Assembly (NCBI GenBank): GCA_050124795.1
Contig: JASFEO010000002.1
Location: forward strand, 26,797-90,796
Direction of reading: 5' to 3'
Length of the DNA: 64,000 nt
DNA from: Candidatus Pacearchaeota archaeon
Lineage (GTDB): Archaea; Nanobdellota; Nanobdellia; Pacearchaeales; GW2011-AR1
Under the pieces are notes generated by a model. That model saw only the letters and a program-made list of their open reading frames with translations, had not been told where the DNA came from and ran no database searches. Positions 1 through 64,000 of the stretch are shown here, piece after piece (position 1 is the first letter of the stretch; each line of letters opens with the position of its first letter). The position numbers were made by a program, and so were the translations under genes.

Positions 1-2
1 TT

Positions 3-191
3 TTGAAAAACTTTTTTGGAGAATCTTCAGAACCTTTAAGGACAATCCAGGACTTGCTTAATTATGTTAGTATACGAGAAAAGCATTGCCAGGAGATGCG
101 TAATCATTATTCCCCCAAAGAATATTCTCAGGGAATTAGTATCTGCAGAAATGCAAGAGAGGCTTTGCTTGATATAATTGAATCACAATAA
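3..191 (+). CDS. hypothetical small protein (possibly 5'-partial)
   Basis: ORF begins at window edge; no recognisable motif. Confidence 0.2.
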   Translation: MKNFFGESSEPLRTIQDLLNYVSIREKHCQEMRNHYSPKEYSQGISICRNAREALLDIIESQ

Positions 192-222
192 TTCTTAAAA
201 ACTTGAAATTACTAAATCATTT

Positions 223-522
223 ATGAGTTTCGGAGATTATGGAGATGATTCTGAATTTACAATGACTTGTGAAAAATATCTCGACTCAGTGAAACAAAGA
301 ACAACATGGCTCAGAAAAAAACATGGTGATGAAGTCGCTGATGATTTTTCTAAAAATGAATCAAACCTTCTTGAAAGATATAATGACAAAAAAGATAAAA
401 CTCTCTGGAATATTGCAGGTGAACAAGCAAGAAGAAAATTAACTATCCAAAGAGCAGTCCTTTTGAGTATGTCTTTAGAAGAAAAAGCAGCAAGTAAAAA
501 TAAAGGAGTAAATTCAACATGA
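223..522 (+). CDS. hypothetical small protein, paralog of 782-1069
   Basis: 99 aa; shares YL..KQ..WLR..G.EVA...K.E..L..Y..K.K..W......ARR pattern with ORF 782-1069; ATGA overlap with next ORF. Confidence 0.35.
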   Translation: MSFGDYGDDSEFTMTCEKYLDSVKQRTTWLRKKHGDEVADDFSKNESNLLERYNDKKDKTLWNIAGEQARRKLTIQRAVLLSMSLEEKAASKNKGVNST

Positions 523-785
523 CAATATCAAAAAATTATAATCAGAATAAAAAAAATTTTCCTTGGGTAGAAGAAACTTATGAAGTAGTAGCAGAAGGAG
601 TAGCAGAAGAATTAAGCCTTCTTAGAGAAATAATTTTACAAGAAGATAGATCAGATTCTTTCTGGACAGGAAATCACAAAAAGAGATATGAGGCTCTTTG
701 GGAAGGGATGGTTGAGGAGGTATCAGAAGAATTAAGCCTTCTTAAAAAAATAATCCTTGAAGAAGATTTACCAAAAATAAAATGA
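519..785 (+). CDS. hypothetical small protein with internal duplication
   Basis: 88 aa; two copies of an EE(L/V)SEELSLL(R/K)(E/K)IIL(Q/E)ED segment; ATGA overlaps at both ends. Confidence 0.3.
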   Translation: MTISKNYNQNKKNFPWVEETYEVVAEGVAEELSLLREIILQEDRSDSFWTGNHKKRYEALWEGMVEEVSEELSLLKKIILEEDLPKIK

Positions 786-1069
786 ATTACCTAGATATTG
801 AATATGCCGGAGCAAGCCTGATGCCCTCAAAAGAAGAATATTTAGAAGATTTAAAACAACATGCTAATTGGTTAAGGGGAAATTATGGCGGCGAAGTCGC
901 AGGTAATTTTTACAAAAAGGAATTAAGAAATCTTTCTGAGTATGACTCTAAAGCTAAAAAAGGCTGGAAAGACGCTCTTCATGAACACGCCAGAAGAAAT
1001 ACCCTAGTTCACAGGGAAGTCATCCTTGGAAGGGCATTAGAAGAAAAAAATAAAAACCTAACTTCTTAA
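782..1069 (+). CDS. hypothetical small protein, paralog of 223-522
   Basis: 95 aa; paralogy to ORF 223-522. Confidence 0.35.
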   Translation: MNYLDIEYAGASLMPSKEEYLEDLKQHANWLRGNYGGEVAGNFYKKELRNLSEYDSKAKKGWKDALHEHARRNTLVHREVILGRALEEKNKNLTS

Positions 1070-1113
1070 TTATACAATGCAAAAATAAAAAATTTCTCTA
1101 AATAAATTTTTTA

Positions 1114-1503
1114 TTATTTTTTTCTTAAAGAAATTATTTTAAAACCAAACTTTTCATAAACTCTGTCAGAGCTAATTATTTTGTTATCCTTTACAATTGC
1201 CATTAAAAGTGAATCAAAAATTGTCGCCCCTTTCTCAACATAATCACATGCTCTGAAAAAATCATTCCATGAAAAATTTTCTAGTTTTGAAATTCTTGAA
1301 ATCTGCAAGATTGTTTCTTTCAATGGGATATCTTCTCTTTTGCAAATAATCATAACTTCAGCAATAGTAAAAGGAGAAACCCATATATTGTCTTTTCTTT
1401 CATTATAAACTTTAATTGCTTTTTTCTTAAGCCAGTCAGAATCTTTCATAAGCGCTAAGAAAAAATCAGTGTCTGCGTAATTTCTTTTTTGCATCTTTTT
1501 CAA
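1114..1503 (-). CDS. vapC: PIN-domain toxin VapC
   Basis: 129 aa; N-terminal DTDFFLAL acidic PIN motif; overlaps upstream AbrB-like antitoxin ORF. Confidence 0.55.
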   Translation of the reverse strand: MKKMQKRNYADTDFFLALMKDSDWLKKKAIKVYNERKDNIWVSPFTIAEVMIICKREDIPLKETILQISRISKLENFSWNDFFRACDYVEKGATIFDSLLMAIVKDNKIISSDRVYEKFGFKIISLRKK

Positions 1504-1720
1504 TCTCCTCTCTTGCCTCTTTTTTTAATTTTTGAATTGATTTTTTCATTTTACCTTCCCCAAGTTCTCCTAATGCAAGAATCGGATCTTCCTTTACTGG
1601 TTGCAGACAAATTCCCGAAGAAGTAGCGCTAATAACAATTGTCTTATGCGCAAATTTTCTTCTCAACTTTTCAGGAATGTAAATTCTTCCATGTTTGTCA
1701 AAAGAAACTATTTTTTCCAT
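1466..1720 (-). CDS. vapB: AbrB/SpoVT/MazE-type antitoxin VapB
   Basis: 84 aa; FDKHGRIYIP swapped-hairpin signature; overlaps vapC start. Confidence 0.5.
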   Translation of the reverse strand: MEKIVSFDKHGRIYIPEKLRRKFAHKTIVISATSSGICLQPVKEDPILALGELGEGKMKKSIQKLKKEAREEIEKDAKKKLRRH

Positions 1721-1758
1721 AAATAAATATATTTGCCATTATTTATATATCTTTCCAT

Positions 1759-3702
1759 TCACTTTGCATCAGCATTTTCAAACTCATTCAAAACTCTTAA
1801 GTCAGGAGAGAGAACATAAACATGATCATTCTTGCTTCTGATACCTCGATAAACTTTTTGCCAGATTTCTCTTTTTGCTTTATCCCGATAAAACTCCCAA
1901 TAATGCATTGGATTTGTTTTGTTTAAAATTCTCCAAAAAGCATCCTTGACATTTGGATTTGGATACTTTGTAAAAACAATTGAATTGCATTCACCTCCTG
2001 GAAAATCAATTCCACGTCCTGCGCGAGTTGAAAACAAAACATTTATCTTGCCCATTTTAAATCTCTCAATTAAAACACCTGTCTTATCATCGTTTTGCAA
2101 TTCCCTTAACTTCTCACGCGAAATCAGATTGGCTAAATCGAATTCTTCTCTTTCTTCTTCACTTGGCAAATCAAGATATGCATTAACATGAACCAAGGTA
2201 GGTTTTTTTGAAACTTCAACACAGTTGTCTAAATTTTTCAGATACTCTTCCCTTGTAATTTTGTTATTTTTAAAATTCGCATATTTGCAATCCTTTTCCC
2301 TGCCTGATTTTTTAATCTCAATTCTTCCTTGCGAACCTGTTTCAGCCTCGATAAAATCATAATCTTTCATTCCAAAAATTTTTTCCAAAACTTCACTAGA
2401 ATGAATTGTCCCTGACATTAGAACAATCACTTTATTTTTATTCGCCATTGTTTCAAACTTTTTTGCCAAATTTGTCGTCACTAAATTAACAACTGTGTTC
2501 TCATCTTTTTTATTTGCAATTAAATAAGTCTCATCCAAAAACCCCTCAAAAATTCTCGCAGTCTCCTGCACCTCAAAAACATAACTCTCATCATCAAAAT
2601 CATAAACAAAATTCTTGTTCTTCAAAAACAATCTCAACAAATCATAAATTCCAGTCTCTCTCAAAGAAATTATTTCATCCCTCTCAATTGCACTTTTTAT
2701 TTTTCCATCTTTCTTAATTTGCTTTATAATCGCCAAACACTCTTCAATAATTTCCTGGTTCTCAGGCGACGGATCAAAAAAATACATCAAAGAATTTTGC
2801 AGTCTCTCTAAATTTATACTTCGCTGATTTGAAAAACTATCCAAGAACTCATCACACTCATCAATAATTTCAACCTCTGTCAACGGCTTTCTGTCAAGTG
2901 CAGATTCCAACTTATATTTCATTGAATTAAAAACAATCACATCAGAGTCAACGTAAGAATTAAACTGATTGTAAAATCCACATCCGGATTTTCTTTCATA
3001 ATAAACAAATTTTTCATTATTTATTCCTGAATATTTTTTCTTTATAGCGTTGATAAAACTTCTTCCTCCAAATTCATATCTCTCACTTAAAACAGGACAC
3101 CAATAAGGACACGATGCTGCAACACTCGCGCGCTTAACATCTTTAATATCTGAAAAATTTTTCACATCAACATCTTTGTTTTTTTTCAAATACTCTTTTA
3201 TCTTGTTCCAGTTTTTCTCTCTTATCTCAATCTTGCACGGCAAATTAAAATTATCTGCTGACAAGTCTTTTTCTTTTTTAGGTTTCTTAACTCCTGAAAA
3301 AATATCATGCAGCTTTGAATTAACTTCTCTCTTAAAATTAAACTCCTCCTCCTTTTGGTTTTCTTCTAAAAATTTGCACTTGTGATTTTTCCGGCCAGTC
3401 ATAACTCCGATTCTTAATTTCTCATTTTTTGAATTTTTAATTTGCATATTATTGCAATAATCTTTTTCATACTGCGCCTGCAAATTTTTTATTGGCACAA
3501 CAATTGAAGTCTTGCCAAGTTCCTTTGCAATGTTCAGGGCAATCGCAGATTTTCCTGTTCCGCAAATCCCCTTAACAAAAATAATTTTATTTCCTTTTTT
3601 TATCGAGGACAAAACTTCTTCTGCAACATCTTTTTGAGTCTTTCCATTTGAAAATTTTAATGGCTCTAAAAACTTTCCCTCTTTATACAAACTCCATTTC
3701 AT
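1759..3702 (-). CDS. SF2 DNA helicase, XPD/Rad3/DinG-like
   Basis: 647 aa; Walker A GICGTGKS; SGT motif III; VLFSTRAGRGIDFPG motif VI; four Cys (CKF, CKI, CPYWCP) where XPD has its FeS domain. Confidence 0.55.
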   Translation of the reverse strand: MKWSLYKEGKFLEPLKFSNGKTQKDVAEEVLSSIKKGNKIIFVKGICGTGKSAIALNIAKELGKTSIVVPIKNLQAQYEKDYCNNMQIKNSKNEKLRIGVMTGRKNHKCKFLEENQKEEEFNFKREVNSKLHDIFSGVKKPKKEKDLSADNFNLPCKIEIREKNWNKIKEYLKKNKDVDVKNFSDIKDVKRASVAASCPYWCPVLSERYEFGGRSFINAIKKKYSGINNEKFVYYERKSGCGFYNQFNSYVDSDVIVFNSMKYKLESALDRKPLTEVEIIDECDEFLDSFSNQRSINLERLQNSLMYFFDPSPENQEIIEECLAIIKQIKKDGKIKSAIERDEIISLRETGIYDLLRLFLKNKNFVYDFDDESYVFEVQETARIFEGFLDETYLIANKKDENTVVNLVTTNLAKKFETMANKNKVIVLMSGTIHSSEVLEKIFGMKDYDFIEAETGSQGRIEIKKSGREKDCKYANFKNNKITREEYLKNLDNCVEVSKKPTLVHVNAYLDLPSEEEREEFDLANLISREKLRELQNDDKTGVLIERFKMGKINVLFSTRAGRGIDFPGGECNSIVFTKYPNPNVKDAFWRILNKTNPMHYWEFYRDKAKREIWQKVYRGIRSKNDHVYVLSPDLRVLNEFENADAK

Positions 3703-3746
3703 TGCATTTCAAAAAATAGATGTGTTATAAAATTTTAGGTTGTAGA

Positions 3747-4019
3747 TTATCGAACATAAGAATCAATTCCTTTGCTAATAATCTTTTTTACCCCATGGAG
3801 CAATATTAATAGACTTCTTCTCTCTTGATTTTCTTCTCTTTCAATTATCTTTGGCAAGTCTTTAACAAAGGACGAATAGCTTGGGCCCCAAATTCCCATT
3901 TTTTCAGATAAGCCATCTTCTTTTTTTCTTAATTTATCATAATGCTTTTTCCAAATTTCTCTTGCTCCCCCAAACTTTGAATTCATCCCAAGACTATAAG
4001 CAGCTCTTTCATTAATCAT
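3747..4019 (-). CDS. hypothetical protein
   Basis: 90 aa ORF, no motif. Confidence 0.25.
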   Translation of the reverse strand: MINERAAYSLGMNSKFGGAREIWKKHYDKLRKKEDGLSEKMGIWGPSYSSFVKDLPKIIEREENQERRSLLILLHGVKKIISKGIDSYVR

Positions 4020-4270
4020 TCTTTATTAATTTCTTCTTCCTTTAAATAAATTTATATTCTATTTCAACCTATAAAACCAAAGCCCCCCAAAAGTAATCCC
4101 AATTCCAAGAAAATAAACCCACAAGTCTGAATTCATGGGAGTAAATAAAATCCCAAGTAAAAACAATCCTGCCAATGATTTTAGAAAATTTGTTTTATCC
4201 ATTTTAAAATATTTTAATTTATCCTGTTCAAACTAAAAAAGCTCAAGACCTAGTGCACATTAAAAATTAT

Positions 4271-4591
4271 TTAACCAAATAGCGCACTAAGTCCTTCTGC
4301 TGCAGCTTCTTTCTTTTCTTCCTTTGGCTTTTCTTCTTTCTTCTCTTCTGCAGGTGCTGCGCTTCCTGCGCTTCCTGCTGAAGCACTTGAAACCAAACTT
4401 GCAGACGCTAGTTCAGCGTCGATGTCAACACCCTTCAAACTCGCAACCAAACTCTTAATCTGGTCTTCATTAGGCGTCGCACCAGTTGCTGCAACAACAC
4501 TTTTCAAATTCTCTTCACTAACTTCCTTTCCTGCTTTGTGCAGTAAAAGTGCTGCATATACATTTTCCATTTTATTTATCCTCTCCAACAT
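4271..4591 (-). CDS. rpl12: 50S ribosomal stalk protein P1 (L12)
   Basis: 106 aa; Ala/Ser/Glu-rich acidic hinge and C-terminal [16 protein letters not shown] tail. Confidence 0.85.
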
Positions 4592-4913
4592 TTAATTGTT
4601 GAGCATAATTATCATTTAATTTTTTTCTTGATTCACTTAGGTTTTTATATCTTCTTTTTTCTTTTCCTATTAATAATTCTAAATTTCCTCCAAGCCTACT
4701 TTTTATTCCTTCATCTTCTGGATTTATTTCTTTAAGCGCATCAATCCATTTTTGATAAAGATTCAATCTTATCCGGCTTTTAATCATTTCATAACAAATA
4801 GATGGTTTTTTTAAAAATTCTTCCGGAACAGTTTCTTCTGCTAAATTACTCATATTTTCTTCCTCCAATATTTGTTTCTTGAGCATAATCTTCTGAATCA
4901 TATCCTCCTCCAA
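4572..4913 (-). CDS. hypothetical small protein inserted between P0 and P1 genes (paralog of 4846-5061)
   Basis: C-terminus [12 protein letters not shown] parallels [14 protein letters not shown] of neighbouring ORF; nucleotide motif cctccaa.attt..ttgttgagcataat repeated at both 3' ends. Confidence 0.3.
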
Positions 4914-5061
4914 CTAAATGACCCCAATCCAGATGTTCTTCCTGAATTAATAAAATCCTTTTATGCAATCCTCTAAGTTCTTCTCTTTTGATTTCAATAG
5001 CGTTTTTTGCCATCCCCACAAAGTTAACATCTTCTCTGCTATCATAAACTATCTCTGCCAT
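4846..5061 (-). CDS. hypothetical small protein inserted between P0 and P1 genes
   Basis: ATG at 5061 (MAEIVYDS) one nt after P0 stop; 71 aa; paralog of 4572-4913. Confidence 0.3.
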   Translation of the reverse strand: MAEIVYDSREDVNFVGMAKNAIEIKREELRGLHKRILLIQEEHLDWGHLVGGGYDSEDYAQETNIGGRKYE

Positions 5062-5062
5062 T

Positions 5063-5968
5063 CTACCCAAACAAACTAGCCAAACCCTCGGCAACATCTG
5101 CTTTTGGCTCCTCCTTTTTTTCTTCTTTAGGGCTTTCTTCTTTTGTTTCTTCAACAGCTGTTTCTGCAACTGGCTCAGGCTCTCCTGTCATAATTCTATT
5201 TAGTTTATTTGCATGCGCACTTGCTTTTTGCAATATAAATCCAATTGTGTCTTTTGATAAATAACCAACTGAAACTGCAAAAGGCAAAGCTCTGCCATAA
5301 GCTTCTTTTAAATTTTTCAAAGTTCCTTCCTTGTCAATCTTAATTTCTAAATATAACTTGCTGTCCTTAATATCAAATGTGCAAACAGGAATAAAACCAA
5401 TTGAAAACGGCTTGATGTCCAACTTGCTCATAACATCTGCGGCATTCTCTTTAATCTTCTCACCAACTTTTACAATAACTCGCGATTCCCTAATTGTAAG
5501 TTTCCCATTCTCAACCTGAACCTGCAAACCAACTGAACCTAATTCACTAATTGCCGGGCCAGGAACCAAATCAGTCGGACCTGCCTCAACTTCAATATCG
5601 CTTGGCGCAATCTGCCCCACTTTAGCTTTTGCCGGGCTCTTGTTTTCCATCAACTCCCCTGCTAATTCATAACTATCCAAATCAGAAAACAAAACAGCAA
5701 CACTATCCCCAATCTGCTCTTTCAACTTTTTCAATTCCTCATTCTCCGATTCATCAATTGCCCGATAAATTAAACTCTTTTTTGGAACCTTAACAATTGC
5801 TTTTCCACGAAGTTTTTTTGAAATTTCCTGAAACTGACTCCCAGGCAAATTCTTAATCGACGCAATTAAAACAGTTTTTTTATTCTTTATCAAATCAGTT
5901 AATTCTTTCACTGTTTTCAACTTTGCCTTTGGAATTTCTGCAACTGTTTTTTTTGATTTAGTTTTCAT
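5063..5968 (-). CDS. rpl10: 50S ribosomal protein P0 (L10)
   Basis: 301 aa; N-terminal L10 domain, C-terminal EEKKEEPKADVAEGLASLFG stalk tail shared with P1. Confidence 0.85.
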   Translation of the reverse strand: MKTKSKKTVAEIPKAKLKTVKELTDLIKNKKTVLIASIKNLPGSQFQEISKKLRGKAIVKVPKKSLIYRAIDESENEELKKLKEQIGDSVAVLFSDLDSYELAGELMENKSPAKAKVGQIAPSDIEVEAGPTDLVPGPAISELGSVGLQVQVENGKLTIRESRVIVKVGEKIKENAADVMSKLDIKPFSIGFIPVCTFDIKDSKLYLEIKIDKEGTLKNLKEAYGRALPFAVSVGYLSKDTIGFILQKASAHANKLNRIMTGEPEPVAETAVEETKEESPKEEKKEEPKADVAEGLASLFG

Positions 5969-6282
5969 ATTACATCTCCTACAGAAATTTTATTTGAAAA
6001 AATTGCATGTCTTTCATCTAAAAAACGCATTCTATGAAAAGGGGATCTTCCTTCTTTATTAGTTATATTATTTTCCTCAATTGAGAGTAATTCTTTTTCT
6101 ATTGGATAAATCCAAAGATCTTTAGGCAAATTTCCTGCTCCGCTGTCTTCTATAACACATGCAAAAAGATATTGATCCCATCCAGGAATACCATAGTCAT
6201 CTTGACCAACATAGGTAAATCCTTCGGTCCCATTTAATTTCCAAGGATTCCCTTCAATTAATCTTTTTTCTATTTCATCCAT
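5965..6282 (-). CDS. hypothetical protein inserted between L1 and P0 genes
   Basis: 105 aa; overlapping start/stop with flanking ribosomal genes. Confidence 0.35.
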   Translation of the reverse strand: MDEIEKRLIEGNPWKLNGTEGFTYVGQDDYGIPGWDQYLFACVIEDSGAGNLPKDLWIYPIEKELLSIEENNITNKEGRSPFHRMRFLDERHAIFSNKISVGDVI

Positions 6283-6283
6283 T

Positions 6284-6922
6284 TTATCTTACTCCAATCT
6301 TGACTGGCTTAGTCATTGTAAATTTAATTTCAACATTCTTGATATTCTCTTTTTCTCGAGGAAGTTCTGAAACAACCTTGTTAAAGATAGTCATAACATT
6401 ATCAATAATTTCTTCATCTTTCATCTTTTCTTTTCCAACTGCAACTTTTATGCTTGCTTCCTTTGTTCTGATTTTCACACTTTTGTTAATCTTGTCTTTT
6501 AATTCTTCAATTGCTTTGTCATTAACATCCATTAAAATTCCCAATTGAGGAGATGGCATTTTTCCGCTTGGACCCAATGCTCGACCAAAAGTAGTTGCAA
6601 CCTTTGGCATAAGGCGAGCCTCTGCAATAAAAAAATCAAATTTCTTAACAAGATTCTTCAAAACTTTCTTGTCAGAATATTTCTTAAACTCTGAAAAAGT
6701 AATCGTCTCAACATTATCATTCTTTGCCTCAAAAAAACCCGCAATCTTTTTATCCTTAATTTTATTCGGCACACTAACAAATAAATTCAAAGAATTCTTC
6801 TTAACATCAAACTTCTGCAGATTAATAATTAAGTCTACTGTCTGCTCAAACTTTCTTTCTTTATTCTTGCGAAGTTCAGACAACGCTTTCTTTAGTTCTT
6901 CTCTTAGTTCTGCCATTTTCAA
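6284..6922 (-). CDS. rpl1: 50S ribosomal protein L1
   Basis: 212 aa; GRALGPSGKMPSP signature. Confidence 0.85.
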   Translation of the reverse strand: MKMAELREELKKALSELRKNKERKFEQTVDLIINLQKFDVKKNSLNLFVSVPNKIKDKKIAGFFEAKNDNVETITFSEFKKYSDKKVLKNLVKKFDFFIAEARLMPKVATTFGRALGPSGKMPSPQLGILMDVNDKAIEELKDKINKSVKIRTKEASIKVAVGKEKMKDEEIIDNVMTIFNKVVSELPREKENIKNVEIKFTMTKPVKIGVR

Positions 6923-7069
6923 ATTTTGCCTCCCAAATTATGCGCATATGAGCATAGAACTTATCTCACAACGATATGGTTCAATCGGCTTGAATTTCCT
7001 AGATTTTTTGGGTTTATAAAACATTCGTTTTGAAATTTTCTCAAAACACCACATCAATATAAAATAAAT

Positions 7070-7807
7070 TTATTCTAACAAAGAAAATATTTTTTTCTCA
7101 AGATTTTTTCTTACAAATTTTTCACATCTTTGTCTGCTTTCATGCGTTCCAGCATCACTCCAAAAACCATTCACAATGCAAAACCCTGCACTCCCTTCTT
7201 TAATATAAGAATTATTAACATCTGTAATTTCATATTCCCCTCTTTTCGACGGGCGGAGTTTTTTAATCCTCTCAAAAACAGATGAATCATAAAAATACAA
7301 ACCTATGACTGCAAGGTCGGATTTCGGCTCATCAGGTTTTTCTTCAATTGATATTATTTTATTCCCTTTAATCTCTGCCACCCCAAACCTTTCAGGGTCT
7401 TCAACTTTTTTTAAAAACAACATTGCTCCAAGTTTTGATTTTTCAAATTCCTTTGCAGCTTCATAAAAATTTTCATTAAAAATATTATCTCCCAATATTA
7501 CTGCTAATTTACTGTCGCTGACAAATTTTTCAGTTAAGCTCAAGGCCTGCGCAATTCCTCCTGGTTTGGATTGGTAATGATAAGAGAACTCCATTTCTGG
7601 ATGCAGTTTCCCCAAATATCCTGCTATCTCCTTAAAATGCTCACCCCCAGTCACAACACTTATTGAATCAACTCTAAGATTTTTCATTGTATAAAGCGGG
7701 TATTCAATCATTGGGATTTTTCCAACAGAAACAAGATGTTTATTCGTAACCTGAGTCAATGGCCACAATCTCGTTCCTTTTCCTCCTGCTAAAATTATTC
7801 CCTTCAT
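7070..7807 (-). CDS. rfbA: glucose-1-phosphate thymidylyltransferase (RmlA, short form)
   Basis: 245 aa; GIILAGGKGTRLWPLT nucleotidyltransferase motif; adjacent to rmlD/rmlB. Confidence 0.7.
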   Translation of the reverse strand: MKGIILAGGKGTRLWPLTQVTNKHLVSVGKIPMIEYPLYTMKNLRVDSISVVTGGEHFKEIAGYLGKLHPEMEFSYHYQSKPGGIAQALSLTEKFVSDSKLAVILGDNIFNENFYEAAKEFEKSKLGAMLFLKKVEDPERFGVAEIKGNKIISIEEKPDEPKSDLAVIGLYFYDSSVFERIKKLRPSKRGEYEITDVNNSYIKEGSAGFCIVNGFWSDAGTHESRQRCEKFVRKNLEKKIFSLLE

Positions 7808-8601
7808 TTTAAATTTTTATAACACCTTAAAACTTCATCTTTTAATTTTGGCGGAGAATAAAATTTTTTTAATTTAGATAAATCCATGATGTTGTTTATA
7901 AGGTATAAGCCTTCAGATTTGTGCAATTCTTCTTCAGTAATCTCTTTTCCGTCAAGACCAATTAACCTCGCCATTGCAATCACACTTAAATTCTCCTCGC
8001 AAGCCACATTAAATATTCCTGCTTGGTTTTTTTCTAATAGTTTTTTTGTTGAATCTACAATGACATCAAGACTTGAAAAACTGTTTTGTTCTTCGACAAA
8101 TTGTTTAAATTTTGAAAGTTTGCACAGAAGATTATCATCATCATTAAAATCTGAAAAATATAATCTTGGTCTTAATATTAAATCTCTGTTTGGATTGCAC
8201 CCTTGTTCTCCAACCCATTTTGTAAGGGTGTAATTGCAATGAGCTGCAATGAAATCAGTTTCCCTTTGAGCAACACCTTTTTTGTCATACAAACAACCAG
8301 TTGAAATATGGACGAACTTTTTCCCTTTTTCCTGACAAAATTTACTTAATATTTTTGGGATAAAACCATTGCTGTAAAGCACTTCTTCAAAATTTTCCCT
8401 ATTTTCACAATAACGGGTATTGCTTTTTCCCATGCAGTTAATTATGACATCATATTTTGATAATTGTTTTAATGAGTTTTCAGTGTTTGAGAAGTCCATG
8501 TAAAATTCATTTTTTCCAAAGACTTCAAAACCTTTCATTTCAAATTTTTTTCCAAGAAACCCCCTTCCTAAAACTATTCCTTTCATTCTTTCATCCACCA
8601 A
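7804..8601 (-). CDS. rfbD: dTDP-4-dehydrorhamnose reductase (RmlD)
   Basis: 265 aa; N-terminal GxxGxxG (likely start MKGIVLG at about 8586); NYTLTK catalytic YxxxK. Confidence 0.6.
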   Translation of the reverse strand: MVDERMKGIVLGRGFLGKKFEMKGFEVFGKNEFYMDFSNTENSLKQLSKYDVIINCMGKSNTRYCENRENFEEVLYSNGFIPKILSKFCQEKGKKFVHISTGCLYDKKGVAQRETDFIAAHCNYTLTKWVGEQGCNPNRDLILRPRLYFSDFNDDDNLLCKLSKFKQFVEEQNSFSSLDVIVDSTKKLLEKNQAGIFNVACEENLSVIAMARLIGLDGKEITEEELHKSEGLYLINNIMDLSKLKKFYSPPKLKDEVLRCYKNLK

Positions 8602-9581
8602 TTTTTATTTTGTTCATACCATTTGCACAATTCAAATATATCTTCTTCTAAATTTTTATGAGAATTATTAAAACCCATTTTTCTTAGTTTATTATCATTA
8701 ATTGAATATCTAAAATCATGGCCTTTTCTGTGCTGAACTTTTTCAATCATCTCTTCTCTAAAATTAAAATAATCCAACAACAATCGAGTCATTTCAATGT
8801 TTGTTTTTTCATTTTTTCCTGCAATGTTGTAAATTTCTCCGGCATTTCCTTTTTTAGAAATCAGCCATATTGCTCTGCAATTGTCCTCAACATGAAGCCA
8901 GTCTCGGATGTTCAATCCAGGATTTTTATCATTCCACATAAGGGGAACTTTTTTTCCAAGAATTAAATTTGTAATAAACTTCGGAAGAAATTTTTCCCAA
9001 TGCTGATAAGGCCCGTAATTGTTTGAGCTTCTTGTAATAATCACTGGAAGCCCGTGCGTGTAAAAATAGGACAATGCTAAATGTTCTGCCCCGGCTTTTG
9101 AAGCTGAATAAGGGCTCCGCGGTTTCAGTAAATCATTTTCCTTGGAACTCTCAGAATTTTTTTCCAAACTTCCGTAAACTTCATCAGTTGAAATTTGAAC
9201 GAATTTTTCAACATTTTGATTTGCAGCCGCATCCAATAAAACCCCTGTTCCATTGATATTTGTTTTTATAAAAGCTAAAGATTCATTAATGCTATTGTCC
9301 ACATGACTTTCTGCAGCAAAATTAAAGACAAGTTCTGGGCTGTATTCTGAAAACACTTTTTTAACTAATTTCTCGTCGCAGATATCTCCTTTTATACCCG
9401 TATACAATCGGCTCTCTGCAATTCCCATATGTTCAAGATTTTTACTCCTCCCAGCGTAAGTCTCCTTATCTAGATTGATTATTTTTTCAATATCAAATTG
9501 TTCTTTATTTTCAAAAATATATTTTATAAAATTACTTCCAATAAAACCGCAGCCACCAGTCACCAAAATTTTCATAAACAA
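8583..9581 (-). CDS. rfbB: dTDP-glucose 4,6-dehydratase (RmlB)
   Basis: 332 aa; MKILVTGGCGFIGSNF Rossmann start; PYSASKAGAEHL YxxxK. Confidence 0.85.
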   Translation of the reverse strand: MFMKILVTGGCGFIGSNFIKYIFENKEQFDIEKIINLDKETYAGRSKNLEHMGIAESRLYTGIKGDICDEKLVKKVFSEYSPELVFNFAAESHVDNSINESLAFIKTNINGTGVLLDAAANQNVEKFVQISTDEVYGSLEKNSESSKENDLLKPRSPYSASKAGAEHLALSYFYTHGLPVIITRSSNNYGPYQHWEKFLPKFITNLILGKKVPLMWNDKNPGLNIRDWLHVEDNCRAIWLISKKGNAGEIYNIAGKNEKTNIEMTRLLLDYFNFREEMIEKVQHRKGHDFRYSINDNKLRKMGFNNSHKNLEEDIFELCKWYEQNKNWWMKE

Positions 9582-9687
9582 TCTTCTCTAATTTTATTTA
9601 TAATATTTCTGTAGTAATTATCTGGATGAATTCTATTTCTCAAAACACTACAACAATCCTTAAAAAGAATTAATTTTTGTTTTTATA

Positions 9688-10038
9688 ATGGAATTAATAG
9701 CATTACTCTCAACAGGAAAAGGAACATGGGCGCAAGTTGCAGGACTCATGACTCACGGAGACTGGGAAAAAATAATTCTTCTTGGTAGTGACTTTTCAAA
9801 AGATTTCAAGCATGACAAAGAATTTGAATTTATAAAAATTGACTTGGACAAAAAAATAAAAGAATTAAAACAGGAATTTTCTGAAAAACTAAAAGGAAAA
9901 ATTTCTGGTACAGAAGTCGCCTTAACAATTGCATCTGGCGACGGTAAACAGCACATGGCATTAATTTCTTCATTACTAAATATGCCTGTTGGTGTAAGAT
10001 TTGCAGCTTTAACAAAAGAAGGAATAATTGATTTGTAA
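9688..10038 (+). CDS. hypothetical protein, first of co-oriented operon ending in the DGR RT
   Basis: 116 aa; overlaps next ORF. Confidence 0.35.
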   Translation: MELIALLSTGKGTWAQVAGLMTHGDWEKIILLGSDFSKDFKHDKEFEFIKIDLDKKIKELKQEFSEKLKGKISGTEVALTIASGDGKQHMALISSLLNMPVGVRFAALTKEGIIDL

Positions 10039-10276
10039 AATGACATTTGATAATTGGGATGATGAAGAAATGAAAGACTTGCTTTATGAAGGGTGGCAGG
10101 TAGCGTGTTTTCCAGGAGGGGGTTTTGAATATTTGAATAGCCCTTCAGGGAAAAGATATAATTTTGAAGATATTAATGAACTGCAATCTAAAGTTTTTCG
10201 TCATGAACTTCCTTTGTCTCCTGAAGAATCATCTGCTTTAAAATTATATAATCTTTCTTCAAGAATGTATAGCTAA
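10028..10276 (+). CDS. hypothetical protein
   Basis: 82 aa; 8-nt gap to next ORF. Confidence 0.3.
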   Translation: MICKMTFDNWDDEEMKDLLYEGWQVACFPGGGFEYLNSPSGKRYNFEDINELQSKVFRHELPLSPEESSALKLYNLSSRMYS

Positions 10277-10283
10277 TTTTAAA

Positions 10284-10616
10284 ATGAAAAACATAGAAGA
10301 TTTAACAGAACAAGAAATTCTTGGAGAAATCATGAGTCTTGAAGAACAAGGTTTTCAGTTTTTTGTTGATTCTCATTCTGATAAAGAAACTCCTTTTTAT
10401 GTTCCTGACAGAGTAAAACTTCCAGATGGAAAAATTCTTGAAGAAAAAGAATTGCGTTCTGAATTAAAAAAAGATCCTTACAATAAGAATTTTCAAAATG
10501 GATTATATTTATTTGATTTATGTTTTTCAGAACAATATGGCGATGATAGATTTACTCATTATAGTTTTGATGGAGATGAAGATGTTGAAAATTGCCGTTG
10601 GAAATATGAAAAGTAA
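10284..10616 (+). CDS. hypothetical protein immediately upstream of RT
   Basis: 110 aa; 8-nt gap to RT N-terminal ORF. Confidence 0.35.
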   Translation: MKNIEDLTEQEILGEIMSLEEQGFQFFVDSHSDKETPFYVPDRVKLPDGKILEEKELRSELKKDPYNKNFQNGLYLFDLCFSEQYGDDRFTHYSFDGDEDVENCRWKYEK

Positions 10617-10624
10617 TTTTTAAA

Positions 10625-11892
<1,268 letters not shown>

Positions 11893-11932
11893 AGTGATTC
11901 ATATAAATTAAAAGGTAAATTGTTTAGGGCTA

Positions 11933-12913
11933 TTAACGTTCTCTAATCTTCAACTCCTTCTTGTTTTTACCAAGAACAATAACTCGTGAAACTTTTTGTT
12001 CACCTAAAATTTTATAACCAGTTCCTTTTAGTTCCTTAATTAATTCTCTACTAAATTTTTTTATCTCTTCATGAGTTGGCATTCTGTCATACCCTAGTCT
12101 TTCACGAGCAAAACCCACTGACATATATCCTTTAACCTCAATAAACTGTGGAGAAGATTTTTTAATTAACTTAGCATATCCTTCAATATCATCCATGTTA
12201 ATTCCGCGAATCAAATTAATTCTAAAAACAGTTCTGCAATTTAACTTAGGTAAAATTTCCAAGGTTTTATTTAATTTCTTCCATGCATCTTTTTCAATAC
12301 TTCTATGAAACTTTTTATAATCTTTTTCATTTGTTGAATTAACACTTACATAAAGTTGTGTCGGCAATTGATTTTTATTTTTTAACTCTTTTATTTTCTC
12401 AGGATAAAGCCCATTAGTTACTAAAAAAGAAGTTTTTTTCCTACGACGAAGTTCACTAATTAATTCTCCTAACATTGGATAAAGACTTGGTTCCCCAGAA
12501 AGTGAAATTGCAAACTGCATGGGCTCCTGCGATTCAAAATATTTTTTTTGATTTGCTTTTGATAATTGCTTTTTCTTGCTTTTCGGATCCTGCTTAAACC
12601 CTTGAAGTAATTTCCTTTGCGCATTTATACATCCGTCAATAATTTCAGATGGTGAATTAATTTTCCCTGGAATCTTTTTATCCTTAGTAAACTCAATTGC
12701 ACGCCAACAATGAACACACGAATTCGGGCAAAATAGCGACGGAGTCATTTGACAGCATAAATGACTTTTAATTCCATAAAACTTTTCCTTATAACAAACA
12801 CCTTCATTACGAAGAGACTTTTTTGTCCAACGACAAACCTGCACCGCAGAATGCTCTCCAACAATTTCATAATGCTGTTTTTTTAATAATTGCTTTACTT
12901 TATTTGATAACAT
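11933..12913 (-). CDS. taw1: tRNA 4-demethylwyosine synthase (radical SAM, TYW1/Taw1)
   Basis: 326 aa; CPNSCVHCW Cx3Cx2C radical-SAM motif plus N-terminal Cys; overall TYW1-like. Confidence 0.7.
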   Translation of the reverse strand: MLSNKVKQLLKKQHYEIVGEHSAVQVCRWTKKSLRNEGVCYKEKFYGIKSHLCCQMTPSLFCPNSCVHCWRAIEFTKDKKIPGKINSPSEIIDGCINAQRKLLQGFKQDPKSKKKQLSKANQKKYFESQEPMQFAISLSGEPSLYPMLGELISELRRRKKTSFLVTNGLYPEKIKELKNKNQLPTQLYVSVNSTNEKDYKKFHRSIEKDAWKKLNKTLEILPKLNCRTVFRINLIRGINMDDIEGYAKLIKKSSPQFIEVKGYMSVGFARERLGYDRMPTHEEIKKFSRELIKELKGTGYKILGEQKVSRVIVLGKNKKELKIRER

Positions 12914-13212
12914 AAAAAAATAAAAAATAATCAGAATTTAAATTTTTTGCGAAAGTAGAAATTAAACCTATTCAATAGAATCACTTCTTCTTTTTCTTAG
13001 TGGTTTTTTTCTTTGCGGGCTTTTTTGCAGGTTTTGCTTTTTTCTTTGCAGCCATTTTTTTAAGAGGTTCAAGAAAACTTTTAAAAACTTTCTCTTGCCT
13101 TTTTCCTCCTTTTAATTGCATTACTTACTATTCAATTCCTTAAATACTTTTCTTTTTAGAAATTTTATTCTGTTTTATCGAATATAAAATCTTAATTATC
13201 GACGTTAAAAGT

Positions 13213-14634
13213 CTATAAAAAACTAACAACCCAAAAGATCATTAAAACAAAAAGTATAAACAGGAAAAAATAAGTTGAAAACCTAAACCACCTCTCAGCT
13301 GTTTTTTCTTTTTTTGTTAAACTCAAAATTGTCAAATAGAAAAATCTGCCGCCGTCGAAAATTCCAACAGGAAGCATGTTAATCAAGGCAACACTAATGC
13401 TGATTAAAACAACCCACCAAAGAAGATTATAAATAAATTCACTGGCTCCAAAACTTGGTTCATAATTTGTATAAGGCTCTTTAAACGAAGAAACCCTATC
13501 AACTAATTTGCCCATGACTCCTGTTCTTGTCCTGTCTGAAAAACCAATCCCAATATATGCTGCACCCTCCTTATCTGGGTTCTCTGCCAAAATTATCTCA
13601 TAAACCCCTTCAGTAGTTTCAACTTCAACTTCATCCCCCGGAGAATATTTCACAAGTTCATTTGTTAAATCCTCAAGACTATTAACTTTCTTATTATTAA
13701 TTCCAGTAATTGCCCCTTTAATTTCCGCATTCACTGCCGGCGCATCATCAAACAAAATCAACTCTCCCTGCGCATCAAACAATTCCTTGTTTGCAGAATT
13801 GTTCAGCAAATCCATTGTAACTAAATAAGTTCCGCCTGTTGTCATAATTTTTGTAAGCCCGTCATTGTTTGCTAAATTCAAAACATCTGCATAACTTGGA
13901 TTACTAACTAAGACAGAATTAATAGACAAGATGCCTGAAACATCAACTGCAGAATACTGATAACTGTCAAACATAACTCCATGGGGGGTAAATGCAAAAG
14001 AGAAAAATCCAATTAAGATTATAAAAAATAAAATTGCAGTTATCACATTTGCAAAAGTTCCTGCAGATAAAACCGCCATTTGTTCAAAATTCTTTTTTTT
14101 CACCATGCTCTTTTCATCCTGCTCAACAAATGCTGCTAAAAATATCGGAAAGAAAAAAGGAAAAAATCCAAAACCAGTTGACTTTATCTTTATGTTATAT
14201 CTTTTCATTAAAATTCCATGCGCAAATTCATGAGTAATTGCAATTATAGCGAGGATAACAATCCAGTAAGTAAAATAAAAACTTGGTAGCCCCGGAACAA
14301 CCTTGTCAATATAAGGAACAAGAGGAGTTATCGGCGGAACTTTTAAAGTCCTTACAACATCAGGACGAAAAACATAAATTTTCAAAATTGAATAAGCTAA
14401 ATAAAACATCCCAATCATTAACAAGTATCCAGTTCCAATTGAAACATAACTCAAAAATTTCAGACTTCGTTTATATTTACTTCCCACATAATCAATTAAC
14501 TTCATTCCAAGTTTTGTTCTGTATAAATATAATAGACCTTCTCGCTTGAGATTCTTTCGATGAGTATAAAGAAAAATTCCAACAAACAACACAAATGCTG
14601 TAAGGAAAATCAAATCATAAACTACAAATGCCAT
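13213..14634 (-). CDS. site-2 protease family (M50) membrane metalloprotease
   Basis: 473 aa polytopic; HEFAHG HExxH; NMLPVGIFDGG LDG motif. Confidence 0.7.
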   Translation of the reverse strand: MAFVVYDLIFLTAFVLFVGIFLYTHRKNLKREGLLYLYRTKLGMKLIDYVGSKYKRSLKFLSYVSIGTGYLLMIGMFYLAYSILKIYVFRPDVVRTLKVPPITPLVPYIDKVVPGLPSFYFTYWIVILAIIAITHEFAHGILMKRYNIKIKSTGFGFFPFFFPIFLAAFVEQDEKSMVKKKNFEQMAVLSAGTFANVITAILFFIILIGFFSFAFTPHGVMFDSYQYSAVDVSGILSINSVLVSNPSYADVLNLANNDGLTKIMTTGGTYLVTMDLLNNSANKELFDAQGELILFDDAPAVNAEIKGAITGINNKKVNSLEDLTNELVKYSPGDEVEVETTEGVYEIILAENPDKEGAAYIGIGFSDRTRTGVMGKLVDRVSSFKEPYTNYEPSFGASEFIYNLLWWVVLISISVALINMLPVGIFDGGRFFYLTILSLTKKEKTAERWFRFSTYFFLFILFVLMIFWVVSFL

Positions 14635-14680
14635 TTTATCACCTAAACTCTAACGAGAAGTTTATTTTTAAAAGTATCAG

Positions 14681-14842
14681 TTATTTTTTCTTTAAAGGTC
14701 GAAAAGCACTGCTCTTGCACTTTCTGCATTTTACTTTTCCTTTGAGAATCTTCTGAGGATCTGCTCTCATTTTAGCTTTGCATTTTTTGCAAACAAAAAC
14801 ATTCTTAAACATCCGATCTTGAGCTTCTGCAATCTTTGCCAT
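14681..14842 (-). CDS. rpl40e: 50S ribosomal protein L40e
   Basis: 53 aa not in ORF track; MAKIAEAQDRMFKNVFVCKKCKAKMRADPQKILKGKVKCRKCKSSAFRPLKKK; C4 zinc ribbon and basic composition typical of L40e. Confidence 0.55.
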   Translation of the reverse strand: MAKIAEAQDRMFKNVFVCKKCKAKMRADPQKILKGKVKCRKCKSSAFRPLKKK

Positions 14843-14881
14843 AATTAAATTATGAGAATAAGGCTTTTAAAACTTTTTTAT

Positions 14882-15343
14882 TCATACTTTTTGATATTCT
14901 CTGTGGTTTAATATCTCTTTTGCAGTTGGGTAATGATTCCGGATTCTTTCAACTAAAGAAACAAATTTTTCTTTTGGTTTGATAATTTTATTTATAAAAT
15001 TAGCCCCAACATAATAAAAAAAAGTATCCCCATTTTTCATACAAGAAATCAATTCTGAGTCATTTGTTTTTTCCCACTTTTTAAAAGAAGCTGAAACTCT
15101 AGATTTATCCAAATAAGTATTTAAAACATCTTCACACCAAGTAAAACTAGTCTTTGATAAACAAAACTGAGATGAAGTAACCATAGCAACTCCTTCAAGT
15201 AATGTTAAATAAATCAGTTCTGCTTTGTTTCCTTTTCTTTTTGCATATTTATCTGCAGATATTATTTTATTAAATCCAAGATGATTCAATTCATGAGGGA
15301 ACACCCATCCTTTTAGAAGATCTCTCTTTTCAAGAGCCAACAA
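14882..15343 (-). CDS. HExxH zinc-peptidase-like protein (ImmA/IrrE-like?), possibly frameshifted with 15313-15498
   Basis: FPHELNHLGF HExxH motif; 31-nt overlap with upstream ORF in another frame. Confidence 0.3.
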   Translation of the reverse strand: MLALEKRDLLKGWVFPHELNHLGFNKIISADKYAKRKGNKAELIYLTLLEGVAMVTSSQFCLSKTSFTWCEDVLNTYLDKSRVSASFKKWEKTNDSELISCMKNGDTFFYYVGANFINKIIKPKEKFVSLVERIRNHYPTAKEILNHREYQKV

Positions 15344-15498
15344 TGGTTTTGTAAAAAATCAGGATGTGAGGAATCAATAAAACTTCCATCTGGTTTGTAT
15401 AATTTTTTATCAAAAATAGTAATCTTCTCAGTTGCAGTTTCATCTAAGTCATTGTTATTTAGGGAATAATCTAAATCATCTTTATAAAATATCGCCAT
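15313..15498 (-). CDS. hypothetical (possible N-terminal fragment of 14882-15343)
   Basis: 61 aa overlapping ORF. Confidence 0.2.
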   Translation of the reverse strand: MAIFYKDDLDYSLNNNDLDETATEKITIFDKKLYKPDGSFIDSSHPDFLQNHCWLLKREIF

Positions 15499-15635
15499 CG
15501 AATAATTTAATCTCCTTGAATCTAAAAATAAAAATCACTTAAATCAACCCATCCCAACTTATCATACTTATTAATTACACTATTTAAAGATTCTAAACAA
15601 TCCTCATTTGTGATTTCCATTTTAATAAATAAATT

Positions 15636-16025
15636 TTACAACTTTCTCTTAACAATCCTCTCGCCTTCAATATCCCAATATTCAACATTTGAATTTTCTT
15701 CCAAAGTTGATTTGATCTCTACATCACATGGAACATCAATTGTCTCAAAGTTTTCCAAATCCATTACACTTATTGTTGAGTCTCCAATTGATAGCACCTG
15801 CGCTTTTCTTTTGTCAACATTTGGCACTTCTAATCTATCATGGCCCGGGATAACAAAAACTTTTTTATTTCCATCAATTATTCCAACAGCTTCAATCCTT
15901 GCCTTTGCATGACCATGTTTTCCTGTTTTAGAAATATCAATCTTTTTTACAACACAGGGCTTGCCATCAACTAAAATATTTGTTCCAACCCTTGCCTCTG
16001 TTGCATTAATAATTTTCAACACCAT
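15636..16025 (-). CDS. eif5a: translation initiation factor 5A
   Basis: 129 aa; SKTGKHGHAK hypusine loop. Confidence 0.85.
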   Translation of the reverse strand: MVLKIINATEARVGTNILVDGKPCVVKKIDISKTGKHGHAKARIEAVGIIDGNKKVFVIPGHDRLEVPNVDKRKAQVLSIGDSTISVMDLENFETIDVPCDVEIKSTLEENSNVEYWDIEGERIVKRKL

Positions 16026-16132
16026 AAAAAAATCAAGAAAATTTAGTTTATAAAATTTTAGGAAGTTTTTGATAAATAAAAAACTTTTTTTCAGAAAAAT
16101 TTAAATACTACTTATTACTACTTAATACTACA

Positions 16133-16360
16133 ATGGAAAATATCAGTCTTAAACTTGAACCGAAATTTTTAATTGCAATAAATAAGGTAATGAAGAAACA
16201 CCACTATATGACCAAGGCGGAGTTCATCAGAGAGGCTCTTAGAGATAAGATAAAAATACTGGAAGAAAAGGAAATCCTAAATGATAAAGAACTAATGTCC
16301 CAGATTAAAGCAAGCGAAAAAAATATTAAGAAGGGAAAATTAAAGGAATTTGAATATTAG
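16133..16360 (+). CDS. ribbon-helix-helix (CopG-like) DNA-binding protein
   Basis: 75 aa; MTKAEFIREALRDKI RHH pattern; directly upstream of DGR target gene. Confidence 0.45.
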   Translation: MENISLKLEPKFLIAINKVMKKHHYMTKAEFIREALRDKIKILEEKEILNDKELMSQIKASEKNIKKGKLKEFEY

Positions 16361-16369
16361 TAAATTATT

Positions 16370-16388
16370 TTCGCGCCAAAGGCGCGAA
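16370..16388 (+). terminator. GC-rich hairpin followed by T-run
   Basis: ttcgcgcc-aaa-ggcgcgaa 8-bp stem then aataaaaacattttt, 10 nt after RHH gene stop. Confidence 0.4.
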
Positions 16389-16465
16389 TAAAAACATTTT
16401 TAATAACTATTTTAAAAAAGTAACAAAACAAAAGATTTAAATAATTTGATTTTTCTGTAAATTTT

Positions 16466-17119
16466 ATGAAAACAAACAAACCTCTTGTTAAGCGAGTTGA
16501 ACTTGTGACAATTGAAGGTCATGATGAAATATCTGATGTCCTATATAGAGAAGAAAATGCAACTTACAGACTATATGACAATTTAACTAAACCAATGACT
16601 TTGCCTGAACTCTCAAAATATTCTGCAAAAGAAAAAGAAAAAGGAAATCCTTATGTTCCTAATTCTGAAGAATTGTGGAGTGTCTTTACTGCAATTGCAA
16701 ATTCAGAAAACCCTGAACTTATTTCAAGAGTTAGAGATGAATTAAGAGGCAAATGGATAAGAACATTAACTGCAATTGACTGGTATTCAAATAGAAATTC
16801 AAGAGTTATTCATAATGTCAAAACTCCAGATGCTTATTTTAAACAAAGAAAAGTACTCGGTGAAGATGGGTTTATCCATCAAGTTAAATCTAAAAAACTT
16901 CTTGAAAATGTTCTTGGAACAAATAATGTGAAGAAGATCAATAGTGTTTCTCAAAAAATAAATCAAACTCCAATGTATCAATGGAGAATAAATTCTAAAC
17001 CTGATAAAAAACTTAGAACAAGTGTGGAGCTCTACGCGGGTTCCGGCAGGTTGTTCCTGGATTGCGGCGGGGATCCCTTGGATGAGTGTCCTGCTTTCCG
17101 GGTATTAAGAGTTGATTAA
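16466..17119 (+). CDS. DGR target protein with C-terminal variable region
   Basis: 217 aa; no signal peptide; last 29 codons form the VR; C-terminus ...LDECPAFRVLRVD resembles the C-type-lectin-fold VR endings of DGR targets. Confidence 0.75.
   Translation: MKTNKPLVKRVELVTIEGHDEISDVLYREENATYRLYDNLTKPMTLPELSKYSAKEKEKGNPYVPNSEELWSVFTAIANSENPELISRVRDELRGKWIRTLTAIDWYSNRNSRVIHNVKTPDAYFKQRKVLGEDGFIHQVKSKKLLENVLGTNNVKKINSVSQKINQTPMYQWRINSKPDKKLRTSVELYAGSGRLFLDCGGDPLDECPAFRVLRVD
17018..17104 (+). repeat. DGR variable repeat (VR)
   Basis: 87 nt, 71/87 identical to TR; all 16 mismatches lie opposite TR adenines. Confidence 0.85.
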
Positions 17120-17431
17120 GTCTGACTGCATTGCTCGCTAGACATTGTTGAACCTAACTCTTTATTTTGTCGCGAAGCGCGAAAAATTTTTAAGAGACGC
17201 TTTCTTAATCTTTTTGCCCAGAAGAGTTTTTTCGTTTGAGAAGCGAGAGAACTTAATGGACTACACGCCGGTTAATCAGCGCATTATTAAGGTTTATTTT
17301 AAGCCATGAAATTCAACAGCGACAATTAGTAGCAATAAAAGTGAAAATCTGAAGTTGTGGTGCTTCCCTTGAAATCTCTTCATGGATTTCATTTGCCAGA
17401 AGATCTCTTTTAGAGAAGATTAATTGGCTAT

Positions 17432-17518
17432 AAAAGTGTGGAGCTCAACGCGAATTCCGACAGGTTGAACCTGAATTGCAACAGGAATCCCTTGAATGAG
17501 TATCCTGCTTTCCGAATA
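17432..17518 (+). repeat. DGR template repeat (TR), noncoding
   Basis: 87 nt with 28 A; in VR frame reads AAC/AAT at the diversified codons; lies in an intergenic region 327 nt after VR and 73 nt before the FKBP gene. Confidence 0.85.
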
Positions 17519-17591
17519 GTTTACTGGGCATTTTTTAATCTGCGCAGCATATTATCGAAGGATTTTTAAGCATAATTTTTCTAAAAATTCT

Positions 17592-18257
17592 ATGAAACTA
17601 AACAAAGGCGACTTTATTGAAATAAAATTCACAGGAAAAATTAAAGACACAGATGAAATCTTTGATTCAAATGTTGAAGAAGATATAAAAAAATCAGGAC
17701 TAAATTTAAAATCAGAACCTTTTATTTTTGCTTTAGGTGAAGACATGTTCTTAAAAGGAGTTGATGAGTTTTTAATTGATAAAGACTTAGGAGAATATTC
17801 TGTAGAACTCTCTCCTGAAAAAGCATTTGGAAAAAGAGATTCAAAATTAATCAACATGGTTCCTTCAAAAGTTTTCAAAGAGCAAAAACTAAACCCTTTC
17901 CCTGGCGCAGTCTTTAACTTCGACGGACGAATGGCAAAAGTCCTGTCTGTTTCAGGCGGAAGAGTCATGGTTGACTTCAACAATCCAATAGCAGGAAAAG
18001 TTGTAAAATATAATTTAAAAGTTCTAAGAAAAATTGAAGACATAAATGAAAAAATAAAATCACTAAATAATTTCTTTTTTAGAAAAGACTTTAAGTTTGA
18101 AACAAAAGACAAAAAATTAATTATCAATGCTGACAAGCCATATATCAAATTCATTGAAATGTTTAAAGATAAATATAAAGAAATTCTCAATTTAGATTTA
18201 GAAGTTAGGGAAGTTGAAATTAAGCAGGAAACAAAATCTGAAACCCAATCACAATAA
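17592..18257 (+). CDS. FKBP-type peptidyl-prolyl cis-trans isomerase (long archaeal SlyD-like)
   Basis: 221 aa; FKBP core with IF insert, NPIAGK motif. Confidence 0.75.
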   Translation: MKLNKGDFIEIKFTGKIKDTDEIFDSNVEEDIKKSGLNLKSEPFIFALGEDMFLKGVDEFLIDKDLGEYSVELSPEKAFGKRDSKLINMVPSKVFKEQKLNPFPGAVFNFDGRMAKVLSVSGGRVMVDFNNPIAGKVVKYNLKVLRKIEDINEKIKSLNNFFFRKDFKFETKDKKLIINADKPYIKFIEMFKDKYKEILNLDLEVREVEIKQETKSETQSQ

Positions 18258-18356
18258 TTCTTTTTACATAATAAAAGAATATCCCCGATTCTCACAAAAT
18301 AAATCATTGCGAAGCACTGCAATAATCCTTATAAACAATATAATTTTTAATTCTTC

Positions 18357-19460
18357 ATGGAAGAGATTTACCAAAGAGAGGAAAGTTTTATTTCTGCTCA
18401 ATCATCTGAATTAAAAGATATTGATAGGGAACTTGCAGAGTTATTAAAAAAGCAAACAGCAAAAATAAAAGTTATTGGCTGCGGAGGCGGAGGAGGAAAT
18501 TCACTCTCGCGAATGAGAGAAATTGGAATTAAAGGAGGAGAATTAATTGCAATTAATACAGATGCTCAGGATTTACTTTATGCAAATGCAGACCAGAAAA
18601 TTTTAATTGGAAAAGAATTAACTCAGGGATTAGGTGCAGGAAGCAATCCAAAAATCGGGCAAGAAGCTGCAAAAGAGTCTGAGTCAGAAATAAAAAAGAA
18701 AATTGCAAATTCAGATATGATTTTCATAACCTGCGGATTTGGAGGAGGAACCGGAACTGGTTCTGCACCGGAAGTCGCAAAACTCGCAAAAAAACAAGGA
18801 GCACTAACTATTGGCGTCGTGACTTTGCCGTTCACAATTGAAGGAAGAAAAAGAATTGAAAATGCAATGGACGGACTCGAAAGAATGGAATCAGTTGTTG
18901 ACACCTTAATTGTAATTCCAAATGATAAACTTCTGGAACTAGCGCCAGACTTGCCCTTGCACACAGCTTTTAAAATTGCCGACGAAATTCTAACAAACGC
19001 AGTAAAAGGAATAACTGAACTTGTAACAACTTCTGGTTTAGTGAATTTGGATTTTGCAGATGTAAAAGCAGTAATGGTTGGCGGAGGAGTTTCATTAATC
19101 GGAATGGGTGAATCAGATACAGAACAAAGAGCAATTGACGCAGTTGAAAAAGCAATACAAAATCCCTTGCTTGACGTCGACATTTCAAACGCAACTGGTT
19201 CATTAGTAAATATAATCGGCGGACCAAACATGAGTTTAGATGAATGCAAAGCAATAATCGAGCACATCGGTGAAAGGCTTTCTCCAGATGCAAAATTAAT
19301 CTGGGGAGCGCAAATCGCAGAAGACATGGAAAAGTCAATCAGAGTTTTATTAATTGTAACCGGTGTGAAATCCTCGCAAATTTTAGGTCACGGAGAATCA
19401 ATTGACAACATAAAACACAAAGAAATCGAAGAAGAATTGGGAATAGAGTTTTATGAATAA
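18357..19460 (+). CDS. ftsZ: cell division GTPase FtsZ
   Basis: 367 aa; GCGGGGGNS tubulin signature. Confidence 0.9.
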   Translation: MEEIYQREESFISAQSSELKDIDRELAELLKKQTAKIKVIGCGGGGGNSLSRMREIGIKGGELIAINTDAQDLLYANADQKILIGKELTQGLGAGSNPKIGQEAAKESESEIKKKIANSDMIFITCGFGGGTGTGSAPEVAKLAKKQGALTIGVVTLPFTIEGRKRIENAMDGLERMESVVDTLIVIPNDKLLELAPDLPLHTAFKIADEILTNAVKGITELVTTSGLVNLDFADVKAVMVGGGVSLIGMGESDTEQRAIDAVEKAIQNPLLDVDISNATGSLVNIIGGPNMSLDECKAIIEHIGERLSPDAKLIWGAQIAEDMEKSIRVLLIVTGVKSSQILGHGESIDNIKHKEIEEELGIEFYE

Positions 19461-19797
19461 AATGACAAAAGAAATTAAGGGACAAAAAGAATTTAATGAA
19501 TACTTAGAAAGAATACCTACAAAAGACAATCCTTTTGAATGTCCTAATTTGAGAGTTTTGCCTGAAGATATTAATTTCAGAGACAATATAATCTGCAGTC
19601 ATGATTATTCAGAAGGAACTTTAATTTGTAAAAATTCATCTGAATTGGATGGTCATGCAATGTTAGACCATTATTGTGGAGTTTTTGGAAGAGTTTATAC
19701 TAGAAACGGAAAAATATTTGTTGGATATAATTCTCATAAAAGAAAAACTCTTGAAATAGAAATTAAAATATTAAATTTAGCTAATGGTAAAAAATAA
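19453..19797 (+). CDS. hypothetical Cys-rich protein
   Basis: 114 aa; overlaps ftsZ stop. Confidence 0.3.
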   Translation: MNKMTKEIKGQKEFNEYLERIPTKDNPFECPNLRVLPEDINFRDNIICSHDYSEGTLICKNSSELDGHAMLDHYCGVFGRVYTRNGKIFVGYNSHKRKTLEIEIKILNLANGKK

Positions 19798-20011
19798 TTA
19801 CGGATTTAGTACAAGTAAATCAAGATACAGAAATAGAGGAGATAATGGAAGCAGTAAAAATCGCGACCCAACGCAAAAAGTTTATGAAATAATTAATGAA
19901 ATTACTTCTCCTAAAAATCCAAAAGACCTTTTATTTGGATTTGGGCATAAAGTAATTAATGGAAATTCTCTCGAAGGAATTACAACTGCAACAACTTCAG
20001 AGAAAAAATAG
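19784..20011 (+). CDS. hypothetical protein
   Basis: 75 aa. Confidence 0.2.
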   Translation: MVKNNYGFSTSKSRYRNRGDNGSSKNRDPTQKVYEIINEITSPKNPKDLLFGFGHKVINGNSLEGITTATTSEKK

Positions 20012-20052
20012 AGAATACAAATTTTTAAAAATAGCTTTTTTCTTCAAAAATT

Positions 20053-20370
20053 ATGCAGGTAAAAGGAAAATATTTTTTAGAACAGGTTTCTGAAAGCGAA
20101 GCAGAACATTTGAAAAAACAATTTTCAAGAAAAAAGAAAACCCCTATTTCAAGGGGAGGGGACGTCGATTTAACGAAATTCATTTTAGGATACAGCCCTT
20201 CTTCAGAAGTTTTTGAAGTTTTTCAGAGGAATGGAGACAAACAAAGACATAGAATAATCACAGAATCTTCTCTCGAGGCTGATTTAATACAAAAAGTTCT
20301 TATTGATCTACTTAATGAATGTAGGGAATCTCACGCAGATCAAGATTATGTTAAGAATTATATTTTTTAA
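20053..20370 (+). CDS. hypothetical protein
   Basis: 105 aa. Confidence 0.3.
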   Translation: MQVKGKYFLEQVSESEAEHLKKQFSRKKKTPISRGGDVDLTKFILGYSPSSEVFEVFQRNGDKQRHRIITESSLEADLIQKVLIDLLNECRESHADQDYVKNYIF

Positions 20371-20415
20371 ACTCAAAATCAAATATTTTAAAAACTCCGA
20401 ATTTCTTTATTTATC

Positions 20416-20595
20416 ATGGCAAAATTATTAACCCAAACAAAATCATTTTTTCTAAAATGCAAACGTGTTTGGCATATCATGAAAAAACCCTCGAAAAAAG
20501 AATACACAACAATCGCCAAAGTCTCTGCAATCGGCATCGGAGTTTTAGGAATCCTGGGTTTTGCAATCTCAATCATCATGAATGTTTTCAAATAA
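20416..20595 (+). CDS. secE: protein translocase subunit SecE (Sec61 gamma)
   Basis: 59 aa below ORF-track cutoff; MKKPSKKEYTTIAKVSAIGIGVLGILGFAISIIMNVFK single TM; precedes spt5 as in archaeal secE-nusG-rpl11. Confidence 0.6.
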   Translation: MAKLLTQTKSFFLKCKRVWHIMKKPSKKEYTTIAKVSAIGIGVLGILGFAISIIMNVFK

Positions 20596-20704
20596 AAAGT
20601 TTTATAAACCTAAAATTTTAACTAATTACATCTTTCTAAGATTGTTTAAGTCTTAGACGGAGCTAAAGAAAAAATAAATAAAGAATGAAACATTCCAAAC
20701 TAAG

Positions 20705-21160
20705 ATGATTTTCATAATAAAAGTAACAACAAACAAAGAAGAACGAGCACTTGACATGATTGCAGACCGCTCTGAGAAAAAACAATTAAGAGTTTATTCT
20801 GTTTCGCGCCCCTTTGGTCTTCGTGGCTACATCTTGCTCGAGGCTGAAGACAGGGAATCTGCCGAAGAAGCAGTTTTCAATCTGCCTTATGTAAAAGGGA
20901 TAATCGGAAAAACAATTGAATACGACGAAATAAAAGGAATGGTGGAACCAACTGCAGCAACAGTATCAATCAAAGAAGGCGACATTGTCGAAATCCTGGC
21001 AGACTCATTTAAAAAAGAAAAAGCAAAAGTTTTAAGAATAGACAAGCAAAAAGAAAAAGTAGTTGTGAGTTTGTTAGGCGCAGTAGTGCCCCTGCCGGTA
21101 ACAATCAATTTAGACAGTGTAAAAGTTATCAGACGTGAAGGAGAAGAAGACAATGAATAG
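20705..21160 (+). CDS. spt5: transcription elongation factor Spt5 (NusG)
   Basis: 151 aa; NGN domain then KOW (EGDIVEILADSFKKEKAKVLRID). Confidence 0.8.
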   Translation: MIFIIKVTTNKEERALDMIADRSEKKQLRVYSVSRPFGLRGYILLEAEDRESAEEAVFNLPYVKGIIGKTIEYDEIKGMVEPTAATVSIKEGDIVEILADSFKKEKAKVLRIDKQKEKVVVSLLGAVVPLPVTINLDSVKVIRREGEEDNE

Positions 21161-21356
21161 ATTAATAAGATTTTATAATGAGAAAATAAGATTGCCTATT
21201 CTAGAAGAGAGAATCTACGGAATTGAATCAAGAATAGAATCTGAAGAATTAAATGGTCCAAAAAGAAATTTCGCATACATAGATTCTTTATCTGACCTGC
21301 TTAATGGATTAAAACAAAGGAAAAATAAATTAAAACAAGGATTAGAAATTAATTAA
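21153..21356 (+). CDS. hypothetical small protein
   Basis: about 67 aa from MNRLIRF; between spt5 and rpl11. Confidence 0.25.
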   Translation: MNRLIRFYNEKIRLPILEERIYGIESRIESEELNGPKRNFAYIDSLSDLLNGLKQRKNKLKQGLEIN

Positions 21357-21482
21357 AATGAAAAATCAACTAATTAAATACTGGAAACCTCATCTTGTGC
21401 GATTTTCGGCGGAGGCAATTAAAAAAATCGCTTCACCGGAACAAGAAGGGAGATTCCAAAGAACCGCTTAGGTTCTTTTGAT

Positions 21483-22109
21483 ATGCAAATTAAAATTTTA
21501 GCAGAAGGCGCAAGCATGAAACCAGGACCAGCACTTTCTCAAAAACTTGGACCAGCTGGAATAAACATAGGACAAGTTATCTCAAAAGTTAATGACGCTA
21601 CAAAAAATTTCAAAGGAATGAAAGTCCCTGTTGAGCTTGATGTTAATCCAACAACAAAAGATTTTGAAGTCCGGGTTTTCTCACCTCCTGTTTCAGAACT
21701 ATTAAAAAAAGAATTAAAAATTGAAAAAGGTTCAGGAGAACAGGCGCAGGTTAAAGTTGCAAATGCCTCAATCGAGGACATAATAAAAGTCGCAATAACA
21801 AAATTCCCAAACATGCTCTGCAATAATTTAAAAACTGCTGTTAAAACTGTTGCAGGAAGTTGCGTAAGCTTAGGAATTTTAATTGAAAACAAAACTGCAT
21901 CAGAAATTGAACAAGATATTGAAGACGGGAAATTTGATAAAGAAATAAATTCTGAAAAAACAGAAACTGAAACAGAGAAGAGAAAAGAGCTTGATGAATT
22001 TTTTTCTAAAGTAAAAGGTGAGCAGGATAAAGTAATAAAACAAAAAGAAGCAGCTAAAGCCGCTGAAGCAGAAAAAGATGAAAAGAAAGCTGAAAAAGCT
22101 AAGAAATAA
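21483..22109 (+). CDS. rpl11: 50S ribosomal protein L11 with long K/E-rich C-terminal extension
   Basis: 208 aa; PGPALSQKLGPAGINIGQ and FSPPVSELL L11 motifs; about 50-aa charged tail. Confidence 0.85.
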   Translation: MQIKILAEGASMKPGPALSQKLGPAGINIGQVISKVNDATKNFKGMKVPVELDVNPTTKDFEVRVFSPPVSELLKKELKIEKGSGEQAQVKVANASIEDIIKVAITKFPNMLCNNLKTAVKTVAGSCVSLGILIENKTASEIEQDIEDGKFDKEINSEKTETETEKRKELDEFFSKVKGEQDKVIKQKEAAKAAEAEKDEKKAEKAKK

Positions 22110-22157
22110 TTTTATAATAAAGTTTTTAAGGAGATATAGGATTGTTTATTTAATATT

Positions 22158-22230
22158 GGGGATATGGGGTAGCCTGGTAGCCTTTCAGGTTTGGGACCTG
22201 ACGACCGCGGTTCAAATCCGCGTATCCCCA
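22158..22230 (+). tRNA. tRNA-Pro (UGG)
   Basis: Cloverleaf folded by hand: acceptor GGGGATA/TATCCCC; anticodon stem TCAGG/CCTGA; loop TTTGGGA; T arm CGCGG-TTCAAAT-CCGCG; no encoded CCA. Confidence 0.75.
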
Positions 22231-22235
22231 TTTTT

Positions 22236-22258
22236 AATATTCAACTTCGTTGAATATT
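22236..22258 (+). terminator. perfect 10-bp hairpin after tRNA-Pro
   Basis: aatattcaac-ttc-gttgaatatt directly after TTTTT. Confidence 0.4.
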
Positions 22259-22457
22259 TTATTTCTGTGCGGTGTTTGCGTAACTCAAGAACAATTAATC
22301 CTCAAATCCCGAGCAATTACGTGGTAGAAGTCCAAAACATTCAAAATAAAAAACTAAAAACTTCGTGCGTGATTGGGAGTTAGTATCCACCTTTATCGCA
22401 AATTGAAAATTTTTCTTAACAATAACCTTTAAAAACCAATTTCTAATCTTTATAATA

Positions 22458-22619
22458 ATGGCAAAACAAACTATTTATGGAGATGAGAATCTTAGTTACA
22501 CAGTTAAGGCAAAAGATATGTCTCCTATAATCGACGGAATCTACATGCACTTGCCTTCAGAAAGAATCTGCGCTCTTGACAAAAGAATGAAAGACGGAGA
22601 ATTAAAATTACGAGAGTAA
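22458..22619 (+). CDS. hypothetical small protein upstream of rpl37ae
   Basis: 53 aa MAKQTIYGDENLSYTVKAKDMSPIIDG...; below ORF-track cutoff. Confidence 0.25.
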   Translation: MAKQTIYGDENLSYTVKAKDMSPIIDGIYMHLPSERICALDKRMKDGELKLRE

Positions 22620-22625
22620 ATTAAT

Positions 22626-22844
22626 ATGCCCACTAAATTAAAAAAAACAAAATCAGCAGGAAGGTTCGGTGCAAAACACGGAATCAGAGTAAGAAAAAAA
22701 TTAGTTAAAGTAGAGGAAAAACAAAGAATTAAACAAAAATGCCCATTTTGCGAAAAGCTTGGTGTCAAGAGATTATCAAAAGGAATCTGGCACTGCAAAA
22801 AATGCAATAAAAAATTCGCAAGCGGCGCATACACAGTCGATTAA
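22626..22844 (+). CDS. rpl37ae: 50S ribosomal protein L37Ae
   Basis: 72 aa; CPFC...WHCKKC zinc ribbon and GAKHGIRVRKK. Confidence 0.8.
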   Translation: MPTKLKKTKSAGRFGAKHGIRVRKKLVKVEEKQRIKQKCPFCEKLGVKRLSKGIWHCKKCNKKFASGAYTVD

Positions 22845-22845
22845 A

Positions 22846-23076
22846 ATGGCAACAGAACAACAAATTGAATATGCAAGTGATTTTGTTAGTTGCATTGAGC
22901 ACATAAAAGAAACTAAGGGGAAGGCTCCTAGATGGGCTACACAATGTAATATTGGGTATGCAAGAAGATGTTATGCTAAAATCAACGAGATAAAAAGTAT
23001 TGTTGTTGGAACTAGTTTAAAAGAATTAAATGCTCTTGAAAAGGAATTCAATTGGGAGGAAACAAAAATTAATTAA
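22846..23076 (+). CDS. hypothetical protein
   Basis: 76 aa from MATEQQIEY. Confidence 0.3.
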   Translation: MATEQQIEYASDFVSCIEHIKETKGKAPRWATQCNIGYARRCYAKINEIKSIVVGTSLKELNALEKEFNWEETKIN

Positions 23077-23077
23077 A

Positions 23078-23215
23078 ATGGCAATTTATAAATGTTTTAA
23101 GTGCGGCAAGAAAATCAAGTCAGCAGACCTTGACAAAAGATTTGTCTGTCCTCATTGCGGAAGCAAGGTTTTCTACAAGCCCCGAACAAAAGTAAAAAAA
23201 ATAAAAGCAGAATAA
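23078..23215 (+). CDS. rpoP: DNA-directed RNA polymerase subunit P (RpoP/Rpb12-like)
   Basis: 45 aa; MAIYKCFKCGKK...CPHCGSKVFYK zinc ribbon. Confidence 0.65.
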   Translation: MAIYKCFKCGKKIKSADLDKRFVCPHCGSKVFYKPRTKVKKIKAE

Positions 23216-23222
23216 TTGCTTT

Positions 23223-23564
23223 TTGAAATTTAATATGGTAGAAAAAGATCAAAATCAAAAAATACAGGAAATGCAAATGCTTGAACAAAATTTGCAAAAT
23301 ATACTTATGCAAAAACAAGCTTTTTCAATGGAACTCAACGAAGCCGCAGCAGCACTAAAAGAAATTAATTCTGCAAATGACGAAGTCTTTAAAATTGTCG
23401 GACAGCTCATGATAAAAACAGACAAAAATAAAATAATTGAAGAACTAACTTCAAAAGAAAAAATCCTTAGCCTAAGACTCAAGTCAATTGAAAAACAAGA
23501 AGAAACAATGACAAAAAAACTCTCTGAATTAAGAGATGAATTTATGAAAGGTATGAAGAAATAA
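23223..23564 (+). CDS. pfdB: prefoldin beta subunit
   Basis: 113 aa; coiled-coil/beta-hairpin/coiled-coil pattern with central DEVFKIVGQLMIKTDK. Confidence 0.65.
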   Translation: MKFNMVEKDQNQKIQEMQMLEQNLQNILMQKQAFSMELNEAAAALKEINSANDEVFKIVGQLMIKTDKNKIIEELTSKEKILSLRLKSIEKQEETMTKKLSELRDEFMKGMKK

Positions 23565-23565
23565 A

Positions 23566-23892
23566 ATGACTGAAGTAAATTTAGAAAAACTTGGGAATGC
23601 TGAAAGATACTTTTGTAGGCAATGCAAGAGTGTCGGCTTATTGCCAAATTCTATGCCTCCCAAAGCTAAGGAAAAACATGATTTGCCTTATGATTTTATT
23701 ATTCCTTTGAGTTGGCCATTTGGTGGAAAAGAAAACATGGAAAATGAAATAAATAATATCATAAAATATGCTAATGAAACCTCACAACTTTTTAGAAAAG
23801 TTGCGCACTATGAAGGTTTACATCCAGTTGCAGGAGGGGCTTTAGCAATTTACCTCGGATTTGAAAATTATTTTGAATCAGGAATGATTTAG
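23566..23892 (+). CDS. hypothetical protein
   Basis: 108 aa. Confidence 0.3.
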   Translation: MTEVNLEKLGNAERYFCRQCKSVGLLPNSMPPKAKEKHDLPYDFIIPLSWPFGGKENMENEINNIIKYANETSQLFRKVAHYEGLHPVAGGALAIYLGFENYFESGMI

Positions 23893-23943
23893 AATTTAAT
23901 TATTAATATAAATATTTTTAAATATTAAATCACTAATTTAATT

Positions 23944-24276
23944 ATGGATTATGAAGTAAACCTTTACAAAGATTCTTTTCAAAGAGAGATAATTCATGGA
24001 AAATTTCCGCATCTTCCTGTACCCAGTACAATAGAATTGGGAAGAACATATGATGAGGTTGCTTTAAAAATACTAAAGACAATCCCAGAAGAAACAAGCA
24101 GATTAACTGTTATTAATAATGAAAAATATTTTTCACTAGATGCTTCTAAAAATGAGATGTCTCCATACAGTGCAGGAATTTCAATTGAGCGAGAAATTTT
24201 TGATTTCATAAAAGACGAATTATTCAAAAAAAGAAAAGACTTGACTTATATATCCCTGCGGCCAGCTTCTTTCTAA
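23944..24276 (+). CDS. hypothetical protein
   Basis: 110 aa. Confidence 0.3.
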   Translation: MDYEVNLYKDSFQREIIHGKFPHLPVPSTIELGRTYDEVALKILKTIPEETSRLTVINNEKYFSLDASKNEMSPYSAGISIEREIFDFIKDELFKKRKDLTYISLRPASF

Positions 24277-24572
24277 CATTTATCTCTAAACTTTCTACAA
24301 CTCTCAACAACTCGATCTTTAAAATCCCTAACAAAACAATATCCTCGTAAAAACTGTTCTCCCCCAAGACAATCCATAAAAAAAGCATAATTCTTCCATC
24401 TTGCTGAATTGTCTTCACGACTCTCACAGGAAATCTCTTCAGGACCTTTGTTCAAATATCTAATTAATCCTTTCATAACTTATTTAGTAATTTCAACCTT
24501 AAATAAATTTATACCCGGACATATATACAAAATCCCCGAAATCTTTATAAATATTCAGTTTATGAAATTAAC

Positions 24573-24962
24573 ATGGTATTTGATAAAATAAAAAAAGCAT
24601 TCTCAGGCGGGGACATTGATGCAGAAAATGAATATCTTGAAATTGACTTAGGACAAAAAGAAAAACAAGACAACAAAGTCCTTGTAAAATTATTCACACT
24701 AAAAAACTACGACGACGTTAATGAAATCCTAAACTCATTAAGAGAAGGTTACACAATCGCGATAATTGATATAAAAGTCTTAAGACAAAAAGATCCAATT
24801 GAATTAAAGCGTGCAGTTTCAAAAATTAAAAAAACAACAGATGCTCTTGAAGGTTCAATTGCAGGATTCGGAGAAAATACCATTATTGTGACACCTTCAT
24901 TTGCAAAAATTCACAAGGAATCAGAAAAACCTGCTGAAGAAAAAAAATCTCGCTGGGATTAA
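24573..24962 (+). CDS. sepF: cell division protein SepF
   Basis: 129 aa; DDVNEILNSLREGYTIAIIDI...ALEGSIAGFGENTIIVTPS matches SepF/DUF552 core. Confidence 0.65.
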   Translation: MVFDKIKKAFSGGDIDAENEYLEIDLGQKEKQDNKVLVKLFTLKNYDDVNEILNSLREGYTIAIIDIKVLRQKDPIELKRAVSKIKKTTDALEGSIAGFGENTIIVTPSFAKIHKESEKPAEEKKSRWD

Positions 24963-25011
24963 TTCTAAAAAACTTTAAAACTTCTCTTTACATTTTATTT
25001 TGATGAAAAAA

Positions 25012-25278
25012 TTAATAATGCCTCTTTGCATAAATTAAATAAAAAACTAAAGTCATATTAAAAGAATAATTTACATACAGCGGAAAATGAGTTATCTTTA
25101 AAATCAAATCATCAATTAAAATATAAGTAAATGTAAATACCTCTCCAAATAACCAAAAAAATAAAAACAACCATGAAAGGTCTCCTGCTTTTTTTGTCCT
25201 CCATGTTTTAATTACCTGAGGAACTGCGCAGATTGCAAATAAAAACGCCCCGGCCCAACCAACAAAAATATGAATCAT
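25012..25278 (-). CDS. PQ-loop / SemiSWEET-like small membrane protein
   Basis: 88 aa, 3 TM; CAVPQVIKTW PQ motif. Confidence 0.45.
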   Translation of the reverse strand: MIHIFVGWAGAFLFAICAVPQVIKTWRTKKAGDLSWLFLFFWLFGEVFTFTYILIDDLILKITHFPLYVNYSFNMTLVFYLIYAKRHY

Positions 25279-25337
25279 AAATTTCTATTATTCTCTAATT
25301 TAAAAAGTTATTTAAATAAATCCCTTTTTTTATTCTA

Positions 25338-25949
25338 ATGAAAACCTTATTCATACCTGCAAAATCAAAACAAGAAATTAATAAAAAAGAATTATTAATA
25401 ATTTCTAAATCTCTCCCAAAAGAAATCGCAATATTTTATTCAATTCAATATTTTAGTCAGGCAAAAGAAATCAAAAAAATATTATCTAAAAAAAAAATAA
25501 TTTCATTTAAACAAGTTTTAGGTTGCTCAAAACCAAAAATTTCAAAAAACACAAAAGCAATCCTCCTAATTTCCGACGGAAAATTCCATGTAACTTCAAT
25601 TGCACTTGAAACAAAACTTCCAACATTTATTTTTATAAACAATAAACTAACAAAAATAAGTGATGAAGAAATTAAAAATTTAGGAAAAAGAAAAAAAGCT
25701 GCATTTGTGAAATTTCTCAATGCAGAAAAAATTGGCATTTTAGTTTCAATAAAACCCGGCCAGGAAAACTTAGAACAAGCAATGAAGCTAAAAAGCAAAT
25801 TAAAACAAAAAGATTCTTACTTATTTTTATCTAATAATATAAACACAAATGAATTTGAAAATTTCCCGCAAATTCAAAGTTGGGTAAACACAGCCTGCCC
25901 GCGAATGGATATGAATGAAAAAGGAATTGTTAATATTTATGATATTTAA
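25338..25949 (+). CDS. Dph2-like (diphthamide synthase domain) protein, short
   Basis: 203 aa; VLGCS and NTACPR Cys-containing segments resemble Dph2 domains 2 and 3; domain 1 absent. Confidence 0.3.
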   Translation: MKTLFIPAKSKQEINKKELLIISKSLPKEIAIFYSIQYFSQAKEIKKILSKKKIISFKQVLGCSKPKISKNTKAILLISDGKFHVTSIALETKLPTFIFINNKLTKISDEEIKNLGKRKKAAFVKFLNAEKIGILVSIKPGQENLEQAMKLKSKLKQKDSYLFLSNNINTNEFENFPQIQSWVNTACPRMDMNEKGIVNIYDI

Positions 25950-25962
25950 TTTTACAAAAAAT

Positions 25963-26445
25963 TTAAATCTTAGTAATACTAAACACACTTCTTAAAGCCA
26001 CAATAATCGTCGCGGGAATAAATAAAACCAAAAGCGCCCCAAAAATTTCCTGGCCCATTAAACCAATTCTTGTTATTCCAAGTAAAGAACCCCCAAACCT
26101 GTCAACAAAACCATCAAGTCCGAATTTGCTCACAATAACTAAAACTGTTCCTGCTAATAAAAAAGTATTTATGTCATCATCTCTGACGTCAACAAAACCA
26201 ATAATAATCCCCATTAATAATAAAATAACATAAAACAACTGATTAAAACTAACAAAAACATCAATTGAAAAAGACTTCACAACAGCGAGCACAATCGCCA
26301 CAACAACACCTGTCAAAAACGCCCATGCCCCGAGTGAATTCTCTTTTGATCTTATCGCCATCTTAAAATAACAGAATATTAATATATAAATATTTCGAAG
26401 GAGAATTAAAATATATATTCCAGAATAGAAAACTTTATAAACCAT
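25963..26445 (-). CDS. polytopic membrane protein
   Basis: 160 aa hydrophobic; likely start MAIRSK. Confidence 0.35.
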   Translation of the reverse strand: MVYKVFYSGIYILILLRNIYILIFCYFKMAIRSKENSLGAWAFLTGVVVAIVLAVVKSFSIDVFVSFNQLFYVILLLMGIIIGFVDVRDDDINTFLLAGTVLVIVSKFGLDGFVDRFGGSLLGITRIGLMGQEIFGALLVLFIPATIIVALRSVFSITKI

Positions 26446-26468
26446 AGTAACTCCGGAATGATTACAAA

Positions 26469-28130
26469 ATGAAAGCTAAAAATTTAACTTTGATAAGTTT
26501 AAGCATTTTAATAAGTTTAGTTCTAATGACTCTGGCAAGTGCAACTTTAACAATCTCATCTCTTGACTATCCGACAAGTGTTGATGATATTGAAGGCTCA
26601 TTCATATTCACTTTTAATATAACTGATACTTCAATAACCCCTATAAGTGTTACTTTTGCTGATTCTACAATTTCTTTTGGTTCTATTTCAATTACTGATT
26701 TAACTAATGAAGATTTAACAACTGCAAAACAAATAACAGGGGCAATTTCTAATTTTGCAGATCAAGGTGGGAACACAATGACTATCACAATTGTTGCAAA
26801 TGAAACAGAAGACCCAACTAATTTAGATTCTGAAACTTTTTCAGTAAACATTAATTTAACTATTCCTTCAGAAGTAACAGAGTGTGAATCAACTGGAAAC
26901 CCCGGAAGTGATTTAAGAATCAAAGAAATTGAATTTACAAACAAAGGAATGAAAATTGGAGACACAACAAAAGAATTTGGGGATGATGATGCATGGTTCC
27001 CTTTGGATGATATTGAAGTCGAAATCACAATTGAAAACAATGGAAACGACGACATAGATAATATTGAAGTTAATTGGGGATTATGGGATACCGAAGCAAA
27101 CGACTGGATAATCGAATTAGATGATGAAAAAGATTTTGACTTAAAAGATGATGATGAAGAAACATTGGCAATCTCATTCAACCTTGAAAGTTCATTAGAT
27201 ATTGACTTAGAAGATTTAGAAGACGGAAACCATTACAGATTTTATGTAATTGCAGAAGGAGAAAACACAGACATTGACGCAGATGTTTGTGAATATGATT
27301 ATGAAGATACAGAAATAGTAATTGAAAAAGACTTTGTAGTCTTGGATAATTTTGAATTTCCTGAAAGTGTTTCATGCGCAGATGAAGTTCAGATAATCGC
27401 AGACACCTGGAATATCGGAGACAGAGACCAGGATGATGTTTATATAAGAATTTATAACACAGAACTTGGAATCAACAATAAAATCGTGGACATCGGCGAC
27501 ATAGATGCATTTGACCATGAAGACTTAAACACAATAATTCAAATTCCGGAAGATGCAAAAGAAAAAATATACCAGCTTAACTTTGAGGTATATGATGAAG
27601 ATGATGATATTTATGAAACAGACTTTGACAATGATGACTCAAGTTTCTACATTCTCTTAAATGTTGCAAGCTGCAAAACCCCGGCAAAAGCAATTGTTTC
27701 AGCCACACTTGAATCAGGAGGGGTCGCAGGAGAAGAATTAGTTGTAAGAGCAACAATTGTAAATTCAGGAAGTGATACAACTTATAATTTGAACTTAGCA
27801 GGATTCAGCACATGGGCAGATTCAGGAAACTTTGATTCAAACACAGTAACTCTTGGAAAAGGTGAACAAAAAGATGTTCTAGCTACATTCCTTGTTAAAG
27901 AAGATGCTTCAGGTGAGCAAACTTTTGATATTGAAGTTTTATCAGACGGAGATTTTGTTTTAACTCAGCCAGTTGCAATAACAATCGAAGAAGCACCAAA
28001 AGGATTTTTATCAGGAATAACCGGAAATGCAATTGGAGGCGGAAATACATACTTGTGGATAATCGGCGCTCTAAATGTAATCCTTGTTGTTATAATTATA
28101 ATTGTTGCAATAAGAGTTGCAAGAAAATAA
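26469..28130 (+). CDS. acidic cell-surface protein with signal peptide and C-terminal TM anchor
   Basis: 553 aa; N-terminal signal; D/E/T-rich; CARDB-like segment; C-terminal hydrophobic helix plus RVARK. Confidence 0.6.
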   Translation: MKAKNLTLISLSILISLVLMTLASATLTISSLDYPTSVDDIEGSFIFTFNITDTSITPISVTFADSTISFGSISITDLTNEDLTTAKQITGAISNFADQGGNTMTITIVANETEDPTNLDSETFSVNINLTIPSEVTECESTGNPGSDLRIKEIEFTNKGMKIGDTTKEFGDDDAWFPLDDIEVEITIENNGNDDIDNIEVNWGLWDTEANDWIIELDDEKDFDLKDDDEETLAISFNLESSLDIDLEDLEDGNHYRFYVIAEGENTDIDADVCEYDYEDTEIVIEKDFVVLDNFEFPESVSCADEVQIIADTWNIGDRDQDDVYIRIYNTELGINNKIVDIGDIDAFDHEDLNTIIQIPEDAKEKIYQLNFEVYDEDDDIYETDFDNDDSSFYILLNVASCKTPAKAIVSATLESGGVAGEELVVRATIVNSGSDTTYNLNLAGFSTWADSGNFDSNTVTLGKGEQKDVLATFLVKEDASGEQTFDIEVLSDGDFVLTQPVAITIEEAPKGFLSGITGNAIGGGNTYLWIIGALNVILVVIIIIVAIRVARK

Positions 28131-28189
28131 TTCTTACTTTTATTTTTCTCGAATTAAAATTATTTAAACCCTGATTTATTAAATAGTCC

Positions 28190-28729
28190 ATGAACAAAAA
28201 AGAAAAAGAGGTTTATGGAATTCTCGCAAGATATCTTTTAATAATTTTTGCAGCCGCCTCAAACCTTTTTATTTTTTACTATATATTCACACCATTAACT
28301 GTTTATCATGTTTATTTTTTACTTCAGATTTTTTTAGATGTAAAATTGTCCGGTAATGTAATCTCCCTCGGCCATTATGCAATATGGATAATAAAAGCAT
28401 GCATTGCAGGTTCTGCATATTATCTTTTATTTATTTTAAATCTGTCAATTCCAAAAATAAATTTAAAAAAAAGATTAAAGATGATTTCTTTTTCATTTTT
28501 GGTTTTGTTAGCCGCAAATATTTTAAGAATAATAATTCTTGTTTTGCTTCTTGGTTCTTTTTGGTTTGACTTTACCCACAAACTTTTCTGGAATCTACTA
28601 AGCACAATTTTTGTCGTCGGAATTTGGTTTCTTGAAGTAAAATTATTTAAGATAAAAAAAATCCCTTTTTATGATGATATAAAAATCCTTTATAAAAACT
28701 CTTTCTTTAAGAAATCTAAGAGAAAATGA
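28190..28729 (+). CDS. polytopic membrane protein (possible minimal exosortase/archaeosortase-like)
   Basis: 179 aa, about 5 TM with conserved Cys and Arg in helices; follows a TM-anchored surface protein. Confidence 0.3.
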   Translation: MNKKEKEVYGILARYLLIIFAAASNLFIFYYIFTPLTVYHVYFLLQIFLDVKLSGNVISLGHYAIWIIKACIAGSAYYLLFILNLSIPKINLKKRLKMISFSFLVLLAANILRIIILVLLLGSFWFDFTHKLFWNLLSTIFVVGIWFLEVKLFKIKKIPFYDDIKILYKNSFFKKSKRK

Positions 28730-29349
28730 TACCTGAATTTTTTTCAAACCTGATTGATTATCTCCTTGATTTTTCTCTTTCAGTTGGTTATATTGGAACT
28801 TTTATCTGGATGCTAATTGAAAGTTCATTTGTTCCATGGCCAAGTGAATTATTATTAATTCCTCAGGGAGCTTTGGTTGCGCAGGGAAAATTAAATTTCT
28901 TAGGAGTTTTAATTGCAGGAATTTTAGGAAGTCTTGCAGGAGCATTAGTAAATTATTTACTTGCATTTTATCTCGGAAGAAAAACTATTAATAAACTTAT
29001 CTTTAGATATGGAAGATTTCTTTTTATTGATGAAAAAAAAATAATAAATTCTGATGGTTATTTTAAAAAGCACGGAAACATAACAACATTTGTTGGAAGA
29101 TTAATTCCTGGAATAAGGCAGTTAATTTCACTTCCTGCTGGTTTTTCAAAAATGAATCTTTCTAAATTTTGTTTATTCACTTCATTGGGCGCGGGAATTT
29201 GGGCGACCGCATTAATTGCAATCGGCTTCTTTTTTGGAAGCAGTATTGATCCGGCTCTAAAAAAAGAAATAACTTTTCTGGCGGTGATTTTTTCTTTTTT
29301 AATCATGTTAATTTATTATTTAACTAAAAAAAGAAAATCTAAAAACTAG
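28726..29349 (+). CDS. DedA/TVP38 family membrane protein
   Basis: 207 aa; FVPWPSELLLIPQG and GRLIPGIRQLISLPAG motifs. Confidence 0.7.
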   Translation: MIPEFFSNLIDYLLDFSLSVGYIGTFIWMLIESSFVPWPSELLLIPQGALVAQGKLNFLGVLIAGILGSLAGALVNYLLAFYLGRKTINKLIFRYGRFLFIDEKKIINSDGYFKKHGNITTFVGRLIPGIRQLISLPAGFSKMNLSKFCLFTSLGAGIWATALIAIGFFFGSSIDPALKKEITFLAVIFSFLIMLIYYLTKKRKSKN

Positions 29350-29996
29350 TTTTGCGCATATGCTTGAATAAATGCTTCAAGCATTAATTTTTCAGTTGCC
29401 TTTAATATCTCGCAATCTGCAACATTTAAATCATATGAATTATCATTTTTTTGGACAATGCTTGTTTCATTTGCTTCTTTAATATTAAGAAACATGTAAT
29501 TACTCTGGGGAATATAAACTTTTATTTCACTTTCATTTTTTGCAATTAAATTAACTCTTAAAACTTCAAGTTTCTGCAAATTTCCAATCGCGATTACCCA
29601 ATCCCCGTCGCAAAAAAGATTTTCAGTATTAACCCCTACAACCATGTTGGGCCTGAAAATAATTTCTCCTTTAATAGGAATGTCATCTAAATCTCTTGGG
29701 TCATTTCTCAAATAAATATTATAATCTGCATCAACTATTTTCCCCGTTATTCCATCTCCGTATGAGACAGGTATGCTTACTCTATAAGGCGCGATCTCGT
29801 CGACAATTGTAAATCCAACACCCTTGTATTCAAAATTTTTCATTGAATTAGCAAATAAATATGCAAACAGAACTATAACAACAATCATCCCGAGAACAAT
29901 AAAAATATTCCTTAATAATTTATTTTGCTTTTCAATTTCCTTTTTAATATTCACTTCAAGTTTTTCATGCTCTTTTTTATTAATCTTTTTTTCCAT
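29346..29996 (-). CDS. N-terminally membrane-anchored hypothetical protein
   Basis: 216 aa; TM at residues about 30-50. Confidence 0.4.
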   Translation of the reverse strand: MEKKINKKEHEKLEVNIKKEIEKQNKLLRNIFIVLGMIVVIVLFAYLFANSMKNFEYKGVGFTIVDEIAPYRVSIPVSYGDGITGKIVDADYNIYLRNDPRDLDDIPIKGEIIFRPNMVVGVNTENLFCDGDWVIAIGNLQKLEVLRVNLIAKNESEIKVYIPQSNYMFLNIKEANETSIVQKNDNSYDLNVADCEILKATEKLMLEAFIQAYAQN

Positions 29997-30035
29997 ATTT
30001 AATCTTCTATTATGAACTTTTTAAATTTTATTGTG

Positions 30036-30611
30036 CTAATCTATATTCATTATTTTAAATAAAAATTCATCTGCAATCTGCGTGAGATTTCCTTCAGGCC
30101 CCTCAATAAAAACACAATTATCCTCCTGAGTTATTTTTACTTCCTCGGCTTTTTTAATTATTATAAAATTATCTTCACAGGTTTTTATTGGCGAATTTTC
30201 ATCACAATCTTCTTCTAAACAAGCTGATTGCGTCCTCTGCACAATCCTTGTATTATAAAATAAATTCCTATAAATTTCAGAACTTGCAAATCCATCCTCA
30301 GAATAAATATAAAGCGGCTTGCCTGAATAACTATTTAATAAATTTATCTCTCCTGAAATTCTTTCAACTTCCCCTGGATTATAAGAAAAATAAAAATTAT
30401 AATTTCCAAGTTCAAGAAACCAATATCCATTTTGGTTAATAAATTCAAAACCATTGTAAGTAACTTTCTCTGATGAACTCTCTGTTTTGCTCCCTCCGCT
30501 GAATGCATAACCCGCAACACTAATAAACATTACAATAACTAAAATCACTCCGAGAATTATCTGATTTCTTCTGTCATTGTTTTTCTTTTTTTCTAAAATA
30601 CTTCGTCTCAT
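30036..30611 (-). CDS. N-terminally membrane-anchored hypothetical protein
   Basis: 191 aa; basic N-terminus then TM. Confidence 0.4.
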   Translation of the reverse strand: MRRSILEKKKNNDRRNQIILGVILVIVMFISVAGYAFSGGSKTESSSEKVTYNGFEFINQNGYWFLELGNYNFYFSYNPGEVERISGEINLLNSYSGKPLYIYSEDGFASSEIYRNLFYNTRIVQRTQSACLEEDCDENSPIKTCEDNFIIIKKAEEVKITQEDNCVFIEGPEGNLTQIADEFLFKIMNID

Positions 30612-30646
30612 AATTTATTTATTTTTTTAGAATATAAAAACTTTAC

Positions 30647-31429
30647 TTAATCATAAAAAGGATGTCTTAAATTTCCTTTATTATCTTTTTTTAACTTCCC
30701 AAGTACTAAATGTTCGCATTTGATGCTCGTGTCGCAATAAATTTTAAATCCCTTTTTTCTTGCTTCTTCACAAAAATAAATATCATCTGTGCTTTTTATT
30801 CCCGGAATTTCCAAGAGTCCATATTTAATTTTTTCAAAAACCCCTCGTTTAATTAACATGCACCCTGCAGAAGGGATTTTAACTTCTATGACTTTTTCGC
30901 TTTCTTCCTCTTCTCGGGTAAGATGGCGCCTTAAGTCTTCATGTGATTTTACAATTGAAGGGAGTTTAATTTTTTTTGATATGCTTTCAAAATCATCGGG
31001 GGTTATGCTTCTCCATGCAACAGGTCTTAGTTTTTGTTTGCAGTCAATAATAAAATAATTATAATACAGCCCGCTTATTATATCTTTATCATAACTTAAT
31101 AACTTTTTAAGAATATCTTTTGGCGGAATAACATCTGCATCCATCATTAAAATATAATCATAATTATTTTTTATCCCATATTCCAAAATTTTATTCCTGC
31201 TGCTAACCACTCTAAAACTATTTTTCTTTTCAGGAGTGTTATCTTTGATTAAGGTAATCCCTTTAATCTCTTTTAATTTATAAAAAAATTCATTTTTTAC
31301 TGAATTGTCTATTAGCAATATTTCATAATCTTCGTAATCAAATTCCTTTATTCTTTTTAGAAATTTTTCAATGCAATAATCCATTCTGTCATATACAGGA
31401 CAACCAACCAGAATTTTCTGAGTTTTCAT
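30647..31429 (-). CDS. family 2 glycosyltransferase
   Basis: 260 aa; GCPVYDRMDY, LLIDNS, MMDADVIPP DxD region. Confidence 0.7.
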   Translation of the reverse strand: MKTQKILVGCPVYDRMDYCIEKFLKRIKEFDYEDYEILLIDNSVKNEFFYKLKEIKGITLIKDNTPEKKNSFRVVSSRNKILEYGIKNNYDYILMMDADVIPPKDILKKLLSYDKDIISGLYYNYFIIDCKQKLRPVAWRSITPDDFESISKKIKLPSIVKSHEDLRRHLTREEEESEKVIEVKIPSAGCMLIKRGVFEKIKYGLLEIPGIKSTDDIYFCEEARKKGFKIYCDTSIKCEHLVLGKLKKDNKGNLRHPFYD

Positions 31430-31525
31430 TATCTCCTGAAAATAATATTTGTTTATATATTTTTTCTAGGGTTCTTACCAGAACTTAAAAAAATAAAAGA
31501 AAAAGAAAAAATAAAATTAATGAAT

Positions 31526-33889
31526 TTATGCAGTTGTAGTAACAAGAGTTGCACTTGTAGATGAAGTTCCCTTGTATTCTTTGCCTGTATCTACTGTTTG
31601 GGTAGTCAAGTATTTAGCAGCATTAACTGTATCTGCAGCTTCATAACCAGCAACAACTAAAGCAATCTTGCCAGTAGAGTATGCTCCACTAACACCTTTA
31701 ATCAGGAATTGTCCTGATCCTACTCCAGTTGCAGTTGTAAAGGCACTTCCACAAGTTCCTTGTGAAACACCCAATGCAGTCGCAGCAGCCGAATTAATGC
31801 AACTTCCACCAACAATAACTAAGTTCTTTGAACTTACACTGCTGACTTCAGTATCCTTAACAAGAACTTCTCCAAGTTGTGTGCCTGAACTAGTTGATCC
31901 ACTTGAACCAGCAGTAACAGTTGTACTAGGAGCAGTTACATAAACTTCCCCAAATGCTTCGTCGCCATGGTATGTAATCTGGAATTCATATTGGTCTCCG
32001 GATTTATCCCATAATAGTTCTGAGGCAAGAGCAGTATACTTGAAACTTCTCCATACTTTTGTACTTAGAATTTCATCAAAAGTAACTGATTCGTTTCCTA
32101 CATCACTTACATAAGCTTCTTTTGTAGAAGCAGAGTTCCAACCAAGTTGAGCAGTAATGTTCCCACCATCTCCGATATTACCATTCTTGTCTTCTTCACA
32201 GAAGATAAGATCATAAGTTGGTATATTATGCAAGGGTGTTGCTGTAAGATTCAAATAACCTGAACCTGCAGTAGCACTATCATAAGGTAGGAAAACTTCT
32301 AATCCTTCTTTTGAATAAAGAGTGTGGAAGTTTACACTTGTTCCACCTGTAATAGAAACTGTTTTTTGAGTTTTTTCAACTGTTCCAAGTGTTAGTTCTA
32401 CATTTCCTATTGAAGCGACATCATCAGGTTTTCCTTCTACCTTTACATCACTCCAAGAACCATCTTTTCTGTATTGGATTGTAGTTTTATTCACACTATT
32501 TTCTGTTTTGAAATTAGTTGCTCTCATTAAATAAGATTCTGCATTTGTTCCATCATTAAATGATGCTACAAAATAGTCATCTGTATCTCCATCAAAAACA
32601 ATAACATTTGACATGTTTGTTCTTAATTTATGAGTTGCATCTTTACCAATACCAGTCCAGTTCAAACTATCTCCATATAAAATAGCAATATCTTCAGTAC
32701 TATCTTTTAATGGAAAGTCCTCTAAGGTCATGTAAGTAGTTCCGCCATGTTTAACAGTAACCACTTCTTCAGTAGGATAAAGCATACCTGTAGTAGTTAA
32801 TTTAACTGCTTCAAAACCAGGCATTAAAACTTCACTATCTGGAGTCACGAATAAATCATCTTCTGCCTTCCATTCAATTACAATCGAACTAATTGTTGCA
32901 GGGTCTGCAGCGGTTGTAGTAATGAATGTTTTCATGTCAGAAATAGATTCATCATTTATCTCTATATCTGTATCATGTTTAAGGACTAATTTACCAGTTC
33001 CCACACTGAATTCAACAGTCTTTGTTCCTCCAGCGTAATCCTGAACATTAATTTCTTTAATTCCAACATAATCTCCGCCACTTAACTTCTGAGTTTCTGC
33101 AGCAGCTAAACTATTTGTTATTTCTCCGTCAACATTTAATTTAACTGAACTACTTCCAATAAAAGAGATAGAAACTTCGTGACCATTTACCGTAGCTGTT
33201 TCACCTTCTGATAAAGTAGTTGTTTGGGCAGAGTCAAGCAGGTTTATTGTAGTATTAGCTGTTGAACTTAATACGAAATATTCTTTTCCCATTAATTCAA
33301 TAGTTGTTGTATCAATATCATCCCATTCTGGCTCATCAGTAAAGTCAACTGTATAGTTTAATACATGAGCCGCGCTTGCGATTCTAATCCCGACTGTTGG
33401 TTCATCTGACTTATAATCATTGTCTTCAAACATTGCTAAAGTTAGATTAGCCATATCAATTTTCTGAGTATAGTCTTGTTCATCATTATCGCTATCAACA
33501 TATTTTCCATCTGCTAAAAGAACTGGAAGTCCGCTTCCAGGACTATCATCTGTAATTGCAGTTGCAACAATATCAGTTACTCCTTTACCTAATTGGAACT
33601 TTGTTGAAGATTTTTCTATCTTAACACTATCTCCTCCGCTTGTAGTTGATGTAGATGCACTGGTTCCGCCACCTAAGTAAGACTGCAAATTTGTCTGAAT
33701 GTTTCCTGCCTGGATTACATCAAGTGAAGAAACTCCTGAGCCAGTTCCATAAACAATAGCTACATTAGCGCTTCCTCCTGACACAAATGGTGCGGGATAA
33801 CTTGCAGCAGCAGCAAACCCAATAGTCGAAACAGCCATTAAACCACAACTTAAAACCGAAGTTATTTTTCTAAAGTTTAATTTTCTCAT
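31526..33889 (-). CDS. S-layer-like surface protein
   Basis: 787 aa; signal peptide ending AAAAS; YPAPFVSGGSANVAIVYG N-terminal motif; Thr/Ser/Gly-rich. Confidence 0.55.
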   Translation of the reverse strand: MRKLNFRKITSVLSCGLMAVSTIGFAAAASYPAPFVSGGSANVAIVYGTGSGVSSLDVIQAGNIQTNLQSYLGGGTSASTSTTSGGDSVKIEKSSTKFQLGKGVTDIVATAITDDSPGSGLPVLLADGKYVDSDNDEQDYTQKIDMANLTLAMFEDNDYKSDEPTVGIRIASAAHVLNYTVDFTDEPEWDDIDTTTIELMGKEYFVLSSTANTTINLLDSAQTTTLSEGETATVNGHEVSISFIGSSSVKLNVDGEITNSLAAAETQKLSGGDYVGIKEINVQDYAGGTKTVEFSVGTGKLVLKHDTDIEINDESISDMKTFITTTAADPATISSIVIEWKAEDDLFVTPDSEVLMPGFEAVKLTTTGMLYPTEEVVTVKHGGTTYMTLEDFPLKDSTEDIAILYGDSLNWTGIGKDATHKLRTNMSNVIVFDGDTDDYFVASFNDGTNAESYLMRATNFKTENSVNKTTIQYRKDGSWSDVKVEGKPDDVASIGNVELTLGTVEKTQKTVSITGGTSVNFHTLYSKEGLEVFLPYDSATAGSGYLNLTATPLHNIPTYDLIFCEEDKNGNIGDGGNITAQLGWNSASTKEAYVSDVGNESVTFDEILSTKVWRSFKYTALASELLWDKSGDQYEFQITYHGDEAFGEVYVTAPSTTVTAGSSGSTSSGTQLGEVLVKDTEVSSVSSKNLVIVGGSCINSAAATALGVSQGTCGSAFTTATGVGSGQFLIKGVSGAYSTGKIALVVAGYEAADTVNAAKYLTTQTVDTGKEYKGTSSTSATLVTTTA

Positions 33890-34340
33890 TTTTTAACCTC
33901 CTTTCAACTCTATTCAATTTGTGTTGTCTATGACAACAACCCCAACCAAATAGTCATAGGGTAAACCATTTTTCGTTGAGTGAATTTAATTACTGAAAAA
34001 TTTTTCATTTTCAGTTTTACTGTTCATTGTTTCCAATGAAATTCCCTATAGAACACCTTTAAGGTGTATTAGAAAAAACCTAATTTTCTTTAAAAACCTT
34101 ATTCTCTTCTTTTTCGGTTTAGGTTAGATATATACTCAAAATACTGGTTTTACTTATAAATGCTTCGTTATCACTTAATTATTAATACACTATTCTATTT
34201 TTCTATGTTTCCGGCGAAAACAAAAGATTTATTAATATATAGTTATTAAGTTTAATATATATTAAAGATTAACATATAACTATAAAATATATACTTAAGA
34301 TCTATAATTTAAAATAATAGATATATGAAATTTAATCAAA

Positions 34341-34694
34341 ATGGCAAAATCAAAAACACGGGAAATTACAATTAATACGTCGAGAGGAGGATTTTCTCTT
34401 TTTAAAAAATCTTCATCTTCAAAAAAAGATTATGATTTTTCAGGAGTCCTTGCATTAAGGCAGCTTTTGAGCAATGAAAAAGCAAGAATTTTGCATACAA
34501 TAAAAACTCAAAAACCAATATCAATTTATGGCTTGGCAAAAAAATTAAACAGAGGATTTAAATCAGTAAATGATGATATAAAACTCCTTAAAAGATTTGG
34601 ATTTATTGAACTTGTTGAAGAAAAAACTAAAAAAAGAATTAGACACAGACCAGAGATAATCGTAGACACAATGACAATTCATTTTAAAATCTAG
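34341..34694 (+). CDS. winged helix-turn-helix transcriptional regulator
   Basis: 117 aa; ARILHTIKTQKPISIYGLAKKLNRGFKSVNDDIKLLKRFGFIELVEE wHTH. Confidence 0.5.
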   Translation: MAKSKTREITINTSRGGFSLFKKSSSSKKDYDFSGVLALRQLLSNEKARILHTIKTQKPISIYGLAKKLNRGFKSVNDDIKLLKRFGFIELVEEKTKKRIRHRPEIIVDTMTIHFKI

Positions 34695-34749
34695 TCTGTC
34701 TAAAATTGATCTTCCGAAGGAATTTCGCAATGACAATTCATTTTAAAAT
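34669..34749. repeat. 22-bp perfect direct repeat (x2) at converging gene ends
   Basis: caatgacaattcattttaaaat at 34669-34690 and 34728-34749; copy 1 includes the last codons of the wHTH gene. Confidence 0.9.
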
Positions 34750-35274
34750 TTAATAATAAACATTAAAAATAATTTCAATATCCTCTTTTCCTAATTCCTG
34801 CAAGGAACTTTTATAATTATTTGTCGCATTCCCTTCACCAAATTCAAGCAAAATATCTCCTCTTGAAGAAATCTTTAAATTATACCCCTTTATCGGACTA
34901 TCTTCATAGACTTGCCAGGAATTTTCTATAATATTTTCCAAATCATCTTTCAAAATATCACATGTTTTTTGTTCATCAAGGCATTTCTCTTTTCTTTCAC
35001 AGGCAATAATCAGTTTTTCAATTGAATAATACTGCGGCTCATAACTATCTGCGCAATCTGTTGTATATTGCAAAAATGATTGAATAAAGCTCTCAATTTC
35101 ATAACTCTCAACATTTTCAAACTCTGGGTTCTTTAAAGAATACCCCAAAAATACTAATAACACAACCGCAACAATTATAATAATCAGCGCAAAACCAATC
35201 ATCTCTTCCTGCCCGGTTTTATTCTTTAACCAATTTCCAAAATTTCTCAATATTTTTTTAGATTTTTTTAGCAT
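34750..35274 (-). CDS. type IV pilin-like protein (class III signal peptide)
   Basis: 174 aa; KTGQEEMIGFALIIIIVAVVLLVF. Confidence 0.45.
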   Translation of the reverse strand: MLKKSKKILRNFGNWLKNKTGQEEMIGFALIIIIVAVVLLVFLGYSLKNPEFENVESYEIESFIQSFLQYTTDCADSYEPQYYSIEKLIIACERKEKCLDEQKTCDILKDDLENIIENSWQVYEDSPIKGYNLKISSRGDILLEFGEGNATNNYKSSLQELGKEDIEIIFNVYY

Positions 35275-35840
35275 TCTTCTCCATAATTATATTTTATCAT
35301 AATTTTTCCCACCTCGCATTTATCATAACTTCTTCCTTCATAAGTTTCCTTTCTGCACAAAGACACAAAATTTGAAACATAAACCCCTTCGCCTTCATCT
35401 TCACTTACCTTGATTACATTACAATCAGGATAATTTCCTCTGTCACACTCCCTGTCCTTGTCTTCAGGATAAATTTTTCTTATTTCAATATTTGTTACAT
35501 CCCAAAATCCTTTATATTCTTTCATGCTATCTTTCAAAATCAGGACTTTATCTGTGTCGATACAGTTCACCCTTGTGCCGCCAAATGCCTCTCCGCATGA
35601 AAACTCAGGAGAATTCGCAAGTTTTGTTGCAAGAAGCACAGCATTTTTCTCGCAAAGTTCTGTAGCAGATTTTTTTATTCCTGAAAACGAAATCACCAAA
35701 AGAAACATCCCCACAAGAACAAAAAACAAGGTCACAGCTATCAACATAAAAGTCATTTGTTGTATTTTCATTTGCCCCCTCTTTTTTTCTTTTTTCATTT
35801 TACCATAATTTGCAGCTTGCAAGATTATTTTCTCGTCCAA
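35268..35840 (-). CDS. type IV pilin-like protein
   Basis: 190 aa; KKRGQMKIQQMTFMLIAVTLFFVLV. Confidence 0.5.
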   Translation of the reverse strand: MDEKIILQAANYGKMKKEKKRGQMKIQQMTFMLIAVTLFFVLVGMFLLVISFSGIKKSATELCEKNAVLLATKLANSPEFSCGEAFGGTRVNCIDTDKVLILKDSMKEYKGFWDVTNIEIRKIYPEDKDRECDRGNYPDCNVIKVSEDEGEGVYVSNFVSLCRKETYEGRSYDKCEVGKIMIKYNYGEEC

Positions 35841-36726
35841 CCTCTTCAGAAATCATGCTAATAACCTTAAGCTCCTTTGAACTCTCAAGACCCTCGGCAA
35901 TTGTTGCAAGACTTAATAAATTTAAATTAGAATCACAATCCTTTTTTAAAACGAATTTAGACTTGCCCCCATATAAATTTGCAAGACTATTCAATCTTTT
36001 CATAAGCCTTTTTATCTGGCACTCATAAACCTCTTCTTCTGAAAATATCGCAGCATACATTAATGCGCCCCCGTAAAAATCAATTGTTCCATTATTTTTA
36101 AAAACCTGTTTTGTTGCAAGATTAACCTTTATGTCGCAGCTTCCTGAAAAACAAACCTTTATTGCATTTTTCGAACAATTCCCAACAAGCAAATTTGGCT
36201 GATTAAGAAATAAAAGTTCTTCCTCAATTTCCCCAGGCGAATTTAAAAAACAATACTCCTCCTCTGAAGAAGTGATAATAATTAAATCACTTACCTTAAA
36301 TGGCATGAAAAATGGTTTTGAAAACACATAAAATTTCTCCCCTTCTGTATACCCCTCTGAAAAAATATATTTATTTGAAAAACCAGGATTAATATTTGTT
36401 TCACTCCACTGATTAAAATTCTTTTGTGAAACTTTTATTATTTGCCTTCCAAATTCTCCGTTCGTGTTGCACAAATTATAAATTCTTGTCTCCGTAGGAA
36501 AACTCAGTGAATTTGTCTTGCCGGATTCAAAACCAGTCTCAAGAGGATTTAATAAAACTCCAATCTCCTTTCCTGTCTTAGCATCCTGAATTGTCTGCTC
36601 TGTTTTAATTAACTTTGTTGAAAGAAAAATAGCTAGGAACAAAATAACTGCTCCGACTAAAAGCGCAAAAAGCCATGCAAAAGAAATCTGCAAATAACCC
36701 CTTTTATTTCTAATCCTCTTTTTCAT
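35800..36726 (-). CDS. type IV pilin-like protein
   Basis: 308 aa; NKRGYLQISFAWLFALLVGAVILF. Confidence 0.45.
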   Translation of the reverse strand: MKKRIRNKRGYLQISFAWLFALLVGAVILFLAIFLSTKLIKTEQTIQDAKTGKEIGVLLNPLETGFESGKTNSLSFPTETRIYNLCNTNGEFGRQIIKVSQKNFNQWSETNINPGFSNKYIFSEGYTEGEKFYVFSKPFFMPFKVSDLIIITSSEEEYCFLNSPGEIEEELLFLNQPNLLVGNCSKNAIKVCFSGSCDIKVNLATKQVFKNNGTIDFYGGALMYAAIFSEEEVYECQIKRLMKRLNSLANLYGGKSKFVLKKDCDSNLNLLSLATIAEGLESSKELKVISMISEEVGRENNLASCKLW

Positions 36727-36780
36727 GTAATAATTAAATAAAAAAACTTTAAGAATGTTTTTATGGTTTGTTTTAAATTT

Positions 36781-37278
36781 TTATCTCTCAATAATAACTC
36801 CTTCCTCGCCATAATCTCTTTTTATTGTTAATATAACTTTCCCGTCAATATTCTCAATACAATAAGGATTTTCCTTCCTTGTGATGTTTTCTATATTAAT
36901 ATGTTTTATTTCAACTGCATTAAGACCTTGCGCAGAACCAATCGGATAAAAAATCAAATTCTCAAATTCATAATAAACCTGCCTTAATTTTATAAACAAA
37001 TCCTGATTATCTCCTCTTGAAGGCGCAGAAAAATCAATAAAACATGCAAGCTCAACTTTCCTCGGCAATTTATATCCGTCAGGATCCCTAAGAGAACCCG
37101 AGCCTCTCCAAATTTTATCAATATCATTTTCTAAATCTTCCTTAAATATCAATACCTTGCTTTGACTCTGGCTTTGAAGTAGAAGTTTAATCACGTAAAA
37201 TGCAAATGTCAAAAAAACAATTATTAAAATTATTGAAAAAATCATTCCAAAAGATAATTTCATTTGTCCTCTTTTCAT
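36781..37278 (-). CDS. type IV pilin-like protein
   Basis: 165 aa; MKRGQMKLSFGMIFSIILIIVFLTF. Confidence 0.5.
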   Translation of the reverse strand: MKRGQMKLSFGMIFSIILIIVFLTFAFYVIKLLLQSQSQSKVLIFKEDLENDIDKIWRGSGSLRDPDGYKLPRKVELACFIDFSAPSRGDNQDLFIKLRQVYYEFENLIFYPIGSAQGLNAVEIKHINIENITRKENPYCIENIDGKVILTIKRDYGEEGVIIER

Positions 37279-37317
37279 AAATAAAATAAATAATCAGGAC
37301 TTATAAATTTTAGTGAA

Positions 37318-38748
37318 TTAAAAATTTTTCTCACAAATATACTCCCCCCACGATGTTTGGTAAACGCACATATTATCTGAATCGCAAGACTCCTGTTCTT
37401 CAAAATTCCCTTGCATAGAATCTCTCATTAAATCTTCTAAATAATGCTCCATATACTCTTTATTAATTTTGCAGGTTACATCTTTTTCTATAGGTGAATC
37501 AACTCTGTGCAAAATACATTTTTCTGATTCAATACCTTTTATTTCCATAAAGGAAGTTAAAGTTATTGTCCCGTCTGTATCGGAGGACTGAACATTTCTT
37601 TCATATGAAACTTTCGCAAGCCTGCATTCAATTGCAAGATTTTTAAAACAATTAATATCTCCTTCACAATCAACAACCTCTTCTGCATACTCGCAATCTA
37701 TTTCCTTGTTTGGTTCATTATAAAATGTATCGCATGAATTTAAATCCCTGCATTCCCTTATTTTTTTTCTATTTACACAAAAACTCCAATTACCGCATGC
37801 CCAATCTTCAACACACTCTTCTTCATCTAAATCACACACTCTTTCTCTGTTTGGCTTACTTAATATACTCCCGCAATTATTTAAATCTTCACAATTTCTT
37901 GTTTGTTTGCCTTCAACACAAGAACTCCAATTTTCACACATCCAACTCTCAGTGCAATTAATTTCTTCATCACTAGAAGTGCAATTTCTAATCATCGCAG
38001 GTTTATCCTCGATTATCTCACAAGAATCAATAGCACTGCAATCTCTCATTTGAGTTCCGTCTATACAAGAACCCCAGTTTTCGCAAAACCATTTTCCAAC
38101 ACAAGTTGAATTATCTGTAAAATTAATTGGAACATTCACGGAGTTATTTACTAACCTCTCTAATTTATCCAAATTATCTGCAGTTGATGCATTCCGAATA
38201 TTTTTTTCTAACTCAGGTAAATCTTCTTCTGAAAATTTCTCTCTTGCTTTTTCAATAACACTATTTTTCCTTTCTTCAAACTTTTGTTTTTCCTCTTCAT
38301 AAATTCTTCTCATATAAACCTGCGGCACACCATTATTAATTCCAGCCAACTTAACAATAATGTCAGAAAGACCATCACTATTAATATCAACCCTTATCTC
38401 CTCTCCGATTTTTATATCCAATTCAATGGGCTCACTATGAATAACTAAACTAATTGAATCAAGGCCGACTGAATTTATTTTTATAAAATGCTCTTCATCA
38501 CCGACTGTAAACTCTGCTTGTTTGTTTTCCTTTAACTCAATTGTCGCGCCCTCCACAAAAGCAGTATCAGAAATTGTTTCATCAGATAAATTCACATAAA
38601 TAAAAATAACTAATCCAAAAATCAACAATGCAGGAATAATAAACATAAGCCAGATTTTCCAATTCGAACTCTTTTCAGGATAATCAGTATATCCATACTC
38701 CTCTTTTCCACCTTCATAATCATTCATCGGATAATAAATAAAATTCAT
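37318..38748 (-). CDS. membrane-anchored protein with three tandem Cys-rich repeats
   Basis: 476 aa; N-terminal TM; repeats CxxxWxCENW(S/G)SCxxGxQxRxCxxxxxC at three positions. Confidence 0.5.
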   Translation of the reverse strand: MNFIYYPMNDYEGGKEEYGYTDYPEKSSNWKIWLMFIIPALLIFGLVIFIYVNLSDETISDTAFVEGATIELKENKQAEFTVGDEEHFIKINSVGLDSISLVIHSEPIELDIKIGEEIRVDINSDGLSDIIVKLAGINNGVPQVYMRRIYEEEKQKFEERKNSVIEKAREKFSEEDLPELEKNIRNASTADNLDKLERLVNNSVNVPINFTDNSTCVGKWFCENWGSCIDGTQMRDCSAIDSCEIIEDKPAMIRNCTSSDEEINCTESWMCENWSSCVEGKQTRNCEDLNNCGSILSKPNRERVCDLDEEECVEDWACGNWSFCVNRKKIRECRDLNSCDTFYNEPNKEIDCEYAEEVVDCEGDINCFKNLAIECRLAKVSYERNVQSSDTDGTITLTSFMEIKGIESEKCILHRVDSPIEKDVTCKINKEYMEHYLEDLMRDSMQGNFEEQESCDSDNMCVYQTSWGEYICEKNF

Positions 38749-38788
38749 TATAAAAATATTTCTATAAATTTTATTTTAGAAAATTTTC

Positions 38789-40891
38789 TTAAAACGCCCG
38801 AACTTCGATACTGCAAACATTCGACGGCTGAGGAGAATTTCCATAATTGTCTTTGCATTTAATATAAAGATTTGTCTTTGTATTCCAGTCTGTAAAATGT
38901 TCAAGCCCTTCAGAAGTTGCCATTGTTGTTCCGTCGTCAAACAAATAACCGCAGTCAGTAGTGTCATAAACACATTCTGCTTCTTCATTAGTAATTATTT
39001 TTAAATACGGCTCATCATGATATGCTCTCACAATCAAAGGCGCATCATTATCTGACTCAACAATAAAATTAATTTCCTTTGTTTCTGAATTTCCTCCGAG
39101 GTCAATACACTTTATAAAATATTTATAATCCCCTGCTGACAGCCACAATTCCTGTGAGTGCTCATAAGAAATTGTATTATAAAACATTACATAATTCTCT
39201 TCATCATCAGAACTGTAAAAACATGTTGACTCTCCTTCCTTATACCCTGCAGAAGTCTTTGCCCTTAATGTCACCTTCACTGCCTCGCTTGAATCTTTTA
39301 TTGTTTCATTATCTGGTTCAACCTCGTCAATCACTAAAGGCTGTGTCCCAAGTAATATAAATTTGTAAGATTCTGTATTCACATTTCTATCGCTTGTTTC
39401 AAGTGGCTGATCCTTGCATCTAAAATAAAATTCATTTTCAAAATTATTTTTTAATCCTGTCAAAGTTGTCGAGCACGGATAAAGTGACTGCGAATTCATT
39501 TCTTGTACACTGCTTGAGCAGCTCATTTCATTTTCCATGTCATCATAACCTTGGTCTAAATGACTCCACTTGCATTCAGCAGGCTCATTAATATAGACTT
39601 CCAAATCAACTGAACTCTGATTATAACTAATTGGCATGCCGTTTATTAAACTTGTTCCGACGATTAAAGGCGGGGTTGTGTCAGGACCCTCTTCAACACA
39701 GAACTTAAAAACAAAATTCGCAATATTTACATTCCCGTTTGCATCCTGGCATCTTGTATATAATTCAAACTGGCCGTTATTATTCAAAGTAATATTTTCA
39801 TCTTCAAGATTGTCAGGCCCCGGAAGGCTCATTGCCTGAGTATGATTATACTTCAATAAAGAATCATCTCCAAAATAATATTCCATCTCATCAAACGAGT
39901 CCTTTCTTAAATAATCTATCTTGCATTTTGCAGGTTCATCAACAGTTATCCCGAATGTAAAAGGAGTAAATGCTTTTGCGCATCCCTCATCAGAATTCTG
40001 GTTTATAATTTTCACTCCTCTGTCTGGCGGAGAAATCGCATTATCAGGAGTATATTTATATCCGTCGAAAAGAACATCTGAATTTGGTCCTATAATTGGC
40101 GGGCCAACATCTTTTGGATTAACCCATATGCATTTTTCCTGTGTTGTTCCCGGATTTATTAATTCACATGCCTGCCCCAAACTTCTGCACTGATATTCTG
40201 AACAAGGCAAACTTTGCTCATTGCACTTTTCACAACTGCTCCCCCCTGTTGCAGCATCCCAAGGGTTACAATCATATGTAATAATTTTTTTCTTAATCTT
40301 TGAATAACTTAAAACATAAATAATAATTGCTACAGCAATTCCAATCCCAAGCGCCCATCCAGTGCTTAATCCAAGATTCCAGATTCCATTCGGACCAAAT
40401 AAAGTATATGCTCCTTTTCCAACAAAATATCCCCATGAGGCAGCTGTAGACGCAGCACTAACAACATTTGAATCAAGACCAAGAAATCCTCCGATTAATT
40501 GAACAATTCCATAAACCAAGACCGCGCGGTATGCTCCCTGAAGTATCCCTGATGCAGAATATCCCCAACCAGTTTGGGTTGTTCCTGGCCCAAAAAAATG
40601 TTCCCATGCTACTCCCGCATAACCATGTGTTGGAGTCCCACTTGAAGAAATCCCTTTTAAAATTTCATCATATCTTGCTTTTTCTTTAGGAGTTAAAGAA
40701 GAATAATCTTTTCTCGCTGCAGTTAGGGTTTCCTCGTTAATCGCACTAACAGATTTCACTTCACTTCCCACAATATAAGAAATACTAATTATATTAACAA
40801 CTAAAATAACTATCTGTAAAAATGATAATGCTCCTCTTTTATGCATAAGAAGAATTAAGAAATTATGTTTTATAAATATTTCATTTGTCAA
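38789..40891 (-). CDS. large pilin-like / adhesin protein with class III-like signal
   Basis: 700 aa; HKRGALSFLQIVILVVNIISISYIV; a central hydrophobic segment; Cys-rich C-terminal half. Confidence 0.45.
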   Translation of the reverse strand: MTNEIFIKHNFLILLMHKRGALSFLQIVILVVNIISISYIVGSEVKSVSAINEETLTAARKDYSSLTPKEKARYDEILKGISSSGTPTHGYAGVAWEHFFGPGTTQTGWGYSASGILQGAYRAVLVYGIVQLIGGFLGLDSNVVSAASTAASWGYFVGKGAYTLFGPNGIWNLGLSTGWALGIGIAVAIIIYVLSYSKIKKKIITYDCNPWDAATGGSSCEKCNEQSLPCSEYQCRSLGQACELINPGTTQEKCIWVNPKDVGPPIIGPNSDVLFDGYKYTPDNAISPPDRGVKIINQNSDEGCAKAFTPFTFGITVDEPAKCKIDYLRKDSFDEMEYYFGDDSLLKYNHTQAMSLPGPDNLEDENITLNNNGQFELYTRCQDANGNVNIANFVFKFCVEEGPDTTPPLIVGTSLINGMPISYNQSSVDLEVYINEPAECKWSHLDQGYDDMENEMSCSSSVQEMNSQSLYPCSTTLTGLKNNFENEFYFRCKDQPLETSDRNVNTESYKFILLGTQPLVIDEVEPDNETIKDSSEAVKVTLRAKTSAGYKEGESTCFYSSDDEENYVMFYNTISYEHSQELWLSAGDYKYFIKCIDLGGNSETKEINFIVESDNDAPLIVRAYHDEPYLKIITNEEAECVYDTTDCGYLFDDGTTMATSEGLEHFTDWNTKTNLYIKCKDNYGNSPQPSNVCSIEVRAF

Positions 40892-40911
40892 AAATTCTTA
40901 AAGAATAAAAA

Positions 40912-41265
40912 TTATTGTATAATCGGCTTTGCATTTCCATCTTTATCATAAATAATACATTCTTCTTTATCACAAACTTCCCATCCTGCTCCTTTGCCGG
41001 TAATAGTCCCTTCGTAATCTTGTTTAGCGCTTTCAAATGCTGCATCTATTTCTTTCTTTCCCATATGTATCTTAAGCTCGTTTTCTCGTTGATATCTGCC
41101 TGATTGCATAAAAGCAGGAGCATGGTCATAAAAGTCGTTTTCAACCCCCCTTACAATTTGCTCAAAACAACCATAACACATACTAACTGTTGGAATAACA
41201 ACTAATGCTGTTGTATTTCTTATTAGTTTACCTAAGCTTATTTTCATGCTTTTTCTAAGAATCAT
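40912..41265 (-). CDS. small secreted/membrane protein
   Basis: 117 aa; hydrophobic N-terminus. Confidence 0.3.
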   Translation of the reverse strand: MILRKSMKISLGKLIRNTTALVVIPTVSMCYGCFEQIVRGVENDFYDHAPAFMQSGRYQRENELKIHMGKKEIDAAFESAKQDYEGTITGKGAGWEVCDKEECIIYDKDGNAKPIIQ

Positions 41266-41324
41266 AAGTATTTAAACCTTTCGTTTTTGTTGTTATCCCA
41301 AAGGAGTGTCAAAAATTCTTACTT

Positions 41325-42815
41325 TCAATACCCAGGCAAACCCAGATAATTTCTACTGTCCCCGCAGTCTGTAATTGATGTGCAAATTTGTTTCATCTTT
41401 GCTTTCCATGAATCTAACAAGCACTCGCAATTCAAAATGCATTTGCTTCCTCCAACCATTTTTTTCCTGATTAAAACAACGCAGGTTGCATCTCCCATTG
41501 AACATAAAGAATTCACATCCCCGCTTGATTCCCAAAAATCAACACCCGGAGAATAAAGCGGCACACATGCCCCCCCGCTTTGTTTTACTAATCCCGGAGT
41601 GTCTCCTTGTTTTGGAACCCATCCTGCATCAATCCATTTGCAATCCCTTTTATCTTCATCCTCGCAATTTCTCTTATTTTGCTGAGAATAGCATTCCTGC
41701 CAGCGGTTCACTCTGCATGCAGCAGTTTTAAACCCATTAACTTCTGACTGAAGACAAACTTCCTGGCGATAATCTGCACAAGACTCTATACTGACTTCAC
41801 CATTATAACAAACTAACCTAAAATTTCTGCTTCCCGGAAGATTATCATCAACCCCCTTTGCATCAGCGCACCATGTTTCCCCGTGCTTATATTTTTCCCC
41901 TTCATAAACACAATCAAGGTCATGGCAAATATTATCTCCATATATCGGTGAGATTGAAGTCTTTGTCTTGCATGTGCTTCCAAGATAATAATTGCAATTC
42001 CCGCAGATTCTCGAATCTGCATTCCCCTCGTCATTATTAAATCCGCAGCTGTCTTCCTTTCCAACTATTTTTGACCAATAACTCTTATCCCTTATTCTGG
42101 TTGCATCATAAATGTTCGCTAAGTTCCCGCAGCTATCTAAAAAGTAAACCTCATCACGTCCTTCAACACAAGTTGTTTGTTCAGTTGGCCCGCAATTAGT
42201 TCCAAGACTTTCATCAGAACAAAGATAATCTTCATAAAAATCTGCCTCTGTTCCGGAGCCTTCCAATTCCTTGCATTCCTTTTTTGTTATAAGTAAGCAA
42301 GTCTTTTCAAATTCCTTTTCAAAAACACACGCACCCTTGACATCTGAAGTCGCGCTCTCAATGCATTCAATCTCATTACCAAAATTTGTCTTAAAAAGAA
42401 TTTCCAATCCATATAATGAAGATAATCTCTTGCATCTTGTCTGCGTTACATACGCGGCCTGATCTCCAATAAGACAGCAACCTAATTGGCACTGCGGCAA
42501 ATCTTCTGGCTCTCCTGCTTCCCACACCCCTCCATTATCTTCACAACTTTTCTGAGGAGTGTTTGGGTCACACGTTCCTTCCTGGCTGTCATAGCATGTT
42601 CCCTTTTTGCAATAACTTGTTGCCTCGCATGAGGTAGGCGCTTTTTTAAAATCCTCATCACAATTTTCTTCAGGAGCATTCTGGCACCATGCCCCCCCGG
42701 AACCATCTGACTCTAAAGAAGTTTTCTCACAACAATAAGAAACTTCAGAATTTGCAAAACTCATTAATCCGACTAACAAAACCACTAAACTAATTATTAA
42801 AAATATTTTTTTCAT
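41325..42815 (-). CDS. Cys-rich secreted protein
   Basis: 496 aa; Sec signal MKKIFLIISLVVLLVGLMSFA; about 50 Cys. Confidence 0.5.
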   Translation of the reverse strand: MKKIFLIISLVVLLVGLMSFANSEVSYCCEKTSLESDGSGGAWCQNAPEENCDEDFKKAPTSCEATSYCKKGTCYDSQEGTCDPNTPQKSCEDNGGVWEAGEPEDLPQCQLGCCLIGDQAAYVTQTRCKRLSSLYGLEILFKTNFGNEIECIESATSDVKGACVFEKEFEKTCLLITKKECKELEGSGTEADFYEDYLCSDESLGTNCGPTEQTTCVEGRDEVYFLDSCGNLANIYDATRIRDKSYWSKIVGKEDSCGFNNDEGNADSRICGNCNYYLGSTCKTKTSISPIYGDNICHDLDCVYEGEKYKHGETWCADAKGVDDNLPGSRNFRLVCYNGEVSIESCADYRQEVCLQSEVNGFKTAACRVNRWQECYSQQNKRNCEDEDKRDCKWIDAGWVPKQGDTPGLVKQSGGACVPLYSPGVDFWESSGDVNSLCSMGDATCVVLIRKKMVGGSKCILNCECLLDSWKAKMKQICTSITDCGDSRNYLGLPGY

Positions 42816-43180
42816 TTTAATTCTCCATCCAGATTTTCCCGTATCATTTTCTTTTCTTTAATCTTTTCATAAGCATACCCTATTAATGCTCCAAGAACTA
42901 TGTAAAACCCTAATATAAATATTACTGCAAGAATCCCTTTCGCACTTGTCCCAAGATTTTTCAAAAAACCTATTTTCACAATCGAAGAAGGAAACCCCAG
43001 AAGTTGGATATATTTTATCCAAAAACAATTAAAAAAAGTTTCTTTACCGTCAATGCATGCAAACCTGTCAAAATTTGGCAAATAATTTACAACAAAAAAA
43101 TAAACAAGACTAAAAAAAACTCCAATAATCCCGCCGCTAATCCAGCATTCTCCTTTTTTTACCTTATCATCTTCTTTCAT
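42812..43180 (-). CDS. membrane protein
   Basis: 122 aa, 3 TM. Confidence 0.35.
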   Translation of the reverse strand: MKEDDKVKKGECWISGGIIGVFFSLVYFFVVNYLPNFDRFACIDGKETFFNCFWIKYIQLLGFPSSIVKIGFLKNLGTSAKGILAVIFILGFYIVLGALIGYAYEKIKEKKMIRENLDGELK

Positions 43181-43953
43181 AATATCACCACATCTGTTCT
43201 ATACCCCGGAGGCCATGCAACACTTCTGGAAGCAAACTGAAACTTCTCATCTGTATTCCTGTCAGTCAAAACATAAATCGTTGTCCCGTCAGTTTGCTTT
43301 TGCTTTTCAACCTTGACATCATGATAATAATTCATATACAATGTGGTCTCTGAATCCCCATACTCTGCTTCCCACGATAAAATGCTATTTGCAATGCTTA
43401 ATAATTCATAAAGATTTTTATCAAAAGAAATTTTAAAAGATTCATAATTCTCAGTTGATTCTCTCTCAAGAGTTAAAGTATTATTAAAAATTACAGAAAC
43501 TTCCCCCGGCGTAATCTCAACTCCCATCTCTGCCCTCTTCAAATTAACAGAATATCTCTTTCTTTCATAACTTTCAACAAGGGAATCAAAACATTCATCT
43601 GCAGTCTCTTCAATATACTTTTTAATCTCTGTTTCAATGTGCCTCTTCAACAAAGGCTCCTGCATCACGCATGTTAAATAATATTCATTTGTATAACAAA
43701 GATATCCGATTTTCTCATCATTCTTCAAAAAATAAAATTTAGGTTTAATATATCCTCCATGAATTGATAATTCCGCAATTGAATCTTCAACTTCATCCTC
43801 AATGCAATTCCTGATAAATGCTGAAGGAGTTTTTGCCTCTGTTTCAAAATTTGTCTTTATATCCGGATAAAACATATAAATTAAAATTCCCAAAACCACA
43901 ATTATAATCCCAACAATTATAAAAATAGTCACTTGCCCCTTTTTATTTTCCAT
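43177..43953 (-). CDS. type IV pilin-like protein
   Basis: 258 aa; NKKGQVTIFIIVGIIIVVLGILIYMF. Confidence 0.5.
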   Translation of the reverse strand: MENKKGQVTIFIIVGIIIVVLGILIYMFYPDIKTNFETEAKTPSAFIRNCIEDEVEDSIAELSIHGGYIKPKFYFLKNDEKIGYLCYTNEYYLTCVMQEPLLKRHIETEIKKYIEETADECFDSLVESYERKRYSVNLKRAEMGVEITPGEVSVIFNNTLTLERESTENYESFKISFDKNLYELLSIANSILSWEAEYGDSETTLYMNYYHDVKVEKQKQTDGTTIYVLTDRNTDEKFQFASRSVAWPPGYRTDVVIL

Positions 43954-43998
43954 ATAAAAATCATGGAAAAGATGTTTATAAATTTTCCTTCAATGAAA

Positions 43999-44415
43999 TT
44001 AATCTTGCCAGGCATCAACTAAATTATTCAAATAAATCTTTTCGTTCTCAGGAAGTTTTCCTTTGCTAAATAAGCCAAGCAAATTATCCAGTCTTTTCGC
44101 AGTATGAAAAATTAAATCAATATCATTTCCCTCCGACTTCATTAACAACGGAATCAGATAGTCTGCTTTATTTAATCCCTCAACTGTTTTAGAATCAAAA
44201 CTAAATTTTCTATTTTTCATATCCTCTCTTAATTTTCCAATTCCATGAATCATACTTCCGAGATATTCTTCTCGAACAATATTAATATTTCTTTTATGTG
44301 TCTGAGTAATTGAAACTCCTGCCAAATCAGAAATAACTGCATTACTCACTATGCTCAATGAAGCCCATAATCTATTTGGGATTTCTCCTTTCTTTGTATA
44401 ATCAATTTCTTCCAT
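43999..44415 (-). CDS. hypothetical protein
   Basis: 138 aa. Confidence 0.3.
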   Translation of the reverse strand: MEEIDYTKKGEIPNRLWASLSIVSNAVISDLAGVSITQTHKRNINIVREEYLGSMIHGIGKLREDMKNRKFSFDSKTVEGLNKADYLIPLLMKSEGNDIDLIFHTAKRLDNLLGLFSKGKLPENEKIYLNNLVDAWQD

Positions 44416-44418
44416 TTT

Positions 44419-45144
44419 TTAGTCTTCAGTTTCAACCCTCGGAGCCAAAATAAAATTTAATTCCATGTGTTCTGCTTTCACATCCATTTTTAACGGATGA
44501 TCTTCAGCAAAATTTAAAATTGTTTTATCTGTGAGTTTTGAAGCCTTGATAAATTTTGACAAATATTCTAAACTATATCTTGACTTGCAGTCTTCAGCTT
44601 TTATTTCTGCTTCATCACTTGAAAACTCTGACCTTGCTGAATTTAATCCCTTTGCTTCAATTATAAATTTCCCCTCATTAATCATAAATGCGCAGGCATC
44701 AGCAACAACAGAAGCATCCTCAATCGAAGCAATCAAATCAACAGAATTTAAATTCACCCTCGAAGAAAATTCCAAATTTGGCATTTCCTTGTCCTCACTT
44801 TCAACTTCAACTAAATTAAGACTAAAATTTCTTCTTATCCTGTCTTCAATTAAAATATTCAATTGATTTTCTTTTTTTTCTATTGTTAAAGAACTTCTTA
44901 CCCCTGCTCTCTTTAGAATTTTTTTTAAACTATCCAAATTAACTCCCAAAACTTCGCTGTCTGTTTCAAATTGAATAAAAGCAGATTTCGGCAGCTTAAA
45001 ACCAACCATCGCAACATTTGCCGGATCAATTGCAGTTATACTCATTCCAAATTCATTAACCTTTAACCTAACTTCCGTAACAAGTTCATTAATCAAATCA
45101 ATTGCTTTTGAAAGAACCTGCGGCTTATCCAATTTAATTAACAT
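44419..45144 (-). CDS. pcn: DNA polymerase sliding clamp PCNA
   Basis: 241 aa; two-domain PCNA pattern; C-terminal acidic tail. Confidence 0.85.
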   Translation of the reverse strand: MLIKLDKPQVLSKAIDLINELVTEVRLKVNEFGMSITAIDPANVAMVGFKLPKSAFIQFETDSEVLGVNLDSLKKILKRAGVRSSLTIEKKENQLNILIEDRIRRNFSLNLVEVESEDKEMPNLEFSSRVNLNSVDLIASIEDASVVADACAFMINEGKFIIEAKGLNSARSEFSSDEAEIKAEDCKSRYSLEYLSKFIKASKLTDKTILNFAEDHPLKMDVKAEHMELNFILAPRVETED

Positions 45145-45284
45145 ATTTAGAATAAAATAATTTCTCTTTTAAATATTATTGTGTTGATATGCATTCAAAA
45201 TCCCTCAATAACTTTATAAATAGAAATTTCTTCAAAATTAAATCCGTTTAGGAAAGAAGATTAAAAACTTCTGGATAATTTCAA

Positions 45285-46052
45285 ATGTCTAAAGTAATTG
45301 TAATAACATCCGGAAAAGGAGGAGTTGGAAAGACAACAACTGCAATAAATTTAGGCGCTGCTATGAATTATTTTGGCAAAGATGTATTGGTTGTCGACGG
45401 AAATTTGTCAACTCCCAACATTGGAATACATTTAAATTCACCTGAAGTGCCGGTAAGTTTAAACCATGTGTTGTCAAAAAAAGCAGACATTAACGAGGCT
45501 GTTTATGAACATTATTCAGGAATGAAAATTATCCCCTCTTCATTATCAATAAAAGAATTAAAGAAAATCAGGCCCCAAAAATTAAAAGATTTTAAAGAAG
45601 ATTTTGGAAAAATTTCTGACTATATAATTATTGACAGCGCCGCGGGATTAGGTGAAGAAGCAACAAGCGCAATTGAAGCAGCAGATGAATTAATTTTAGT
45701 TACAAACCCTGAAATACCTGCAATAACTGATGCATTAAAAACTGTGAAATTAGCTGAAACAATGAACAAGCCTGTAAAAGGAATAATAATCACCCGTGTA
45801 AGAAAAGATGAAATTGAAATGCAGCCCGACGCTGTCAAAGAAATGCTTGAGGCACAAATTTTAGGAATGATTCCTGAGGACATGACAATAAAAAAATCAC
45901 TTAACTTAAAAGATGCAGTTGTTCACATTTACCCAAAAAGCAAATCCGCACGTGCTTACAAAGAAATCGCAGCAAAAATCCTTGATGTAAATTATGACTC
46001 AGACATAGACAAGCCAAATTTTTGGTTTAGAATTTTTTCAAGAGATTATTAA
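45285..46052 (+). CDS. minD: MinD/ParA-family cell division ATPase
   Basis: 255 aa; deviant Walker A ITSGKGGVGKTTTA. Confidence 0.85.
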   Translation: MSKVIVITSGKGGVGKTTTAINLGAAMNYFGKDVLVVDGNLSTPNIGIHLNSPEVPVSLNHVLSKKADINEAVYEHYSGMKIIPSSLSIKELKKIRPQKLKDFKEDFGKISDYIIIDSAAGLGEEATSAIEAADELILVTNPEIPAITDALKTVKLAETMNKPVKGIIITRVRKDEIEMQPDAVKEMLEAQILGMIPEDMTIKKSLNLKDAVVHIYPKSKSARAYKEIAAKILDVNYDSDIDKPNFWFRIFSRDY

Positions 46053-46122
46053 TCATATACTTTATTATATATAATTGAATATATATTTTACATTATATAT
46101 GTTGTAAAATATATTTTAGAAT

Positions 46123-46524
46123 TCAATTTAAAATTCTTTCCACATAACCATGCAATATTCCGCAAGCAAATTTTTTATCAATTAATCCTCTAAAAATCTT
46201 TTGTTCATAAGTTTTATCAACCCATCTGATTTTAATCTGGCCATTCTCCATTTTATATTCTCCAATTAACCCCCCTGAAACATTGTATCTATCAGGGTTG
46301 AATTGTTCTTGTAAAAATTCCTGAAAACCATGATTGTCAATCTCAAAATCTTCTGTTGGATGATGAAAGCCAGTTTCTAAATTTCCTCCTTCATAAAATA
46401 CAATTGTATTTGGATCTACAGGCTGCTCATCAACTGAAAACAAACCTAAAACACCTCTTCCATTAAAACTCTTTGTTATCCTTGTTAAATTTTTTCCGTC
46501 AAATAAATAAAATTTCATAATCAA
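46123..46524 (-). CDS. hypothetical protein
   Basis: 133 aa. Confidence 0.35.
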   Translation of the reverse strand: MIMKFYLFDGKNLTRITKSFNGRGVLGLFSVDEQPVDPNTIVFYEGGNLETGFHHPTEDFEIDNHGFQEFLQEQFNPDRYNVSGGLIGEYKMENGQIKIRWVDKTYEQKIFRGLIDKKFACGILHGYVERILN

Positions 46525-46568
46525 ACTTAGTTTTGATTCTTTAAAAATATTATTGTAATAAAATTAAA

Positions 46569-46859
46569 TTATATTAAATAAAGTTTTCTTAAAATTTCTT
46601 CAATTGTATTTTTATATTCTCCTTCATCTTTGAAGTCTGCGCGTTTTTTTGTCCAGTCAATAATTGCATAATTTTTTCCGTCAGAATGAAGTTTTATATA
46701 ACACCGAAATGCATCCTTATCTAAAACTTTCCTGAATATTTCAACTCCATATATTTTTCTGATTGCTTTTCCAACTTTGCTGACAGGGTAAGTATCAAAA
46801 TTTCTAAGGGGGTCAAAAAATCCGTCAGTTGAATTGCTCATAATAAATTCCTTAAACAC
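46569..46859 (-). CDS. hypothetical small protein (paralog of 49913-50167)
   Basis: shared G.E....K......F...........Y..IDW..K..DF....Y...I pattern. Confidence 0.35.
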   Translation of the reverse strand: MFKEFIMSNSTDGFFDPLRNFDTYPVSKVGKAIRKIYGVEIFRKVLDKDAFRCYIKLHSDGKNYAIIDWTKKRADFKDEGEYKNTIEEILRKLYLI

Positions 46860-46885
46860 GATTATAAAAAGATTATTGTGATAGA

Positions 46886-47731
46886 TTATTTATTTCTAAA
46901 TTCCTTTAAAAAATGCTTCCTCATTTCCTCTGCTAAATTTTTGTCTTTATTCATTGTAACGCGAATTATTGATTTTTCTTCTAAGACTTCTCTTAACAAA
47001 TTAAAAACATCTTTTTTCTTAAGATACTTCTTCATTTTCTCCTTTAAATTTTCAGGAATAAAAATCTGAATAAAGTAATCCCCGAATACAATTGAATCAT
47101 TTGAAACTGTTTGCTTTACTGTTTTATGATTCACCCCGATTAATGAATAAAATTTTGCAAGCTGTTCTTCAATCCATGAGCTCCCGCAATTAATAAAATA
47201 AAATTTATGATTTCTTTTCCCCAGTTTTTTAAAATAATTATATTCTGCCCTCAAATAAAAAATCGGCTTCCACTCATTCGCAGTTTTGTAGCACACAACA
47301 TCATCCTTAGTTTTTATTAATTCATTTTTTATAAAATAATATAGGTATTTCTCAGCGTCGAAAATTGTTTCAAAAGTCAGCACAATAAAATCTTCTCCCT
47401 TATTTGATTTGTGAACCCCGGACAAAGTCTTTACTTTTTCTTTTGCATAATAATTTGTTTCAACTATGTCAGTAAAACTCTGCAATTTCTTAACCCATGA
47501 AATATTTATTTCATATTTCTTGTCAAATTTTTTCAAAACATTTTTTGAATATAACTCATTAACAGCCTTATAAACAGATTGGTAGGTTGCTGAATATCCA
47601 TATTGCTTTTTTATTCTAAAATAAATCTGTCTTAGTGAAAGCGGCCACTCAAAAGAAAGAAGAGTAATCACTGCGTCTTTTGTTGTTTTAGGTTTTGCAG
47701 AAAGTTCAGGCACAATTAAATCAAATGTCAT
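46886..47731 (-). CDS. winged-helix domain protein (putative regulator)
   Basis: 281 aa; N-terminal wH; divergent from four-gene operon. Confidence 0.4.
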   Translation of the reverse strand: MTFDLIVPELSAKPKTTKDAVITLLSFEWPLSLRQIYFRIKKQYGYSATYQSVYKAVNELYSKNVLKKFDKKYEINISWVKKLQSFTDIVETNYYAKEKVKTLSGVHKSNKGEDFIVLTFETIFDAEKYLYYFIKNELIKTKDDVVCYKTANEWKPIFYLRAEYNYFKKLGKRNHKFYFINCGSSWIEEQLAKFYSLIGVNHKTVKQTVSNDSIVFGDYFIQIFIPENLKEKMKKYLKKKDVFNLLREVLEEKSIIRVTMNKDKNLAEEMRKHFLKEFRNK

Positions 47732-47821
47732 GAAGAATTTTAATAAATTTATTTAATAAACTTTTTGGTTTAATTTTTTTTAAACCTTAGGTTAATAATA
47801 AATTAAGAATTTTAGTTTTGC

Positions 47822-48259
47822 ATGTCAAAAAAAGAGATTAAAAAAAATTTAACAACTCTCACAAAAACATTTAGAGACATCTTGAAAATTTCAAAAAAAT
47901 ATTCTTATCTTTGGGATAATGATGAAAACTTCAAAGAAAATCAATACAATTATGTGGATAAAAATATTTACCTTGCCCGCGGATTTATTGCCGCAGATGA
48001 ATCTTTTAGTATTTTCATAACAAGGAAAAATAAAAAGTTTGTTTTTGACGGCAGAGGGTTTTGCAGTAATGAATCAGGATTAAATGCAACTGAAGCTGCA
48101 AAAAGAATTCTCATGCGTTTTGATGGATATAACATTACTGAAGAAAAATTAAGAAGAAGATATTTTGAAGGGTTAAAAGAAATTCTTTCTAGGGACATTG
48201 CAAGAAAAGGATTAAAAGAAATTGGTCTGGAAAATGAGGTAATGAAGAATGAAGAATAA
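47822..48259 (+). CDS. hypothetical protein (operon gene 1 of 4)
   Basis: 145 aa; overlaps next ORF. Confidence 0.35.
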   Translation: MSKKEIKKNLTTLTKTFRDILKISKKYSYLWDNDENFKENQYNYVDKNIYLARGFIAADESFSIFITRKNKKFVFDGRGFCSNESGLNATEAAKRILMRFDGYNITEEKLRRRYFEGLKEILSRDIARKGLKEIGLENEVMKNEE

Positions 48260-48626
48260 GTCTCCAATTAAATTTTCTCCAGAACTTCCGTTAAATGCAA
48301 TTCTTTTGGAGAGTGTTTTATGTGACGAAAAAAATCCTGAAAAATTAAAATTAATAATAGACTCTTATGCAGATAAAAAAGATTCACGCTGGCATCATTT
48401 AACAACAATTTCTCAGTCAATAGCATCAAGAGGAGAATTGTATAACTCATGTGATGCTGTTGCAAGACAAACTTATGTGGGTTATGTCGGAGACAAGTCC
48501 TCAGGAAAAATCTGGGGCATTCATCCAACAAATCCGATTGCAAGAGTTTACTCTCTGGATGAAAAAAGGGGTAGGGAATATTTTGAAGAATTAAAAAGAA
48601 GGGGGCTATGGAATGATTCAAATTGA
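48249..48626 (+). CDS. hypothetical protein (operon gene 2 of 4)
   Basis: 125 aa. Confidence 0.35.
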   Translation: MKNKSPIKFSPELPLNAILLESVLCDEKNPEKLKLIIDSYADKKDSRWHHLTTISQSIASRGELYNSCDAVARQTYVGYVGDKSSGKIWGIHPTNPIARVYSLDEKRGREYFEELKRRGLWNDSN

Positions 48627-49020
48627 CTCTCAAAATTACTTAGCTTCAATTGTAAGCAAAAATAAAAAGGAATATTGTTCTGCTCTTGAAAAATCAGGAA
48701 TTTATAATGCATGCGAGGAAAATCTAAAAGGACTTCTTGAATTATTAGATCCATTTTTTGATTTGTTAAATAAAACCTTCTGGCTTCACGAACCTGGAAA
48801 CCTTCATGTTTTTCCAAAAAACCCCTGGGAAGAGGCTCTTTTTCAGGGCCTTTTCCAGATGAATCTTGTCTCAAATGACAAAACTCATATCTCACTAACT
48901 AAAGAAGGCTATGATTTAATCCCTCTTTATAGAAAAAAGAAAAATCTTCCGACTAAACAAGAAGAAAGGCAAATGATAATTGATAGGATAATTGCATATT
49001 CAGAAAAACTTGGATGGTAA
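48613..49020 (+). CDS. hypothetical protein (operon gene 3 of 4)
   Basis: 135 aa. Confidence 0.35.
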   Translation: MIQIDSQNYLASIVSKNKKEYCSALEKSGIYNACEENLKGLLELLDPFFDLLNKTFWLHEPGNLHVFPKNPWEEALFQGLFQMNLVSNDKTHISLTKEGYDLIPLYRKKKNLPTKQEERQMIIDRIIAYSEKLGW

Positions 49021-49045
49021 AAAAGATGAAAGGAGGTAAATTAAA

Positions 49046-49393
49046 ATGGATTTATACACATTAGTAGCACAGGATAAAATTGCTCTTGGAAAAGAGATAG
49101 AAGAACCTGCCCCGGATAAACTTACTCTGGACATAAAATACCATCTCAAGGAAGATGAATTTGAAATTAATTCAAACATAAGAGAAGGCGGAAGAAAAGA
49201 TTTAGTTGAAACTTTTCTAAGAAGCCAAATAGGAAAAGGCAAAGACAAAAGAAAAGCAAATGAAAGAGATGTTTATAGTATCAGATTGGAATGGTATCCG
49301 CAAAACGACGATATAATTGTAAGCAGTGATACTGGAAACAAAGGTTTAAGAGAAGGAATTCTTATGCACTATCTTGAAACATTAGATGACTAA
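49046..49393 (+). CDS. hypothetical protein (operon gene 4 of 4)
   Basis: 115 aa. Confidence 0.35.
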   Translation: MDLYTLVAQDKIALGKEIEEPAPDKLTLDIKYHLKEDEFEINSNIREGGRKDLVETFLRSQIGKGKDKRKANERDVYSIRLEWYPQNDDIIVSSDTGNKGLREGILMHYLETLDD

Positions 49394-49422
49394 AACCAAT
49401 AAAATTATTTTATTATTTTTTA

Positions 49423-49776
49423 TTATCTATAAGAAAATCTCCTGCTGATAATTTCTAAGGATTTTCTCGAGGGAATTTCCAAATAATCATCGCAATTATT
49501 TTCATCTAAAATATTTGCAAGTTCAATTTGTTTTTTTAATTTTTTTAAATTCTCAGGACTCGTGTCTTCAAGGTCATATTTTATTATTATACTCGTGTGA
49601 GAAAAAGGTCTTCCTGAAATCCCCTTTGATTCTGCAATCTTTTGCCACGGTTTTAACTCTTTACTCCAGACATGCCCTCCTCTTAGCTCATACTTCTTTG
49701 GATATTTTTCAATAACATCGTTATAATCAATTCCATTATTAGAGTCTAATGTCCACATAAAAAATTCAGTCTTCAT
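49423..49776 (-). CDS. hypothetical protein
   Basis: 117 aa. Confidence 0.35.
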   Translation of the reverse strand: MKTEFFMWTLDSNNGIDYNDVIEKYPKKYELRGGHVWSKELKPWQKIAESKGISGRPFSHTSIIIKYDLEDTSPENLKKLKKQIELANILDENNCDDYLEIPSRKSLEIISRRFSYR

Positions 49777-49912
49777 GAGTTTATATTAATTATTATTCTG
49801 GAAAACATATAATCAAAATAACACTTGTTTAATGAGCAAGATAAAATTAAAACCAATTAAGATTAACCTTTTAAAACAAGTCTTGCATTTTTCTTAATTA
49901 AATTAACTGACT

Positions 49913-50167
49913 TTAATGCATTGAAATTTTTTCCCTATAGCAATCGCTTCCAAAATCCCCGACTTTTTCCTGCCAGTCAATAACACTGTAAACTTTATCA
50001 TTTGAAATCATTTTTACAACTCCAAAAAGAACGTCCTCTCTTCGCATTTTTTGCGCAACCTCAAGACCGTGCCTCTCTCTAATAAAACCTATTGCTTCTC
50101 TCAATTTATAAAATTTGCAGCCTTCTTCAAAAATCGTTTCCTCAGGCATTTCATATAATTCATCCAT
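49913..50167 (-). CDS. hypothetical small protein (paralog of 46569-46859)
   Basis: 84 aa. Confidence 0.35.
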   Translation of the reverse strand: MDELYEMPEETIFEEGCKFYKLREAIGFIRERHGLEVAQKMRREDVLFGVVKMISNDKVYSVIDWQEKVGDFGSDCYREKISMH

Positions 50168-50241
50168 TCAAATCAAACCAAAAAACTCCTTATAAAAATT
50201 ATTGCAATAGAAAACTATATTTGCATTATATATAATCTATA

Positions 50242-50493
50242 TTAACTAACCTTCATCCCAACCTTGACATCTTTCTCAGGCGAGATAACAGAATCATTAA
50301 CCAATGGAACAACCAAATTATTTTCCTTAATCCCGACAATTATTTTCTTCCCCTTTTTCACATTAATTTTTTGTTTCAATTCCAGAACTTTTTCACCAAC
50401 ATCAACTTTAATATTTTCTTCATCTATTTCAACAACTTCTCCGACTATTAAATCAACTTTCATCCAATCTTCAAAATTAATTTCTGGTTTCAT
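50242..50493 (-). CDS. stand-alone tRNA-binding domain protein (Trbp111/CsaA-like)
   Basis: 83 aa; INFEDWMKVDLIVGEV OB-fold start. Confidence 0.6.
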   Translation of the reverse strand: MKPEINFEDWMKVDLIVGEVVEIDEENIKVDVGEKVLELKQKINVKKGKKIIVGIKENNLVVPLVNDSVISPEKDVKVGMKVS

Positions 50494-51056
50494 TTTTTAT
50501 AAACTGATTTAATGAATGATCTTATTTGTGAAGCGACAATTTCAATAAGCTCGTTTAACTTTAAAACAAACACAGGGTTAATATCAACTTTCTCATTTAA
50601 TAATTTTTCTTTTACAGAAATTCCCCTTGACAAAAGGATTGATTTTATTTTTGAGTTTAGTTCATAATTTAATAAGTTTCTTGAATTTTTGCAAACAATA
50701 ACTCCTAATTGCAACTCAGCATTTTTTAATGAAGATAAAAACAAATCAACATCTGTTGAATCAATTAATTTATATTTAATCTGCAAACCCAATTTAACTT
50801 CTCCTAAAAATCCCACACTAAAATTAAGAAATCCATCAATACCTCTATCTCTGGTTTTTGGAGTTTTAACTAATGCTATATTCATATACTCAAAAAATTC
50901 ATAGATTATTTCTTCAAATGTGAAACCTTTATTTTCCGAGGATTCAATTCTTTTTTTAACTCTTTCAAAAATAAACTCTTTAATTTTTTCTTCTTCAAAA
51001 CAAATGTCTTCATCAAAGGTTATTTCTTCTTCTAAACTTGAAAAAAGATTATTCAT
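50490..51056 (-). CDS. Mrr-like restriction-endonuclease-fold protein
   Basis: 188 aa; TRDRGIDGF...GEVKL...QIKYK PD-(D/E)xK-like. Confidence 0.4.
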   Translation of the reverse strand: MNNLFSSLEEEITFDEDICFEEEKIKEFIFERVKKRIESSENKGFTFEEIIYEFFEYMNIALVKTPKTRDRGIDGFLNFSVGFLGEVKLGLQIKYKLIDSTDVDLFLSSLKNAELQLGVIVCKNSRNLLNYELNSKIKSILLSRGISVKEKLLNEKVDINPVFVLKLNELIEIVASQIRSFIKSVYKK

Positions 51057-51406
51057 TTTACAAAATTAATTTTGCTCCCATTTTCTTTTTTCTCCTTTGG
51101 AGAGATTAAAACACAAACATTCTCTTCTTTACTTCCTGCTGCTAAAAGCATTCCTTCACTTAATATACCCCTCATTTTTCGAGGAGCTAAGTTAGCTAAA
51201 ACAATTATTTTTTTATTTAGAAGTTCATCTTTAGAATAATATTTCTTAATTCCTGCGCAAATTGTTCTCATTTTTTCTTCACCTAAATCAACACTTAATT
51301 TGTAAAGTAAATCAGCTCCTTCTATTTCTGTGGCTTCTTTTATCTCACCAACTCGCAAATCAAGTTTCATCCAGTCTTCAAAATTAATTTTTGCTATTCC
51401 CTCCAT
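51053..51406 (-). CDS. stand-alone tRNA-binding domain protein (Trbp111-like), paralog
   Basis: 117 aa; INFEDWMKLDLRVGEI. Confidence 0.65.
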   Translation of the reverse strand: MEGIAKINFEDWMKLDLRVGEIKEATEIEGADLLYKLSVDLGEEKMRTICAGIKKYYSKDELLNKKIIVLANLAPRKMRGILSEGMLLAAGSKEENVCVLISPKEKKENGSKINFVK

Positions 51407-51452
51407 AATTAATTAAGAATTAGGCGGTTTAAATAATTAATTATTTCAATAT

Positions 51453-51872
51453 TTATAAAATATCCCTTGCTCTTCTTTCTGATTTCCTTAATGCTTTTAT
51501 ATGTTCAGCATTTGTTATTGCTTCTTTACAAGCCCCCCCATAACCTTCTAAAAAATCTTTTTCATTCTTAGGAGATATCCCTTTTGAATCTATGAGGGTA
51601 TAACCCTTTTTACCAGAAACTTTTTGATTATATGTCTCTTCCGCGGATAAAACAATTTCAAGACTTTTAGGGTCAACTAATTTTTCCAACCCCCTTCCAA
51701 ATTCAAGCCCGAGTATAAAAGATCCCAAAGAGCGACCTTCATATTCCATAGTTCCTTCTTTGAGAAGGGGCGATTTACAGCAATAAGTATGCTTTGTTTT
51801 AAAAAATCTCTTAATTCCTCCCGGAACATAAGTTTTCTTAAACAGCAAAACCTGATTATCTTTTAATTCCAT
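51453..51872 (-). CDS. hypothetical protein, paralog A (MELKDNQVLL family)
   Basis: 139 aa; N-terminus and 5' leader about 85% identical to 52715-53167. Confidence 0.4.
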   Translation of the reverse strand: MELKDNQVLLFKKTYVPGGIKRFFKTKHTYCCKSPLLKEGTMEYEGRSLGSFILGLEFGRGLEKLVDPKSLEIVLSAEETYNQKVSGKKGYTLIDSKGISPKNEKDFLEGYGGACKEAITNAEHIKALRKSERRARDIL

Positions 51873-51957
51873 TTTCTATCTTTCTAAAAAGTATCTCGCC
51901 TTTTTTAATATTATTATTCTGTGAAATATATTTTCGAAGTTAATTATCAATTAATCC

Positions 51958-52440
51958 TTAAATTTCTTTTCTATTTTTATAATATGGAGAATCTGAAGGA
52001 AAGGCTTTAATCTTCTTAGTGTCAGGTTTAGTAGCTTTTGATTTGTTAGTAATCACCCCCGTAGGAACAGGAGTTATTTTATTTAATTTTTTTCTTTCAG
52101 GAACTCTTAATCTCATTCTTCGATCTCTTTTCCAAAATCTTTCCTTTAAGTTATTCTCTAAATTTTCTATTTTCTCTTTTTCATTTTTCCCATCTGCATA
52201 GGCAGTTATTTTTTCTCTGTCTCTTGGAAAATTTCCCAATCCCGGATTAAATTCATACAGGACACTGCAATCCAAAAGGTGATAGGTAACACTCCCTCCA
52301 ATATAGCGCAATCTATTTGCTTCATTTTTCCCATTCACATATCCGTCTTTATTAAGTTCATGAAAAACTTCCAAAACTTTCCATGGATACAAAAAATCAT
52401 TATCTGTTAATGAATCCTGCTCGTGAATTATTTTAGGCAT
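51958..52440 (-). CDS. hypothetical protein
   Basis: 160 aa. Confidence 0.35.
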   Translation of the reverse strand: MPKIIHEQDSLTDNDFLYPWKVLEVFHELNKDGYVNGKNEANRLRYIGGSVTYHLLDCSVLYEFNPGLGNFPRDREKITAYADGKNEKEKIENLENNLKERFWKRDRRMRLRVPERKKLNKITPVPTGVITNKSKATKPDTKKIKAFPSDSPYYKNRKEI

Positions 52441-52441
52441 T

Positions 52442-52711
52442 TTATTTTTGCCAAGGCAATTCTCCTTTTAGATAAGCCTCGCGATAATCTTTATGATTTA
52501 ACCTTTGAGGGTTATATTTTTTAATATATTCTTCTGCATCTTTATAATCCTTAGAATAATCTCCAATGAAATTTCCATCTTCATCCCAATCAGTATTATG
52601 AGTAGCAATAATTAATTGTCCATTTTTCATGACAACTCTTTTTATTGCCCTCTCAACCATTGCTTCTCCGCATGAAACAAAATAATTATCACTTGATTCT
52701 TCAATTGTCAT
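52442..52711 (-). CDS. hypothetical protein
   Basis: 89 aa. Confidence 0.35.
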   Translation of the reverse strand: MTIEESSDNYFVSCGEAMVERAIKRVVMKNGQLIIATHNTDWDEDGNFIGDYSKDYKDAEEYIKKYNPQRLNHKDYREAYLKGELPWQK

Positions 52712-52714
52712 TTT

Positions 52715-53167
52715 CTATTTTTTTCTTTTAAAATTTTGAAATTGTTGATCATAAAATGCTTCATAACCTCTTAAAAAATTTCTTTGCTCTCTAAATGAAA
52801 TTCCACTTGAAATTATATGGCGAAATTCTTTTTTATCATTCGAAAGAAGACTTCCATTATATTCAATATCTCCTGACAAAACAATTTCAAGATCTCTCGG
52901 TTCAATTAATTCAATCTTCTCGTCTTTTAATTTTCCTCCAAACATTTCCCCAAGATAAAAAAGATCATTTAATGGATGACGAGTAGAGATCATGCCTGAT
53001 AAAGGAGACTTGCAAAAATAAAAAGGAGAATCTTTTCTTGGAAGCATTCTCTTAAAAAAATTCCGATAAATTAATATATTTTTTATCAACAAAACCTGAT
53101 TATCTTTTAATTCCATTTTATATTTTCTTAAAAAGGATTTCACCTTTTTTAATTTTATTGTGTTCAA
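52715..53167 (-). CDS. hypothetical protein, paralog A' (MELKDNQVLL family)
   Basis: 150 aa; start region overlaps metG 3' end by 50 nt. Confidence 0.4.
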   Translation of the reverse strand: MNTIKLKKVKSFLRKYKMELKDNQVLLIKNILIYRNFFKRMLPRKDSPFYFCKSPLSGMISTRHPLNDLFYLGEMFGGKLKDEKIELIEPRDLEIVLSGDIEYNGSLLSNDKKEFRHIISSGISFREQRNFLRGYEAFYDQQFQNFKRKK

Positions 53168-54590
53168 GAAGTGGTTTTTTTATTTCATTCCAACTGATTT
53201 TAAATCCAAACTGCTCTGCTATTTTCTCACTTGTCGACGGAATAAAAGGGGAAAGTAAAATTGCAATAGACTTTATCATATTAGCGACTTCATATAAAAT
53301 TTTTTTGTTTTTGGTCTCCCAAGGCTTTGTTGATTGAATATATTCATTACAAATATCTATCTCTTCAAATAAAAAGTTTAATGCTCTGTCAAATTGAAAA
53401 CTATCCATAACTCCCTCAATCTTTTTATTTAGAATGGTGGATGCATAAAGAATAGATTGGTCATCGTTTTTTCCTAATTTTTCCATTCCATTCTTCTCAA
53501 CAAGTCCACTAACTCGCGAAACTAAATTTCCTAATTTATTTGCAAGTTCATTATTGTGCCTGTCAATCAAAGCCTCTTTTGAGAAATCCCCGTCAGAACC
53601 AAATGGAATTGTCCTCATTAAATAATATCTTAAAGTATCTGCTTCATATTCCTCCAAAAGTTCTAAGGGAGCCACGACATTTCCAACAGACTTTGACATT
53701 TTCCTTCCATTAACAGTTAAAAAACCATGTACAATTAATTCTTTAGGCAAAGGTAAACCAAGACTCAAAAGCATTCCTGTCCAAATTCCTGCATGGAACC
53801 TGTGCATATCTTTTCCTGCAACGTGAACATCACATGGCCAATATTTTTTGTATTTTTTATCAGGATATCCTATTCCTGTCAGGTAATTTCCAAGAGCCTC
53901 GCACCACACATACATAACCTGGTTATCGTCGCCAGGAACAGGAATACCCCAAGGCAAATGCTTTTTCTCTCTTGAAAAACTCACATCAGTCAACCCTTCC
54001 TTAGCCAAACCAAGAAAATCATTTTTCCATTGCTTTGGATAAATCTTATACTGATCTTCTTCAATTATTTTTTTAATCTCTTCAGAATACTTGCTTAATT
54101 TAAAAAAATAATTCTCCTCTGAAATCTTTTGAATTTCTAAACTTGGGTGGTCAGGACATTTTTCATCCACAAGGTCTTTTTCTGTAACAAATCTCTCGCA
54201 ACCAGAACAATAAAAACCAGTATACTTTTTTTTATAGATGTCACCTTTTTCTGCTAACTTCTTCCAGATATCTAGAACCCCTGGCCAATGCATTTTTTTA
54301 TCTGTTGTCCTAATAAAAAAAGTATTGGAAATATTCAACTTCTTTGTTAGTTCCTGAAAATATCCTGAATTCATATCAACAAATTCCTTTGGTTCCATTC
54401 CAAGTTTTTTAGCAGTCTGATAATTCTTAGTTCCATGTTCATCTGTTCCTGTTAAAAAAAATACATCCTTCCCTTTAAGCTTGTTCCATCTTGCAAGAAT
54501 ATCTGCAGTAATTATTTCCAATGCAAAACCAATGTGCGGAGGCGCATTTGCATAAGGAATTGTCGTTGTAATGTAAAACTTTTTTTTCAT
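53118..54590 (-). CDS. metG: methionyl-tRNA synthetase (core, no C-terminal tRNA-binding domain)
   Basis: 490 aa; PYANAPPHIGF HIGH-type motif; KMSKS; Zn knuckle CSGCERF...CPDH. Confidence 0.9.
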   Translation of the reverse strand: MKKKFYITTTIPYANAPPHIGFALEIITADILARWNKLKGKDVFFLTGTDEHGTKNYQTAKKLGMEPKEFVDMNSGYFQELTKKLNISNTFFIRTTDKKMHWPGVLDIWKKLAEKGDIYKKKYTGFYCSGCERFVTEKDLVDEKCPDHPSLEIQKISEENYFFKLSKYSEEIKKIIEEDQYKIYPKQWKNDFLGLAKEGLTDVSFSREKKHLPWGIPVPGDDNQVMYVWCEALGNYLTGIGYPDKKYKKYWPCDVHVAGKDMHRFHAGIWTGMLLSLGLPLPKELIVHGFLTVNGRKMSKSVGNVVAPLELLEEYEADTLRYYLMRTIPFGSDGDFSKEALIDRHNNELANKLGNLVSRVSGLVEKNGMEKLGKNDDQSILYASTILNKKIEGVMDSFQFDRALNFLFEEIDICNEYIQSTKPWETKNKKILYEVANMIKSIAILLSPFIPSTSEKIAEQFGFKISWNEIKKPLLEHNKIKKGEILFKKI

Positions 54591-54629
54591 AAAATATCTA
54601 GAATTAATTGGTATAAAAGTTTATCTTTT

Positions 54630-57104
54630 CTAAAACCACTTTCCCAAACCTTCCTGCTTTTTCCCGTCAACAATTTCTTTAATATTAATTCCAAAGACTT
54701 CAAAAATATTTTCAACTGCAGGCATTACCTGTTTATTTAAATAATATTCAATATTATATTCATCTTCTTCATGCGGAAGTTTAACTTTGTCACGAACTAA
54801 TTTTTTTTTGTCTTGCGTTTCAGCAATGAAATATTCAATCAGCCCTCCCTGCTCAACTGGAATTTTTTGTTCTTTCATTTTTTTTGCCGCAACAACATGG
54901 GGCGAAAGAGTCTTGTATTCTGAAATTGGTTTTTTTAATTGCGTCCGAATAATCAAATCTTCTTTTTTTACTTCCCTTGATTTTATTTTCTTAATAATTT
55001 CTTTTACAAATTCTAATGCTTTTTTTTCATTTCCGTCTTTTAGTATTTGCAAAATTATTTTATTTTGCAACTTCCTTGCTAACTTGCACCAATCCCGACG
55101 AACAGTTTCAAAACCCCTTATTTTTAATTTACAGTATTTATCAATAACTGCATATTTTTTCTTTGCACCTGTTGTTCCCCCGCGAGTTTTAACCCAAAGC
55201 CCTCTTTTGAAAAAACCTTCAAGTTCCAATTCCATAACCCCTGGTAATTCAGAATTTAATTTTTTCAAAAATTCTTTTACTTCTTTTTCAGATTTTTCTT
55301 TCATTAAAAATCCTTCAGAATCAGTGTCGCCAAAAATAACTTTGTAACCAACGTCTTCAGTTTTTTTAATTATGTCTTTATTAAACTGTCTAACAAAGCC
55401 TAAAATTGAAGCAGAAGATTCTTTTGAATAATACCTCGCTCCAAAAAAACCAATATAACCATGTATCGACGCTGACAAAAGTTTAAATGCATTGCTTCTT
55501 GCAAGGGTGATCCTGTTTGGATTTTTTTTATATTCTGCTTTGTATTTTTTTCTTTTTCTAAAAAGTTCCTCAACAAGTAGTGGAATAAATCCTTTTTCAT
55601 GCGAAAAATAAAATTTCTTTTTCTCTCCATTGAACATCACTTCAGGAGATTCAAAACAACCTTTTTCTTTTTTTTCTAATAATGTAGATTTGGAAATATT
55701 CATTGAAATAATTATGCTTGTGTGCATCGACGTAAAATCAAAAATTGCAATATCTTCATAAAGCCCTGCTTCAGGAGAAAAAACATACGCTCCTTCAACT
55801 CCCCCGCTCTGCCGACGGGAACTTATCTCAGAATGAATCGGTCGCTTCTCAGGAATCTCATTATGCTTTTCCAGATTATGCAAAATATAATTTTCAACTT
55901 GCTTTGACAAACCATTTCTTGAAACATCAAACACAGGTTCACCAACTACTTTTGAGAATTCTAATAAATCAGGCCAGAACTTCATAAATAATCCATAAGT
56001 TAAAACAGAATCCTGCAAATTATATTCATAATACTCTCTAAAATCTTTTTCACCTAATTTTGACGAATGCTTAATTTCAAACTTTTTTTTCTTATCCTGC
56101 AAAAATTCCTTTGCAACTTCATTAAGAGTCAAAGTTTCAGATTGCATATATTGCGCATAAGCAGTTCTAATAAAACGCAAAATATCGACGTGAACAATAC
56201 CGTCAACTTTTGCTTGTATGTTAACTCCACGCGAAAACTTTGGTTCACTGCCGTCAATTCCAAAATTAATTTTAACTTTATTTTTCATTGCCCGCGCTTT
56301 TATATACGGCAAATCAAAACCATCTGAATAATAACCAACTAAAAAATCAGGGGAGATTTCTTTAACATACTCTGAAAATTTCTCAATCAATTCTGCTTCA
56401 TCCTCGACATACTCAACATAATCAGGCTTTTTGTCTTCAACTTTTTTCCATGTTATAACTTTTTTAAAATTCTCCCCCCCCAAAGAAACCATTAAAATCT
56501 CTCCCTCGCCAATTTTCAATTCATCAGTTTCAATGTCATAAGCCAAAACTTTAGGCAAAAAATTTTTCTCTTCAATTTTTTTATATCCTTCCAACTTAAT
56601 GCAAATGTCAACATCTAAGCTCGTATCAATTTGATTAAACTCCAAGGAATTGTGTAAAACTTCCCCAGTAATTTCATACCAATTTAATGGATTAATTTTT
56701 CTCTCAATTATATAATGAGTTACAAAACCTAAGTCATATCCTCGGCGAAAATCAATTTCTTCTAAGTCTAACTTGTCTGCAATGTCATGCAAGTCTTTAT
56801 AATTCGTTGCAAAAATTTTCAGAGCTTTTACTTTTTTCCCTGAAAAATTTTTTTCACAAAGTTCGACTTTTTCAACTTTTGTTTCTCTTCCTTTAACATC
56901 AAGTTTTATTTTTTTTATCTTTTCAATTAATTTATCAATTTTTTCTTTTGATAAATTATTTTTTAAAATCGCCCATAAGTAAACAGGACATGAATCAATC
57001 ACGCAAACTCTTTTTCCGGAATCACTTCTTCCGACTATCTTTGCATAGTTTCTTCCTTTAAAATCAAAATATGAATAATCAATTGGAATAAAGTTTAATT
57101 TCAT
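54630..57104 (-). CDS. polB: family B DNA polymerase
   Basis: 824 aa; Exo I YDIETD, Exo II SDGFDLPYI, Exo III YNLQD; motif A DFTSMHTSII; motif B KLLSASIHGYIG; motif C FGDTDS. Confidence 0.9.
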   Translation of the reverse strand: MKLNFIPIDYSYFDFKGRNYAKIVGRSDSGKRVCVIDSCPVYLWAILKNNLSKEKIDKLIEKIKKIKLDVKGRETKVEKVELCEKNFSGKKVKALKIFATNYKDLHDIADKLDLEEIDFRRGYDLGFVTHYIIERKINPLNWYEITGEVLHNSLEFNQIDTSLDVDICIKLEGYKKIEEKNFLPKVLAYDIETDELKIGEGEILMVSLGGENFKKVITWKKVEDKKPDYVEYVEDEAELIEKFSEYVKEISPDFLVGYYSDGFDLPYIKARAMKNKVKINFGIDGSEPKFSRGVNIQAKVDGIVHVDILRFIRTAYAQYMQSETLTLNEVAKEFLQDKKKKFEIKHSSKLGEKDFREYYEYNLQDSVLTYGLFMKFWPDLLEFSKVVGEPVFDVSRNGLSKQVENYILHNLEKHNEIPEKRPIHSEISSRRQSGGVEGAYVFSPEAGLYEDIAIFDFTSMHTSIIISMNISKSTLLEKKEKGCFESPEVMFNGEKKKFYFSHEKGFIPLLVEELFRKRKKYKAEYKKNPNRITLARSNAFKLLSASIHGYIGFFGARYYSKESSASILGFVRQFNKDIIKKTEDVGYKVIFGDTDSEGFLMKEKSEKEVKEFLKKLNSELPGVMELELEGFFKRGLWVKTRGGTTGAKKKYAVIDKYCKLKIRGFETVRRDWCKLARKLQNKIILQILKDGNEKKALEFVKEIIKKIKSREVKKEDLIIRTQLKKPISEYKTLSPHVVAAKKMKEQKIPVEQGGLIEYFIAETQDKKKLVRDKVKLPHEEDEYNIEYYLNKQVMPAVENIFEVFGINIKEIVDGKKQEGLGKWF

Positions 57105-57280
57105 CTAAAAATCAGGAATCTGAATTATTTAAAATTTGGGATTACGACTCGAGCAGGAATCTACTCCCAACCTCGCACGAAGTTTTTAATTTAGACACTG
57201 AATTTTTTGAGCTTCTACCACGAAGTTGCTCGCCTGCGCAAATAAATCTCTCTTGAGTTTAAGCAGGATTTAATTCTAAA

Positions 57281-57362
57281 CGCCTCGAGCAGGAATTGAA
57301 CCTGCGCGTCCCGAAGGACCTCGGTTAGCAACCGAGTGCAATAACCACTATGCGATCGAGGC
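57281..57362 (-). tRNA. tRNA-Ser (GCU)
   Basis: hand-folded: acceptor GCCTCGA/TCGAGGC, anticodon arm CTCGG-TTGCTAA-CCGAG, long variable arm GTCCTTCGGGAC, T arm GCAGG-TTCAATT-CCTGC, discriminator G. Confidence 0.7.
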
Positions 57363-57459
57363 TTGAACTTATTAAAAATATCTGGCTTAAAAAGATTGTT
57401 ATTTCAATTAATCTCGATTTATCCATTATCTTTTTAAATTATTTTTTATTCTTAATCAT

Positions 57460-58692
57460 ATGAAAAAAGAGGTTGAATTAAAAGAGGCTTATGAAAAATC
57501 AATTCAAATTTTAAAATCATGCTCAACTCCTTTTGGATTTCGCGCCGCCCAAATAAGCGAAGGACCTTATTCAAGAATATGGGGAAGAGACAGCATGATT
57601 TGTTCAATTGCTGCATTAACAACTAATGATAAATCTTTAATCAAACAAGTAAAAAAATCCTTAAAGACACTTTTAAAATTTCAGCACAAACAGGGCCAGA
57701 TTCCAAGCAACGTTGATATGAAAACAAAAAGAGTAAGTTACGGCTGGTCTGCAGGAAGAATCGACGCTCTTCTTTGGTTTTTAATTGGCTTTTCTCAATA
57801 CGTCAAGCGAACTCATGACAGAAGATTTTTAAAAAAACATTATGAAGCTTATAAAAAAGCATTCAGGCTCGCTCAGGTTTATGAATTTAATAATAGGGGA
57901 TTTATTTATGTCCCAAAAGGGGGCGACTGGGCAGACGAATTCATCCAGGAAGGTTATGTTCTCTACGACGAACTTCTTTATTATCGCGCGTTTGAGGAAT
58001 TTATTTCATTAAGAAAAAAAATATACAAGAAAAATGATTTCTATGAAAAAAAGAAATCAGAAATCAGAAAAAAAATACTAACAAATTTTTTGCCCAATAA
58101 ATCCAAAAAAAATTCAGAATCTGTTTATAATAAAATCTTATTTGAAAAAACATTGCAAAAAAAGAAATATCACACACCTTATCTTTTGCCGTTTTTTTCT
58201 CCGTCCTCATATGGCTTTAGATTTGATGGTTTTGCAAACACTCTTGCGATTTTATTTGGGATATTAGATAAAAAAAATGAAAAAAAATTATTAAAATATG
58301 TCTTCAACAATTTTGGAAAAAAAACAAATTACCTTCTTCCTGCATTTTCTCCTCCGATTACAAAAAAGGATCCTGAATGGCAGCACTTGATTGAAAACTA
58401 CTCAATCAAATTTAAAAATAAACCTCATGAATATCACAACGGAGGACTGTGGCCGGTTGTAACAGGTTTTTTTGCTGCAGCAATTTCAAAGAAAAATCCT
58501 AAAGAAGCAAGAAATTATCTTTTGGGAATCAACAAGGCAAATTCGCAAAACGGAAAATCTTCATGGGACTTTTATGAATATTTAAACAGCAAAAACTTCA
58601 AAGCAAAGGGAACAAAAAAACAAGCATGGAGTGCAGCAGCAGGAATAATCGCCTACAACTCTGTAATAAAAAAGGAAGCTTGTTTTATATGA
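57460..58692 (+). CDS. six-hairpin glycoside hydrolase (GH15/GH63-like)
   Basis: 410 aa; GFRAAQISEGPYSRIWGRDS and GGDWADEF, WPVVTG segments. Confidence 0.5.
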   Translation: MKKEVELKEAYEKSIQILKSCSTPFGFRAAQISEGPYSRIWGRDSMICSIAALTTNDKSLIKQVKKSLKTLLKFQHKQGQIPSNVDMKTKRVSYGWSAGRIDALLWFLIGFSQYVKRTHDRRFLKKHYEAYKKAFRLAQVYEFNNRGFIYVPKGGDWADEFIQEGYVLYDELLYYRAFEEFISLRKKIYKKNDFYEKKKSEIRKKILTNFLPNKSKKNSESVYNKILFEKTLQKKKYHTPYLLPFFSPSSYGFRFDGFANTLAILFGILDKKNEKKLLKYVFNNFGKKTNYLLPAFSPPITKKDPEWQHLIENYSIKFKNKPHEYHNGGLWPVVTGFFAAAISKKNPKEARNYLLGINKANSQNGKSSWDFYEYLNSKNFKAKGTKKQAWSAAAGIIAYNSVIKKEACFI

Positions 58693-59510
58693 AAAAAATT
58701 CTTATTGCTACAGATCTCGACAGAACACTTCTCCCAAATGGAAATCATAAATTAAGCAAGGGCGCAATAAATTCATTTAAAATATTAATAAAAAAAACAA
58801 ATAAAAAAATAATTTTAATCTATATTACAGGAAGAAATAAAACTTTAATTTTGCAGGCGATAAAAAAATACAATTTGCCAAAACCTGAATTTTGCATTTC
58901 AATGGTCGGAAGTGTGATTTACAAATATGAAAAAAATTCTCTTATCGAGGACAAAAACTGGGAAAACCATTTAAAAAAATCTTCTAAAAATTTTAATTCT
59001 GAAAAAATAATTTCTTCTTTAAAAGATATAAAACAATTAAAATTGCAGCCAAAAAAATATCTCAATGATTTCAAAGTTAGTTATTATCTAAAAAATAAAT
59101 CATTATTAAAAAGCACTTTAAAAAAAATAAAATTAGAATTAAAGAAAAATAAAATTAATGCAAAGGTGATTTATAGTTTTGATGTTAATAGAAAAATTGG
59201 CTTAATTGATGTCATGCACAAAAATGCAAATAAATTGTCAGCACTTTATTTCTTGCTTGATAAATTAAAAATCAAAAAACAAAACATTGTTTATTGCGGA
59301 GACTCTGGAAATGATTTGGAAATTTTTAAATCAGGAATTAAATCTATTTTAGTAAAAAATGCGTCATATGATTTTAAAGAAAAATTAAAAAAAGAAATTA
59401 AGAAAAACAAAAAAATGAAAATTTATTTTGCAAGGGGGAATTTCAAAAATCTAAACGGAAATTATGTTTCAGGAATTCTTGAAGGAATTAACCACTACAA
59501 ATTTGTTTAG
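58689..59510 (+). CDS. HAD-IIB family sugar-phosphate phosphatase
   Basis: ATGA overlap with GH gene; MKKILIATDLDRTLL DxDxT motif; C-terminal GDSGND. Confidence 0.6.
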   Translation: MKKILIATDLDRTLLPNGNHKLSKGAINSFKILIKKTNKKIILIYITGRNKTLILQAIKKYNLPKPEFCISMVGSVIYKYEKNSLIEDKNWENHLKKSSKNFNSEKIISSLKDIKQLKLQPKKYLNDFKVSYYLKNKSLLKSTLKKIKLELKKNKINAKVIYSFDVNRKIGLIDVMHKNANKLSALYFLLDKLKIKKQNIVYCGDSGNDLEIFKSGIKSILVKNASYDFKEKLKKEIKKNKKMKIYFARGNFKNLNGNYVSGILEGINHYKFV

Positions 59511-59910
59511 TCGGCCAAACATATTCCAAATTATCTGGAACTTCTTTTGAAAACTTAAAATAAAACTCTTTATCTTTTCTTAACAAATTACTTTTGTGTG
59601 AATCATGAAATTTTTTATCCCCCATCCATTTAGGTAAAATTATTTTTCCTTCTATAATTTCTAATTTCATTGTGTTTTTGTAACCTTTTGAAATCCATAA
59701 TTTAACTGCTTTATTAAAATAAAGTTTAAGTGCATTTTCATAACCAGCCCACATTTTAACAGCAGGATGATTTTTCCAGCCTTGCTTTTTTGTTCGTTTT
59801 AGTAAAATATTCAGAATTTGAAATGCTTCAACACGTTGTTTTCCAAGTCTTCGACTATCAAGAACTTTTAGTGACTTTTTCAGATTTGGATATGGCATGA
59901 ATGTTTGCAT
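59488..59910 (-). CDS. pyrimidine-dimer DNA glycosylase family protein (Pyr_excise-like)
   Basis: 140 aa; MPYPNLKKSLKVLDSRRLGKQRVEAFQIL...KQGWKNHPAVKMW matches start of the T4 endonuclease V-related family from memory. Confidence 0.5.
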   Translation of the reverse strand: MQTFMPYPNLKKSLKVLDSRRLGKQRVEAFQILNILLKRTKKQGWKNHPAVKMWAGYENALKLYFNKAVKLWISKGYKNTMKLEIIEGKIILPKWMGDKKFHDSHKSNLLRKDKEFYFKFSKEVPDNLEYVWPTKQICSG

Positions 59911-59960
59911 AAAAATATCTTTGGATAATCTGATTAAAAAGTTTTTGATTGCTTAGAAAA

Positions 59961-60494
59961 TTATTCTAAATAAAATCCAATTATGAGAATTAATATGTTT
60001 ACTATGACAATTAAGATATAAATTAAATTTCTTACAAATTCTCTGCCACTAATTTTATTTTCTAATTCTTTTTTTTCACCAATCAATTTATTATGTGCCT
60101 CAATAAATTCTTTTTCTTTTCTCTCTCGTTCTTCAAGGAGTTCTTTATCACTTAGCGAATTCAAATAGGTTAGATTAATGTCTCCTTTTGAGAGGGCATT
60201 AATATTTGCTAAGACTATTTCTCTTGAGAGAGTTTCAAAGAATGTAGTGTCTGCTGAATCATTTAAGGCAATTACAGAATTTTTTGTTATATCTGCAATA
60301 GCTAATTTTATTTTTTGGTTTGAAGTTAATAAGAGGTTCACTTCATCATAACCTTTTCTTTCATCAATATTATTTAATTGTTCATTGATCTTAGATAAAT
60401 CCATATCTATAGAATATAGGATGATACAAGAGAGAATTAATAGGATAATTGATAGAGTAATACGTACTTTTTTTAGAGATGATATCTTTTTCAT
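59961..60494 (-). CDS. membrane-anchored coiled-coil hypothetical protein
   Basis: start moved to internal Met (MKKISSL) because the longer ORF runs through the iMet tRNA. Confidence 0.4.
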   Translation of the reverse strand: MKKISSLKKVRITLSIILLILSCIILYSIDMDLSKINEQLNNIDERKGYDEVNLLLTSNQKIKLAIADITKNSVIALNDSADTTFFETLSREIVLANINALSKGDINLTYLNSLSDKELLEERERKEKEFIEAHNKLIGEKKELENKISGREFVRNLIYILIVIVNILILIIGFYLE

Positions 60495-60505
60495 TTGAAT
60501 AAAAA

Positions 60506-60581
60506 TAGCGAGGGCAGGATTTGAACCATGCGACCTCCGGGTTATGGGCCCGACGAGCACTCCAGACTGCTCCACCTCGCT
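60506..60581 (-). tRNA. initiator tRNA-Met (CAU), 76 nt with 1-nt bulge in T stem
   Basis: A1:U72; three G:C pairs in anticodon stem TCGGG/CCCGG; loop CCCATAA; T arm GCA(T)GG-TTCAAAT-CCTGC. Confidence 0.6.
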
Positions 60582-60621
60582 ATGTTAATTGATAATTTAT
60601 CCAACTTTTAAAACTTTCTAA

Positions 60622-60693
60622 TGCCCCTGCGAAGATTCGAACTCCGATCGCCTCGACCGCAACGAGGTATTCTATCCATTAAACTACAAGGGC
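60622..60693 (-). tRNA. tRNA-Arg (GCG)
   Basis: acceptor GCCCTTG/CAGGGGC (one G:U), anticodon arm CCTCG-TTGCGGT-CGAGG, T arm CGGAG-TTCGAAT-CTTCG. Confidence 0.65.
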
Positions 60694-60727
60694 ATAAACA
60701 ATTCTTAATTAAAACAATATTTAACTT

Positions 60728-60807
60728 TTATTATTCACGCCCGCAGCAGGAATTGAACCTGCGAGCCAAAAAGGCCACGATTTCCAGTCGTGTGCAATAC
60801 CACTATG
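60728..60807 (-). tRNA. tRNA-Ser (GGA)
   Basis: acceptor GCCCGCA/TGCGGGC, anticodon arm CACGA-CTGGAAA-TCGTG, long variable arm GCCTTTTTGGC, T arm GCAGG-TTCAATT-CCTGC. Confidence 0.65.
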
Positions 60808-60841
60808 CGATGCGGGCATAGCAATTTACAACCTGTTAAAT

Positions 60842-61216
60842 TTAAAAATCTTTAAACATCCCCAAATCATTAGCAAGTGAACCAATCTTTTTTCTAATCT
60901 CCTTTCTTTGCTTATGTAATCTTGCAAGTTCACTAAGTCTTCTTTCTTCCTCTCTTTGATTTGTCATTTTTTGATTAACTCTCATTAAAAGACCAGATTG
61001 CAGTCTTATATCTAATCCATCAGAAGATCTAAAGAAATGGATTGCTTCTCTCCACCTACCATATCTATTAAGATATTCTTCACTATAGATATTCCCTCTG
61101 ATAAATATCTTCCCTTCAGGAGTTTTAATATCATAAAATTTTTCAAAATCTAAAGGGAGTCCTCCGAGTTTGAGATTAGAATCTATTTGCAATTCCTGAT
61201 AATTTTTCTGGCTCAT
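60842..61216 (-). CDS. hypothetical protein
   Basis: 124 aa. Confidence 0.35.
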   Translation of the reverse strand: MSQKNYQELQIDSNLKLGGLPLDFEKFYDIKTPEGKIFIRGNIYSEEYLNRYGRWREAIHFFRSSDGLDIRLQSGLLMRVNQKMTNQREEERRLSELARLHKQRKEIRKKIGSLANDLGMFKDF

Positions 61217-61315
61217 GTTCTTTAATAGTTATATCACTATATAAGTTTTTATATAATAATCTTCTCAAAACTAAAACATCCAAATCTTTTTATACTCAAA
61301 ATTTTTATTTTTTTA

Positions 61316-61987
61316 ATGAAAGAATTTGAACTTGGAATTGACGACGCAGGAAGAGGCCCTGTAATCGGCCCAATGGTTCTCGCAGGATGTTTAATTGACA
61401 AAAATACCGCAGCAAATTTTAGAAAACTCGGTGTAAAAGATTCTAAAGACTTAACCCACAAAAGAAGAGAGTTGTTAGTTGGAAAAATAAAAGAGCAAGC
61501 TGAAACTTTTGAAATTGTTCTTGCAACACCAAATGAAATCGACGGAAACTTTAATGGCGGCTCAAACCTAAACAAGCTTGAAGCAAAAAAAATGGCAGAA
61601 GTAATAAACAAAATAAACAAAGGTTATGCAAAAATAAAAGTCATAATCGACTGCCCCTCTGTCACAATCTCTGTATGGACTGACTACTTAAAAACCCACA
61701 TAAAAAATTTATCAAACTTGGAAATTATTTGCGAGCATAAAGCAGATAAGAACCACATCTCTGTTTCTGCAGCCTCAATAATCGCAAAGCACATCCGCGA
61801 AATTGAAATGACAAAACTCAAAGAAAAATACGGACCTGAAATCGGCTCAGGATATTGCTCAGACCCTTTAACAATAAAATTCCTAGAAAAACACGCAATA
61901 AAACATGAACACGATGGAATCTTTAGAAAAACCTGGGCAACATGGAAAACAATTTGCCAGAATATAAATCAGAGAAAGTTGTTTTGA
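61316..61987 (+). CDS. rnhB: ribonuclease HII
   Basis: 223 aa; GIDDAGRGPVIGPMVLAG; DSKDLT. Confidence 0.85.
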   Translation: MKEFELGIDDAGRGPVIGPMVLAGCLIDKNTAANFRKLGVKDSKDLTHKRRELLVGKIKEQAETFEIVLATPNEIDGNFNGGSNLNKLEAKKMAEVINKINKGYAKIKVIIDCPSVTISVWTDYLKTHIKNLSNLEIICEHKADKNHISVSAASIIAKHIREIEMTKLKEKYGPEIGSGYCSDPLTIKFLEKHAIKHEHDGIFRKTWATWKTICQNINQRKLF

Positions 61988-61991
61988 AAAT

Positions 61992-62441
61992 ATGTTTGAA
62001 ATTACACCGCCAAAAACCATAGAAAAAAAATCCGATGGAGGTTATGATTTTTTTCATGAAGAATTTTTCAAATTAATTGACAAGTTAGAGAATCAAATGG
62101 CTTCTTTAAGATTTTTTAACGCCCTTTATGATGAATGTTTAGGAGTAATTAATTGTTATGGGATAAAAGTTGATTTTTTAGGAAGAGAAATTGCATTTTC
62201 AGTAGAAGACACTAACTTAGGATTGGGATTATATTTAGAACATCAAAAGAAATTTTTTTCTAGAGAAATAATTATAGATTTTAGTAATGAAAGTGATGGT
62301 ATAGAAAGAATTCTTTGCATGAGTAAAATAAAAGATAATTTCTTTTCTCAATTAAGGCCTTATGGACTCCATTTTCAAAATGCCCGCGGGGATATATTAA
62401 AAGAACACAATTATGACAAACTTTTTGAAGAAGATAATTAA
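61992..62441 (+). CDS. hypothetical protein
   Basis: 149 aa. Confidence 0.3.
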   Translation: MFEITPPKTIEKKSDGGYDFFHEEFFKLIDKLENQMASLRFFNALYDECLGVINCYGIKVDFLGREIAFSVEDTNLGLGLYLEHQKKFFSREIIIDFSNESDGIERILCMSKIKDNFFSQLRPYGLHFQNARGDILKEHNYDKLFEEDN

Positions 62442-62504
62442 ATCTCATTTTTTAAAATCTAATATTAATTAAAATTTTAAAAACCCCAACTCCCTTTCTT
62501 CTTT

Positions 62505-64000
62505 ATGACCTTTATAAAAAAATTAGTGATGCATGGTTTCAAAAGTTTTGCAAGAAAAACAGAACTCCCATTTACCCCCGGAATCAATGTTATCCTTGGA
62601 CCAAATGGTTCAGGAAAAAGTAATGTTTCAGATGCTCTGTGTTTTGTCCTCGGTAGATTAAGCATAAAATCAATGCGCGCAGCAAAAGCAAAAAATTTAA
62701 TTTTCCTTGGAACAAAAGTTGCAGCACCATCAAAAGAAGCTTCTGTTGAAATTGTTTTTGATAATTCTTCAAATAGTTTCACAATAGAAGAAAAAGATGT
62801 TTCAATAAAAAGAATTGTAAGGCGCAACGGCCAAAGCATTTACAAAATAAATAATCAAACAAAAACACGCCAGGAAGTTTTAAGTTTATTAGCTCAGGCA
62901 GGAATTGACCCAAATGGTTTTAACATAATCCTGCAGGGAGAAATCCAGAACTTTGTAAAAATGATGCCAGAGGAGCGAAGAAAAGTAATTGAAGAAGTCG
63001 CAGGAATTTCAATTTATGAATCACGAAAAGAAAAATCATTAAAAGAATTAAATAAAACTGAGGAGAGATTAAAAGAAGTCAATGCGATTCTTAGAGAGAG
63101 AACTGCTTATTTAAATAATTTAGAAAAAGAAAGACAGCAGGCATTAAGATTTAAAAAAATTGAAGAAGATATAAAAAAATTCAAGGCAAGTATTATTTTT
63201 CAGAATTTAAAATTAAAGAAAAAAGATTTGGAAGTTATCGGGGGAAATATTAATAAAAAAAATAATGAAAAAGAAAAAATAAAAACAGGCATAAAAAATT
63301 TAGAAAAGAAAATATTTGAGAACAATTCAAAAGTCGATTCAATCAACCAGACTATAAAAAAGCAAACAGGATATGAACAGGAAAAATTAAATCAGGAAAT
63401 CGCCAACTTAAGAGCAGAACTTGCAGGCTTAAATGTGAATTTATCAAACCTTGAAAATAAATTATCTTCTATAAAAAAGGAAAGAGAAGAATCAAAAAAT
63501 TCAATTGAAGAAAATGAAATTTCAATTAGGGAACTAAAAAAAGAATCCCCGACTTTGGCAAAAAAAGAAAAAGAGGTGGAGGCAAAAAAACAAAGACTTG
63601 AAGAACTTGAAAAAATCAGAAAAAAGTTTTACATGACAAAGTCTGAATTAAAATCTTTAAGAGACAGAATTAGTGATAAAAAAACTCTTCTTCAAAATTA
63701 CACAGATGAATCAGATTTTTTAATTAAACAAATTGAAAAAATTTCTCTTGAGTTGTTTGACAAAAAAACAAACAAGGAAAAACTTGAAGACTTAAAATTT
63801 TCATTAAAAGAAAAAAAAGAATTATTAGAAGAACTCAGGCGCGAAGAAATTAATTTAGAAAAAACTTCTTCAACAAATGAATATGAAATTGACAAGCAAA
63901 AAAAATTAATCGACACTGTTTCAAAAATGGATATTTGTCCCGTGTGCAAAAATAAAATCACAAACCAACATGTTCATTCAATAAATAAAGAAACAAATGA
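62505..64000 (+). CDS. smc: chromosome segregation protein SMC (N-terminal part, continues past window)
   Basis: Walker A GPNGSGKSN; MHGFKSFA start; long coiled coil. Confidence 0.85.
   Translation, partial: MTFIKKLVMHGFKSFARKTELPFTPGINVILGPNGSGKSNVSDALCFVLGRLSIKSMRAAKAKNLIFLGTKVAAPSKEASVEIVFDNSSNSFTIEEKDVSIKRIVRRNGQSIYKINNQTKTRQEVLSLLAQAGIDPNGFNIILQGEIQNFVKMMPEERRKVIEEVAGISIYESRKEKSLKELNKTEERLKEVNAILRERTAYLNNLEKERQQALRFKKIEEDIKKFKASIIFQNLKLKKKDLEVIGGNINKKNNEKEKIKTGIKNLEKKIFENNSKVDSINQTIKKQTGYEQEKLNQEIANLRAELAGLNVNLSNLENKLSSIKKEREESKNSIEENEISIRELKKESPTLAKKEKEVEAKKQRLEELEKIRKKFYMTKSELKSLRDRISDKKTLLQNYTDESDFLIKQIEKISLELFDKKTNKEKLEDLKFSLKEKKELLEELRREEINLEKTSSTNEYEIDKQKKLIDTVSKMDICPVCKNKITNQHVHSINKETN

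Follow-up and report, generated by a model that had tools for sequence, protein, structure and literature searches.

The two 87-nt repeats at 17018-17104 and 17432-17518 of the 64,000-nt stretch of Candidatus Pacearchaeota (DPANN) DNA analysed here, hereafter called the window, are supported as a genuine pair of variable repeat (VR) and template repeat (TR) of a diversity-generating retroelement (DGR), and they probably belong to a satellite cassette that lacks a reverse transcriptase (RT) gene and is served in trans by an RT from elsewhere in the genome. Such systems use error-prone reverse transcription to alter the tip of a single protein. The features of the window that bear on this reading are collected in Table 1.

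Table 1. Features of the RT-less cassette and of the truncated RT gene in the window (positions are those of the window)
Feature	Position	Strand	Remarks
RT', truncated DGR-type reverse transcriptase gene	10996-11892	+	frame open; homology to full-length RTs from 11023 (their residue ~58)
(TC)13 microsatellite in RT'	11413-11438	+	in frame; at the site of the frame-splitting (AG)n tract of related RT genes
Target gene	16466-17119	+	217 aa, AvpA-like C-type-lectin fold; family of 212 representatives
VR	17018-17104	+	codons 185-213 of target; alignment, A-only mismatches
G+C hairpin TCGCG-AAG-CGCGA, three-base loop	17170-17182	+	
A5T5AAG box	17182-17194	+	~25-30 nt ahead of RT-16; conserved in relatives
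Long-range helix, 5' strand TGCCCAG	17215-17221	+	pairs with post-TR spacer; covariation across loci
RT-16 structured RNA (Rfam RF03019)	17218-17436	+	abuts TR 5' end; 44-nt variable insertion
TR	17432-17518	+	non-coding, 27 adenines; alignment, A-masked pattern, exhaustive scan
Post-TR spacer GTTTACTGGGCATTTTTTAAT	17519-17539	+	conserved in RT-less relatives
Long-range helix, 3' strand CTGGGCA	17524-17530	+	followed by T6 run 17531-17536

On re-alignment the two repeats paired without gaps over their whole length, separated by the 327 nt reported in an earlier, sequence-only reading of this DNA, and the ORF coordinates place the VR, as claimed there, at the 3' end of ORF 16466-17119. The same reading had noted 16 differences, with an A in the intergenic copy every time; tabulated by TR base, all 16 indeed fall on adenines (12 A>G, 3 A>T and 1 A>C, TR to VR), and 0 of the 60 non-A positions is mismatched. 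For 16 randomly placed mismatches, the probability of all landing on the 27 A positions is 1.1e-10. Two details had to be corrected: the TR has 27 adenines rather than 28, and its AAC and AAT codons are not exactly the diversified ones, only 7 of the 13 changed codons being AAC or AAT in the TR and the others AAA, GAC, AGG, TAT, CGA and ATA. Twelve of the 13 codon changes are non-synonymous, and 15 of the 16 base changes occupy codon positions 1 or 2. The repeats are anomalous in composition, with a G+C content of 60% in the VR and 45% in the TR against 31% in the window. When the whole window was scanned exhaustively in every orientation for ungapped repeats that mismatch only where one copy has A, the VR/TR pair and one poly-A artefact were all that emerged, and an A-masked pattern of 45 nt matched only the VR and TR sites in the window even with 3 mismatches tolerated. 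The TR is intergenic and non-coding, with just one mechanical ORF of 54 aa that ends upstream of it. Homology between the repeats stops directly after CCGGGTA in the VR (17098-17104) and CCGAATA in the TR (17512-17518), which are IMH-like and IMH*-like, respectively; the GGGT/GAAT pair is also found in relatives, and nanoarchaeal DGRs have TGGGGT versus TGGAAT as their IMH/IMH* pair (PMC4372165). These ends, the fusion of the TR to an RT-16 RNA and the A-only TR/VR pairs of related loci all support the DGR reading. Searches with the exact A-masked TR pattern in metagenome contigs and with the family pattern in viral contigs gave 0 matches each, and the VR is identical in the three assemblies that carry the target gene, possibly all from one sample.

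The C-type-lectin-like C-terminus proposed for the target was borne out by fold prediction, which gave a CLec fold closest to that of the nanoarchaeal variable protein AvpA (PDB 5IOO; Handa et al. 2016, PMC5006420), the fold being shared at only 7% identity. A 90-sequence alignment from a representative search was needed for this; AF2 run on a two-sequence alignment yielded an unusable model (pLDDT 35.8). The variable residues of the target are carried on the C-type-lectin fold, and the high-entropy columns across the 90 family members are the codons templated by AAY in the TR. Since 18 TR codons contain adenine, rewriting of the VR would change as many as 18 codons among the final 33 of the target.

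RT-16 has been described only as a motif 'near RT genes', without an assigned role (Weinberg et al. 2017, PMC5737381). The segment 17218-17436 is a member, scoring 84.4 bits with the covariance model against a gathering score of 50 and matching it over its full length (1-158), and RT-16 sits directly 5' of DGR TRs, also where no RT is nearby. Ahead of it, the G+C hairpin of the window, which is the one nearest to the VR, lies 65 nt past the VR and outside the gene. GRA-triloop hairpins are known from nanoarchaeal DGRs (PMC4372165), and none was found directly after the VR in the region downstream of it; L003 and L005, two related loci, have a GAA-loop hairpin 5-10 nt after the VR, and several relatives have GAA three-base-loop hairpins at the position of the window's hairpin, ahead of RT-16. 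The A5T5AAG box is conserved, and we infer that it serves as an archaeal TATA/BRE promoter of the template RNA. Both RT-16 and the TR lie between the strands of a covarying helix; it was significant in an exact-helix-length test (p = 9e-4) and not significant in a duplex-energy test of cognate versus non-cognate strands (p = 0.18).

Relatives of the cassette show what usually accompanies these elements. Of 80 related RT loci from archaea, 52 show RT-16, TR and RT in this order beside a VR with strictly adenine-only mismatches, the canonical order being target, RT-16, TR, RT. In most of the 52 the TR begins within ~10 nt of the RT-16 end, and nhmmer placed RT-16 upstream of the RT at roughly 45 of the 80 loci. 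No Avd-type Pfam match was obtained among the 10 neighbouring ORFs of the window; the canonical relatives likewise lack an accessory protein, and an accessory gene is not required in DGRs of Architecture A (PMC5758913). A point that the sequence-only reading had not picked up is that no RT stands behind the TR, an FKBP gene starting 73 nt past it. The TR-FKBP junction is 100% identical in a Logan contig and has equal gene spacing in a JGI contig, and no intact RT is present anywhere in the window. The same arrangement recurs in 19 further loci of the window's TR subfamily, which are without an RT and have kept RT-16, TR and a conserved spacer. At L088/L109 no RT was found within -3/+10 kb, and 18 metagenome loci of the subfamily likewise have none, the sequence 3' of the TR reaching 6.2, 5.2, 3 and 2.7 kb in some of them; where this sequence is long, the neighbours are unrelated housekeeping genes. 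RT-16 exceeds the Rfam threshold in 13 of these 18 loci (55-96 bits), and the spacer GTYCATCTGGGCATTTTT is common to the RT-less loci. The RT-less cassette is the normal architecture of this subfamily, not a one-off loss. Subfamily TRs differ mutually at 5-24 positions, and in five of nine cassettes it is only its own TR that the VR matches at non-A sites (0-1 versus 4-21 mismatches). Decay is visible in some of the RT-less relatives, with 9 non-A mismatches in L088, 6 in L096 and a VR-TR collapse in L098. Comparison of L088 with L102 had been considered as proof of homing after RT loss, but it is ambiguous, the differences extending over the whole target gene rather than the VR alone; a description of L088 as the carrier of five tandem paralogous targets proved wrong.

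The recurrence of the RT-less arrangement in related archaea implies an enzyme from elsewhere in the genome. Given 19 RT-less loci with RT-16, TR and spacer, and five of nine VRs that track their own TR, it is therefore probable that the RT-less cassette is served in trans. The template would be an RNA made up of the RT-16 domain and the TR (17218-17539), probably starting at the A5T5 box (17182-17194) and presumably closed by the helix TGCCCAG (17215)/CTGGGCA (17524). A DGR reverse transcriptase would copy the TR with misincorporation opposite adenines, and the cDNA would then replace the VR (17018-17104). An RT encoded elsewhere in the genome would write the cassette in trans, with RT-16 as the portable handle. 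As precedent for an RT elsewhere, several DPANN genomes contain two RT loci, and nanoarchaeal genomes have at least four DGRs each (PMC4372165).

The sole RT gene in the 64 kb, RT', lies 5.5 kb upstream of the cassette. Its relatives are DGR RTs by genomic context, and RT' itself matched no NCBIfam or PADLOC family above cut-off. The frame has no ATG, GTG or TTG ahead of 11293, a TGG>TAG change creates a stop at 11890 past which the homology runs on, and nothing in the window encodes the N-terminal ~57 residues that all homologues conserve. Among 5.8 billion clusters, these samples included, no protein is more than 72% identical to RT'. Because it is without the N-terminal ~57 residues and a start codon, RT' is most likely dead.

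It is accordingly improbable that RT' still functions, via a non-canonical start or a -1 slip, and serves the cassette 5.5 kb away. Its frame is open for 298 codons in a genome of 31% G+C, the Pfam RVT_1 match is near-complete (profile positions 8-204 of 205), both YVDD and LGNLTSQ are preserved, the microsatellite does not break the frame, and the stop of the upstream ORF 10625-11014 overlaps the start of the RT frame. However, none of this supplies the missing N-terminal segment or a start before 11293, or removes the stop at 11890; the upstream ORF has no Pfam or NCBIfam relatives and is similar neither to the missing segment nor to the target family, and the slip site T TTT TAA (11008-11014) is not a canonical heptamer. 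Even less probable is an assembly artefact or strain mixture, in which the real genome would have an intact RT and the arrangement would be a chimeric join. The independently assembled JGI contig begins at ~11023, exactly where RT homology begins, and the Logan contig at 11466, just past the microsatellite, so that the 11022/11023 join is supported by one assembly only. Yet the TR-to-FKBP junction, which is what makes the cassette RT-less, is present in both contigs, the RT-less state is the norm in the TR subfamily, and the clusters in which nothing closer than 72% to RT' was found cover these samples. A simple duplication of the gene's 3' end without any retroelement, the intergenic copy having then decayed by strand-biased G>A change, is effectively refuted. 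Whereas 12 of the 16 differences are indeed G in the coding and A in the intergenic copy, and the genome is A+T-rich, none of the 19 C positions has a C>T change, A is also where the T>A and C>A changes end, the changes fall on codon positions 1 and 2 of AAY codons, and both the RT-16 fusion and the same architecture beside RT genes in more than 50 loci indicate a retroelement.

More weight, although we regard it as unlikely, has to be given to the possibility that the cassette is a fossil: the VR would have been written by a former cis RT, since lost or broken, RT' would be its remnant, split off by rearrangement, and the VR would no longer be rewritten. RT' is truncated, carries a nonsense codon and belongs to the same subclade as the RTs whose RT-16 and TR best resemble those of the window. 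Relative to L002, with which it is syntenic, the window carries two insertions, one on either side of the same gene block: the first contains RT', the second the target, RT-16 and TR. Decay is evident in some RT-less relatives, and 'fossils' is one reading of the partial nanoarchaeal DGRs (PMC4372165). In the window itself, however, the absence of any non-A mismatch at 60 positions and a full-scoring RT-16 speak for no decay, and the region upstream of RT' has no detectable RT-16 or TR similarity. The RT-less architecture and the conserved spacer are kept in ~20 loci whose neighbours differ, and the VR follows its own diverged TR in five cassettes out of nine. The argument for homing after RT loss presupposes a single origin of the RT-less state, and repeated recent losses would give the same picture. 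On this balance we favour a cassette served in trans by an RT from another locus.

Several further candidate features were tried and rejected. A -1 frameshift fusing ORF 10625-11014 to RT' is conceivable on paper, with zero supporting evidence. A decayed TR/RT-16 just upstream of RT' was suggested by eye, since ORF 10625-11014 has at its end LLDETAFERAGSF, similar to the PLDECPAFRVLRVD encoded by the VR, but local alignments of 10600-11060 with the RT-16, TR and spacer regions were within the shuffle range, and hhalign gave a probability of 0.9% for that ORF against the target family. The insertion boundaries showed no significant microhomology or target-site duplication, all matches being A+T-rich ones of 7-8 nt or TATCCTGC.

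A GA/TC microsatellite within these RT genes puts them in or out of frame. In 10 of 16 tract-bearing relatives the RT gene is divided between two intact open frames whose overlap lies at the tract, and in the clusters of P0041 and P0120 there are in-frame alleles one ER unit apart and others that stop 4-7 residues past the tract. This resembles the phase-variable (AG)12 of a Mycoplasma type III methyltransferase (PMC3498834), in which a dinucleotide tract also lies inside an ORF and near-identical alleles vary in repeat number, being in frame or truncated just past the tract; the difference is that the tract-bearing gene is here an archaeal DGR reverse transcriptase. Our literature search found no paper linking DGRs with simple-sequence repeats of this sort. 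Such a microsatellite would turn a targeted mutator on and off at random.

Among known systems, the DGRs of Nanoarchaeota (Paul et al. 2015, PMC4372165) share with the window a DPANN host, A-only TR/VR pairs in which an orphan gene carries the VR at its 3' end, GGGT/GAAT at the repeat ends, a G+C hairpin with a loop of three bases, the lack of Avd and the presence of several DGRs in a genome; that work also noted 'partial DGRs' that have no RT. Those partial DGRs consist of target, VR and cis elements only, whereas the window's cassette keeps TR and RT-16 and belongs to a conserved RT-less family; its hairpin, 65 nt past the VR and outside the gene, also differs. With the DGR of Bordetella phage BPP-1 (mtd-avd-TR-brt), the cassette has in common adenine-specific mutagenic retrohoming from a non-coding TR into a C-terminal CLec-fold VR, an IMH/IMH* asymmetry and a structured RNA attached to the TR. 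Unlike BPP-1, it has neither avd nor an adjacent RT, and the TR-RT spacer of its relatives is ~25 nt; moreover, the conserved RNA of BPP-1, RT-10, is located in the 3' spacer (PMC5737381), in contrast to RT-16, which is 5' of the TR. Architecture A of Wu et al. 2018 (PMC5758913), which has a core TR-RT and lacks an accessory gene, is matched by L003, L005 and ~50 other relatives, but TR-bearing, RT-less cassettes fell outside the scope of that survey because it was RT-centred. The survey also remarks that co-transcription of TR and RT is not obligatory.

DGRs of DPANN archaea being already known, the repeat pair alone would be one more member, and it is the surrounding architecture that matters more. 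RT-16, previously without an assigned function, appears here as the 5' domain of a DGR template RNA, and together with the covarying closing helix it offers a testable model of template recognition by an Avd-less archaeal DGR RT. Tentatively, and with somewhat less than even confidence, we suggest that RT-less cassettes composed of target/VR, RT-16, TR and spacer may be regular satellite diversification modules in DPANN archaea, each with its own template in a scaffold of RT-16 and closing helix and each borrowing the RT, switched by a GA/TC microsatellite, of another DGR locus, so that one enzyme would serve several templates. If this is true, satellite modules would escape RT-centred DGR finders entirely. 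Should such template-bearing, polymerase-free cassettes be functional, current surveys, which take the RT gene as their starting point, would count too few hypervariable genes, and DGR evolution would have as its unit not the RT but the template RNA.

Pairwise alignment of the coding copy at 17018-17104 (the variable repeat, VR) with the intergenic copy downstream at 17432-17518 (the template repeat, TR) is gapless over 87 nt and contains 16 mismatches, at each of which the TR has A and the VR has G (12), T (3) or C (1). This agrees with the sequence-only reading, as does the remainder of its description of the pair, except that the TR holds 27 adenines rather than 28. When the substitutions were tabulated by TR base, differences at non-adenine positions, which would have spoken against that reading, were looked for and found at 0 of 60. 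With 16 mismatches placed at random over 87 positions, 27 of them A, the probability that all fall on A is 1.1e-10. An exhaustive scan of the whole window, on both strands and in both relative orientations, for ungapped pairs in which every mismatch has A in one copy returned the VR/TR pair and one poly-A artefact, and the A-masked pattern had no sites in the window beyond VR and TR, even allowing three mismatches. The VR forms the 3′ end of ORF 16466-17119, as had been proposed, and corresponds to codons 185-213. Thirteen codons differ from the TR, the amino acid being altered in 12 of them, and the first or second codon position accounts for 15 of the 16 changes. The suggestion that the diversified codons are exactly the AAC/AAT codons of the TR holds for seven of the 13 but not for the remainder; all seven AAC/AAT codons are changed. 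The VR ends in CCGGGTA and the TR in CCGAATA, a GGGT/GAAT difference identical to the one reported as IMH/IMH* (the VR/TR repeat ends) in the diversity-generating retroelements (DGRs) of nanoarchaea (PMC4372165).

The target protein has no match in Pfam or NCBIfam. A word-indexed search found one close homologue, and exhaustive phmmer a family of 212 representatives. Across an alignment of 90 family members, entropy is about 3 bits in the columns templated by TR AAY codons, and the interleaved scaffold columns are conserved. Since the fold matches include about 50 C-type lectin domains and the Treponema variable protein, the earlier guess of a C-type-lectin fold for the VR-encoded C-terminus was right.

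The 3′ end of a structured RNA, RT-16, coincides with the start of the TR (see table). In the work of Weinberg et al., RT-1 to RT-19 were no more than motifs near reverse transcriptase (RT) genes, RT-10 being the sole one tied to a DGR (PMC5737381). The A5T5AAG box would be a putative archaeal TATA/BRE element, about 27 nt ahead of the RNA start. Across loci, the 5′ edge of RT-16 shows complementarity over 6-11 nt to the spacer immediately 3′ of the TR, and over ten different sequences are found at this position with complementarity retained (the loci include L009, L011, L015, L060, L065, L069, L085 and others; L-numbers denote related archaeal or metagenome loci). Of cognate pairs, 33% form an exact helix of 7 bp or more, against 10.6% of non-cognate pairs (p = 9e-4); an energy-based test of cognate versus non-cognate pairs was not significant. 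The helix would enclose RT-16 and the TR.

Coordinates and strand of sequence elements of the cassette and of the RT tract
Feature	Position	Strand	Remark
RT-16 (RF03019)	17218-17436	+	Rfam, 84.4 bits vs gathering score 50
G+C hairpin, three-base loop	17170-17182	+	kept at this place in relatives
A5T5AAG box	17182-17194	+	kept at this place in relatives
Long-range helix strands	TGCCCAG 17215-17221 / CTGGGCA 17524-17530	+	complementarity, window
(TC)13 microsatellite in the truncated RT gene	11413-11438	+	loop between RT motifs 3 and 4
Tract-bearing relatives: L002, L003, L009, L020, L031, L069-L071, L073, L074, L076-L079, L082			d(GA)n.d(TC)n, 5-15 units

The sole RT in the window is a truncated frame at 10996-11892 (Pfam RVT_1, 3e-26), 5.5 kb upstream of the cassette and here called RT′. 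Thousands of archaeal RTs of 330-400 aa share 60-72% identity with it. RT′ is without the first ~57 residues of its homologues, which tblastn found nowhere in the window; its frame has no ATG, GTG or TTG ahead of codon 100 and carries TAG in place of a conserved Trp codon, homology resuming past the stop. It falls below the curated cut-offs of the group II, retron and DRT families. Between a conserved gene and RT′ lie three small ORFs (10028-11014; 82, 110 and 129 aa) that have no Pfam or NCBIfam match and no counterpart in the syntenic locus L002. Judged by genomic context, the relatives of RT′ are DGR RTs. Among 80 RT loci of species-representative genomes, about 45 have RT-16 just ahead of the RT and 52 have a strict A-only TR/VR pair; in most of the 52, no more than about 10 nt separate the RT-16 end from the TR start, and about 25 nt lie between the TR end and the RT start codon. 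The canonical order is thus target/VR, hairpin, RT-16, TR and RT with no accessory gene, which equals Architecture A (PMC5758913). In L054, L062 and L030, RT-16 is instead downstream of the RT on the opposite strand, so that template RNA and RT cannot be co-transcribed in this alternative arrangement.

These relatives also carry a dinucleotide tract. At the place of the (TC)13 of RT′, 15 related RT loci have (AG)5-15, one with (TC)8, and almost no other dinucleotide repeats occur anywhere in the tract-bearing RT loci. In 10 of 16 tract loci the frame changes between the N- and C-terminal halves of the RT. Each half is a long, intact open frame, and the two overlap exactly at the tract; the A-only TR/VR pairs of these split-RT loci are still clean. 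In protein clusters at 90% identity, alleles with the same N-terminus vary in repeat number alone; some are full length and one ER unit apart, and others end 4-7 residues past the tract. The tract has the signature of repeat-mediated phase variation and looks like a switch on the RT; we found no literature linking microsatellite phase variation to DGRs.

The window cassette is not alone in being without an adjacent RT. At L088/L109, the locus of the target homologue P0124, target/VR, RT-16 and TR are followed by an RNase H gene on the other strand, with no RT anywhere between 3 kb upstream and 10 kb downstream. When metagenome contigs were scanned with a degenerate pattern for the subfamily repeat end, 18 further loci matched, all of which encode a window-type target or a TR-encoded remnant of its C-terminus; tblastn found an RT in none of them, and RT-16 exceeds the Rfam threshold in 13. 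Among the RT-less contigs are some that reach 6.2, 5.2, 3.0, 2.7, 1.8 and 1.7 kb past the TR, into unrelated housekeeping neighbours. Common to the RT-less loci is the spacer GTYCATCTGGGCATTTTT; its end falls at about the position of the RT start codon in canonical loci, and the spacer may be kept because it would form the long-range helix. The subfamily TRs are 5-24 positions apart from one another, and in five of nine compared cassettes (window, L100, L107, L104 and L102) the VR fits its own TR at non-A sites (0-1 mismatches) and no other (4-21). For the VRs of L093 and L103 the best fit is shared among near-identical TRs, the margin for L096 is slight (6 vs 7), and the L088 VR fits a foreign TR better than its own.

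The shared spacer suggests that the RT-less state is ancestral to the TR subfamily. If so, information flow from TR to VR has continued without a neighbouring RT, an indication that the RT acts in trans; two RT loci are present in several DPANN genomes. Other observations speak against this: some RT-less cassettes are decaying, and the RT may have been lost repeatedly and independently. L088 has nine non-A mismatches, and in L098 the target-family ORF (67-741) ends in FNANSDWVFLNCNRNPLNEYPAFRI, a TR-type sequence free of mutations, after which comes the post-TR spacer; RT-16 is absent, and the cassette looks as if VR-TR recombination had collapsed it. The comparison of L088 with L102 is ambiguous as a sign of TR-to-VR transfer. 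The TRs of L088/L109 (4106-4192) and L102 (1466-1552) have only 20 adenines and read GCTGGAGCGGGG against the subfamily consensus ACTGCAACAGGA, as if the template had itself been adenine-mutagenised; the L102 VR follows the new TR and the L088 VR the old one, and divergence between the two loci is 0-0.4% in flanks, RT-16 and TR, about 10% over the whole target gene and 23% in the VR.

The cassette lies in a Candidatus Pacearchaeota MAG among archaeal housekeeping genes (aIF5A, FKBP, FtsZ, Spt5, L11 and TYW1); a conserved spacer of 21 nt follows the TR, and the FKBP gene starts 73 nt after the TR. Relative to L002 the window has two insertions, one on each side of the TYW1-aIF5A block, the one comprising the three unannotatable small ORFs and RT′, the other a ribbon-helix-helix (RHH) gene with target, RT-16 and TR. 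Immediately ahead of the target gene, in the same insertion, are the RHH gene (16133-16395; 75 aa, CopG/NikR-like, weak) and a G+C hairpin of 8 bp with an AAA loop. A Logan assembly matches the window at 100% identity over 15.6 kb, the TR-FKBP junction included, and a JGI assembly shows unchanged gene spacing there. The RT′ 5′ junction is less secure, as the JGI contig, from an independent assembly, begins at about 11023, precisely at the onset of RT homology, and the Logan contig at 11466, just past the microsatellite; both points may reflect strain heterogeneity or breaks in the assembly. Against this, a 5.8-billion-cluster collection that covers the JGI and Logan samples has no protein more than 72% identical to RT′. 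Cassettes sit between FtsZ and SecE/Spt5 in L002, between a DNA-alkylation-repair gene and L31e in L005, and between aIF5A and FKBP in the window; as the housekeeping gene order is common to the related DPANN genomes (window vs L002, L005 and L109), the cassettes must relocate. Elsewhere in the window (50438-53159), direct-repeat families of 81, 56 and 49 nt (71-85% identity, 0.9-1.2 kb apart) hint at paralogous genes in tandem.

The adenine-specific pattern, together with the RT-16 family, the fold of the target and the arrangement seen in relatives, supports the DGR interpretation of the sequence-only reading. By analogy with established DGR biology (BPP-1; PMC5758913), an RT would copy the RT-16-TR RNA, misincorporating at adenines, and the resulting cDNA would replace the VR from the IMH end. 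The RT would be supplied by another locus, with RT-16 as the presumed recognition handle, and the putative promoter and a T-run may bound the template RNA. DGRs in DPANN archaea are already known, and the window pair alone would be a further member. Nanoarchaea have been reported to have four or more DGRs as well as RT-less ‘partial DGRs’, but the latter are without a TR of their own (PMC4372165), whereas the window cassette has one. In the literature consulted we found no description of a cassette that has its own template and RNA scaffold without a polymerase and that recurs as a family.

Follow-up and report, generated by a model that had tools for sequence, protein, structure and literature searches.

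The Epd pili of Methanococcus maripaludis are the candidate for the closest described system. They comprise the EppA-processed proteins EpdA-E (DUF361/PF04021) and represent archaeal type IV filament 'system 1'. Their pilins carry a short basic leader ending in Gly, followed by Gln at position +1 and a hydrophobic helix (PMC3875500). Several pilin-like genes of 130-300 aa share an operon that also contains eppA, and the ATPase and platform genes are located at other loci (PMC3875500; preprint 10.64898/2026.04.22.720090). Pilin loci that lie apart from the ATPase/TadC loci have also been reported for Euryarchaeota (PMC4858521; PMC3875500). These euryarchaeal pilin sets often adjoin an S-layer-like gene, and some of their minor pilins, 250-550 aa long, are all-beta and Ig-like (Makarova et al. 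2016, PMC4858521). Type IV filament systems have been reported for some DPANN archaea; type IV pilus components are missing from DPANN genomes according to one preprint, FlaI/J/K are recorded in a comparative study for Nanoarchaeota and Woesearchaeota and not for Pacearchaeota, and cognate pilins in nanoarchaeal genomes could not be identified (PMC4858521).

The locus described here lies in a window of 64,000 nucleotides from a Candidatus Pacearchaeota contig (JASFEO010000002.1). It is a minus-strand cluster of ten genes between positions 34750 and 43953, named g1 (at 43.9 kb) to g10 (at 34.7 kb) and listed in Table 1. Adjacent genes lie close together or overlap, which points to an operon; the reading frame of g2, for example, shares 4 nt with g1 and another 4 nt with g3. 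For the Pacearchaeota, which are abundant, ultra-small and uncultured, the cell surface and the mode of contact with other cells are to our knowledge undescribed.

Table 1. Genes of the cluster and its two neighbours, with positions in the window. The arrow marks the putative cut site.
Feature	Position	Strand	Length (aa)	Description	N-terminus
g1	43177..43953	-	258	Prepilin-like, MENKKG↓QVTIFII...	NKKGQVTIFIIVGIII
g2	42812..43180	-	122	Small membrane protein; accessory	
g3	41325..42815	-	496	Sec-type signal peptide, then secreted Cys-rich protein; conserved core	
g4	40912..41265	-	117	Accessory, no assigned function	
g5	38789..40846 (ATG) / 40891 (upstream TTG)	-	685 (from ATG)	Conserved core	HKRGALSFLQIV
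g6	37318..38748	-	476	Membrane-anchored; accessory insert, lineage-specific	
g7	36781..37278	-	165	Prepilin-like, MKRG↓QMKLSFGMIFS...	KRGQMKLSFGMIF
g8	35800..36726	-	308	Prepilin-like, KRG↓YLQISFAWLF...	NKRGYLQISFAWLF
g9	35268..35801/35840	-	~177 (from ATG)	Prepilin-like, MKKEKKRG↓QMKIQQMTFML...	KKRGQMKIQQMTFMLIA
g10	34750..35274	-	174	Prepilin-like, ..KNKTG↓QEEMIGFALIII	KTGQEEMIGFALIII
Winged-helix protein, HVO_A0114 family	34341..34694	+		Pfam PF25212, E = 4.5e-16; divergent	
g12	31526..33889	-	787	Sec-signal surface protein; conserved downstream neighbour, context only	

An earlier note on this DNA had reported prepilin-type N-termini in at least six consecutive genes. All six N-termini that it quoted are indeed encoded by minus-strand ORFs of the cluster (g1, g5 and g7-g10), but the genes are not strictly consecutive, as g6 separates g7 from g5 and g2-g4 separate g5 from g1. 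The N-termini of g1 and g7-g10 fit the class III signal, in which a short basic leader ends in [KR]-[G/A/S] and a hydrophobic helix of ~20 residues begins directly behind it, and the motif is kept in 30-35 species per family; g5 conforms to it only loosely. The motif K-[KR]-[G/A]↓Q with ~20 hydrophobic residues behind it is nearly invariant in the g1, g7, g9 and g10 families. Related motifs are present in g8, which conserves K-[KR]-G↓[YF]LQ, and in g5, where K-[KR]-G is conserved loosely (G at position -1 in 19/28). The basic leaders comprise 4-10 residues, except for the 21 residues in g10 of this genome, whose homologues carry K-[KR]-[A/G]↓QEEM. In alignments of 30-32 species for each family, G/A(S) stands at position -1, mostly K/R at -2 and mostly K at -3. 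Gln occupies position +1 in all species examined for g1 (30/30), g9 (30/30) and g10 (32/32) and in 28/32 for g7, and position -1 of g1 is G/A in 30/30. In a set of 82 related loci (~1.1 Mb), which yielded 5206 six-frame ORFs, the strict form of the motif, [KR][GAS]Q with a hydrophobic stretch behind it, occurred 190 times, 186 of them in orthologues of g1, g7, g8, g9 or g10 and 4 elsewhere, which is far above the chance level.

The N-terminal hydrophobic segment is also the best-conserved region of g7-g10. Conservation of positions +1 to +25 compared with the rest of the protein is 0.81 vs 0.57 in g7, 0.77 vs 0.66 in g8, 0.84 vs 0.66 in g9 and 0.80 vs 0.59 in g10. The difference is marginal in g1 (0.70 vs 0.66) and reversed in g5 (0.59 vs 0.66). 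The pattern in g7-g10 is what would be expected of pilin alpha1-N helices rather than of plain membrane anchors. Similarity between the gene families is detectable at the N-termini only (hhalign), and in this respect they resemble the pilins of a single system.

The cluster leaders match the K/R at -2, G/A/S at -1 and Q at +1 of the EppA-type pilins of M. maripaludis (PMC3875500), and several pilin-like genes are again grouped in one operon. However, Glu at +5, which accompanies Gln at +1 in the EppA type (DUF361) and is also a trait of bacterial pilins, was never seen in the g1, g7, g9 and g10 families. These families carry F, S, Q or V/I/M there, and in g10 Glu is found at +2 and +3 instead. 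Unlike the Epd operon, the cluster operon contains no peptidase gene; its head domains are unrelated to those of Epd pilins, and Epd pili have no counterpart of g3 or g5.

The cluster may also be likened to the minor-pilin tip complexes (GspHIJK; PilVWX-PilY1). In both cases four or five consecutive, unequal pilin-like genes seem to accompany a large non-pilin partner, and the N-terminal helices would be the conserved part. In contrast to these complexes, the cluster has an archaeal signal type and no identified major pilin gene, and its proteins resemble GspK, PilX or PilY1 neither in sequence nor in fold, with no minor-pilin likeness of the GspK/PilX type in a subunit and no PilY1-type beta-propeller in the partner. 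The bindosome of Sulfolobus and other non-pilin class III proteins are likewise surface proteins with class III signals and globular ectodomains, possibly cell-attached. The substrates of the bindosome are solute-binding proteins, clustered with genes for the Bas ATPase and membrane proteins, whereas a Pfam scan of the cluster proteins revealed no solute-binding domain. With the euryarchaeal pilin sets (PMC4858521) the cluster shares its location away from ATPase/TadC genes; their S-layer-like neighbours and Ig-like minor pilins are further possible parallels.

The operon proteins fall in no described protein family. None of the ten gave any Pfam or NCBIfam match, and a pilin model (PF04021 Class_IIIsignal, PF07790 Pilin_N or equivalents) was found neither in these scans at E <= 1 nor, at E <= 0.1, when 125 members of the families were compared with Pfam. 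Profile searches of PDB sequences with g1, g3, g5, g7 and g8 returned nothing significant, the best pilin being PilE1 for g7 (E = 1.2). The g8 profile matched 1636 clusters at 50% identity in a representative library; all those listed were full-length orthologues, and no link to known pilins was seen among them. Structures were modelled for g8 and g5. In the AF2 model of g8 (pLDDT 87.7, pTM 0.81), a 44-residue N-terminal helix is followed by an antiparallel beta-sheet and a C-terminal helical bundle. The helix and the sheet may recall the pilin architecture, in which a long N-terminal helix carries a beta-sheet head; a fold search found no PDB neighbour for the head of g8. Literature searches found no published description of this cluster.

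The protein g5 had been taken for a giant pilin of 700 aa. Its length from the ATG (NCBI PVJ67_01385) is somewhat smaller, and the assignment was dropped on the basis of its architecture. Further membrane helices follow the first one, and the AF2 model (pLDDT 86) predicts an N-terminal helix that bears the K-R-G motif, an outside linker that varies, a three-helix bundle and a Cys knot, together with four beta-sandwich domains of the Ig-like type. A fold search with g5 gave generic tandem-Ig matches only. Four N-x-S/T sequons are conserved, the linkers vary, and some homologues contain LysM. A 1250-aa paralogue retains the helix, and the K-K-G-Q motif is absent from it. A SlaB-like S-layer anchor or stalk, which would combine a Sec signal, beta-sandwich domains, a coiled coil and a membrane anchor at the C-terminus, is not recognizable in g5, with its N-terminal membrane helices and no coiled coil; the common ground is limited to the tandem beta-sandwich domains.

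The Sec signal and Cys-rich character described for g3 were borne out, but the protein has 43 cysteines rather than about 50. Approximately 37 of them are invariant, conservation extends to the mature N-terminus (VSYCCEK), and g3 is without a membrane anchor. The membrane anchor and Cys repeats of g6 are also present (26 Cys, including three C-x2-W-x-C-x-N-W-x2-C repeats), but g6 does not belong to the conserved system. It has 3 relatives in a collection of 5.8 billion proteins and is absent from the other loci, and as a near-orphan it was discarded as a core adhesin. Together with g2, which has a single weak relative in the 82 loci, and g4, which has none there, g6 is a variable, lineage-specific accessory insert. 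Among the prepilin-like proteins, g7 has two invariant Cys and g9 has eight. The even Cys counts and the conserved sequons point to extracellular domains.

The order g1-g3-g5-g7-g8-g9-g10 is kept in ~40/48 long loci of other species and is fixed in genomes from soil, groundwater, lakes and the sea. Identity of the core proteins to those of the window is 43-56%, compared with 67% for PCNA. More than 820 relatives of g5 were found, with ~500 matches in species-representative genomes, and 1105 of g8. The g1 gene is conserved as well, and many genomes carry additional copies of it that were duplicated along with g5-like genes. Because this order is kept in hundreds of species and the proteins fall in no described family, the operon probably specifies a core apparatus of the cell surface; a variable adhesin island was rejected on the grounds of this synteny and identity.

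It had also been stated that the window encodes no pilus ATPase, platform protein or prepilin peptidase, and this was confirmed for all ORFs of at least 200 aa and for ~10 kb past each window end, where the flanks contain ribosomal, SMC and primase genes only. Similarly, in 80 genomes none of the three was detected up to 10 kb away from the cluster. No T2SSE Walker-A motif was found in ORFs of at least 250 aa from the 82 loci, and a scan of these loci for GxGD multi-helix prepilin peptidases gave only spurious matches, inside g5 paralogues. A small major-pilin-like protein was not found near the cluster.

We propose, with about even confidence, that the core genes g1, g3, g5 and g7-g10 specify a type-IV-filament-like surface structure that occurs across the lineage and whose assembly machinery is encoded elsewhere. 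The five subunits g1 and g7-g10 would be synthesized as precursors that carry class III signal peptides and would be cut between G/A and Q by a prepilin-type peptidase encoded at another locus. Their hydrophobic N-terminal helices could then pack into a short pilus or pseudopilus, or into a tip or priming complex of the minor-pilin type. The secreted g3 and the Ig-domain membrane protein g5 may act as non-pilin partners, g5 as a possible membrane base or stalk and g3 as a possible distal or adhesive module. Since the g1 and g5 families have been duplicated together, g5 is likely to be the partner of g1. An assembly ATPase and a platform protein, if present at all, would be encoded in trans, for which the Methanococcus and Haloferax pilin loci offer a precedent. 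Adhesion to a host by the products of this cluster is conjecture.

It is possible, though we consider it rather doubtful, that the proteins form a fixed envelope complex instead of a filament. Whether cleaved at the class III site or not, they would stay anchored by their N-terminal helices, for example as a support or anchor of a surface layer or as a bindosome-like assembly, with the four tandem Ig-like domains of the membrane protein g5 serving as a stalk that spans the space below the surface layer. The near-housekeeping conservation, the single-copy synteny and the 80 genomes without a nearby assembly ATPase are consistent with such a complex, as are the class III signals on non-pilin surface proteins of Sulfolobus, as relayed in PMC3875500. 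A further point is that g12, a Sec-signal surface protein without a membrane anchor of its own, constantly adjoins the cluster. However, the PCNA gene is an equally constant neighbour, so the adjacency of g12 may reflect mere frozen gene order. In addition, g12 is a separate transcription unit, located past the divergently oriented regulator gene, and it has no Pfam match to support a role as an S-layer protein, although the earlier note called it S-layer-like. The very high conservation of the hydrophobic segments would be explained at least as well by helices packing against one another in a fibre.

Conversely, the N-termini could be ordinary uncleaved signal anchors of unrelated single-pass ectoproteins, in which the K-K-G-Q motif does no more than set the topology. 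We regard this as quite unlikely, in spite of the absence of pilin HMM and fold matches, the lack of a peptidase in the scanned 82 loci and the degeneration of the motif in g5 and its loss from the 1250-aa paralogue that keeps the helix. Positive charge suffices for topology, which leaves the invariant small residue at -1 and Gln at +1 on four unrelated heads unexplained; the same applies to the restriction of the motif to these families and to an anchor that is better conserved than its ectodomain. A reading in line with the earlier note, in which the locus is a rapidly evolving island for adhesion or attachment that suits the symbiont to one particular host, appears very improbable. Pacearchaeota are presumed symbionts, the products are extracellular and Cys-rich with Ig-like domains, and the locus tolerates variable inserts (g2, g4, g6) as well as variable g5 linkers, some with LysM. 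Nevertheless, this variation is confined to accessory genes, and the degree of conservation of the core relative to PCNA, in a fixed order across four environments, favours a machine of general function over ligands specific to a host. A further reading, which we consider unlikely, is an undescribed Pacearchaeales-wide surface apparatus with pilin-type helices, composed of the seven families without relatives outside the lineage. Its assembly may do without a canonical type IV ATPase, platform and peptidase, provided that the genomes truly lack them, as the preprint claims for DPANN, and the apparatus would in that case be a general organelle of contact or exchange with other cells.

The significance of the cluster lies in seven conserved surface protein families, now annotated as 'hypothetical', in hundreds of species. 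Pilin-like proteins exist in a lineage whose pilus genes were reported as missing or unidentified, and if the assembly machinery is truly absent, this would be a new use of pilin-type helices. The operon provides a concrete molecular target for metaproteomics, for antibody work or cryo-tomography of enrichments, and for multimer modelling.

A MinD-like gene at 45285-46052 was considered as a FleN-type partner and dropped, as its adjacency is not conserved. The gene for the winged-helix protein of the HVO_A0114 family is a conserved neighbour that occupies the same position in nearly all loci, and its product is a possible regulator.

For g1–g10, ten closely packed or overlapping ORFs (Table), we propose, at about even confidence, that the conserved core (g1, g3, g5 and g7–g10) is best read as a lineage-wide operon for a type-IV-filament-like surface structure. 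Five prepilin-like subunits (g1, g7–g10) and two non-pilin partners (g3, g5) would form this structure, with the processing and assembly functions supplied in trans. The surrounding window is archaeal (about 31% G+C) and carries PolB, PCNA, FtsZ, MetRS and ribosomal protein genes. None of the ten cluster proteins matched a Pfam or NCBIfam model, and no account of the cluster was found in the searchable literature. The g5 sequence is identical to PVJ67_01385 ('Candidatus Pacearchaeota archaeon').

The earlier note saw the archaeal class III signal in six N-termini, which we located in g10, g9, g8, g7, g5 and g1. Short basic leaders and conserved residues from −3 to +1, numbered around the putative prepilin cut, match this pattern. 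Alignments of 28–35 species per family show mainly K at −3 and mainly K/R at −2, with G or A (S in rare cases) at −1. Gln occupies +1 in g1 (30/30), g7 (28/32), g9 (30/30) and g10 (32/32). The g8 signal reads K-[KR]-G|[YF]-L-Q, and in g5 the K-[KR]-G motif is kept less strictly (G in 19 of 28). Leaders span 4–10 residues, except in g10 of the window genome (21). The EppA-processed pilins of Methanococcus maripaludis have Gly-ended leaders of 5–13 residues and, like g1, g7, g9 and g10, Gln at +1 (PMC3875500); their Glu at +5, in contrast, is absent from the cluster families. A strict form of the pattern occurred 190 times among 5206 ORFs in related loci, 186 times within five families (g1, g7–g10). 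Conservation in g7–g10 peaks in the 25 residues that follow the putative cut (0.77–0.84, versus 0.57–0.66 for the remainder of the protein), a profile that characterizes pilin alpha1-N helices and is uncommon in plain membrane anchors. When the families were compared profile against profile, only the N-terminal region linked them.

Gene order was determined by phmmer with the window proteins across 80 related loci. About 40 of the 48 long loci share a single fixed order: PCNA, g1, an optional gene pair, g3, g5, g7, g8, g9, g10, a divergent HVO_A0114-type winged-helix gene and g12, a large Sec-signal surface protein. The optional pair consists of a further g1-like gene and a g5 paralogue about 1250 aa long; it lies upstream of g1-g3-g5 in roughly two thirds of related genomes and is absent from the window. 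Over 611 aa this paralogue shares 31% identity with g5; it has 680 extra residues inserted behind the first helix and no K-R-G motif. More than 820 relatives of g5 (45–73% identity) all come from metagenome genomes labelled Pacearchaeota, Nanoarchaeota or Woesearchaeota, and 501 matching stretches, paralogues counted in, turned up when each species was represented by a single genome. At 50% identity, g8 by itself makes up 1636 clusters.

Median identity to the window in 22 genomes is 67% for PCNA, and 54% for g1, 49% for g3, 50% for g5, 43% for g7, 51% for g8, 56% for g9 and 46% for g10. Since these values lie near that of PCNA, the core surface proteins evolve just slightly faster than a replication protein, and such conservation is not what host-specific adhesins would show. 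A variable adhesin island, at odds with it, is therefore very improbable. Variation is confined to the g5 linker and to g2, g4 (both small proteins) and g6, which are not conserved among related loci; these are the better candidates for host-specific functions. Although the genes around it form a highly conserved operon, g6 has almost no relatives: only three (100%, 65% and 36% identity) among 5.8 billion proteins. It is the membrane-anchored Cys-repeat protein of the earlier note, with three CxxWxCxNWxxC repeats.

In the g5 model (pLDDT 86), a single N-terminal helix is followed by a variable linker, a packed group of three helices, a Cys knot and four beta-sandwich domains of Ig-like type; fold comparison brought up nothing beyond generic tandem Ig, FN3 and cadherin chains. 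Some homologues carry LysM in the linker and the paralogue has its insertion there, which places this segment outside the cell. The Ig domains are likewise placed outside by their paired Cys and by N-x-S/T sequons conserved at four sites. With membrane helices and four Ig-like domains, g5 is not a pilin, contrary to the giant pilin suggested previously. The Cys-rich g3 does have the proposed Sec signal, but 43 cysteines rather than about 50; some 37 are invariant, and it lacks an anchor.

The main rival, a fixed envelope complex held by the same N-terminal helices and possibly tied to the neighbouring candidate surface-layer gene, is possible but doubtful. Uncleaved signal anchors are unlikely, as they would leave the invariant −1 and +1 residues unexplained. 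As the earlier note stated, the window (ORFs of at least 200 aa) encodes no PilB/ArlI-type ATPase, TadC-type platform or A24 peptidase; none was found in the 10 kb past either window end or, in 80 other genomes, at distances of up to 10 kb from the cluster. Pilin loci apart from ATPase loci are normal in Euryarchaeota (PMC4858521, PMC3875500). The literature on DPANN pilus machinery is split: some DPANN and Nanoarchaeota reportedly have type IV filament systems 1 and 4A (sources include preprint 10.64898/2026.04.22.720090), another preprint describes components of the pilus as 'missing in DPANN', and a comparative study lists FlaI/J/K for Nanoarchaeota and Woesearchaeota only. FleN/MinD partners have been proposed for euryarchaeal pili (Makarova et al., PMC4858521); the MinD/ParA-family gene next to PCNA was rejected as a pilus partner, its adjacency not being kept in related loci.

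Coordinates of the cluster and other features in the window
Feature	Position	Strand	Remark
PIN-domain gene and small upstream partner	1114-1720	-	resembles toxin-antitoxin pair
199-aa ORF	11293-11892	+	RVT_1 match
Diversity-generating retroelement signature	16466-17518		
217-aa ORF	16466-17119		no Pfam match
87-nt repeat, first copy	17018-17104		3' end of 217-aa ORF
Rfam RT-16 RNA (RF03019)	17218-17436		between repeat copies; 84 bits
87-nt repeat, second copy	17432-17518		
553-aa surface protein	26469-28130		weak CARDB match
179-aa multi-helix membrane protein	28190-28729	+	
g1–g10	34750-43953	-	
g6	37318-38748	-	
MinD/ParA-family ATPase gene	45285-46052	+	adjoins PCNA
ORF with Mrr-type restriction endonuclease domain	50490-51056	-	among many short unannotated ORFs (46-53 kb)

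The 179-aa membrane protein, whose neighbours are a DedA/VTT protein and the 553-aa surface protein, has a weak exosortase/archaeosortase match (PF09721, E = 0.0012, under the curated cut-off). In the retroelement, the 87-nt copies differ at 16 positions, and the second has A at all of them (12 A/G, 3 A/T, 1 A/C); this identifies the second as template repeat and the first as variable repeat. The RVT_1 match, 5.5 kb away, covers the second half only (profile 106-204 of 205, E = 6e-15), and this ORF is probably the retroelement's reverse transcriptase, truncated or mis-started.
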